This document shows positions 1 to 37,425 of a DNA stretch of 37,425 nt, piece by piece (position 1 is the first letter of the stretch; each line of letters opens with the position of its first letter). Location: assembly GCA_024181965.1 (NCBI GenBank), contig BQXS01012457.1, positions 1-37,425 on the forward strand, read 5' to 3'. The notes below the pieces were generated by a model that did no database searches, had not been told where the DNA came from, and saw only the letters and a program-made list of their open reading frames with translations. The position numbers were made by a program, and so were the translations under genes. The stretch is from Aduncisulcus paluster (Eukaryota).

Positions 1-476
1 CTCAGATGTTCCACTCCTCCAACATGATGGCTGCCTGTGACCACCGTCATGGTCGTTACCTCACTGCCGCCGCTATCTTCCGTGGTCGTATGTCTACCAA
101 GGAGGTTGAGGAGCAGATGTTCAATATCCAGAACAAGAACTCTTCCTACTTCGTTGAGTGGATCCCCAACAACATCAAGACCTCCATCTGTGACATCCCT
201 CCCCGTGGTTTGAAGATGGCCTCCACTTTCATCGGTAACTCCACCGCCATCCAGGAGCTCTTCCGTCGTGTCCATGACCAATTCCGTGCTATGTTCACTC
301 GTAGAGCTTTCCTTCACTGGTACACTGGTGAGGGTATGGATGACATGGAATTCTCTGAAGCTGAGATGAACATGACCGATCTTGTCTCTGAGTACCAACA
401 ATACCAGGACGCCTCCGTCGACGATGACGAGGGTGAAGAGATGGAAGGTGAGGACGAAATGGAGGGTGACTTCTAA
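1..476 (+). CDS. TUBB: Beta-tubulin, C-terminal part (5' truncated by window edge)
   Basis: Translation has beta-tubulin hallmarks [61 protein letters not shown] and an acidic tail. TAA is at 474-476. Strong C/T-ending codon bias is typical of a highly expressed gene. Confidence 0.97.
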
Positions 477-966
477 GTTGTTTGTGGTATATAAACTGCG
501 ACTTTGTATTTTTGTGTCAAAATTTTTAATGATGTGTTCGTGAGTAAAAACTTAATCTTCAGAAGTATTGGACAATAATATACCACTTTTAAGAAATATA
601 ATTTTATAAAATGTATATGATAAAGAATACAATATATTTTACTTGCATATAAATCAACAAGGGAGTTGGAAACAATAAATTAGATTTTGTTCATGATACA
701 ACACGTTTATAAATATAATAGCATAACATTCCACTTTAATCCACATTTATATTCCATTATATGAAAGTTAAGTATTCCTTATGTTCTTTATTCTTGGTTA
801 AAGTTTTCTTGACCTCCTAGAACCTTATCTATTCAAATATGATGAATTTATTTACGATCAATTCCAACAAATTCCACTGGAATTGACAATATACCTCCCT
901 AAAAAAGTGTTGGGCTCTTTAAATTAGGCCGGTTTACAAAATGTTTATTATTGATCTTGATATCCA

Positions 967-3900
967 TTATTCTTCTTTCTTCTTGTCGAATCCTCTCGAA
1001 TCCCGGTATTCAATAGAACTCTGAATTGTTGAAGAGATACTCAAAGAATCCAATTCACTCGTTGGTGGGACAATATAACTTGATTCTGAGGTAATGACAC
1101 GGGATCTACTCGGATTGGATTGCTTTGAATTCGCTTTGGACAGAAGTTGAAGAGAGTAATCGTCAACGGATTCATCATGCCTTACAATGAGCAAAGATGA
1201 TTCGTCTGTATCTTTATCTGGGGTATAACTTATTTGAAGATCACGAGTTTCTTCACGAATAGTTTGGCGAGTCGAAGTTGAATCATTACTATCTTTCACC
1301 ACTCCATCACNNNNNNNNNNNNNNNNNNNNTTCTGAGGTAATGACACGGGATCTACTCGGATTGGATTGCTTTGAATTCGCTTTGGACAGAAGTTGAAGA
1401 GAGTAATCGTCAACGGATTCATCATGCCGTACAATGAGCAAAGATGATTCGTCTGTATCTTTATCTGGGGTATAACTTATTTGAAGATCACGAGTTTCTT
1501 CACGAATAGTTTGGCGAGTCGAAGTTGAATCATTACTATCTTTCACCACTCCATCACTCTCTTCTTCATACTCAAATTCAACAACATTCTTAGATTTTCC
1601 AAGAGTTTTGATCTTTTCCTTAATTATTTCATTCATGGTTGGGAATTCAAAACCTTCTCCAATCTTTGGCAATAAATCTTTGACATTTTGAACCCTTTTA
1701 CGCGCTTCATGAACACTCATGCGTTCATCTTCATTGAGTTTGGTAAGACCAATGAATACTTCATTCAAAACCTTATGAACAAGTTCGTATTTCCTATCTT
1801 CAATGGTTAACAAAGACTTAAACAAAGGAGATTGAGAGAGAGGTGGACACATATCATTTTCCATCAAACGCTTCAGTAATTTCATAATATCAAGAACATT
1901 GGCTTTTCCTAAACGAACTTTTCTATAAACTTCTCTAAAAATGGGTAATGAAACAAAAGGTTGTTCACATAAGAATAACGCCAGGATCGACATTCCAAGA
2001 GAATATCCATCGCTCTTTTGGGTCTGAGTTCCATATGAAAGAGTTTCATACGAGTTGTACACAAGAGTTCCACATCTGGAATTCTTTTGTTTTGTCTTTT
2101 CTTTCCTTTCGCCCTGGATGGCTGATTTAGAAGACGTTGAAGAAGAGATAGAATCTAAGATTTGAACCATTCCAAGATCACCAAGGACAACAGTGCAATC
2201 TCCATCTTTGGGATCAACACGAACAAGGAAGTTGTTTGGTTTGACATCTCGATGAATAAGACGTTTCTTTGCTCTAAACACATCATCAAGACATTCGATC
2301 ATCCCAACACAGAGAGAACATACTTTCACAGGATTCAGTGTCATGGGATCAACATGAGTTGTGTCATGTTCACTCTTGGAAGAATCAGAAGAATATTCTG
2401 AATCCGAATATTCTTCATCCTTTTCACTCTCATCTCTAACATCCTTTGCTTTTAAATACTCGCCATCATCACACCAACTCCTTGCAAAGTCCTTAACACT
2501 ACCTCCAGCACAAAATTCCATGATAAATCCATATACACCTTTCATATCTGCATCAAGCAGGTCAAGAATATAAAGAGGACGTGGGATACGATTGAAACAT
2601 TTTGGATTCGTAAACAATTTGAGTTGCATCTTGAACTCCTTTCGGCATCCTTTGACAACCCTTTCATCAGCTTCACGGAGCATTTTCTTCAGAACACAAG
2701 GAATCGGAATACCTTCAACTTCAACAAGAAGAACTTCACCAAATCCACCATGACCAATGATGCACTGAGGAGTGATGGTTTCCGAGGAAGTGAGAGTGAA
2801 AGAATCATGTTTGATAAGCTTTGTGGAATCTGAAGAAAGGGGAGGAATGTCTTCACCTTTAATGAAAATAAGGGAATCTATTTGAAAATTTCTACTATTC
2901 TTCTCTTCCCATGTTCCTTTGCCTTTAATATCACATAACCTAACGTTTTGTAAATCAATAGGAAGGAAGTACCATTCATATTCATTTTTATGTTTTATAA
3001 ATTCATACTTCTTGGATGTCTTCTTTCCATTTGAAAAAGTAAAAGTGAAGAGAAGAGAGGGAGAACTATCATCCTTTTCCACACAAATATATGCACCTTT
3101 TATAGGACTAGGTTGTGAAAAAGGGATGGAAAGGTGGGATAAAAATACACTATATTTTCCATTCAACATTCCTTGGGCTCTTGAACTCTTATCATACCAC
3201 TTAGATTCCATAATACAACAATCATCATATCCTTGTACCATGTCAAGGGGAGGTCGTATAACCGTTGGATCATATGGAAAAATTGGATATGAATTTTTAT
3301 CCCCCTTTTTAATAAAATTTGGTTTCACTATGGTTGCTTCATGCCATTGTTTCTCACAATTACCTTCCTTAATCTTATATGCATAGGATTCTTCAGAAGT
3401 TCTTTCTCTAACAAACGCAAGCGACATGATCCTAAATTTTTCTCCTTCTTTTCCTTCAATTTCACATAGAATAACGTCAGAAATATCAATTGATATGAAA
3501 AACCAACTATTTTCAAGAATTTTAGAAAAGTCAATCTTCTTGGCCTTTTTCTCCCTCTTTGAAGAAGTAAATGCAAACGTCAGCTGGGATGCAGATAATT
3601 CAGCATCTAAACATATATAAATACCTTTGATTGGGGAAGAGGATAGGAAAGGAATGGAGATATCTGTGAAATACTCTCTCTCAGAATAATCAACATATTC
3701 TTTCATCATCTGTTGAGCATTAGAACTCTGATCATAGCCTTTGTTTCCTTCCTCCTTGCTTTTGTCTGTTGCTTTAATTGCAGAAAAGTCTGGATTCTGA
3801 ACAATTGGATCGTCTCGAGGAATAGGAATGCAGGAGCAATCTCCAAAATTAATAAACTCAATAGTTCCAGTTGAAACATACTTTTTGATAAACAGCAGAG

Positions 3901-6900
3901 AAATTATGGTGAAGGATTGACTATACTTTATGTTCCATGTTCCTTTCCCTTTAATATCACATAACACAATATTTTCCAAATCAATAGGGAGAAAATGCCA
4001 TTCATAATCGTACTTGGGTCTTATAAATTCATATTTCTTGTATATTTTCTTACCATCAGAATCGGTGAAAGTGAAGAGAAGAGAGGGCGAACTTGAATCT
4101 TTATCCACACAGATATAAGCACCTTTCATAGGACTAGGTGATGGGAAAGGAATGGAAAGATGGGATAATGTCACTTCTCCTTCACCCTTTAACATTTCTT
4201 GTGCTCCTTCACTCTGGTCATAATACTCAGATTCAATAGAATACAAATCATTCTTTCCCTTGACCATCTCAAAAGAAGGACTATTGACGGCTGGATCATC
4301 ACGTGGAATGGGGATGGCAGATTCATCGCCAGAATTCACAAACTCGGGTGTAATGACGGGCTGTAGAGCATTTTTGAAAAAGAGATATGAAATGGTATTA
4401 GAAACAAATCGAAAGATCATATTGTCAAATAAGATTAGCATGAATCGTATCAAATAATAAACAAAGAAATAGCAAATATAAAACCAATAAAATATAATGA
4501 ACATACAGCTTTAGACCATTGGTCCTCAATGGATTCCCGAATACAACGTTCTTCAGGCGTTTCTTCTCGAAAGAAAACGAGAGCATCAATCCAAAAACTC
4601 CGATTATTATCATCATCATCCCATCCTTTCCCTTCAATCTCACACGATATAACATCGTCCAAATCAATAGGAAGGAAGTACCATTCATATTCAAACACAG
4701 AATCAATAGATTCTGATCCATCTTCTGAAGATTCTGATTCAGAGTCTTCCTTTGAGGATTCTGAAGTATCTTTCTCACGTTCCGATAACGTACTTTCAGT
4801 TTTTGAAAATTTATATACTTTCATAATCTTTTCCTGTTTACGGAGGGTGAATGTGAATATAAAAGACCCTGAAGAATAATAATCTTCATTCATACAGACT
4901 AAAACGCCCCTTATAAGACCAGAAGAGATAAAAGGAATCGAGAGATGAGTAATACCAATAAGCATATAATCAAAAACCTCTCGCTTCATCATATTTTGAA
5001 CTTCTAAACTCAGATCATAGTCATCAGAATCTTTATAATACATATCATTCTTTGCCCTTATCTTTGATAAAAAGGGTTTGACAATGCAAATATCATCTCG
5101 AGGAATATGAATTTCACTCGTACTACTTTTGACAACAAACTTCGGTGAGAAAATCTTAGCTTCAGAAAATAGATTTTCATGTGAACTTATCTTTGATTTA
5201 CGAACAAGTGATTCGTACGGCGTTTCTTCTCGAATAAAAAAAAGAGAATTAATTTCAAAACATCGACTTTTCTTCTCTTCCCATGTACCTTTTCCCTGAA
5301 TCTCACATAATCTAACATTTTCCAAATCAATAGGGAGAAAATGCCATTCATCATAATTTACAGGTCTTGTGAATTCATATTTCTTGTATGTTTTCTTGCC
5401 ATCACAATCAGTGAAAGTGAAGAGAAGAGAAGGTGAACTGTGATACTCATTTACACAGATATAAGCACCTTTCATTTTTGGATTTGGTGATGGAAAAGGG
5501 ATAGAAATATGGGATAACTTTACCGATATTCCCTTTCTTAACATGTTTTGTGCTTGTAAATTCTGATCATCAAGATCTAAATCATTGGATTTTTCTTCCA
5601 TATATGTTTCATTTTGTCCTTTAACCATCTCAAAGGAAGGGCAAATAATAATCGGATCATCAAGAGGATATGGAATATAGTCTCCACCTTCATCATGAAT
5701 ATAGGTCGGTTTCACAATTTGGGATTCAGACCAAAGTTTCTCAAGAGTTTCCTCTTTAAGTTTACGAATTGAGGTTTCTTCTTCCGTTTCTTCTCTAATG
5801 AAAACAAGTGAATTGATCCTAAAACGCCGACTATTCTTCATTTCCCATGTTCCTTTTCCTTCAATCTCACACAATACAACGTTAACCAAATCAATAGAAA
5901 GGAAGTACCATTCATATTCATGTTTAGGTCTTGTGAATTCATACTTCTTGAACGTCTTCTTATCGTCAGAATCGGTGAAAGTGAAGAGAAGAGAGGGCGA
6001 ACTTGAATCTTTATCCACACAGATATATGCACCTTTCATTGGACTAGGTGATGGGAAAGGGATGGAAAGATGGGATAAGCTAACGAAATCCTTCCCCTTT
6101 AATATATTTTGTACTTGCGAATTGATATTCTTATAAATTGTTTCATCTTTTCCTTTGACCATCTCAAAATTAGGATTTATGATAGTTGGATCATTGCGTG
6201 GAATTGGAATAGAATGGCCACCTTCATTTACAAATTTTGGCTTCAATACTGAGATGTCTAGGCATTGAGTTTCTCTACAACCGACAGATTCTGCATGTAT
6301 TTCTTCACGGATGAAAATTAATGAGTTAAGTTTAGAACATCGACTATTCTTTTCTTCCCACATCCCTTTCCCTTTAATATCACATAACACAATATTTTTC
6401 AAATCAATAGGGAGAAAATGCCATTCATAATCGTATTTGGGTCTTATGAATTTATATTTCTTGTATATTTTCTTACCATCAGAATCGGTGAAAGTGAAGA
6501 GAAGAGAGGGCGAACTTGAATCTTTATCCACACAGATATATGCACCTTTCATTGGACTAGGTGATGGGAAAGGGATGGAAAGATGGGATAATATCACTTC
6601 TCCTTCACCTTTTAACATTTCTTGTGCTCCTTCACTCTGGTCATAATACTCAGATTCAATAGAATACAAATCATTCTTTCCCTTGACCATCTCAAAAGAA
6701 GGACTATTGACGGCTGGATCATCACGTGGAATGGGGATGGCAGATGCATCGCCAGAATTCACAAACTCTGATTTAATGGCGGGCTATAGAGCATTTTTGA
6801 AAAAGAGATATGAAATGGTATTAGAAACAAATCGAAAGANNNNNNNNNNNNNNNNNNNNACCTTTTAACATTTCTTGTGCTCCTTCACTCTGGTCATATT

Positions 6901-9900
6901 ACTCAGATTCAATAGAATACAAATCATTCTTTCCCTTGACCATCTCAAAAGAAGGACTATTGACGGCTGGATCATCACGTGGAATGGGGATGGCAGATGC
7001 ATCGCCAGAATTCACAAACTCTGATTTAATGGCGGGCTATAGAGCATTTTTGAAAAAGAGATATGAAATGGTATTAGAAACAAATCGAAAGATCATATTG
7101 TCAAATAAGATTAGCATGAATCGTATCAAATAATAAACAAAGAAATAGCAAATATAAAACCAATAAAATATAATGAACATACAGCTTTAGACCATTGGTC
7201 CTCAATGGATTCCCGAATACAACGTTCTTCAAGAGTTTCTTCTCGAAAGAAAACGAGGTACTTGATTCGAAAATGACGGCTATTCTTCTCTATTAATGTT
7301 CCTTTCCCTTCAATCTCACACGATATAACATCGTCCAAATCAATAGGAAGGAAGTACCATCCATATTCAAACACAGAATCAATAGATTCTGATCCATCTT
7401 CTGAAGATTCTGATTCAGAGTCTTCCTTTGAGGATTCTGAAGTATCTTTCTCACGTTCCAATAACGTACTTTCAGATTCAGAGTTTTTCTTCTGTTTCTT
7501 CTCATCCGAAAATAAATACCTTTTGAAAGTTTTTGTATTATTTGAAAGAATAAAAGTGTAGAGTAGAGATGGTGAACTGTGATACCCATCCACACAGATA
7601 TAAGCACCTTTCATCCGACAAGGAGATGGGAAAGGAATGGAAAGATGGGATAATGTCACTTCTCCTTCACCTTTTAACATTTTTTGAGCATTTGAACCTT
7701 GATCATAATCTTCAGATTCCTTACTCTTCGAATCATCTTTGCTCTTAACCATTGACAATGAAGAGTTGATTACGCATGGATTATCACAAGAAATAGGAAT
7801 AGAAAATCGATATCCAGAATTAATATATTGTGGTATGATTGGTGTTTTTCCCCATATTTTCTTCAGACTTTCTATTCTTTGTTTACGGTTCGTAGATTCT
7901 TCAGATGTTTCTTCTCGAAAGAAAACTAGGGATTCGACATCAAAATATCGACTATTCTTTTCTTCCCACATCCCTTTCCCTTTAATATCACATAACACAA
8001 TATTTTCCAAATCAATAGGGAGAAAATGCCATTCATAATCGTATTTGGGTCTTATGAATTTATATTTCTTGTATATTTTCTTACCATCAGAATCGGTGAA
8101 AGTGAAGAGAAGAGAGGGCGAACTTGAATCTTTATCCACACAGATATATGCACCTTTCATTGGACTAGGTGATGGGAAAGGGATGGAAAGATGGGATAAT
8201 ATCACTTCTCCTTCACCTTTTAACATTTCTTGTGCTCCTTCACTCTGGTCATAATACTCAGATTCAATAGAATACAAATCATTCTTTCCCTTGACCATCT
8301 CAAAAGAAGGACTATTGACGGCTGGATCATCACGTGGAATGGGGATGGCAGATGCATCGCCAGAATTCACAAACTCTGATTTAATGGCGGGCTATAGAGC
8401 ATTTTTGAAAAAGAGATATGAAATGGTATTAGAAACAAATCGAAAGATCATATTGTCAAATAAGATTAGCATGAATCGTATCAAATAATAAACAAAGAAA
8501 TAGCAAATATAAAACCAATAAAATATAATGAACATACAGCTTTAGACCATTGGTCCTCAATGGATTCCCGAATACAACGTTCTTCAAGAGTTTCTTCTCG
8601 AAAGAAAACGAGAGCATCAATCCAAAAACTCCGATTATTATCATCATCATCCCATCCTTTCCCTTCAATCTCACATAACACAATATTTTCCAAATCAATA
8701 GGGAGAAAATGCCATTCATAATCGTATTTGGGTCTTATGAATTTATATTTCTTGTATATTTTCTTACCATCAGAATCGGTGAAAGTGAAGAGAAGAGAGG
8801 GCGAACTTGAATCTTTATCCACACAGATATATGCACCTTTCATTGGACTAGGTGATGGGAAAGGGATGGAAAGATGGGATAATATCACTTCTCCTTCACC
8901 TTTTAACATTTCTTGTGCTCCTTCACTCTGGTCATAATACTCAGATTCAATAGAATACAAATCATTCTTTCCCTTGACCATCTCAAAAGAAGGACTATTG
9001 ACGGCTGGATCATCACGTGGAATGGGGATGGCAGATGCATCGCCAGAATTCACAAACTCTGATTTAATGGCGGGCTATAGAGCATTTTTGAAAAAGAGAT
9101 ATGAAATGGTATTAGAAACAAATCGAAAGATCATATTGTCAAATAAGATTAGCATGAATCGTATCAAATAATAAACAAAGAAATAGCAAATATAAAACCA
9201 ATAAAATATAATGAACATACAGCTTTAGACCATTGGTCCTCAATGGATTCCCGAATACAACGTTCTTCAAGAGTTTCTTCTCGAAAGAAAACGAGAGCAT
9301 CAATCCAAAAACTCCGATTATTATCATCATCATCCCATCCTTTCCCTTCAATCTCACACGATATAACATCGTCCAAATCAATAGGAAGGAAGTACCATTC
9401 ATATTCAAACACAGAATCAATAGATTCTGATCCATCTTCTGAAGATTCTGATTCAGAGTCTTCCTTTGAGGATTCTGAAGTATCTTTCTCACGTTCCGAT
9501 AACGTACTTTCAGTTTTTGAAAATTTATACTTCTTGTGTGTCTTTAACCCTGTTGGACTTGTGAAAGTGAAGATAAGATGAAAAGGTGCTAAATTTTTCA
9601 CAATACAAATATAAGAACCTTTTAATGGGGTGGATGCGGATAAAGGTATCGATATATAGGTACAGGATCCAGAAATGAACTCTGTTTCGCCTTTCATCAT
9701 TTCTTGAACCTCTGAACTCAGTTCATAGCCGTCTTGACCAATATCCACTGTTTCATTGATTGAATTGATGTTGTCAAAGTCTGGATTCGTTATGTTGGGG
9801 GCATCACAAGGAATTGGAAGACAAGACAAACCTCCTTCACGGATAAATTCTGGATAAACGAGTTGAATCTAGATAAAATTGCCAAAATAAATCGATTATA

Positions 9901-9988
9901 AGCAATATTATATCAAATAAAAGTATATTTGGCTTCAAAAATCTCTTTTTTTACGTACTTCACTTTCTGAACTTGGATTTAGATCCAT
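967..9988 (-). CDS. Giant multi-exon protein kinase with 11 tandem N-terminal modules. Exons (minus): 9988-9959, 9868-9221, 9074-8538, 8391-7183, 6783-4507, 4360-967. About 2,615 aa if the gap overlaps at 6840 and 1311 are collapsed.
   Basis: ATG at 9988 (MDLNPSSESE). All exon lengths are multiples of 3 and the introns are GT..AG, joining ...QWSKA|P(V/A)I(T/K)(P/S)EFVN in frame. Module consensus is PEF..GD...IPIPRDDP...LSHLSIPF.SPSPMKGAYICV...SSPSLLFTFT...KKYEF....EWHFLPIDL....CEI.GKG...F.I.SL.F.RE, with 1+1+2+4+3 copies per exon. The kinase has GHGGFG, VLKK, HRDVKPNN, DLG, CGTLVYNSYE and SDGYSLG. TAA is at 967-969. No signal peptide or TM is evident in the spliced product. Confidence 0.85.
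1084..1557. repeat. Duplicated flanks of the 20-N gap 1311-1330 (1084-1310 vs 1331-1557); probable unmerged contig overlap
   Basis: Near-identical 227-nt copies at offset 247. Collapsing them restores a continuous kinase C-terminus ending at TAA 967. Confidence 0.85.
1670..2790 (-). other. Ser/Thr-type protein kinase domain of the modular kinase (approximate bounds)
   Basis: Gly loop GHGGFG, Lys in VLKK, alphaC Glu (RKEF), catalytic HRDVKPNN, DFG replaced by DLG, APE replaced by SYE, and an acidic/Ser insert after the hinge (EKDEEYSDSEYSSDSS). Confidence 0.93.
4361..4506 (-). other. Spliceosomal intron, 146 nt, phase 0 (copy A; GTATGT...CTACAG)
   Basis: Donor GTATGT follows the codons for WSKA, the body is T-rich with CTAAT branch-like motifs, and the acceptor is CAG. 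Removal fuses ORF 4450..6762 to ORF 1307..4504 in frame. Confidence 0.9.
6784..6839 (-). other. 3' part of the same intron (copy B), cut by an N gap; probably the same physical intron as 7037..7182
   Basis: Identical to the 3' end of the other copies (acceptor CTATAG). Sequence after the gap (6860-7092) repeats 6607-6839 at offset 253. Confidence 0.75.
7037..7182 (-). other. Spliceosomal intron, 146 nt, phase 0 (copy C; GTATGT...CTATAG)
   Basis: Same sequence as copy A except the acceptor is TAG. The join WSKA|PAIKSEFVN is in frame. Confidence 0.9.
8392..8537 (-). other. Spliceosomal intron, 146 nt, phase 0 (copy D)
   Basis: Matches copy C, GTATGT..TAG, in-frame join. Confidence 0.9.
9075..9220 (-). 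other. Spliceosomal intron, 146 nt, phase 0 (copy E)
   Basis: Matches copies C and D, GTATGT..TAG, in-frame join. Confidence 0.9.
9869..9958 (-). other. First intron of the modular kinase, 90 nt, phase 0 (GTACGT...TCTAG)
   Basis: It links a 10-codon ATG exon to IQLVYPEFIREGGLSCLPIP, which matches the module start. It contains an in-frame TGA and is AT-rich. Confidence 0.75.
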
Positions 9989-10865
9989 AATGTTCTTGAT
10001 ATTCTATAACGAGAACACGAATAAAAATAAAACAATACAACATTTTAACAAAGAATAATACCACAATTATCGAACATTTAGTGAATTTCAAGGAGGAAAT
10101 GACGACAAGAACAGCCAGCGAGAGAACCAGTGAATAAAATGGGGTGATTATGGATTGACAAGAATTTAATATCCAATAAACAAAAAATTATGACATACAA
10201 TATTTTCAATATTTCTTTTACAACGGGAAGAAATGAAGTTTTAGAATTCAAAACTCTGTATAATAACAATGCAAGATGACATTGCAGAATATATCGATTA
10301 AAAAATACAAATGTTTTATTTCTAACATACATTGGAAGCTAGTCTTGCTATTCCACTCCTGACTCAAAATCGTTTCATAACTCCCGAGTTTTGTTCACAT
10401 ATTGGATTATAAAGTTACATTATGTGAATATAGATCCAACAAAGAAAATATTAATTCGATATTCATTCTCCTGGGAGCGTTATTTGATAGCTTAATAATA
10501 TTATGACAAAACTCACTCATCTCCAAAATGATTAAACAATAATTCAATAGTAATGATATTTATTACACTGTAAAACGGCATGAAACTAAGGAGCAAACAA
10601 TAGCATTGCCACTGTTGATCATTATTCAGACCACTGGTTTCTTCTGACAGAAGTTAATATTATGGTATTGTTTGCGCATCCATACTGGTCAAAAATTTGA
10701 TGATAATTTGAGAAAAACTTCTAAAAATAGAATCTATGGACCAAATCTCTTCGATTTGTGCAGAAATAGTAAAAATATGAATAAAAAAACTTAACGGATT
10801 GAATTAGAATTCAGAAATTATTGATATCTATTGATTTCATTCTTGAATGAATGTCATCTTTCCCT

Positions 10866-13800
10866 TCACATGGCTACAAATTTGATCACCATAAAAAACA
10901 ATACAATTCCGATTGTCAACACTAATCCCCAACCAAGAATCATATCTTGTTTAGGATAAATTTGGGAGAAATGACAATCCTCTTCACTGTGCATTGTAAA
11001 TGTTTGGAGAGGAATCGGAATATCATACGCATCCCAAAGATGAGAAATATCGTTTGTGCTCATCTCTACATCACACCCATCATAATTCTGTTGGAAGGAT
11101 GAGCTTGAAGGTGTGTATGTTTCACAATCGTCAGAGCTTGGATAATTTATCACAATAACACCTAGAAGGTTGGTATCTGTAATAGAAACGATTGTAACAG
11201 TACTTTTATCTGCAGATTCATACCCAACACATGTTTCAGGCAGTGTACTTTGTAAATAAAGCATTGAACACGTGACACCATCGATTGTATAATCAACAGA
11301 AGATGTGAGACTGGATGTATCTGTAGTAAAATACTCATCGATCACTCCAGAGGAAATATTGAATGCACTTTTGCTCTTCAAAACACCCAGAGATTCCAAG
11401 AGGGTGAATATGGCAGGATTTGATTCCCCAATGAACACTTCTTCATTCATTGTAACAGCCATCTCTAAAGTGTCAATTTCGCTATCTCTCGAGGAAAATA
11501 ATAAGTTCCCATTAGTATTTAGCAAGAAGCATGTAACTGTGCTATCACTGCCACATAATCCTTCATATAGGAAAGATTTAATCGTTGGGAAATGAATGTT
11601 GAGTCCAGATACCATAGTTGGAGTCCCATTGACAACTTTAGCCTTGCTGATACTAAATTGAGATATGTTTGTATCTGGAGACGTGACAGGAAGAGAAACA
11701 AAGAGAGTGTTGTCGCCAGCCATGGCATTTGTTAGAGAATTACCATACCATGTGAATTCTTTTGGTTGTGGGACCTCTGAGAAAGAAGTTCCTGGGAATA
11801 GCGAGAGAACTCCCTCAGGAGTGGCTCTGAAAGATGATAAGACATATTTTTGAGTGGTCTCTTCGTCAACAGCTGTACTAACAACATGGTCATCAAATAT
11901 ACTTATCATCTTTGCTGCATCAATACACGCCTCTGTCACATAGGTTGAATCAGATTCCCCACTCAGCTCAGCAGTAATAGATTCGAAAAGAGAGGAAGAA
12001 TCAAGTGTGGACGAGGAGAAGTCTGATGTGAACAAGGTGGAATCTGTGAAACATTCTTCAGATAGATGGACAAAGGGAGTGGTCAAAGATGCCGTAACAC
12101 CAGTCAACAAGAAATGGTCTGTGATCGCTGCATAACCGATATCGGCTTGATAATCAGAGTTTGCAAGAGATATTTGACCCCAAACACTTGCATTATAGCA
12201 TAAAGAATCGTCAGAAATGTCAGAACATGAGCTTTCAGGTGGAGGAATGTGTATCTTATCAATGTCAAGTTGTTGAAGTGAAGTGACAACGATAAACTCC
12301 GTGTCAAGCTTCTGCCATCCATATGTGGTCTCCACTGGGGTTAATTCAGTGAAATCGGCTACCATATGTCTCAGAACAGGGACGGATAGTTCACCAGTAT
12401 TAACACTTCTGTTAACAACAGTGTATAGAACACTTGATGAGAAATCGCTTCCCCCAGTGGTTAAAGGATTATCGTCAACATAGTCAGAGTCAAACTGCTC
12501 AAGCAAGTCGAGATCAACACCCTCGTTAGTTAACCCAATGTTAACAAGTGCCGGGTGCAGCAATAATGTTTTCTGTCTGTCAAATAACATCGGGAAGGAA
12601 TAGTTACTGTCAATGCCAACCCCATCGGCATCTATCACGTGGTCTAACATCCACTGAAGTGAAATATCAATAAGAATTACACTATCAAAGCGATCATTGA
12701 TGAACACTGGAGAAGCAAGGGATACGATATTACTTTCTAAAATTGGATCTTTCTCAATACTTACAATTTCCCAAAGCATCTTATTGGCAACTTCTTCATT
12801 CGAACATACAGCTTCATCACCTTGGGCACAATCAAAGGGTCCAAACTGTCTAAATAATTCAAATGCTCTCATTGCTAATTTTTGTTCAAATATTCTTTCA
12901 ACGGGCTTAAGCAGTTCGCTATAATCTGTATAAACAAATCGTCCTTGAGTAGTCACCGAATCACTAGTATCATCGTCGTCAGATATATCACTGGCCATGT
13001 AAAGGTCATAGTAACCACTAAAATCTATTGAATCGATACTTCCATTGAGCCGACAACTAACTGAATGGAGAATATTCTCAGTTGCTCTCGAAGCCATGAC
13101 ATCACTTGATGATAAACCGTCACTGTTCAGCATCAGAGTATTATTAAGAATGTCGTCCGCCAGTGTCGATCTGAAGAATAACGTGGACACATGTGCATTG
13201 CTTACTTTCTCTCTGTCTGAAGTGAGATGGAGCTCCAAGTGGGCTGGAACAGCGGCACCGAGGGATACAGTGATGACATGAAGCGGAGAAGAAGAGGGGA
13301 GAGGACGAAGCGGAGTGAGAGAAGCCTGGGAGGAAGAGAAACCAACTGGACTAGCCACACGTTCAGAAAGAACCGTTTCCAGTGACACGGAAGGATCCAG
13401 AGCACCTCGGAGCAGGACATAAGCCTTTGAAAGAGCCACGACAAGCGGGGCATCAGCGGACAGAGCTGAAGAAGAGAAAGGCGAGAGGTGATCCCGAGCC
13501 ATAAGCTCTTCCCCAGACAAATTATCGAAATAATCTGTCACTTCGTCCATTAGAAGATTGACTGCAGCGGATGTCATACTGACAAGACCACCTTCAAGCT
13601 CGTCATCACATCCACGTTTATCACCTCCATTGGAAGTAGCTGTGAACTCAAGCCGAGCATCAAAAGCTTCGTCTGTTGATAAGATAGCCACGTAATCTGT
13701 AGAAGTCAAATGCGATAGAATAATGTTGACTGTATCACTCATTTGAGCAATTGCAGCAGCTGCCACATCCTCATCGGCAAGGGCTATATCAATTACTGGA

Positions 13801-14663
13801 TCTGTCTCAATATCTATAATTAGAACAATTCCTCGTCTTATGCCCATATTTCTTCCCACATCATATGTAATACTGGACCTTGGGTCAAGAGTGGAGCGAG
13901 AGAGAAGAGAAGAAGAAGAGATAGGATGGAAGAAATTAACTCCAGGAAATAGAGTCACAGCTCCATCTGTAAACACCCTTCGAATCCAAAGAAGCGGAGA
14001 TACGGCCGTGTCAACATTGCCATCCTGGTCGACGACATATTCCATGTTACAATCATAAGAACCACGATCACAGAAGTAAACGTTCCGAAAGGCATCGATC
14101 ATTGTTTGAGACACCTGTTTATCCTCATTACACGTTTCACTGGTGAAGTACGGGCACCATAGCGTTGGTGTTTCGAAGGTTAATGGTAAAGTCTCATCCT
14201 CATCATCTTCATTGACATATTGATACTTCTTGAGTAAGTCAGCCTCATCAGTCGAAGTGCTAATGAGATCATCATCTAAAGATTGGGATGCAAGAGGCAA
14301 AGTAATTGAAGCTTCCTCTTGAAGGGCTTGAGTAAACTCTTTTGAGAACTCAGCAATATTTTGGAATATACTATTAAACATTGAATCAATCGTTTCCGAT
14401 ACATCATCAGTAAATTGATTTCCATAACTTGAACTTGAACTAACAGATTGTAACAGCTCAGAAAAAATCTCTGTGTTCGAAGAAGGATAAAATAGATCAT
14501 AAAATTCACTCCACATGTTAACAAGCTCAGCATAATTCTGCAATGTGAGATAAGTTGACGAATCTTCATCAAGACATTGAGTTGGAGCGACACAGAAGAA
14601 AAAGCATACAATAGGGATAAAAATCAGGAAAAACTGAGATATACAAGTTTCTTTCATGGCCAT
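10866..14663 (-). CDS. Alpha2delta/CACHD1-like VWA + Cache domain type I membrane protein, 1265 aa
   Basis: N-terminal hydrophobic signal (FFLIFIPIVCFFFCVAPTQC). DGAVTLFPG...LDPRSSITY resembles the alpha2delta G....YP...YDPR.RPWY motif and is followed by a VWA strand IVLIIDIETD...ILSHLTSTDYVAIL. Cache-like segments include SLASPVF...VILIDISL, YSFPMLFDRQKTLLLHP, EGVLSLFPG...FTWY and CFLLNTNGNLLFS. C-terminal TM is ILGWGLVLTIGIVLFFMVI. Confidence 0.8.
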   Translation of the reverse strand: MAMKETCISQFFLIFIPIVCFFFCVAPTQCLDEDSSTYLTLQNYAELVNMWSEFYDLFYPSSNTEIFSELLQSVSSSSSYGNQFTDDVSETIDSMFNSIFQNIAEFSKEFTQALQEEASITLPLASQSLDDDLISTSTDEADLLKKYQYVNEDDEDETLPLTFETPTLWCPYFTSETCNEDKQVSQTMIDAFRNVYFCDRGSYDCNMEYVVDQDGNVDTAVSPLLWIRRVFTDGAVTLFPGVNFFHPISSSSLLSRSTLDPRSSITYDVGRNMGIRRGIVLIIDIETDPVIDIALADEDVAAAAIAQMSDTVNIILSHLTSTDYVAILSTDEAFDARLEFTATSNGGDKRGCDDELEGGLVSMTSAAVNLLMDEVTDYFDNLSGEELMARDHLSPFSSSALSADAPLVVALSKAYVLLRGALDPSVSLETVLSERVASPVGFSSSQASLTPLRPLPSSSPLHVITVSLGAAVPAHLELHLTSDREKVSNAHVSTLFFRSTLADDILNNTLMLNSDGLSSSDVMASRATENILHSVSCRLNGSIDSIDFSGYYDLYMASDISDDDDTSDSVTTQGRFVYTDYSELLKPVERIFEQKLAMRAFELFRQFGPFDCAQGDEAVCSNEEVANKMLWEIVSIEKDPILESNIVSLASPVFINDRFDSVILIDISLQWMLDHVIDADGVGIDSNYSFPMLFDRQKTLLLHPALVNIGLTNEGVDLDLLEQFDSDYVDDNPLTTGGSDFSSSVLYTVVNRSVNTGELSVPVLRHMVADFTELTPVETTYGWQKLDTEFIVVTSLQQLDIDKIHIPPPESSCSDISDDSLCYNASVWGQISLANSDYQADIGYAAITDHFLLTGVTASLTTPFVHLSEECFTDSTLFTSDFSSSTLDSSSLFESITAELSGESDSTYVTEACIDAAKMISIFDDHVVSTAVDEETTQKYVLSSFRATPEGVLSLFPGTSFSEVPQPKEFTWYGNSLTNAMAGDNTLFVSLPVTSPDTNISQFSISKAKVVNGTPTMVSGLNIHFPTIKSFLYEGLCGSDSTVTCFLLNTNGNLLFSSRDSEIDTLEMAVTMNEEVFIGESNPAIFTLLESLGVLKSKSAFNISSGVIDEYFTTDTSSLTSSVDYTIDGVTCSMLYLQSTLPETCVGYESADKSTVTIVSITDTNLLGVIVINYPSSDDCETYTPSSSSFQQNYDGCDVEMSTNDISHLWDAYDIPIPLQTFTMHSEEDCHFSQIYPKQDMILGWGLVLTIGIVLFFMVIKFVAM

Positions 14664-15438
14664 TTAGAAAAATAATTGAATTGAACGAGAAATAAATGGA
14701 AAAATGACAAGAAAACACCTAGCAGGGACCGCCCCCCCCGGGTGTATCACGGACAGGGGAGCGTTCTAATCACAGAATAAAACTGTTGAAGGAGCCAAAT
14801 TTGCCAAATGGAATTGATTCCATTATTTTTCACCAGAACAATAGGAATTTACCTTGATAGGGAAAGATTATCCAAATTTGTGCAAACTCACCAGAAATTG
14901 ATAATCAGTGGAATCAATCGTTTCCGATACATCATCAGTAAATTGATTTCCATAACTTGAACTTGAACTAACAGATTGTAACAGCTCAGAAAAAATCTCT
15001 GTGTTCGAAGAAGGATAAAATAGATCATAAAATTCACTCCACATGTTAACAAGCTCAGCATAATTCTGCAATGTGAGATAAGTTGACGAATCTTCATCAA
15101 GACATTGAGTTGGAGCGACACAGAAGAAAAAGCATACAATAGGGATAAAAATCAGGAAAAACTGAGATATACAAGTTTCTTTCATGGCCATTTAGAAAAA
15201 TAATTGAATTGAACGAGAAATAAATGGAAAAATGACAAGAAAACACCTAGCAGGGACCGCCCCCCCCGGGTGTATCACGGACAGGGGAGCGTTCTAATCA
15301 CAGAATAAAACTGTTGAAGGAGCCAAATTTGCCAAATGGAATTGATTCCATTATTTTTCACCAGAACAATAGGAATTTACCTTGATAGGGAAAGATTATC
15401 CAAATTTGTGCAAACTCACCAGAAATTGATAATCAGTG
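14383..15438. repeat. Head-to-tail 528-bp tandem duplication (14383-14910 / 14911-15438) covering the 5' end and upstream region of the VWA-Cache gene
   Basis: I saw no differences between the two copies. The second copy generates the truncated ORF 14868..15191. Confidence 0.92.
14868..15191 (-). pseudogene. Truncated duplicate of the first ~93 codons of the VWA-Cache gene (a real fragment or an assembly artefact)
   Basis: Identical N-terminus up to ETIDS, then it reads into upstream non-coding DNA and stops. Confidence 0.55.
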
Positions 15439-15520
15439 ACAAATAATGTATGTTGATCCAATATTTTATAATTCTTTTCACTAATATTTTTCTAATATTC
15501 TTTTTTTATAAGTAATTTCG

Positions 15521-15733
15521 ATGGATAGTTCGGATGGGACATTTCGGCATACAACCCGTGAAGATTTTAAGGAACTTTTCGAATCAATAGACTCATTTGT
15601 ACCCGTAACTGATGAAAAGATATCTCCTGAGGATAAAGTTCCAGTGACTGAGTCAGATGAATATTTTGCTCGTTGGAAGGATAGAGCTCGTGAAACACTT
15701 ATTAATATAGAATTCATGAAAGCAACAAAGTGA
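15521..15733 (+). CDS. Small acidic 70-aa protein, weakly Apc13/Swm1-like
   Basis: ATG-to-TGA ORF with coding-like composition between very AT-rich flanks. The pattern MDS...ELFE...ISPED..P...RWKD....L resembles Apc13 from memory only. Confidence 0.55.
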   Translation: MDSSDGTFRHTTREDFKELFESIDSFVPVTDEKISPEDKVPVTESDEYFARWKDRARETLINIEFMKATK

Positions 15734-15849
15734 TCTTTTTTAATTCTATGATGGTTCTTAATTTTTGAAGATAATATTATTGATAAATTTCAAGTTTGAT
15801 GAAGTCTTCATAAACTGAGTTTATCGAATTGAATTCGTCAGATAAATTG

Positions 15850-16445
15850 ATTGACTTCCGATAATTTATTTTTATTTTTCAATTATGGATACTCCCCAAA
15901 AGAAAGACAGCCACATTCCATGATAAATACAAATTGCCAATTTGAATCAGTGATTCTGAGATAAAAGGTGCTTTCAACTTTGAAAATAAAGATTTTCATT
16001 TTTTTGGGTGCAAAGATGAAGCCATTGAAAATGCTGCAGCAATATTACAATCCTGAGCAAATCGTCTTCTCCCCCACTCAACAACTCCTTTTGCATATTG
16101 AGCTGTTCCAAGAGCTTGCGCAAGACCTACACCAATANNNNNNNNNNNNNNNNNNNNATTGACTTCCGATAATTTATTTTTATTTTTCAATTATGGATAC
16201 TCCCCAAAAGAAAGACAGCCACATTCCATGATAAATACAAATTGCCAAGTTGAATCAGTGATTCTGAGATAAAAGGTGCTTTCAACTTTGAAAATAAAGA
16301 TTTTCATTTTTTTGGGTGCAAAGATGAAGCCATTGAAAATGCTGCAGCAATATTACAATCCTGAGCAAATCGTCTTCTCCCCCACTCAACAACTCCTTTT
16401 GCATATTGAGCTGTTCCAAGAGCTTGCGCAAGACCTACACCAATA
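15850..16445. repeat. Duplicated flanks of the 20-N gap 16138-16157 (offset 308); probable contig overlap
   Basis: 15850-16137 is repeated nearly identically starting at 16158. Confidence 0.85.
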
Positions 16446-16717
16446 TCACGGCCTCCAACTCGACCAATTATTTCAATTCCAGATGAAGGATGCAACGCCT
16501 GTTGAAGAGGCTCGGATACAGCTTCTTCCGCAGCGGCAGCTCGATGTTCCACAAGAAGGGAACTGCGGAGACGAATTCGAAGTCTTTGTATTGCTTTTGC
16601 AGCTCTAGCATCAACATCCATTGCAAGATCATGTGCAGTTGTTGCTGCTTTCCTCTCTGCACGAGCAGCTTGTAATTCAAGTTTAGCTATTTTGGTAGAA
16701 GGTGGATTCGATTTCAT
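16304..16717 (-). CDS. Hypothetical 137-aa Ala-rich helical protein
   Basis: ATG at 16717 follows an AT-rich spacer, GC is raised relative to the flanks, and the gene is divergently oriented from the gene at 16953. No family recognised. Confidence 0.65.
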   Translation of the reverse strand: MKSNPPSTKIAKLELQAARAERKAATTAHDLAMDVDARAAKAIQRLRIRLRSSLLVEHRAAAAEEAVSEPLQQALHPSSGIEIIGRVGGRDIGVGLAQALGTAQYAKGVVEWGRRRFAQDCNIAAAFSMASSLHPKK

Positions 16718-16952
16718 ATTGGAACTTTAATATTTCTTATTATCAAAATGAGCTTTGTATGGAAAAAATTATGAACAAAAAACTACTGTGATATATTGAA
16801 TTAATGGCGAAAAATACCATTTTTAAATATCTTTTTGAATTTGCATAAAACTCCACGAAAAAATTATTAGAAAGAATTAAAATTAAGTAAACGCATAAGT
16901 TTTCTGGATAATTTTTATTTTAACTTATAATTTACACTTTCGATGCAAAGCC

Positions 16953-19900
16953 ATGTCATTTCGACTCAAATCGACTTCGAAGATGATGTCCTCCAGAATT
17001 TCTCGAGGAGTTTCTAAAGCCAGTCCACCAAAATCTAGGCCTGGTGCACGTTCTATACATACACAGAAGCGAATTGTATCAACCCCTCCATTCCTAAATT
17101 CTCCCGTTAATTCTCGGTCTTCGTCCGTTGGAAGATCGTTTTTACCCTCTCCAGCCCCTTCTCCCTTCACTGATAGGCCCCAAAGACAACGCCGCGGTAG
17201 ACCTTCTTCCCAGAGGCCCAGACAAGCTAAAACTCCTGTTAAATCTCCATATTTTGGAACTAAACCCTTTGAGCACTCCTTGGTGCAGTCTCATGGCTCA
17301 TTTAAACGTTCTGTCAGTAGTAGTGCCGCTTCCACTCGTTCTGCCTTATCTTCATTGATAGCTTCCCGTACGAAAGGTTTTGACAGAGCTCCAATGCTCT
17401 CCCGTGATGATAAAGTGTGTGGATGGGAAGCTGTTAGGGCTGAATTATGGAAAGCATGTGATGGAGACATTGAAAAGGTTAAAACTGTATTTTTGACAGC
17501 TGTTGTCGATAATGCACAAGCTGAAAAGAATGCGAAGACAGCCCATATGGCTAACACACTCCGCCAACCTGGAGGCACTCAGTTGATTGGTGGAACTGTT
17601 GGAGATCTCATTTCTTCTTCCACCATCCGTGATCAAGGAATTGTAAGTCAAAGAAAGTCAACAATTGTTCCACAGGTTGGTCGTGAGAGTGCTGCTTGCG
17701 TTGTTCAGACTCCTCTTAAGGTTGAAAAGAAAAAAAATCCAACTCTTGTTGCTTCTTCAACTTCTTCAACTTCTTCAGCTTCAGAAGGAGGTTCACAGGT
17801 CCAATTCTTGCCATCCGATGGATTTATTAGTCGCGGAGAGCTTGTCCATTGCCTTCATAAGTTGAATGCTCTTGTTCCAACTCATGCTCTTCGCCATGCT
17901 GTTCGTCACACGGAAAGAGATTCAAAGGGATGTGTCAGGGTTAAAGACTTTCTCAATAAGCTCGATTTAGAATCATATGCTCGTGGTAAGGTCTCCGATA
18001 TGATTATTCGTAAAGAAAGGGCGATTGCTGGAAAGAGTCAAGATATTGCCAAATGTTCAAAGCTCCCTGCTTCTGATGATGTTATGGAAGAGATTGAATC
18101 CTATAAAATCCATGGAAATGTAGATATCCCACCAATTTCCACTACTCTGTTGTCAAAAGGAGCAGAAGATGCTGTTCGACAACATGATACCGGAGACCAG
18201 TCTTCTCCTTCCGCCAGAAGGAAACAACGGCAGAAAGATCACAATAGTCACATTACATGGAGTGTTTCTTCTTCCGAAAGTCGTGAACAAGCTCTATCCT
18301 TGCTGAAAAACTACCTTCCTGAAGGTCTTGGATGTGTTGGAAGCGATGGGGCCAAAGAAGCTTGGGTATCTCTAAAGAAAAACGCTGAATCTACGACAAA
18401 GGGAGTTGTAGGTACCTCTACGTTGCGTTCTAGCGATGAGGTCACCGTTGGAGATCTTCGAAAGGTTTTGATGGACGTTGCATCATCACATTCAAATGGA
18501 GCTTCAAGCGAAGTCTGCAATAATATTGTCAACGAGGCGTTGACTCAGGTCATGAAAAGAGAATCGTATGACAATGAAGATCCTGTCGCATTTAAGCAAT
18601 TCGCATCTATGTTCTTTGCTAAACCTCCAAGAAGAGCATCAGTACTATCTTTGAACCAACACAAGAGCTTTAAGAGCACTATTGCTGATGTGTTCNNNNN
18701 NNNNNNNNNNNNNNNATCTTCGAAAGGTTTTGATGGACGTTGCATCATCACATTCAAATGGAGCTTCAAGCGAAGTCTGAAATAATATTGTCAACGAGGC
18801 GTTGACTCAGGTCATGAAAAGAGAATCGTATGACAATGAAGATCCTGTCGCATTTAAGCAATTCGCATCTATGTTCTTTGCTAAACCTCCAAGAAGAGCA
18901 TCAGTACTATCTTTGAACCAACACAAGAGCTTTAAGAGCACTATTGCTGATGTGTTCCAGCCCGGTGAAGAGGAGGAAGAGGCAGAAGAGAAGAGAGGAG
19001 AAGCAGAAGAGAAGAGAGGAGAAGTGAGAGCTGCAGGTGAGAGGAAATTGCAACCTGAAGGAGCTGGGGCAGTCATTCAGGATGCTTCCAAACCTTCAAA
19101 GGATGATGTGAGGTTAAAATTGCTCATAAGATCAATTAAAACTGCTTCTCTTGCTCCCGCGAGTGTATCCCAAGCCTTTGTAACCTACGATATAGGTCAT
19201 ACTGGTAAAATCCCCCAATCTCTTGTTAGACGCGTGTTTGATTCTCTTGGAGTCCGTGTGGGTGCAAGCTCCATTCGTAAGTTTTGTGAATTGGGCAAGA
19301 GTGAATCCGATCCATTATATGTTAATTATGTAGATGCTCTTGAGAGTTGTATTGGAGGTGGAATATCTGACAATGTTCATGAACAACTTGCCATTCATAA
19401 ACATCTTGATCTCTCTTCCCCAACTGGAGTATCAAACGCTGAGAGGAAGAAGCGAGGTCACGTCAGCCAATCTTCCATTGTCCTTGGATATGATTATAAT
19501 AACATTCATACCCCCAAGAAACCAGCTTCTCCCGTGTTACCAAGAAGAGGATCTCATTCGTCTCACGTCAGTGAAAGTCTTGGTGTACAAGGGATGATCA
19601 ATGGACAGAAAGATCTTTGGAAGGAGGATTCAAAGGTACAAGAAAGAAAACAACGTGAAAGTACAATGTGTAGGAAAGAAAAGGAAGAGGATAGGAAAAA
19701 GGAAAGATCATCTCGGAGAACAAAAGTATACGCTCCAACTTCTTCCTCTTCTTCCTCTTCTTCCTCTTCTTCCTCTTCCAAAACTCCTTCTCGTTATCAC
19801 CATTCCAGTAGTAACAGTGCTCAGAATGCCATTGCAGGAGCGGTACCATCACGTGAACAACAGCGTTTAGAAGGGCAGCGTCATGCCCTTGAAAGTCGCC

Positions 19901-20313
19901 AACATCGTAGAGGTTTGTCAATGGGTCATATTGCTGTACATAAGGGTGTTATTAGTGCTGATGATGCTACCCTTGCCAAAGAAAAAGAGGAGATTAGACG
20001 TAGATGTAGCCGTGTCAGTCATACCACTTATGTTGGAGAGGCTGGGACTGCTCGGAGAGGAACGAGTGCTCAGAGAACCATGTCAGGGCTCAGTGCTGAT
20101 GACATGAAACTTGAGCATTCCACACAACTTGAGAGGTCAAAGAGTGCTCGCTTAAGACAAAGAAAGTACGAACAATCGTCCTTGGAAGATGTGATGGATG
20201 GGAAACCCGCAACTGAGCTTGAAATGAGAACATTCACAACTCGTGATGGCCGTACACAGGTATTCAGACCAAAAAGTGCGAGAAATATCTTTGAAACATC
20301 GATCGTATGGTGA
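16953..20313 (+). CDS. Ser/Arg-rich protein with degenerate EF-hand-like pairs, ~1032 aa after collapsing the gap overlap; a single gene that the ORF track splits in two
   Basis: 18454-18695 is repeated at 18716-18957 across the N gap (offset 262), and removing it gives 3099 nt in one frame. EF-hand-like segments are DGFISRGELVHCLHKL, ERDSKGCVRVKDFLNKL, FVTYDIGHTGKIPQSLVRRVFDSLG and VNYVDALE. Confidence 0.8.
18979..19023 (+). repeat. 21-nt coding tandem repeat (EAEEKRG x2)
   Basis: GA(G/A)GCAGAAGAGAAGAGAGGA occurs twice in tandem. Confidence 0.8.
19740..19779 (+). repeat. (TCT/TCC)n poly-Ser microsatellite
   Basis: TCTTCCTCT runs encoding a Ser tract. Similar tracts lie at 22242-22281 (+) and 34178-34240 (-). 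Confidence 0.9.
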
Positions 20314-20557
20314 TTGTTGATGTTCATTGGACAACGTGATTTTGGAATTCTGATAAACTTTACCTTCAAGGTAATAGGTAACTTATTTGTTATGTGTACA
20401 ATTAAGTTGTATTTATCAACCATTTATAAAGTGTTTTTTGAATAAACTAAAGTATTATTATGAAATTTGGGAAGCAATAATAATTTTATTCGTTGTTGTA
20501 TTGCAAAAAATTCAAAAATCCGAGTTTGGCTGAAATATTAATGAAATAGATTTTATT

Positions 20558-23365
20558 ATGGACAATTATTTTATAAATAACCCGATAATCATCATTCCTG
20601 GCTCTTATTATACTCGATATGGCTGTGCAAAATCCATTTCCAGTGTCAAATCTTGTCGAAGTGTTATTGGAGAACTTATTCCCGCGAAAAATAAGAAATC
20701 CTCCCAATCTGCATCATTATGGCAAAATGTTAAACATTTAATTCCTCCAAAATCCTATCAATCAATTGAATCGGTTGAATCTCTATTCGATAAGTTTGAT
20801 GGGATTTTATTTAATTCTCGATCAAAATCGTCAATCATATCCACAAAACATCATCTTTCCAAATCTTCTTCCAAGCGTCGATCCATTACTCCACTTACTT
20901 CCCAAAAAATGTCGGAAAAGCGAAGAAATTCTTTATCCAAATCATCAAAAATATCAAAATCAACAAAATCTAAACACTTGGAAAGCGATGATCATGATTC
21001 TTATGATCATGATTCATATGATGTCAAATGCATAAGTTTCCTTGATTCAGAATCACATCATTTTCCATCAATTCTTGAAATTGACGCTTGTGTCAAAGCT
21101 AATAATCCAATATCATCAGAATTCCTCGTGGAATCTGAAGATTATCTTGGTATTTCCCATGATGGATTTGAGTTACCTTCTCACGTTCCCAATTCTCATC
21201 TAACAGTTCTCCCTTCTTTTCTATATGGAGAAAAAGCCCTTGAACATGCATCGGAATACACAATAACTGACATATTTACGTCAAAAGGCCACCTTAATCT
21301 TCATCCGTGTTCTTTCATCGATCAATCTTCATTCAGTTCATCTTGTCACAGATATCCATCTTCCACGAGCTCTGATTTTGGTGATAAGTTTTCTAAGACA
21401 CATGTTGATTTTGATATTACTCGTTGCATGCACAACACTCAGCTTTTTCTTGGAAGTTTAATATCTTCAGTCATGAATTCATTTCCTCATGAACAGCCAT
21501 TGAAGTCTTCTTCTGTTGAACAAATATCATTGTCTTCCTTGACATTTCCAAATATTTCGATCATATACGTTATTCCCGATTTAATTTCTAAACAAGAATT
21601 ATTCCTTCTTTGTGACATTTTCTTCAAGAATATGAAATTGTATAGCGTCACGTTTATACAAAATAGTGTTGCATGTTGTTTTGGTTCTCTGTCTCTCTCT
21701 TCTCACCAATCTTCTTCAACTGTATCCAAACACACGGCTCCTTTCTCGATTGTTCTTGATATTGGTCATTCTTATTGTTCTTTTTGCGCTGTAAAGGATG
21801 GCAATATTGTTCCTCATACTGCATTCTTACTGAATACTGGGTGCTCTGGTTTCAGAAATGTATTTGTTGATTCTATTTTTGGATCATCTTTCTCAAGTTA
21901 TCAGTCATTTCGTGGTTGTTTTGAAACCAAAAGGAAGGAAGAAAATGGTGATGGAAAAGAGAGAGTGAAAGAAAAAAAGATAGAAGAAGAAGAAAAGAAA
22001 GAAATTTTTGATTTATTTCCACCTCTAATTTATTCTCCTTGTGTTTCAATGTCTTCAATTCACATTGAAAAAAAAATGCATTCAAAACATATCAATATTG
22101 CCAATCTTCCACATATTCGATCACAATTATCTTCTTCGCCAAATCCTCATGGCTTTGATTGCATTATCAATACTATTCTTTCTCATGGGTTATCAATGGA
22201 TTCAACCAATCCTCAATTTACCATCAAGCCTTCCTCTAATTCCTCTTCCTCTTCATCTTCATCTTCCTCTTCCTCTTCTTCGGTTCTTAGTGTTCGATTG
22301 GGAAGTACGTCTCAAGTTATACCATCATGTATGCTTTTACAACCATCATTATGTTCGACGTCTTGTCTTTCTTCTATTCAATCTGAACATTTATATGGTC
22401 ATTTGTCTCATTTTTCAGCTATAAAGAATTCTGAAGATCAAGCAGAGTTGTTAATTCAAAGTTTTGGAAGAATATCGCCATATTTAGACTCTTATTATGG
22501 ATTTATATCACCAATATCCTTGATCCAAAATATATATCAGCTTAAACAACCATATCCAAAGGTTATTGCTGATTCAAAAAGAGATACAGATATAGATCTC
22601 GTGAGTCTATTTTTAGAATTGAGAATAAGAGCATCAATCCTTCGCCATTCAAATCTTTCCTTTATTTCTGATTCTGACATCAAATCACAATGTTCCAAGA
22701 GCACCAATCCAATTAATATGCTAAGTTTTGTTCAAAAAAATCCACAATATGCTATTGTTGAACCAATTTTTGAGCTATGTAAATATATTATTATTTGTGG
22801 ATTGTCTGGTTTCGGCGTTTTGCTTGGAGATGAATTTATATCCAAACAGAAAATGATCCATAAAATTTCAAAAAAGACCAAAAAGAAAGAAAAGAAATCC
22901 AAATTAGAAGAAGAATCAACAAAATGCGAAGAAAAGTCTGATCATGGAAAAGAAGAATCACCGAAACCAAATGTCAATAATGAAACTGAATCTGTTAAGG
23001 AACATTCGACAAAAACAGCAAAAGAAAAGGAATTATCCGACGCACATTCAAATCATGCTCTATTTTTGGATCATTCTTATTTTGAGAATTTTCTTTCCTC
23101 AATTGTTGTGACTGGAGCATTAAGCGAATGTCCATATTTTATTGAGAATTTGAAATACCGTCTACAAGAAACTTTGAAAAAAGATCAGAGCCATTCATTC
23201 AATATAAATATCGAGTCTGCACTGTTGTCACACTCCAATATCGCATTTCACGGATGCTGTGTGATTTCCATGTCAAAAGATTATGCTTCTTGTAATATTA
23301 CGAGAAAAGATTGGTTTGAATTGGGTTCAATAGCCTTGAAAAAAAGCATGTTCGAGTGGATATGA
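20558..23365 (+). CDS. ARP8: Actin-related protein 8 (INO80 complex subunit), divergent, 935 aa
   Basis: IIIIPGSYYTRYG resembles Arp8 IVIHPGS..LRIG. LYGEKAL is present. YVIPDL...FIQNSVACCFG resembles LIPD...HQESVCATFG. VLDIGHSYCSFCAVKDG resembles VVDVGDQKTS.CCVEDG. SIVVTG is present, and the C-terminal ITRKDWFELGSIALKKSMFEW resembles I...EW...G.R.LRE...F.W. Confidence 0.8.
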   Translation: MDNYFINNPIIIIPGSYYTRYGCAKSISSVKSCRSVIGELIPAKNKKSSQSASLWQNVKHLIPPKSYQSIESVESLFDKFDGILFNSRSKSSIISTKHHLSKSSSKRRSITPLTSQKMSEKRRNSLSKSSKISKSTKSKHLESDDHDSYDHDSYDVKCISFLDSESHHFPSILEIDACVKANNPISSEFLVESEDYLGISHDGFELPSHVPNSHLTVLPSFLYGEKALEHASEYTITDIFTSKGHLNLHPCSFIDQSSFSSSCHRYPSSTSSDFGDKFSKTHVDFDITRCMHNTQLFLGSLISSVMNSFPHEQPLKSSSVEQISLSSLTFPNISIIYVIPDLISKQELFLLCDIFFKNMKLYSVTFIQNSVACCFGSLSLSSHQSSSTVSKHTAPFSIVLDIGHSYCSFCAVKDGNIVPHTAFLLNTGCSGFRNVFVDSIFGSSFSSYQSFRGCFETKRKEENGDGKERVKEKKIEEEEKKEIFDLFPPLIYSPCVSMSSIHIEKKMHSKHINIANLPHIRSQLSSSPNPHGFDCIINTILSHGLSMDSTNPQFTIKPSSNSSSSSSSSSSSSSSVLSVRLGSTSQVIPSCMLLQPSLCSTSCLSSIQSEHLYGHLSHFSAIKNSEDQAELLIQSFGRISPYLDSYYGFISPISLIQNIYQLKQPYPKVIADSKRDTDIDLVSLFLELRIRASILRHSNLSFISDSDIKSQCSKSTNPINMLSFVQKNPQYAIVEPIFELCKYIIICGLSGFGVLLGDEFISKQKMIHKISKKTKKKEKKSKLEEESTKCEEKSDHGKEESPKPNVNNETESVKEHSTKTAKEKELSDAHSNHALFLDHSYFENFLSSIVVTGALSECPYFIENLKYRLQETLKKDQSHSFNINIESALLSHSNIAFHGCCVISMSKDYASCNITRKDWFELGSIALKKSMFEWI

Positions 23366-23529
23366 TCAAATAAAGAGATTATAAAGTGTTTTTGTTTGAG
23401 TTAGTGATTCGGTACCAAAGGAATCGGACAGAAATATTTCTGTACAAAACAAGTCATTGTTTAACTATTCCATAGGAAGGCTATGGTATAATTTGAACTC
23501 CAGATCCCACCATACACCATAGTATCATA

Positions 23530-24807
23530 CTACCATGATGGTGCATCATACCATACTGGTGATTCTGACAATTTCTTTAGAGAAGGATAGCAATTATTGA
23601 AGTATCTTGAAATTAAGAGCTTTGTATATACATCATCCCTGTTATCCATGCACCATTCCATGTTGGTAACATATTTAGGAGATATGTGAGGAACAAGAGA
23701 TGGAACAGTGGAAAACATGTAAATGAGTCTGACCCAATATTTGATTCCCCATTTGTTTTTTTCCTTCTTTATAACTGTAAACCACCCGTCAAGAAGATCT
23801 TTAACATTATCATAGACTTCAACAGCATGCGCTGGATCACAACATAAGTCGGCGAAGAACCATAAAACCTCTTCATGACCATCCTCAACAATCTTATCCC
23901 CAACAAACTCTCTCTTAACAACATCAAGAACAGGGTGGAAGAGAGGCCAAGCTTCAGAACAGAGGGATTTGTTGGGGGTTGAATTGTCACTTGAGAGGGT
24001 TATTCTTGATAGAATAATCATCCATCTTCCATAATACTTACTATTGTTGTATATTCTCAACCAATCTCTGATATATGGTTTGATGAGGGTGAAAATAGAG
24101 GATCGAGTGGAAGAAGAAAGAGAATTAGAGATGTTTCCGAGAGTACTTAGTAAATGTAGAACAACATCACCTCCCAACTTCTTCTTACTTCCTCTCTCAA
24201 GAATACGTTGGAAAGTGGGGGAGATCTTTGGAAGGAAGGAATCCCATTTATCTTGAACTAAAGCGGTATAACACATACAAATATAACAATACAATTCATC
24301 AACATCTCCTTCCAACACTTCCTCACATCTTGATAGATGATCAATGAAAGTGTCAATGAGATCATTCAGATCAGGAATAGGGAGATTGATCGAATTTCCA
24401 GAAATAACACGTCTAGCAAACCATATTAAACAGTGAGCACCAAGAACAATCTTTTCCTTGTGCTCTTCAATCTCACGCTTTGATTGGAATGCAAGGAAGA
24501 CAGAGAGAATCTCATCTCGATGTTCATGGTAGAGTTTGGAAGTTGATTCCGAGTCAGGGCATTTCTTGATTTCATTGAGTAATTCAAAAGTAATACGATC
24601 CACTTTTCTCATCAATCTAGCTGTTTTGAGTTCTTCTCTCTTCCTCTTTTCTTCTTCAAGCTTCTTATTCTCTTCTTCTTTCTTCCTCTTTTCTTTTTCA
24701 AGCTTCAATTTCTGTTTCAAGGCTTCAACCTCTTTGTCTTGACGATCAACTTCTTTCCTCAAATCTTCTTCCTCTTTTTCCTTCTTCTTCTTCTTCTTTT
24801 GAAGCAT
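23530..24807 (-). CDS. Coiled-coil plus helical (ARM/HEAT-like) region; probably the C-terminal half of the upstream kinase, separated from it by a frameshift
   Basis: Long ORF with a K/E-rich coiled coil followed by Leu/Trp-rich amphipathic helices. It overlaps the kinase ORF end by 62 nt in another frame, and its only candidate ATG lies inside the kinase CDS. Confidence 0.7.
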   Translation of the reverse strand: MLQKKKKKKEKEEEDLRKEVDRQDKEVEALKQKLKLEKEKRKKEEENKKLEEEKRKREELKTARLMRKVDRITFELLNEIKKCPDSESTSKLYHEHRDEILSVFLAFQSKREIEEHKEKIVLGAHCLIWFARRVISGNSINLPIPDLNDLIDTFIDHLSRCEEVLEGDVDELYCYICMCYTALVQDKWDSFLPKISPTFQRILERGSKKKLGGDVVLHLLSTLGNISNSLSSSTRSSIFTLIKPYIRDWLRIYNNSKYYGRWMIILSRITLSSDNSTPNKSLCSEAWPLFHPVLDVVKREFVGDKIVEDGHEEVLWFFADLCCDPAHAVEVYDNVKDLLDGWFTVIKKEKNKWGIKYWVRLIYMFSTVPSLVPHISPKYVTNMEWCMDNRDDVYTKLLISRYFNNCYPSLKKLSESPVWYDAPSW

Positions 24808-26203
24808 TTGAACTTGTACTTGGTGTCTTGGATTCTGATGGACTACTCAAACTCAAACCATCATCCCAATTTGGTTTTAACTCAACACTTTGAATTGAAG
24901 CATCTTCCTCAACAATGCATCCAGAATCACCTTTATGCTTGGCAAGCTGAGCCTTCACAATATCGTCAATGGATGGACATTTCCACCCTTCTCCAATCTT
25001 TGGAAGAAGAGGTTTGATGGATTGAACTTTCTCACAGGCTTCATGAACACTCATACGTTTATCAATGTTAACCTTTGTCATTCCTCCGAATATTTCATTC
25101 AGACAGGAATAAACAGGCTTGAATTTACCACCTTCAATGGTTTTTAGAGTTTTGAAAAGACGGGATTCACAGAGTTTTGGACCCATATCACTTTCAATCA
25201 CCTCTTTGAGTTTCTTGGCAAATAGAATCGCCGACTTAATTCCTTGTAACACTTTCATTTGAAGGAAAGGATCCTGAGCCTTGAACATTGCAAGGATAGT
25301 CAGCCCGAGTGAGTAAGCATCGCTCTCTTGGCTTTGATCTCCTTTGAGAGCTTCACAAGAGTTGTACACAATCGTGCCACAGATGGAGCGTTCGGGTTTG
25401 GGTTTGGATTTGGATTTATGTTTGTGTTTAGCTTCAGTATCTTCAGACTTGGATATATCAACAAAGCTCTTGGAAGTCGTGGAAGAGGAGATGGAGTCTT
25501 GGATCTGAGCAAGACCGAGATCAGAGAGAACAATGGTACATTTCATGGAATCGGGATCAACACGAACAAGGAAGTTGTCAGGCTTAATGTCTCGGTGAAT
25601 AAGGTCGGGCTTGGCTTTGAACACTTCGGAAAGACACTCGATCATTCCAACACACAATGCACTCACTCTCAGAGGATCAAGAGTCATGGGGTCAATGCGA
25701 GTGGAGCTTGAGTCGGAGTCAGAGTCAGAGTCAGAGTCAGAGTCAGAGCTTGAGTCTTCAGATTCAACTGAGAAGCTTGAACATCCACGTCCATACTTGC
25801 CTCCAACACACCAACTCCTGGAAAAGTCTTTCACACTGCCTCCAATACAAAACTCCATGCAAAACCCATACACACCTTTATAGTCCTCGTCAAGAAGGTC
25901 AAGAATGTAGATGGGGCGAGGGATACGGTTGAAACATTTGGTGAACAACTTCAATTGGATCTTGAACTCCTTGCGACACGCTTTGATAACGTCCTTGTCA
26001 CCGACTTTAAGAAGTTTCTTCAGAACACAAGGATGAGAAACGCCGTCAATACTCACAATGTAAACGGCCCCGAACCCACCTTTACCACACAAACACAAGC
26101 ACTTTAGAGCTGATGCAGAGGTGAGAGTCTTGTCGTCTTGTTTACGTTTGTACCCAGATTTCGAGGTTTTTGATACTTTTGATGTAGATTTGTCTTTGCC
26201 CAT
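24746..26203 (-). CDS. Protein kinase of the same lineage-specific family as the modular kinase (ATG at 26203, MGKDKS...)
   Basis: GKGGFG, VLKK, CRKEFKIQLKLF, HRDIKPDNFLVRVDP, DLG, CGTIVYNSCE and SDAYSLG are present. Long stretches are shared with the kinase at 1670-2790 (CFNRIPRP.YILDLLD, DPMTL.P..V..LCVGMIECL, LLPKIGEG). Confidence 0.92.
   Translation of the reverse strand: MGKDKSTSKVSKTSKSGYKRKQDDKTLTSASALKCLCLCGKGGFGAVYIVSIDGVSHPCVLKKLLKVGDKDVIKACRKEFKIQLKLFTKCFNRIPRPIYILDLLDEDYKGVYGFCMEFCIGGSVKDFSRSWCVGGKYGRGCSSFSVESEDSSSDSDSDSDSDSDSSSTRIDPMTLDPLRVSALCVGMIECLSEVFKAKPDLIHRDIKPDNFLVRVDPDSMKCTIVLSDLGLAQIQDSISSSTTSKSFVDISKSEDTEAKHKHKSKSKPKPERSICGTIVYNSCEALKGDQSQESDAYSLGLTILAMFKAQDPFLQMKVLQGIKSAILFAKKLKEVIESDMGPKLCESRLFKTLKTIEGGKFKPVYSCLNEIFGGMTKVNIDKRMSVHEACEKVQSIKPLLPKIGEGWKCPSIDDIVKAQLAKHKGDSGCIVEEDASIQSVELKPNWDDGLSLSSPSESKTPSTSSNASKEEEEEGKRGRRFEERS
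25709..25747 (-). repeat. (GAGTCA)n hexanucleotide repeat encoding an SDSDSD insert in the kinase
   Basis: About six tandem GAGTC(A/G) units on the + strand. Confidence 0.9.
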
Positions 26204-26309
26204 TGTAGAAAACGGAAGAAACAACCAACCAACCAATGGAAGATAGAAATAGTCTTAGAGTGTACAAATTACGAACGAATGAATGATGAAGATGCGATTG
26301 ACCAGCAGA

Positions 26310-26420
26310 CTAGGAATGCAAAGAGAAGGATGGTGAGGAATAACAAAGAGAATAATAATAAATGAAAAAGAACGAAAGGAAAAGCAACAGAAATATTTTT
26401 CATGAATCGGGGAAACATAC
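26310..26420 (-). other. Possible 5'-UTR intron of the second kinase (GTATGT...CCTAG, 111 nt)
   Basis: It has the same GTATGT donor as the inferred kinase introns, a long pyrimidine-rich body and a TAG about 107 nt upstream of the ATG. There is no reading-frame test for a UTR intron. Confidence 0.35.
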
Positions 26421-26488
26421 TGAAATAGCGGGCCGAACACAAAAGATTCTCTCGTAGTTGTAACGAAAAAGGGCTGGGCTTTCAGCTT

Positions 26489-26964
26489 CAATATGAGTGT
26501 GGACAGAAGTAAGGATATTTCATGCTTAAATTATTTTTGCACAGCATTTTATTCATTTTATTTATTTTTGATATTTTTATTATATTATATATTGGATACT
26601 TCCAGTTTCTAGTTTGAAATTCTGTCGCTCACGAGCTTTGCGAGGTTCATGCGTTCATCGTTTGAAAGCACAATATTTGGAATAGTGCGATATAAAATTT
26701 TGGATAGTATTTCAATNNNNNNNNNNNNNNNNNNNNCAATATGAGTGTGGACAGAAGTAAGGATATTTCATGCTTAAATTATTTTTGCACAGCATTTTAT
26801 TCATTTTATTTATTTTTGATATTTTTATTATATTATATATTGGATACTTCCAGTTTCTAGTTTGAAATTCTGTCGCTCACGAGCTTTGCGAGGTTCATGC
26901 GTTCATCGTTTGAAAGCACAATATTTGGAATAGTGCGATATAAAATTTTGGATAGTATTGCAAT
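26489..26964. repeat. Duplicated flanks of the 20-N gap 26717-26736 (offset 248); probable contig overlap
   Basis: 26489-26716 is repeated at 26737-26964 with one mismatch near the end. Confidence 0.85.
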
Positions 26965-27533
26965 TGTCCGTTGTTGACATCAAAGGATCGAAAAGTCGCC
27001 ATTTGGATGGCATCATGACATATCCTTGGAGATACAATGGGATAAAATAATACTTTTTTTCTTCCACATGTTCATTTTATTCCCGTCTACCTTGGAGATA
27101 TTGCCAACATGGCTTTCTTTTTGAGAGCTTTCGATTTTCTTTCGATTAGCTAAGATCTGAAATAATATCATCTTTCACGAACTTATATGAGCTTTGAGGG
27201 TTGGGTTTAAGATTTTTCAAATGTATTCAAAGATCGACACAGATTCTGCTTTTATTGAATATCGTATCGATTCATTGCTTCATTGCTTCATTTCTTGTAT
27301 TGGTGAGACTATGATGCGTTAGAAGTCGTTATGTGACAACATCTTAAGAACAAATCAACCAATCACCCCGATCTATTTTGAAATATATATTATATAAATA
27401 TATATTATAAAATATATTATATATATAGAAATTTTAAGTAGTTGGATCAAAACCCTTGTTGATGACTCACTGCGATATTAATGCTTATCATGTAAATCAG
27501 GGTTAAATTGACTGTTATAGAGGAGTTGATTAA

Positions 27534-28610
27534 TTAAGGAAATATTTTATCGATGGTTTTTTTAATTTTCTCCTTGTCATCTTTGGAAAGTGAAAATGAA
27601 TATTTTACACGGAAAGATGGGAGAGACTTCAACGTCTCAGCAAGAGAAAACGAGATATCTGTTGTTTGAGGGGCCGTTGTTTTCGAAGTTGTCAAGGAAG
27701 GTATTTCTGTTTCTTTTAATTTGCTAGCCAAAGTTCCTGTTTTTTTCTTTTTATATTGACGACTTTTGGGCTTATTTTTCACCTTTTTGACCGGTTTTTT
27801 GTCTCGTTTTGATGATGATTTGCTTCTTTCTTTTGATTTGAACTGTTCGACCCAACGGGGAAAATCTCTTGAGAATTCCTTGAATCTGAACATTCCAACC
27901 TTATTTTTGCCATCAATAGAGATGGTTCTTGTCACATCACTCAGCTTTATCCATATTGCTTTTGTTATCTCTTTTTTCTGGATAGAAATAACATCGGAGG
28001 TTGTAATAGGTAAATGAACGGGAACTACGTATTCAATATATGTTTTTTTATCGGAATAATCATAGTCAAGTACCATGTCTGAGTTAATTGTGATGTCAAG
28101 TTCTTCTTTTATCTCTCTAATACAAGCATCGAGTACACTCTCATTTTGATGGAATTTCCCACCTGGAAGGGAGTAATTTCCAGAAGATACATCCTGAACA
28201 GCGAGAACATGCTCTAAATCTCTATCGAATAAAGCACAAACAATCCTTGGAATTCTTTTTTTGTAAGACACTTGAATGGAAATATATGATTTGATAGGGA
28301 TATCATGGAGCTCTAAGAGTCGTTCGGCAACCTTAGATGGGATCTTTCGGCCTTCATGAATAAAGTTACAAGCATGATCCAGGAAGGATCGAGAAAATCT
28401 CCATTTATCTTTTTCATTTGGGGTTATAGAAGAGTCATCTTGGGGTATTAATGTATCAGAATCTGAATAATCATCGTTAAATTTAAAGAATAAACGAGTG
28501 GAAATCGTATAAATGAGTCGTGGAATAGCTAGTTCATCACTGGATAAATCAAACAAATCTTGGAGCAATTCCCAGAAGACTTCTTCTTCAGATAACTCAT
28601 CTTCACTCAT
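27534..28610 (-). CDS. DCP2: mRNA decapping enzyme Dcp2-like Nudix hydrolase, 358 aa
   Basis: Nudix box GKFHQNESVLDACIREIKEELDI. YKKRIPRIVCALFDRDLEHVLAVQ resembles Dcp2 YK..VP.YGAI.LD..LE.VLLVQ. KKEITKAIWI resembles RKEI..IEWF. The N-terminus is a divergent Box A-like region. Confidence 0.8.
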   Translation of the reverse strand: MSEDELSEEEVFWELLQDLFDLSSDELAIPRLIYTISTRLFFKFNDDYSDSDTLIPQDDSSITPNEKDKWRFSRSFLDHACNFIHEGRKIPSKVAERLLELHDIPIKSYISIQVSYKKRIPRIVCALFDRDLEHVLAVQDVSSGNYSLPGGKFHQNESVLDACIREIKEELDITINSDMVLDYDYSDKKTYIEYVVPVHLPITTSDVISIQKKEITKAIWIKLSDVTRTISIDGKNKVGMFRFKEFSRDFPRWVEQFKSKERSKSSSKRDKKPVKKVKNKPKSRQYKKKKTGTLASKLKETEIPSLTTSKTTAPQTTDISFSLAETLKSLPSFRVKYSFSLSKDDKEKIKKTIDKIFP

Positions 28611-28713
28611 TTTTATCCTTTATATTTTCTCCAAGCTCACAAAAGAAGAAACTTCACAATAATTGATCATCCAAAAATAAAAGTAGCCAACAAAGCGAAA
28701 AAAAATAATTTAT

Positions 28714-30060
28714 TTATTCAACTGCATCATTAAAATACTTAAATAATGATGAAAATGGCGTTGGGAAAGCCACAGATGATTTAGATACCTTTTCCACGGT
28801 TTTACCGGCAAATTTGAAAGATTTAAGAATGTCAGAGGTTGTTAAACCAATGGAATACTTATGATAAGTTAATACTGCCGCAATACTCACTAATATCGAT
28901 GCACAGGCCAATCCTCCAAATCTTTTTGAAATCTCGTCAGGAAATACATCTTGTCTCACTTTAATTGCATTTAAAGATGCTAAAACCGTTGAAACAGCAC
29001 CAGCGATGATATCTCCCTGACCAGCTGCCCGACAAGGACTCTTCAATGAATAAACAGGTTTACAAACAATTTCAAAGTCACGATCGTGAGCTATCATTTG
29101 TTCAAGTGAAGGGACTGGCTGTTTTGGCTGCTTTGATGGTGTTCTACAAACGGGTGAATCCGAAACAGAAGGGGCAGTTGACTTAGTAGCAGAAAATTTG
29201 ACAGGTTCCTTAACGCAAACTATATCAATTGCTCCTTTTGATAAAATTGAACAATTTGTCAGTTTACATAACTTTGTGATCAAGGAACAAGCATCTTTCA
29301 ACCGATCATCCAAAGAACTTAAGATTTCGGCATCACCTGATGTTGAAACGGCTTGTGAAAGAGAAAAGGTTTGAGATGAAATGTTCATAAATTCCTTGAA
29401 GATATCTTCAACTGATCGTTTTTTATGGTCATCTTTTCGAATCTCGTCACTTTCAAATATTTTTGAAACAATACAGAGGGCCAATAATTCCCTAAAATTA
29501 GGAGTTAACGTGATATCAACGTTTTTAATTGGGAATTCAAGCCAACCGTCTCGGACCATGTCGCATAAGAGAGTGATACCATCTCCATCCACAACCATGG
29601 GAATTCTTTTATGCTGGGCCACTTTCATACATGTATATAACATTACTTTTGCCGCTAAAGATCTTCCCAAACCAGAGCCAATAGATAACGCATTGACACG
29701 AAGGGCATTGATAGTCGGATATACTCTCGATGACAAACCGAAAAAGTCGGAACTTGATATTCCACTTTCTTGAAATTCGAATTCTCTAGCAATTTCATAT
29801 AGTTTTTTCATCTCAATGACAACGGCGTCAGGACATAACATTCGGATGGGATTTGGATTAGATAGACACAATACATAGGCATAATCACATCCTAAAAATA
29901 AAGACGATAATGCAGCAAAGGAAGGTGCTCCTATATATTCATCACAACCGCCAATAAAAGCAATTCTTCCTGAACTCCCTTTATGAAGCTTCTCTGGGGA
30001 TTCAAAAGGTTTTACGAATGTTTTAATGAATAAAGAAACACTTTCTTGAAAAGTTAACAT
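28714..30060 (-). CDS. NAXD: ATP/ADP-dependent NAD(P)HX dehydratase (YjeF C-terminal, ribokinase-like), ~448 aa
   Basis: HKGSSGRIAFIGGCDEYIGAPSFAA, IGSGLGR, VVDGDG, LTPNFRE, LSKGAIDIV and RAAGQGDIIAG are present. The first in-frame ATG is at 30060. Confidence 0.92.
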   Translation of the reverse strand: MLTFQESVSLFIKTFVKPFESPEKLHKGSSGRIAFIGGCDEYIGAPSFAALSSLFLGCDYAYVLCLSNPNPIRMLCPDAVVIEMKKLYEIAREFEFQESGISSSDFFGLSSRVYPTINALRVNALSIGSGLGRSLAAKVMLYTCMKVAQHKRIPMVVDGDGITLLCDMVRDGWLEFPIKNVDITLTPNFRELLALCIVSKIFESDEIRKDDHKKRSVEDIFKEFMNISSQTFSLSQAVSTSGDAEILSSLDDRLKDACSLITKLCKLTNCSILSKGAIDIVCVKEPVKFSATKSTAPSVSDSPVCRTPSKQPKQPVPSLEQMIAHDRDFEIVCKPVYSLKSPCRAAGQGDIIAGAVSTVLASLNAIKVRQDVFPDEISKRFGGLACASILVSIAAVLTYHKYSIGLTTSDILKSFKFAGKTVEKVSKSSVAFPTPFSSLFKYFNDAVE

Positions 30061-30486
30061 AAGATAAACTTGTACAGTAGTCAAATCGAAAAGAAAATCG
30101 TGAATGAACGGTATGGTGGAAGGTCAACATTGAATTCTGATAAAAATGTTCATTGATACGTAATAATTTTATTTAACCTTATTTTGAACGTTTAAGCACT
30201 AGTGGCGGGCAGAAAAAGGAAAAAATCCATACAACATGATCCACTGGCCTATGTAATGCAAATTAAATAATTCATGCTTCTATATTTAATAATGAATAAC
30301 ATATTTGAAAATTCAAATATGCCATCCAAGGAATCAATTGAAAATCGAAAATGCGTTAATTGACAAATAGAGCCTTTTGTCAACCAGTTATCACCTTAAT
30401 TGGATATATCTGTCACTTTTTAACAAATTGACCATTTCTTTTTGCGAAATTTACTATAAAAGAATTGTTGACTGTCATAATTTTTG

Positions 30487-33294
30487 ATGGGCATCGCTAC
30501 CAAGACCTCAAAACTCATTTTTAAGTATCATTTGATACTTATTATCATTTTTACTGTACTTACAGTTGGTTTAATTCCATTGATCTTTCTATATATTGGT
30601 AATACCAACTTGGATATGTTACCCCCAACTGGAACTCCCGCATATGATGGACATATCATCTCTGAAGAGTATTTTCCCATTCCATTTGATTTCTCTACGC
30701 ATGTTCTTCTTGTTAATGCTCTTGATGGACAAGGAGTTCTGAATGATGATGTTCAAATATTTTTGGATAATGTTTATAATACTCTTCTGGAGAAAATTGG
30801 AGATAACCTTCAGGCATTCGACAATTATTGGACTCTTGATGAGGAAGGAGCAACATTTGTTGCTTCTGGATTGCTATCCGACCCAAACGATCCCAATGCT
30901 TCACAAGCTATGATTACAAACGTTACAATTGGAAATGATGCGATGAGTGCAAAAGATTTCAAATCTCTCGCTGTTTCTATGGCTCCAAATTTCTTGGATA
31001 GTTCTTATTTTGTTGGAACTATTGGGAACAAGGAAATGTGGTCAGCTTCTGGCGATAGTGTGACCCACGATCTCTTAATCCTTGTTGCATTGACTCTTCC
31101 ATTGGCATTTATTGTATTTGGAATCTATTTCAAGTCTCTTCGAATGATTCTCCTTCCTCTTATCACCGTGGTTATGTGTGCATGTCTTGCATTTGCTCTT
31201 TCTTACTTTGTCACATTCTTCATCGATGTTCTTATGTATGCGCCTGGAATCCAAGCTGCCATGATATTTGCTGTGTCTATTGACTACAATATCTTCCTTA
31301 TTCAACGTTTCATGCAAGAACTCCAGAAAGGTTACAGTATTGGACATTCTCTGTGGCAATGTATCACCTTGGCTGGGAAAGTGGTATTTTATTCTGGAAT
31401 TTGTCTGGTCTTAACTTTCCTCATGATGTTCGTCTTTCCTCTTCCTCTTTTCCTTTCGTTGGGTGTTGTAACGGCCTTGAGTATCTGTGTTTGTGTGGTT
31501 GTGACCATATTCCTTGTTCCTTCCATAATTGTGGCATCTCCTTACTTCTTCTCTCGCTTCTCTTGGAGCTCGAAGGCACCTACACCGATTACCGTTGACT
31601 CTGATCCAAAATGGATGAAAAAAGCACTAAAAAAAGTTTCTGAGAGAGAAGCAGCAAGACAGGAGAAAGTCAGGCGCAAAGAACAGGAGAAAAAGGACAA
31701 GAGTGCCGGTGAGACTGTCCCATTGCTAAGCTCTGACAATACTGAGGATCTTTCTAAAAATATCGTTGATGAGAAACATCCAGATGTTAGTCAATCTACT
31801 GTTGAGTCTACAGCTCAAAGCAGTGAAACGCCAGAAAAACAACAGACTGATTCCGAACATTCCGATCAGAAATCCAAGACAGCCACAGAACATGAAGTTG
31901 TTGCTCATGGTCAAGGCGTAGACAAAGAAAGTCTTAAATGGAGAGTTGTTAAGTTTACAACCCAACCATGGTTCTCTCTTCTAATTATTGGTGTGGCTCT
32001 GTTGCTTGCCCTAATCTTTGGCCTTGTATTTATTCCGAAAATGTTCTTAACGTTGGATAACAATTTGGTGATGGACATGTCTGAAAACACTGGACAAACC
32101 TTCTCATACATGACTGATGAGTTCTCTGGAGGATTCGTGTTCCCAACTCTTGTCATGGCAATCGCTGATGATGACAGAGGAGAGTCAATGATGGCCGAGG
32201 ATGTTTGGGATTTGTTGTGGGAGGTTGAGGAAAAGATGGTTGCCATGGCCGCCACTCTCGATGTTTCTGATGTCTTAACATGGGAAGATCTCTCTTCTGC
32301 CGCATCTCTTGGGCCTATTCCCATTTCATTCACTGAAGCTGAAGATTTCCTCAATGAGGATTCCAAGTTATACGACACCTCATTGGCAATCAGTTATCGT
32401 TATAACTTTAGTGAGATGATGACAGATGCACAGGATGGAGCATTGATCATGACTTTGGCCAATTTCCCTCTTGACGGAAGTGGTGCTTGTGAGTTCATGT
32501 ATGGTTTATCAGGAAATGATGGGGTGTTCAACGATCCTGATGTCAAAAGTCGCACAGATGAGATGAAAGTGAAGTTATATGCATACAGTAATTACACAGA
32601 TTGTTGTTCATCGAAGGATGCCATCAACAATGACTTTGTGTGGGTGGCTGCTGTGATTTTGGGCGTGGTTGGTATTGTTACAAGCCTCTTATTCCAATCC
32701 GTTTTGTGTTTCTTGTTCACATTGGTGGCCTTTGGAACAGTTTTAAGCTGTGTATATGGGATATCTGTTATCATTTTCCCCCAAGTTTACTGGATTGTTC
32801 CTGCGTTTGTATTCTCTCTCCAAGTTGGGTTTGTGTGTGATTATTATGTCCTCCAGTTCTCCACCATTAAGGACCTTAGAAGAGCCAAAGTGAAGGATCG
32901 TGACTGTGTAAAGCGTGCATTGTACGATATTGGATCGGTTATCCTTGTTGCTGGTCTCGTTATGGGTGTGTCTTTCACGGGACTTTTATTCTCAAATCTG
33001 GGAATTATGCTTCAATTGGGTACTTATTTGGTGTTGAATGTTTTGTTTGATTGTTTCTTCGCTGCCATTCTGATTGTTCCCTCTTTACTAAATCTGTTTG
33101 GTGCCAGCGTATGGTGGCCCATGAAACTTCCTCCAGCAAAATTCACTGCCCTTCACAATTTCATCGCCGAAGAACTCTTGTCCGAGCCTGATTCAACAAA
33201 TACTTTGACTGTTCCATCATCTCTTGCTAAAATAGTTGGGCTCAAGGAAGACCATGAAAGCTCTTCTTATGGAGACGAGGAAGAGGAAGAATGA
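30487..33294 (+). CDS. MMPL-family (RND superfamily) multi-pass transporter, ~935 aa
   Basis: Two halves each consist of 1 TM, a large loop and 5 TM. Motifs include FAVSIDYNIFLIQRFMQEL, AGKVVFYSG, GFVCDYYVL, GSVILVAGLVM and ILIVPSLL.LFG...WWP, the classic MMPL C-terminal WWP. ATG is at 30487. Confidence 0.88.
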   Translation: MGIATKTSKLIFKYHLILIIIFTVLTVGLIPLIFLYIGNTNLDMLPPTGTPAYDGHIISEEYFPIPFDFSTHVLLVNALDGQGVLNDDVQIFLDNVYNTLLEKIGDNLQAFDNYWTLDEEGATFVASGLLSDPNDPNASQAMITNVTIGNDAMSAKDFKSLAVSMAPNFLDSSYFVGTIGNKEMWSASGDSVTHDLLILVALTLPLAFIVFGIYFKSLRMILLPLITVVMCACLAFALSYFVTFFIDVLMYAPGIQAAMIFAVSIDYNIFLIQRFMQELQKGYSIGHSLWQCITLAGKVVFYSGICLVLTFLMMFVFPLPLFLSLGVVTALSICVCVVVTIFLVPSIIVASPYFFSRFSWSSKAPTPITVDSDPKWMKKALKKVSEREAARQEKVRRKEQEKKDKSAGETVPLLSSDNTEDLSKNIVDEKHPDVSQSTVESTAQSSETPEKQQTDSEHSDQKSKTATEHEVVAHGQGVDKESLKWRVVKFTTQPWFSLLIIGVALLLALIFGLVFIPKMFLTLDNNLVMDMSENTGQTFSYMTDEFSGGFVFPTLVMAIADDDRGESMMAEDVWDLLWEVEEKMVAMAATLDVSDVLTWEDLSSAASLGPIPISFTEAEDFLNEDSKLYDTSLAISYRYNFSEMMTDAQDGALIMTLANFPLDGSGACEFMYGLSGNDGVFNDPDVKSRTDEMKVKLYAYSNYTDCCSSKDAINNDFVWVAAVILGVVGIVTSLLFQSVLCFLFTLVAFGTVLSCVYGISVIIFPQVYWIVPAFVFSLQVGFVCDYYVLQFSTIKDLRRAKVKDRDCVKRALYDIGSVILVAGLVMGVSFTGLLFSNLGIMLQLGTYLVLNVLFDCFFAAILIVPSLLNLFGASVWWPMKLPPAKFTALHNFIAEELLSEPDSTNTLTVPSSLAKIVGLKEDHESSSYGDEEEEE

Positions 33295-33686
33295 ATTTTG
33301 TGTATATGTTGAATATATTGGATAAGCAAAACTGTATTTTGAATCTTTTGTGCAATGTGGTATCGAATATTCTTCTGCACTCTTCATATTGCGGATTATT
33401 TTGAAATAGAGATCTAAATCATGGATATTTATTGAATATCGTTTTTTTTCTTTGTATTGTATTGAAGTTGGACAATTTTTTTTCGATTCACATTTTATTA
33501 TGAATGACATTTATTGAATGTAATGATTCTAATTGGTGATTGTGGGGGGGTTACTTTTCATTTGGACATTGGAAGCCATGTTTTTTTGAATATTTTTGAT
33601 TGTTTACGTTCCTCTTTTTTCTAATTCATTGATAGAATAGCGAAAAACGGTGATTTTTCAATAAAATATTTCACGATTTTTACAAG

Positions 33687-35771
33687 TCAAACAATGTCGA
33701 TGATTTCGTCGGCATCAACGTGCCTTTGAGATCCAGATAAAGAGAATTCATTACTTCCGATCGCAGACCTTCCCAACAATCTTGTGGCTTCATCTTGTTC
33801 GCAGGAAGAGAAAGAAAATGTTGGAATGGATGATGAAGGAATCACAGGAGAATGTCTCTTTTCTTCAGACTGACTCCTTGATGATCCTCCTTCGGTTGTA
33901 GACGGCATTGGACCGGTAGAATTATCGGTTTGGGAAGCAGACAAAGAATTATCTGCGAATCTTCTTCTCCTTCTTGTTCTAACTTCCATTTTAACATGTT
34001 TTGGACAATCTGTCGTGACTTCCTTCCTAAACGATTGTATTTCAGCCTTGAAAGCATCCAATTCTGATATTTTGGAATGCGATATTGATCCAACTTTTTG
34101 TGAGTGAGATCCAGAAATAGACTCGCCATACTGAGAAACTCCGGCACTCGAGAGGCATGGGAGAGAAGAAGGAAGTGAGGAAGAGGAAGAGGAAGAAGAG
34201 GAAGAGGAAGAAGAAGAGGAAGAGGAAGAGGAAGAAGAGGAAAGAGGAGATCCATAAGAAACAGAGTAAGAATCTGTTCCTTTCCCTTTTTTCTTTCTAT
34301 CGCTCAGTGACTTTGTTTTCTTTGTTGAAATGTCAGATGGTGTTATAGAAAGACATTCTTCGCCTATTCCACCACAGGCTCCATCAATTGACAATAATTC
34401 CAAGCCTTTGTCCACACACAATCCAAGAGAAGCCTGGGAAGTTCCTAAAGTGACCCAAACAGGTTCAAAATATTTATAACTGGTATGTCTGGGTCCACAC
34501 AAACCCATATATCCGCCTTCTTCAGGCCTTGTGATGGGAATATGCGAGGTAGGGTGGAGGTCACATTGGGAAAGTTGAATGGCGATAGAATAATCATGAA
34601 TAATACTGCCACAAAAGTTCTCAATCGCAGATGGGCCGTATTTACGAATTATACTCCTTAGAGGGGTGGAATTATGAGCTATTTCTGCGGTGGCAGCACT
34701 CAAAACCAGCATTTGTGCGATTACACCACCTGATGTCTCACCTGGTCTTGTCCACTCAGATACAGGCCTTGAACCTGTCCATAATAATTCAGAGAAGGCT
34801 TCTTTGGCCACTACAGAGGTCACAGAAGATGTCGAAGAACATGGGGAACCAGGAGCATCTCCAGGAGAAATGGGATAGATTGAAAAGGGAAGAATGTTGA
34901 TCTGTTTCTTCGATAATGGGCAAAACACAACATGGTGAAGGAAAGACAATTCAGCCTGTCTAAATTGGGCATAATATTGGTCTGGGATGGTATATTTCCC
35001 TTGTGTTTGAATGATACGAATAAGGTCTTCGGCATCTTCACATGTTCTCATTATGGAAACAACTTTTTTATAGCCAACTTGGGGAATATTGCCAACATAA
35101 TCACATCCAAATAAAATACATGACTGTAGAAACTTCCTGGGAGAAAACCCAAAGAAATCGTCAACTTTCTTCGCAATTTTATCGTATTGACATAGATCTC
35201 CATATCCTTGTTTGTATTTAAACATAACTTGGGGACATCCATACGCTACAAGGTCTGAATCTTCAGTGATCACCAATTCGACATATCTGCTTCGAGCAAG
35301 GTAAGCCAATTGTGCATCGGCTTCATATGGGGCAATAATAACTTCAAATCCGGCTTTAACAAGAGCATCTGCAGTCATTTTGACCATATAACGGGACACG
35401 TGCACAGAACGCTTAAAATATTCATAATAATTTCTCTGTTTCTTTCTATACATTTCAAGACCAATTTTTCTATTTTCTTGGCGCTTTAACTCTCGTTGCT
35501 CATCAGTTTTCCTCTTGGCAGGAAGAGAGCGGCCGTCGAAAACAATGACAGGAATAACGCCAGCAGCTTTCATATCTGACACTTGGTTCAAAACATACTT
35601 TACAAACCGATCAGTTGGTTCTCCGAGACACAATGGTTGGGCACACCCAATCAAAGACTTGTGAAGAAACACAAAACCATCAATCGCAATTTTTTTTCCA
35701 GCAAAACGTTTTAAGGGGATATTACTTGATATTGCAGGTCTTAAATGCGGTAAAAGTCCTTTAATACCCAT
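33687..35771 (-). CDS. EXO1: Exonuclease 1 (XPG/Rad2 family), 694 aa
   Basis: MGIKGLLPHL, KKIAIDGFVFLHK, VFDGRSLPAK..T...R, APYEADAQLAYL, ITEDSDL..YGC, GCDY...IPQVG and FLHHVVFCP are present, followed by a disordered Ser-rich C-terminus. Confidence 0.95.
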   Translation of the reverse strand: MGIKGLLPHLRPAISSNIPLKRFAGKKIAIDGFVFLHKSLIGCAQPLCLGEPTDRFVKYVLNQVSDMKAAGVIPVIVFDGRSLPAKRKTDEQRELKRQENRKIGLEMYRKKQRNYYEYFKRSVHVSRYMVKMTADALVKAGFEVIIAPYEADAQLAYLARSRYVELVITEDSDLVAYGCPQVMFKYKQGYGDLCQYDKIAKKVDDFFGFSPRKFLQSCILFGCDYVGNIPQVGYKKVVSIMRTCEDAEDLIRIIQTQGKYTIPDQYYAQFRQAELSFLHHVVFCPLSKKQINILPFSIYPISPGDAPGSPCSSTSSVTSVVAKEAFSELLWTGSRPVSEWTRPGETSGGVIAQMLVLSAATAEIAHNSTPLRSIIRKYGPSAIENFCGSIIHDYSIAIQLSQCDLHPTSHIPITRPEEGGYMGLCGPRHTSYKYFEPVWVTLGTSQASLGLCVDKGLELLSIDGACGGIGEECLSITPSDISTKKTKSLSDRKKKGKGTDSYSVSYGSPLSSSSSSSSSSSSSSSSSSSSSSLPSSLPCLSSAGVSQYGESISGSHSQKVGSISHSKISELDAFKAEIQSFRKEVTTDCPKHVKMEVRTRRRRRFADNSLSASQTDNSTGPMPSTTEGGSSRSQSEEKRHSPVIPSSSIPTFSFSSCEQDEATRLLGRSAIGSNEFSLSGSQRHVDADEIIDIV

Positions 35772-36081
35772 ATTTTAAATGATTCCGAATACAGGAAAAG
35801 GCGGAAAAGAGCATGAAAAACGTTAATCTGGATTAAAATATTGTCTTGCTAATAATAAACCAGAAAAAATTGTATTTTACCAATTTGACGAATAAATAGA
35901 ATAATATTTTAAGGAATAGTAAATTGAGTAGGCAGATGTGAAACCCCATTTTCCAGCCAACCAGATTTCAATAATTTAGACATTAGAGATCATATCAAAG
36001 AGTCAAAATGATAACAACTGATTAATTTATAACATAAAAATTTACTTAAACATATCCAACCTATGTAAAAAGTGAGATCAG

Positions 36082-37392
36082 CTATTCACTTCGACTAATA
36101 CTTTCACAAACCCGAACGATCCGTTCCTCGTATTCACTTCTCTCCCGTGAAGGTTGGTATAGACACAGATAAGCTCTTAAAGCAAAATCTAAGAAATTAA
36201 ACGCAGTATCTGATAATTCATTCACATCGAATTCTTCCGACACTTTGATCTCACGATCTTGACAAAATGCCAAATATGCCTTTTCTACTTCCGACATTCT
36301 TTCGATTTTCTCTTTCACGTCGAAGAAATTCTTTGTCAATTCACTTTCAACAATTGATGTTCTTGGCCTCAAAAACCCACCAGATTCGAGCATATTGTAG
36401 GCATTAATAAGTATTTTAGTTGGAAGAATTGGCATTGACGAGGGTTCTGAGAAAGTTCCAGCTGTAGCTTCCTCTTCTTTTGTTGAAGATGGTAATCTGC
36501 CAACAGTGTCAGATTCCCCACTAGCCCTTGGTTGAACTTTAGCTTCTATTTCTTCTTCGTCCTTTGTTGGTTGCTCTTCTCTAAAAATACGTCTTTCTTC
36601 TTCTTCTTTGGCATCCATTTCTTCCATTTGAGTCCACCAAGTCTCAGGAATTGAAATACGATCAAATTTATCCGGATCTTCCATCAAAAGAGCCCTTCCT
36701 TTCCGAGCATTGACATGTGATAAACGATTGAGAAGGAAAGCATTTTCACGTGGAAGATAACCAAACGATTCAATCCAACGAGATAGAACATAGGATTGCT
36801 CTTCTTTGGCACATTGGTGACATGCATGGGTCTCTGGATTAAAAATACAAGCATTATGGTAGACCAATAATATATCAAAAAGGACTTGTGATGGATGGGC
36901 ATACAAATCTGAATCTAGATGGTGACGAATGGTGGAATAATCCATCGGATGCTTAACATAATCGAAATACTTCGGGCAACCCATCTTTTCAGGATTTACA
37001 GGATTGCTAAACCAAGTGGCTCCCTTTTTGCGTTTTGTAACTGAATTAAAAATACTATTAACAATATCCCACACTGGGTCACTTTTGTCGATGGTTGGAA
37101 TACCTGTTGGATAAAGCCCATCTTGAATACAACGGGTTTGAAGGGTCTTTTCTCGCTCACGACGGATTTTATCAGGATATTCAATAAAGGGGAGTCCTCC
37201 CGGCACACATGATGTTTCGACCAGATCAGGTTTAGTAATTATTTCAGCAGAGGTAGGTGTTTTATCGTCTAGGCTCTCCAATATCTTGTCAATATAATTA
37301 ATACAAGCATGTACACCTTTTATCTTTCTCTCCACCTTAAATACTGATGCTAAAAAATCAGAGGGGCGTGGTTCACGTTGTTTTTTAACCAT
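36082..37392 (-). CDS. Single-bromodomain protein, 436 aa
   Basis: ATWFSNPVNPEKMGCPKYFDYVKHPMDYSTI...Y......DILLVYHNACIFNP, with the acetyl-lysine-binding Asn retained. Confidence 0.92.
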   Translation of the reverse strand: MVKKQREPRPSDFLASVFKVERKIKGVHACINYIDKILESLDDKTPTSAEIITKPDLVETSCVPGGLPFIEYPDKIRREREKTLQTRCIQDGLYPTGIPTIDKSDPVWDIVNSIFNSVTKRKKGATWFSNPVNPEKMGCPKYFDYVKHPMDYSTIRHHLDSDLYAHPSQVLFDILLVYHNACIFNPETHACHQCAKEEQSYVLSRWIESFGYLPRENAFLLNRLSHVNARKGRALLMEDPDKFDRISIPETWWTQMEEMDAKEEEERRIFREEQPTKDEEEIEAKVQPRASGESDTVGRLPSSTKEEEATAGTFSEPSSMPILPTKILINAYNMLESGGFLRPRTSIVESELTKNFFDVKEKIERMSEVEKAYLAFCQDREIKVSEEFDVNELSDTAFNFLDFALRAYLCLYQPSRERSEYEERIVRVCESISRSE

Positions 37393-37425
37393 ATGTTGCC
37401 AAAAGGCAATGTTGAACGCAAAATT

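Follow-up and report, generated by a model that had tools for sequence, protein, structure and literature searches.

Recombination along the module and diversifying selection as the probable source of variation in a jelly-roll repeat-kinase gene of Aduncisulcus paluster

Introduction

How do modules of a single gene come to share nearly the same head and carry unlike tails? The question is raised by a gene on the minus strand of a 37,425-nucleotide stretch (contig BQXS01012457.1, hereafter the window) from Aduncisulcus paluster, a free-living, single-celled flagellate. A sequence-only reading of this DNA had proposed that a conserved block around the GKG codons, AAGGGAAAGG, is a recombination hotspot that shuffles a variable terminal segment onto a constant scaffold. 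We asked where the modules of this gene and its paralogs switch from one sequence to another, and which codons differ between copies.

Results

The gene is one member of a very large A. paluster family and encodes eleven domains predicted to fold as galactose-binding-type jelly rolls (APC10/DOC- and CBM32-like), together with a protein kinase domain (Table 1). The kinase was the sole match in a Pfam scan of gene model P0020, and its open reading frame carries GHGGFG (Gly loop), VLKK (catalytic Lys), HRDVKPNN (HRD) and DLG (DFG-like), the sequence features of a predicted Ser/Thr protein kinase. Neither a signal peptide nor a membrane segment was seen when the first coding exon was inspected by eye. 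The 146-nt intron recurs with 89-91% identity at 23 places on other contigs. This phase-0 intron bounds only some of the modules, and most of the switches described below fall within exons.

Table 1 Features of the repeat-kinase gene. Modules are numbered M1 to M11 in order of transcription; all lie on the minus strand.
Feature	Position	Strand	Remarks
First coding exon, MDLNPSSESE	9959..9988	-	Start matches public gene model P0020
First intron, 90 nt, GT-AG	9869..9958	-	Follows exon MDLNPSSESE
M1	9263..9868	-	Divergent, acidic Ser/Glu insertion; donor of WDDDDNNRSF tail
Intron copy 1, 146 nt	9075..9220	-	Phase 0, GTATGT...TAG; spliced in P0020
Exon of 179 codons containing M2 (M2 itself 8580-9074)	8538..9074	-	Chimera, M3-type head and M1 tail
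Intron copy 2, 146 nt	8392..8537	-	
Perfect tandem duplication, period 683 nt	7988..9358		Tail + intron + head
M3	7897..8391	-	Reference module; galactose-binding-type jelly roll in predicted structure
M4	7225..7863	-	Own head, M1-type acidic middle, 42-nt patch (about 7258-7299), M1-type tail
Intron copy 3, 146 nt	7037..7182	-	3' part recurs at 6784-6839 beyond gap
Assembly gap, 20 N	6840..6859		Inside array
M5	6289..6783	-	M3-type head, then own tail; read across assembly gap
M6	5776..6273	-	Contains 113-nt tract (5966-6078, codons 65-102) equal to M3-type head
M7	5212..5742	-	
M8	4549..5178	-	Own head; 4559-4815 identical to M1 (edge near codon 110)
Intron copy 4, 146 nt	4361..4506	-	Acceptor ...CAG
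M9	3866..4360	-	M3-type head; tail splits off at third base of last GKG Gly
M10	3389..3886	-	Divergent, post-GK loop shorter
M11	2843..3355	-	CDIK codons common to M3, M5, M9; 33 nt common to M1, M8
Protein kinase domain (predicted)	1706..2764	-	Pfam PF00069, E=5.9e-14 (above cut-off)

The predicted structure of the module (pLDDT 94) matched CBM32 (Z 12.4) and APC10 (Z 12.1) with an rmsd of 3.0-3.3 over 136-145 residues, the matching entries being APC10/DOC (5a31_L, 1jhj) and CBM32 / F5-8 type C (7jnb, 3nng) at 4-13% identity; Atlas feature matches were CBM30, Exop_C and Lyase_N at 0.91-0.92. As modelled, the module has the fold of a galactose-binding-domain-like jelly-roll beta-sandwich. Searched against Pfam it gave no match, ANAPC10 (PF03256) and F5_F8 being absent (PF03256 none at E<=1), and the 11 PF03256 matches in the genome all lie outside the window. 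Assignment to APC10/DOC by sequence was rejected after hhalign to a DOC domain of the same genome (L071; probability 0.1, not significant), and the one match of a PDB sequence search (E=0.31) was judged to be chance.

The peptides, coordinates and minus-strand orientation given in the sequence-only reading were correct, and four modules do combine near-identical heads (1-14 differences in 559 nt) with four unlike tails. In the 559-nt stretch whose end is GK, mismatches to M3 number 2 in M2, 0 in M3 itself, 1 in M5 and 14 in M9, and past GKG the tails read WDDDDNNRSF (M2), MWEEKNSRYF (M3), MWEEKNSRCS (M5) and TWNIKYSQSF (M9). Exon 8538-9074 is chimeric, as had been claimed: 7988-8675 and 8671-9358 are identical throughout (688 nt, period 683), and M2 is an M3 head fused to the M1 tail at a shared 5-nt TGTGA (8671-8675, minus strand; Cys134 and the next codon). 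The 683-nt unit and the protein module are out of phase. M4, which had been overlooked, is an M1-type module apart from a 42-nt patch that lies between GKG and LVFFREE. As had been proposed, recombination between modules yields new combinations of head and tail. The proposal that the copies diverge at or just after GKG was right for two of the four switches, which touch the motif, and wrong for the other two. The M2 switch is found outside AAGGGAAAGG, 8-12 nt upstream of where GKG begins, and the identity of M3 and M5 runs on 25 nt downstream of GKG. Switches start at the motif edge only in M9/M3 and in the M4/M1 patch. Tract ends distant from GKG had also been missed, M6 being M3-type over codons 65-102 and M8 parting from M1 near codon 110.

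The M9, M5 and M3 junctions are supported by contigs of run X1 (k=31) whose depth is even (about 1200) and which show 0 differences, covering 3047-3971, 6055-6368 and 7713-7976, respectively, and the M9 junction also by an X2 contig spanning 3721-4087. Each of the three X1 contigs stops 30 nt into the shared head. Among the contig matches listed (16 of a far longer list) none spans the M2 junction, whose 39-mer occurs once in the assembly. Nor does any match listed join sequence across the intron, which carries no information on expression. Positions 6860-7092 repeat 6607-6839 (233 nt) with one difference, which is a scaffolding overlap and contains no module; because this duplicated flank and a gap lie within the array, it is insecure how many copies of the 683-nt unit there are and in what order they stand.

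The family was sampled in the window and 43 fetched stretches of the genome (181 module matches), of which 150 modules were aligned for folding, 153 were clustered and 88, from one subfamily, were used for selection and breakpoints. Twenty-five close pairs among these 88 paralogous modules, counted from codon 39 onwards and with up to five redundant window-window pairs skipped, gave about 56 expected switches. These spread across the whole module. The GKG block (codons 134-141) received 6.0% of them, and 4.2% of the 50 outside the window, against 6.0% under a uniform null, 16.8% under a 5x hotspot and 22.2% under a 10x hotspot; the Poisson p against the 5x hotspot was about 0.01-0.016, for pairs that share sequences, are not independent and come from a sample biased toward M3 relatives. 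A uniform distribution of breakpoints in paralogs is what the sequence-only reading had itself named as counting against its hotspot, and it is what we found. Paralog pairs share exact tracts of 105-404 nt, with ends at codons 85, 86, 98, 102, 113-119, 128, 135, 151 and 155. In a copying model the switch rate was 0.031 per nt at codons 130-140, and five further blocks of the core scaffold gave 0.030-0.045; jump rates were highest at the variable blocks. We did not accept the total jump count of this model as a sign of recombination, since simulations without recombination gave 14 jumps per module versus 22 observed, which makes its absolute rate unreliable; the population simulations were not matched for divergence. 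A single-best-tract analysis was also discarded, since N-terminal subfamily structure dominated it (42% of ends, codons 20-38) and second tracts were missed. In the gene itself, codons 134-149 take 4 of the 10 tract ends counted by hand (binomial p=0.014), and there may be a modest local preference for this segment. Between unlike modules of the gene, W121-I136 is the stretch of DNA that is conserved best (identity 0.83 and 0.72 versus 0.44-0.77 elsewhere), and with six hypervariable codons directly behind it new head copies seem to break at GKG.

In M3 numbering the hypervariable codons are 46, 52, 62, 64, 86-89, 107, 118, 141, 143, 144, 149, 151 and 153. The segment after GKG had been described as a variable loop with a terminal strand, and it is so in the predicted fold, with six of these 16 codons within 13 codons of the motif; variation is not limited to the tail, however, the other ten lying upstream. 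Among the 88 modules they stand singly amid a near-invariant scaffold, and a second subfamily (n=32) is hypervariable at the same positions. The array is diversifying, as had been suggested: at sites picked on other contigs omega was 3.4-6.1 (GY) or 2.2-3.0 (MG) and 0.33-0.38 at the remaining sites, site-wise dN/dS being a measure that recombination can inflate. In 17 disjoint close pairs, 135 of the 138 differing hypervariable codons are amino-acid changes, and tree-free diversity was 0.52-0.57 at the first two positions of hypervariable codons versus 0.19 at fourfold sites. Positions that alternate along strands (62/64, 149/151/153) vary, with fixed residues between them. The most variable codons show all four bases at all three positions, and codons 64, 151 and 153 reach 1.5-2.0 bits at every position, with TGG, GAA and CGC among them; in diversity-generating retroelements (DGRs), by contrast, variation is confined to template adenines and the third position is fixed.

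Judged by strand order and the colinear structural match rather than by model coordinates, the variable codons would lie in or beside loops at one end of the sandwich, corresponding to the ligand-binding end of APC10. APC10 binds the D box via its 80s and 140s loops (PMC5717348). By colinear numbering these loops would correspond to the variable loops 86-89 and 141-149, which are hypervariable here whereas their counterparts are conserved in APC10. M2, M3 and M5, which are alike in nearly everything but the post-GKG loop and the last strand, are natural controls with which the share of that segment in binding is directly measurable, and they make this gene a good test locus.

Discussion

The patchwork of the modules is probably the outcome of array recombination along the module length together with diversifying selection, in a cytosolic repeat-kinase gene whose modules belong to a large pool of recombining copies. 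Through unequal crossover and gene conversion, both driven by homology, stretches would be copied from module to module, inside the gene as well as among paralogs, with tract ends anywhere in the module; the mosaics are observed, and the repair pathway is the one they suggest. Such copying would keep scaffold and intron near-uniform and would have generated M2, through the 683-nt duplication, and M4, through the 42-nt patch. Diversifying selection, to judge from dN/dS with the caveat above, would hold 16 codons different between copies. The modules would thus be patchworks because recombination acts along the full length and selection on few tip positions, not because of a swap motif, and tails appear swapped because six of the 16 variable codons lie right behind GKG.

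That AAGGGAAAGG is instead a sequence-specific hotspot through which one terminal cassette replaces another on a constant scaffold is very unlikely. The motif occurs in 7 of the 11 modules, the M9/M3 switch and the M4 patch start at its edge, the in-gene tract ends lean the same way, and two or three paralog pairs also separate at codons 140-142, after an upstream patch. But the M2 and M5 switches fall outside it, the family-wide share at the GKG block equals the uniform null, linkage over GKG (V5-V6 0.17/0.33) is not below that over the preceding scaffold block (V3-V5 0.14/0.17), and five tails are without a close donor in the fetched loci, the best having 9 mismatches in 48 nt. Variable codons near the C-terminus of a binding domain, and exchangeable tails, are features of DGRs and site-specific shufflons. 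In shufflon-like cassette exchange, however, crossovers are limited to one short sequence, whereas the switches here occur without a fixed crossover site. Such exchange would also call for a dedicated recombinase and silent donor cassettes; a scan of nine other open reading frames of the window and of the kinase-only one revealed no recombinase. It is also quite unlikely that assembly produced the M2 chimera, or the number of repeat copies and the order in which they stand. The scaffold is of short-read type, with five gaps that have duplicated flanks, one of them within the array, the 688-nt repeat is perfect, and a contig across M2 is absent among those matches listed. Yet the other three junctions stand in contigs at even depth, a graph assembler is generally known to be incapable of joining on a mere 5-nt overlap without reads, and the M2 junction was not taken over from elsewhere in the assembly; an artefact would in any case concern only M2 and the order, and leave the family pattern untouched.

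Two further readings concern the variable codons. Micro-conversion or multi-base mutation, targeted in short patches to these codons, might add diversity beside selection. In close pairs, 80 of the 138 differing variable codons have 2-3-base differences versus 15 of 142 scaffold codons; silent third-position differences are commoner adjoining a differing variable codon (20/334) than far off (29/1054, p=0.01); fourfold diversity is lower the farther a site lies from the variable codons (rho -0.41, p=0.016, 35 sites); and the copying-model jump rate peaks at the variable blocks. Old selected variants that travel on short conversion tracts of the usual kind would, however, give the same pattern, the variable codons themselves seldom differ silently (3/138), an internal stop is present in only 2 of the 152 full modules, and such a process is without an identified enzyme or guide. 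We consider it unlikely, and with it the prospect of targeted exchange or mutation at binding-tip codons across hundreds of modules, at a pace that would give an intracellular recognition repertoire new specificities within clonal cultures. Highly improbable is the reading in which the variable positions are unconstrained surface residues of a drifting family, with no role in recognition. The family has no known function, many gene models in the assembly are partial and dN/dS is open to bias from recombination, but diversity at the hypervariable sites is about 3x that at silent sites, the cross-validated omega is far above 1, and the variable residues alternate with fixed ones along strands.

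Recombination along the module with diversifying selection has parallels elsewhere. The repeat unit of fungal HNWD proteins is a WD40 blade, 42 residues long, whereas the unit here is a predicted jelly roll of 165 residues; the partner domain is a STAND NTPase there and a kinase here, 16 codons vary here versus 4, and no phenotype is known for the present gene. In the HNWD/NWD genes het-d, het-e, het-r of Podospora anserina, repeats are exchanged within and between genes and evolve in concert, a few positively selected codons are paired around a conserved one, and rearrangements make new units (PMC1805685, PMC2873952). The A. paluster array resembles them in that its repeat units evolve in concert, both inside a gene and from one gene to another, in positively selected codons that flank conserved ones and in the joining of a repeat array to a signalling domain. 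Membership of the fungal HNWD/NLR group itself was rejected, this group being defined by a STAND NTPase with WD40, ANK or TPR repeats and the present gene having a kinase as its sole Pfam domain and a predicted jelly-roll fold. The Ectocarpus ROCO-LRR and NB-ARC-TPR candidate receptors (PMC3341825) have diversifying, reshuffled repeats of one exon each, and likewise combine a diversifying repeat array with a signalling domain in a eukaryote that is neither animal nor plant; there whole exons shuffle, whereas here most switches are intra-exon.

A literature search, which covered few subscription papers, found no paper on this module family, and the keywords kinase, repeat and expansion are absent from the portion of the A. 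paluster genome announcement (PMC9933649) that we could consult. The DOC/CBM32-like family is apparently undescribed and species-restricted. It diversifies its domain as fungal non-self receptors diversify WD40 repeats, and we infer that it may constitute a repertoire, encoded in the germline, of specificities for binding inside the cell, with the kinase regulated by the array to which it is joined. The ligands recognised would most plausibly be foreign or fast-changing. If they are foreign, the family would represent an independently evolved innate repertoire with a kinase output in a free-living fornicate.

Results

An array of modules in one gene

The array gene encodes eleven modules in tandem (M1-M11 in transcription order), each about 165-210 residues long, with a protein kinase at the C-terminus. 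A 146-nt phase-0 intron occurs in it four times; the splice sites of its public gene model, P0020, are those read here. The window contains five 20-N gaps, and at each of them a stretch of 227-288 nt occurs on both sides. These duplicated flanks are scaffolding overlaps and amount to false short repeats; P0020 incorporates two of them. Because one of the gaps lies within the array, module order and copy number are uncertain.

Features of the window
Feature	Position (nt)	Strand	Content
Array gene	ATG at 9988 to beyond gap 1311-1330	minus	short first exon, M1-M11, kinase
M2 exon	8538-9074	minus	179 codons, phase-0 intron on either side
Identical stretches	7988-8675; 8671-9358		no mismatch
Acidic Ser/Glu-rich insertions	about 9400-9530; 7360-7520; 4685-4815	minus	in M1, M4 and M8
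Exact duplication	14383-14682; 14911-15210		at least 300 nt, away from gaps; second copy ends early
ORF, 1265 aa	10866-14663		no Pfam match
ORF, 438 aa	23530-24846		no Pfam match; adjoins kinase paralog
Kinase paralog	24746-26254	minus	PF00069; ORF without modules
20-N gaps (five)	1311-1330; 6840-6859; 16138-16157; 18696-18715; 26717-26736
Ordinary neighbours (Pfam)	3-476; 20534-23365; 27534-28619; 28714-30123; 30481-33294; 33687-35774; 36082-37425		tubulin C-terminus, actin-like, NUDIX, NAD(P)H-hydrate dehydratase, MMPL-family membrane protein, XPG-family nuclease, bromodomain protein

All 18 matches of a word-based search were named Aduncisulcus paluster, as were 18 of the 20 checked among the 175 matches of a profile search against 1.84 billion representatives; the other two were weak repeat matches from one bacterium and one insect. 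A first-look search of the genome gave 1482 candidates, a figure that is not a copy number, and all 150 that were scored matched. We found no description of the family in the literature searched. Elsewhere in the genome, modules flank a kinase on both sides within one 1502-aa open frame (L042), and in the gene model P0021, whose array is in locus L035, nine modules and a kinase are preceded by a PARP catalytic domain (PF00644, E=4e-11), a fusion that may be an artefact of an annotation join. The DNA of the kinase paralog in the window is 75-79% identical to parts of the array's kinase, and the exact duplication comprises the start of the 1265-aa ORF.

Recombinant modules

The sequence-only reading had described four near-identical post-intron heads (the module part up to the GKG motif) carrying different tails (the variable segment after it). 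This description holds: over 559 nt the heads of M2, M5 and M9 differ from that of the reference module, M3, by 2, 1 and 14 bases, respectively, and the tails are as it quoted them. It was also right that the M2 exon is chimeric, since the exact identity of two stretches of the array (see table) makes M2 an M3 head on an M1 tail. The duplicated unit consists of tail, intron and head and does not run in register with the protein module. Skipping of the M2 exon, which lies between two phase-0 introns, would remove one module in frame.

The junctions fall at different places. In M2 the two parents share 5 nt at the switch, which lies 8-12 nt upstream of GKG; M5 leaves M3 25 nt after GKG, and M9 leaves M3 in the last codon of this motif. 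M4 carries a 42-nt patch spanning GKG to LVFFREE, missed in the sequence-only reading, and joins M1 inside the acidic insertion; codons 65-102 are common to M6 and the M3-type head (codon numbers are of this type throughout) and M8 joins M1 near codon 110. The acidic insertion, also found in the array L035 near 7200, occupies one of the variable loops, around codon 113-118, where one paralog bears a different insertion. Three junctions, those of M9, M5 and M3, are crossed by contigs (k=31) of the sequencing run X1 with equal depth and without differences; the 16 contig pieces listed include none across the M2 junction. This run may be the source of the assembly itself, so that its support does not count as independent biology.

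Distribution of breakpoints

To locate breakpoints we aligned 88 main-subfamily modules from the window and other contigs and applied a two-state model to the 25 of 3828 pairs with a strong near-identical tract. From codon 39 on, about 56 switches were counted, of which 6.0% fell in block 134-141 (4.2% of the 50 outside the window). Simulated chimeras placed 6.0% there under uniform breakpoints, 16.8% under a fivefold and 22.2% under a tenfold hotspot; the fivefold hotspot is rejected with p about 0.01-0.016, on the assumption, only partly true, that switches are independent. In a copying model the rate was 0.031 switches per nt for codons 130-140 versus 0.030-0.045 in five other core scaffold blocks, and simulations with a hotspot raised the rate of this block. 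Counting against a flat profile, codons 134-149 hold 4 of the 10 ends counted by hand within the array gene (p=0.014). Most simply, this reflects the position of W121-I136: no other DNA of the array gene is as well conserved between unlike modules, and the variable codons that directly follow it stand at their densest, so that any tract of identity must visibly end there. Among 17 post-intron modules, between-contig identity is 0.95 near the intron but 0.71 over codons 141-157; modules of this subfamily thus typically combine a constant head with a variable tail. Recombination does make new head/tail mosaics, as had been proposed, but the reading of the conserved GKG DNA as a hotspot for it is not supported: in the pairs analysed, switches are spread as under uniform breakpoints.

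Selection on variable codons

Sixteen codons are strongly variable (46, 52, 62, 64, 86-89, 107, 118, 141, 143, 144, 149, 151, 153) within a scaffold that, like the intron, is homogenised and whose silent sites too are uniform. The 141-153 peptide is distinct in 83 of 88 modules, and in a second subfamily (32 modules) the same regions vary, also in loop length. When sites were picked on one half of the contigs and evaluated on the remaining ones, omega at variable sites was 3.4-6.1 (GY) or 2.2-3.0 (MG) versus 0.33-0.38 elsewhere in all four splits. At codons 64, 118, 143, 151 and 153 (143 not individually significant) a site model put the nonsynonymous rate near 6 and the synonymous rate near 1. 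Recombination may inflate these tree-based values; tree-free diversity, 0.52-0.57 versus 0.19, points in the same direction. Amino-acid change is in excess at these fixed sites.

Mutagenesis of the DGR type acts on adenines only, and it is excluded because every position of the most variable codons shows all four bases. Differences at the variable codons are often multi-base, with neighbouring silent sites dragged along, as expected if old selected variants are copied in short conversion patches; a process targeted to these codons is a less likely source of the multi-base differences.

Predicted fold

A model built from a 150-sequence alignment (pLDDT 94) predicts a galactose-binding-like jelly roll, resembling CBM32 (Z 12.4), APC10 (Z 12.1) and the HECTD3 DOC domain (11.7) at 4-13% identity. 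The post-GKG segment forms a coil (139-149) and the last strand (150-158) in the model, and from strand order we infer that positions 62-64, 86-89, 114-118 and 141-153 share one end of the sandwich. Model residues 5-165 align to APC10 7-166, and the variable loops thus probably correspond to the 80s and 140s loops through which, in the cited account, APC10 binds the D box (PMC5717348). The authors of the HECTD3 structure suggest that loop variation sets DOC specificity (PMC13018541). The module does not belong to the Pfam DOC family; 11 true ANAPC10-scoring loci are present in the genome, including L070 and L071, the latter encoding a DOC domain with a weak BTB match.

Discussion

The closest working model is Podospora het-d/het-e, where repeats evolve in concert, four codons are under positive selection and new units arise by rearrangement (PMC1805685, PMC2873952). 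To that extent the array gene works like het-d/het-e, although it is not a member, being without NTPase and WD40. At the array locus the hotspot idea could be tested directly, and it fails; the locus also holds a very recent chimera beside both parents. Most probably, homology-driven crossover and conversion would bring selected binding-tip variants into new combinations across many modules, each protein would display a row of different putative binding sites, and putative ligand binding would regulate the kinase.

Follow-up and report, generated by a model that had tools for sequence, protein, structure and literature searches.

A spliced kinase gene with a mosaic array of predicted jelly-roll modules in the free-living protist Aduncisulcus paluster

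Results

Gene structure and product

The window, a stretch of 37,425 nucleotides, contains on its minus strand (967..9988) one real, spliced gene of the free-living protist Aduncisulcus paluster, encoding a soluble Ser/Thr-type kinase behind 10 to 11 modules predicted to fold as jelly rolls (Table 1). Four cloned introns, all GTATGT..AG and in phase 0, interrupt the array; on direct comparison three are identical and I4 differs at base 144 only (CAG instead of TAG), as the first-pass annotation had stated. Left unspliced, each would introduce a stop after 18 codons, and their removal gives the spacing seen at the gene's own intron-free junctions (e.g. WSESQIVKPTY, WGKTPIIPQY). The array exons hold, in order, 1, 1, 2, 4 and 3 modules. 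The acidic insert of module 8 is the same as that of module 1.

The junctions of the spliced model are also those of a public protein, P0126 (2714 aa), in which five of the six exon translations are complete and the sixth is present up to residue 1004 of 1010. The separate open reading frames splice into one frame, and the gene, thought at first to be hidden, is already annotated. The annotated QWSKAP junction recurs in 12 of 260 other proteins. In sequencing run X2, possibly RNA and compared over 1331-5900, contigs lie on unique exon stretches at depths of 4-77; bin 4391-4543 has zero cover and no contig in that range bridges intron I4, hence this run does not count as splice evidence.

Table 1. 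Features of the gene and of the repeated segments within it, in window coordinates.
Feature	Position	Strand	Description
Exon 1	9959..9988	-	10 codons including start ATG; residues 1-10 of P0126
First intron	9869..9958	-	90 nt, phase 0, GTACGT..TAG; shows no relation to the four cloned introns
Exon 2	9221..9868	-	module 1 (9281-9859), tail with acidic insert
Cloned intron I1	9075..9220	-	146 nt, phase 0
Exon 3	8538..9074	-	module 2, a chimera of module-3 head and module-1 tail
Cloned intron I2	8392..8537	-	146 nt
Exon 4	7183..8391	-	modules 3 (7915-8385) and 4 (7243-7839)
Cloned intron I3	7037..7182	-	146 nt
Exon 5	4507..6783	-	modules 5 (6307-6777), 6 (5794-6246), 7 (5230-5715) and 8 (4567-5151)
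Cloned intron I4	4361..4506	-	146 nt, CAG acceptor
Last-exon modules	2858..4354	-	modules 9 (3884-4354), 10 (3407-3865) and 11 (2858-3328)
Protein kinase domain	1706..2758	-	Pkinase profile and motifs
C-terminal tail	967..1705	-	Ser/acidic; stop codon at 967-969
Overlap artefact (probable)	6607..7092	.	6607-6839 repeated as 6860-7092 around N20 gap
Tail duplicate	1084-1310; 1331-1557		repeat around N20 gap, within 967..1705
Converted block, one full copy	3941..4815	-	309-nt module tail, intron, 420-nt module head
Converted block, other copies	8673-9529; 7948-8675; 6340-6783 + 7037-7475
Tandem duplication	7988..9358	.	perfect, 683-nt offset: 7988-8675 = 8671-9358
Loop patch	7258..7299	-	42 nt, 25 differences from module-1 copy, flanks identical

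The Pkinase profile matches the region behind the array at 52.2 bits (curated cut-off 31.7, E = 7e-14). The motifs are complete (Gly loop, beta-3 Lys in CVLKK, alpha-C Glu in CRKEF, HRDVKPNN and DLG), with DLG in place of DFG and SYE in place of APE, catalytic residues being assigned by motif position. By profile and motifs the domain appears to be an intact eukaryotic protein kinase (ePK) of putative activity. Comparison with the PDB gave 37 weak matches, the best being HRI, RIPK1 and CDPK1, with no Nek among the 37. Across the family all 21 full kinase motif matches keep the catalytic residues, a count made with a pattern that required them, so that dead copies are uncounted. The peak 19-residue hydropathy of the product is only 1.64 and lies inside the kinase, so the product lacks a membrane segment, in line with the cytosolic kinase without transmembrane helix first proposed; the signal peptide and the helix between sensor and kinase that characterise receptor kinases were not found in this hydropathy profile.

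Assembly gaps and module copy number

Each of the five N20 gaps in the window lies between two copies of a 227-288-nt sequence that differ at exactly one position. At the 6840 gap this mismatch (6899) creates a stop codon in the right-hand copy; at the 1311 gap both sequencing runs read the other copy's base at 1429. Because of the pattern common to all five gaps and the read-out at 1429, we reject the suggestion that the 6840 gap hides further units: judged by sequence, it is most likely an overlap artefact that hides none. A true stop at 6899 is rejected only by analogy with the other gap duplicates. With the duplicate collapsed, the model measures 2615 aa.

The 11 modules first counted ahead of the kinase are present in the assembled gene (151-199 aa each), with a hint from depth that there are ten. 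In DNA run X1, single-copy contigs have depths of 1111-1288, and the intron contig (4364-4491) reaches 3785, corresponding to about three copies as against four in the assembly; a variant module head has a depth of 2524 versus 1290 for module 9's own head, corresponding to about two copies as against three. Contig depth is one figure per contig, so these copy numbers are a hint only, and the 23% GC of the intron could depress its depth; the module heads are compared at equal GC. Module 2 and one intron may thus be absent from most chromosomes, leaving 10 modules, 2436 aa and three cloned introns, and we lean slightly towards regarding module 2 as an artefact or a minority variant.

Predicted fold of the module

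AlphaFold modelled a single module with a pLDDT of 78.5 and a two-module relative with a pLDDT of 92.5 and a pTM of 0.87. The predicted jelly-roll beta-sandwich superposes on DOC and CBM32 domains (Z 10-11.5, rmsd ~3, 120-145 residues aligned, from predicted models), the best match being APC10/Doc1 (8a3t; Z 11.5, rmsd 3.1, 145 aligned), followed by CBM32 (7jnb; Z 11.2, rmsd 3.0, 134 aligned) and the DOC domain of HECTD3 (9r6v; Z 10.8, rmsd 2.8, 126 aligned). IFT25 is also among the matches, which reach Z ~11 overall at 6-13% identity and are tied between protein-binding and glycan-binding families. The module is thus predicted to be a galactose-binding-like jelly roll of the DOC/APC10, CBM32 or IFT25 type.

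The earlier view that the module belongs to no named family holds at the sequence level, whereas its fold can be assigned by prediction. Pfam gave no match for it in five window proteins (E <=1) or 47 family members (E <=0.1), nor did the PDB by sequence or by module profile, and neither the DOC/APC10 (ANAPC10) nor the CBM32 / F5-8 type C profile appeared in these scans. The Pfam matches of 30 long members include no ubiquitin-ligase domain. Membership of the F-type lectins was ruled out: with motifs taken from PMC12221842, the fucose motif HX24RXDX4[RK] occurs in 0 of 502 modules and the calcium motif h2DGx in 2 of 502. In the ESM Atlas the clusters recovered were bacterial and unnamed (0.90-0.91, with 135-140 features in common) or galactose-binding-like (0.87), and we regard them as leads only. 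None of 292 metagenome and 77 viral pattern matches was confirmed as a relative, and in a viral fold library TM-scores to F5/8- and CBM-containing proteins were <=0.29, leaving a viral source unsupported.

A species-restricted family with hypervariable sites

All named relatives are from Aduncisulcus paluster, whose draft genome has 15,316 predicted proteins according to the available text of PMC9933649. The module is carried by 243 of 247 retrieved proteins and the kinase motif by 79, giving the species-restricted family more than 240 members. The literature covered, mainly outside subscription journals and as titles and abstract openings, holds no description of it.

Aligned, the 205 distinct B-type modules have 157 columns, of which 11 carry at least 3 bits and 93 less than 1 bit; 204 of the 205 modules have distinct site signatures. 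Column variability is reproducible between halves of the data (split-half rho = 0.95), and the variable columns of A-type and B-type modules coincide (16 shared, p 8e-9). The eleven sites (46, 62, 64, 88, 89, 118, 143, 144, 149, 151 and 153) are nearly random within a frozen framework and rich in W, Y, D and E (W enriched 5-8 fold, Y 2.5-5 fold); measured against the neutral codon expectation, W lies 5-6 fold above it and L, I, V, T and P ~4 fold below. In module pairs whose frameworks are 3-6% apart (133 pairs), 84% of the 11 sites differ, against a neutral expectation of 19%; at 9-12% (2541 pairs) the figures are 86% and 37%, a comparison that is a protein-level proxy, its neutral expectation calibrated on the window's old pairs with a framework omega of 0.24. 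Variable residues 149, 151 and 153 alternate with near-invariant 150 and 152, a pattern beyond what conversion tracts could create by themselves. Of 3202 DNA contigs matched to 1331-5900, 2954 are at least 95% alike, so the framework DNA of many copies is unsaturated.

In a codon comparison of old module pairs in the window, the 11 sites have a pN of 0.36-0.77, close to the pS of 0.41-0.56 and thus neutral-like. Framework pN is only 0.13-0.25 against the same pS, and purifying selection therefore acts on the framework. From strand order and the usual topology of the fold, we infer that the variable sites lie on one surface, presumably at the usual ligand end of the jelly roll; we see an even chance that this surface binds ligands and is under diversifying selection.

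A record of module recombination

Near-identical copies of an 870-900-nt block carrying the identical introns span three unrelated module junctions. As first described, the copied unit is a module tail, an intron and a module head; it straddles the intron and is out of step with the exon borders, which rules out whole-exon duplication. It begins and ends within conserved strands, immediately ahead of the final variable loop. The I4 copy has private differences on both sides of its intron. The array had been seen as rapidly expanding and contracting, and one head-to-tail duplication, its junction in a 5-nt microhomology, does account for one of the four intron copies, namely the doubtful one of module 2. 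The other three have flanks that are unrelated to one another, a pattern that speaks for gene conversion over plain expansion and contraction. Gene conversion, together with the 683-nt tandem copy and a 42-nt loop patch that takes in module 4's final hypervariable loop and strand, is the best account of the mosaic.

Quite probably, modules in register exchanged sequence by non-allelic gene conversion and by unequal crossing-over, and three junctions were thereby overwritten with the tail-intron-head block. Since the tract ends lie immediately ahead of the final variable loop, such events would create chimeric modules with new loop combinations, the intron being merely carried along. The converted head is nearly identical at most variable sites in its four copies (modules 2, 3, 5 and 9), so recent conversion has lowered diversity inside this gene.

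Discussion

The reading we favour, at even odds, is that the gene encodes a kinase that senses non-self in the cytosol and is part of a germline repertoire, by analogy with fungal NLR repeats or oyster bindin. A cytosolic location is suggested by the lack of a hydrophobic segment here and by a hydropathy of 1.9 being reached by just 14 of 261 proteins; the sensor role is putative. On this view every module would have its own target in the cytosol, a foreign protein or glycan (from a virus, an intracellular bacterium or a parasite). Multivalent binding would then cluster the kinase or set it free, and members with two modules and no kinase would serve as adaptors or decoys.

The modules might instead place the kinase on cell structures or substrates, in a lineage-specific signalling or targeting family for endogenous partners, which we consider unlikely. 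The same design occurs in the related fornicate Giardia, with its Nek kinases bearing ankyrin arrays and its kinase-less Protein 21.1 (PMC3218828, in the text available), DOC domains do likewise for E3 ligases, being intracellular with loops that recognise substrates (PMC13018541, likewise in part), and 17 of 232 family proteins start with a myristoylation-like motif. However, near-random, W/Y-rich sites giving 204 distinct signatures in 205 modules are not expected for endogenous partners, the kinase's PDB matches include no Nek, and most Neks are inactive, whereas the full motif matches here keep their catalytic residues, as the search pattern required.

Rather improbable is a mostly neutral or selfish expansion, in which duplication and conversion spread a stable domain pair and the seemingly hypervariable sites are surface positions free of constraint. 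The near-equality of pN and pS at the sites would fit, as would the many gene models that are partial or fused to unrelated neighbours, and the available text of PMC9779670 describes spidroin genes with homogenised introns and no recognition role; yet the framework is under purifying selection, site composition is far from the neutral codon expectation, and site divergence saturates at very low framework distance.

We give little credence to the array being largely a short-read mis-assembly of dispersed paralogs joined via the repeated block, even though this exceeds the ~500-bp inserts of the species' published short-read draft (PMC9933649, partial text), artefact duplicates occur at gaps and the depth figures point to one surplus block. 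The acidic insert and the WDDDD loop are absent from all retrieved proteins but this gene's own, two variant heads and one module-9 head would chain the unique flanks into one linear path, and the I4 intron is flanked by private differences. Least probable is programmed diversification, conversion targeted to framework-bounded cassettes and loop patches that would diversify receptors within a clonal population: tract ends lie in conserved strands beside variable loops, the 42-nt patch takes up exactly one variable segment and the module-2 junction may, from depth, be a minority recombinant, but homologous recombination favours conserved stretches anyway, the breakpoints are few, the Pfam matches of 11 other window ORFs scanned include no recombinase or reverse transcriptase, and W, E and K at the sites mismatch the AAY-based rule of retroelement mutagenesis. 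Only as a long shot would we entertain, in this single-celled anaerobe, an antibody-like intracellular recognition on a DOC/discoidin scaffold with kinases, gaining new specificities by such cassette and patch conversion in living populations, with the cloned intron as homology anchor and module 2 as one such recombinant sampled from the culture.

The means by which free-living protists sense viruses and microbes inside their cells are little understood, and for the favoured sensor reading this repertoire of more than 240 proteins is a testable candidate. If true, the repeat-receptor design would have arisen here independently, on a new scaffold and with a kinase output, and the family would amount to a natural binder library. 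The locus is in addition a readable record of module recombination, including the spread of an intron by conversion; identical introns are in themselves ordinary for repeat genes.

Comparison with known systems

Known DOC domains occur as single copies in ubiquitin ligases. Those of APC10/Doc1, HERC2, HECTD3 and CUL7 (8a3t, 1jhj, 7rgw, 9r6v), IFT25 and the muskelin discoidin domain resemble the predicted module fold and are intracellular. In HECTD3, exposed, non-conserved loop residues of the DOC domain give substrate specificity (PMC13018541, available part). In contrast, the module here has no sequence match to DOC domains and forms a hypervariable tandem array on a kinase. The predicted fold is also that of CBM32 / F5-8 type C domains and of F-type lectins (7jnb, 3nng, 1k12), oyster sperm bindin above all, but bindin is single-copy, whereas the present proteins are cytosolic, kinase-fused and multi-gene.

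Near-identical introns within one repeat gene, ascribed to unequal crossing-over and conversion, are described for spidroin MaSp2 in the accessible text of PMC9779670, although this protein is structural, its repeats are of low complexity and it lacks hypervariable binding sites. The ROCO-LRR and NB-ARC-TPR genes of Ectocarpus combine repeat exons, positive selection on the binding face and an attached signalling domain (PMC3341825, in part); there each repeat has one exon and spare copies lie in introns, whereas here an intron precedes only 5 of the 11 modules and spare modules are absent from the introns, so that exon shuffling of the Ectocarpus type was not found. In Giardia, 198 of 278 kinases are Neks, 133 of these have 1-26 ankyrin repeats, and kinase-less relatives exist (PMC3218828). 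This is likewise a fornicate lineage-specific kinase expansion with a variable repeat array and kinase-less forms, but its TALM-ankyrin repeats follow an N-terminal kinase, whereas our gene has no ankyrin and a C-terminal kinase.

Fungal NLRs (HET-E, NWD; WD40/ANK/TPR) have repeats of high identity, reshuffled within and between genes, and in each repeat a few positions, located on the binding face, diversify (PMC4986451, text available in part). The present gene differs in that its repeated unit is a globular domain of 160 aa instead of a solenoid repeat, in its C-terminal kinase, and in having no NACHT or NB-ARC domain in Pfam scans of this gene or of 30 long members. Like them, it combines an intracellular product, internally conserved repeats, reshuffling and hypervariable sites, and the likeness to NLR-type repertoires noted in the first-pass annotation is strengthened by the occurrence of these sites across the whole family.

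Structure of the gene and of its product

The gene carries four minus-strand introns of 146 nt each, of the form GTATGT..AG, in phase 0 and placed between WSKA and P, with a single base differing among them, and a first intron of 90 nt joined to a 10-codon start exon. Splicing yields a predicted product of 11 modules (a repeated domain of ~150-200 aa) followed by a kinase, and the spacing of module junctions after intron removal is that of the gene's own uninterrupted junctions; a retained cloned intron leads to a stop after 18 codons. The public protein model of this gene (P0126) has junctions matching the spliced model, with five of six exon translations whole and the sixth over 1004 of 1010 residues. 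Because P0126 carries the same junctions, we consider on sequence grounds that the gene is real and already in public data as a hypothetical protein. The near-identical introns and the single frame of 11 modules ahead of a kinase, as described in the first-pass annotation, are thereby upheld at the sequence level, and the gene is not 'hidden', as it had been called. No signal or membrane segment was found in the predicted product, in agreement with the proposed cytosolic kinase devoid of TM.

In the intron-retention frame, the 18 codons before the stop are uncharged and for the most part hydrophobic (mean hydropathy 2.58), and retention would yield a kinase-less, tail-anchored form. Since shuffles reach the same result (84/5000 for the whole intron, 656/5000 for its first 60 nt), this frame may be a mere effect of the T-rich 5' end.

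All catalytic motifs are present in the kinase, and its DLG and SYE variants are common to the family. PDB matches are weak (HRI, 7.5e-7; RIPK1, 2e-5; CDPK1) and assign no kinase family. By tblastn, no module was found in the window beyond 967-9990.

Coordinates of features in the window
Feature	Position	Strand	Remarks
Cloned intron I1	9075-9220	-	146 nt
Cloned intron I2	8392-8537	-	146 nt
Cloned intron I3	7037-7182	-	146 nt
Cloned intron I4	4361-4506	-	146 nt
N20 gaps	1311, 6840, 16138, 18696, 26717		each with 227-288-nt flanking duplicate, one mismatch
Tubulin C-terminus	3-476		ordinary neighbour; Pfam
Signal-peptide, C-terminal-anchor protein, 1265 aa	10866-14663 and 14868-15191	-	no Pfam match
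Actin-related protein	20534-23365		ordinary neighbour; Pfam
ORF, 438 aa	23530-24846	-	coiled-coil-like stretch and helical-looking domain; no Pfam match
Second kinase, same family	24746-26254	-	51% identity over 391 aa; no module in frame
NUDIX	27534-28619		ordinary neighbour; Pfam
NAD(P)H-hydrate dehydratase	28714-30123		ordinary neighbour; Pfam
MMPL/RND-type transporter	30481-33294	+	Pfam E 1e-48
XPG/Exo1-type nuclease	33687-35774		ordinary neighbour; Pfam
Bromodomain protein	36082-37425		ordinary neighbour; Pfam

The 438-aa ORF adjoins the second kinase downstream and may be part of its gene or of another expanded family. The 1265-aa protein, which we take to resemble a cache/VWA, alpha-2-delta-like protein, has a gene whose first 300 nt at least recur at 14911-15210, with no N gap. 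MMPL/RND transporters are a mainly prokaryotic family, and this one was possibly acquired laterally.

Origin of the identical introns

Walking outward from every cloned intron, we delimited the copied block as the tail of one module, the intron and the head of the next, the very unit first described. Upstream, I1 and I4 match over 309 nt, 2 of which differ; this stretch contains an acidic insert absent from all other fetched proteins. The match of I3 extends over ~293 nt, broken by 2 single changes and by a 42-nt patch in which 25 positions differ. On the downstream side, 134-148 codons are common to the copies. Past the block ends the flanks are unrelated (heads differ in modules 1, 4 and 8, tails in modules 3, 5 and 9). 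As a single 870-900-nt block thus occurs in three different contexts parted by unique sequence, simple tandem growth fits less well than gene conversion acting between in-register junctions, or than old duplications that conversion has overwritten; of the two origins originally offered, recent duplication or ongoing homogenisation, the latter is favoured. Tract ends fall within conserved strands (KYKF; CxIxGKG or shortly beyond), so that the last variable loop is exchanged while the head stays constant. The homogenisation also explains why most variable sites are identical in the four copied heads. Homogenised introns in repeat genes are known from spidroins (PMC9779670). The identical introns are an ordinary trace of recombination, and the interest of the locus rests on the family rather than on them.

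Copy number

All five N20 gaps in the window are flanked by duplicates, and the base that both sequencing runs read at the 1311 gap is that of the other copy. For these reasons the 6840 gap, once suspected of hiding units, is probably an overlap containing none; the collapsed protein model has 2615 aa. Public gene models spanning such gaps, e.g. P0126, contain false repeated segments.

In the DNA sequencing run X1, depth per assembled contig was 3785 for the intron versus 1111-1288 for single-copy sequence (~3x, where the assembly predicts 4), and the head variant of modules 2, 3 and 5 had 1.96x the depth of module 9's version (3 predicted). These depths hint at one cloned intron and one variant head fewer than assembled, and one intron copy may be surplus. 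Module 2 would be the candidate, because in modules 3 and 5 the head is required by a unique tail. It lies within a perfect tandem of 683-nt offset, joined through just 5 nt of microhomology; as an assembler would hardly create such a junction without reads, the junction may stem from a library chimera or from a minority recombinant.

Fold and variable sites of the module

The module, initially left unassigned to any named family, has indeed no Pfam or PDB sequence match, whereas its fold can be assigned from models. AlphaFold predicts a beta-sandwich for a single module (pLDDT 78.5) and, for a two-module relative, a model (pLDDT 92.5, pTM 0.87) suggesting that the two form a rigid pair. Structural matches of the predicted module are galactose-binding-like jelly rolls, where protein binders (APC10/Doc1, Z 11.5; HECTD3 and HERC2 DOC; IFT25; muskelin) tie with glycan binders (CBM32, F5/8C, fucolectins).

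Sites were analysed on 205 distinct B-type and 114 A-type modules, two module classes, from 502 near-complete ones, the more divergent remainder being excluded. Among 157 B-type columns, 93 fall under 1 bit and 11 reach at least 3 bits. The strand order of the model places these 11 variable sites ahead of strand 1, in the loops that follow strands 2, 4 and 6, and on every other residue where strand 7 begins; by topology, this is presumably the end at which CBM32, F-type lectin and DOC domains bind their ligands. The pattern is reproduced between halves of the set and between A and B types; the sites are enriched in W and Y, and 204 of the 205 B-type modules have distinct signatures. In module pairs with frameworks 3-6% apart, 84% of variable sites differ, versus ~19% expected by calibration on the window's old module pairs. 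Pointing the other way, a codon test on the window's own modules gave pN ~ pS at variable sites in old pairs. Diversifying selection is likely at these sites.

Distribution of the family

All 120 matches listed, the best of 228 longer ones, are labelled Aduncisulcus paluster, as are 23 of 24 similar-length matches, the remaining one bearing an apparently transcript-derived EukProt label, 'Carplike'. When 1.84 billion representatives were searched with a profile, 164 matched, 150 of which were listed; the 10 weak matches whose names were checked were all A. paluster. No relatives were found in metagenome and viral contigs. The module occurs in 243 of 247 fetched proteins (P0126 included), at 1-11 per protein and 651 in total, and a kinase motif in 79 of the 247; many of these gene models are partial, and their commonest architecture is two modules without a kinase. 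Three of the fetched proteins (P0211, P0241 and P0239) have divergent modules N-terminal to long coiled regions, with a C-terminal kinase in P0211 and P0241 apparently unlike that of this gene.

Possible function and comparison with known systems

The most likely reading, to which we give even chances, is a cytosolic sensor kinase from a repertoire for non-self recognition encoded in the germline. In it, the modules would each be a different binder, multivalent binding would activate the kinase, and conversion with unequal crossing-over would supply new module combinations. Endogenous targeting, as in the Giardia Nek-ankyrin proteins (PMC3218828), is a less likely alternative. Neutral expansion appears improbable; that the whole array is a mis-assembly is very improbable, and programmed diversification is the least probable reading.

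We found no published description of the family, judging from titles and the opening lines of abstracts, and the gene qualifies neither as an NLR nor as a receptor kinase or F-type lectin, nor, at the sequence level, as a DOC or CBM32 protein. The suggested likeness of such a sensor-kinase repertoire to NLR-type repertoires holds by analogy: it would work like fungal NLR repeats (PMC4986451), like the ROCO-LRR genes of Ectocarpus (PMC3341825) and like oyster bindin, with which it would have the fold in common (PMC12221842).
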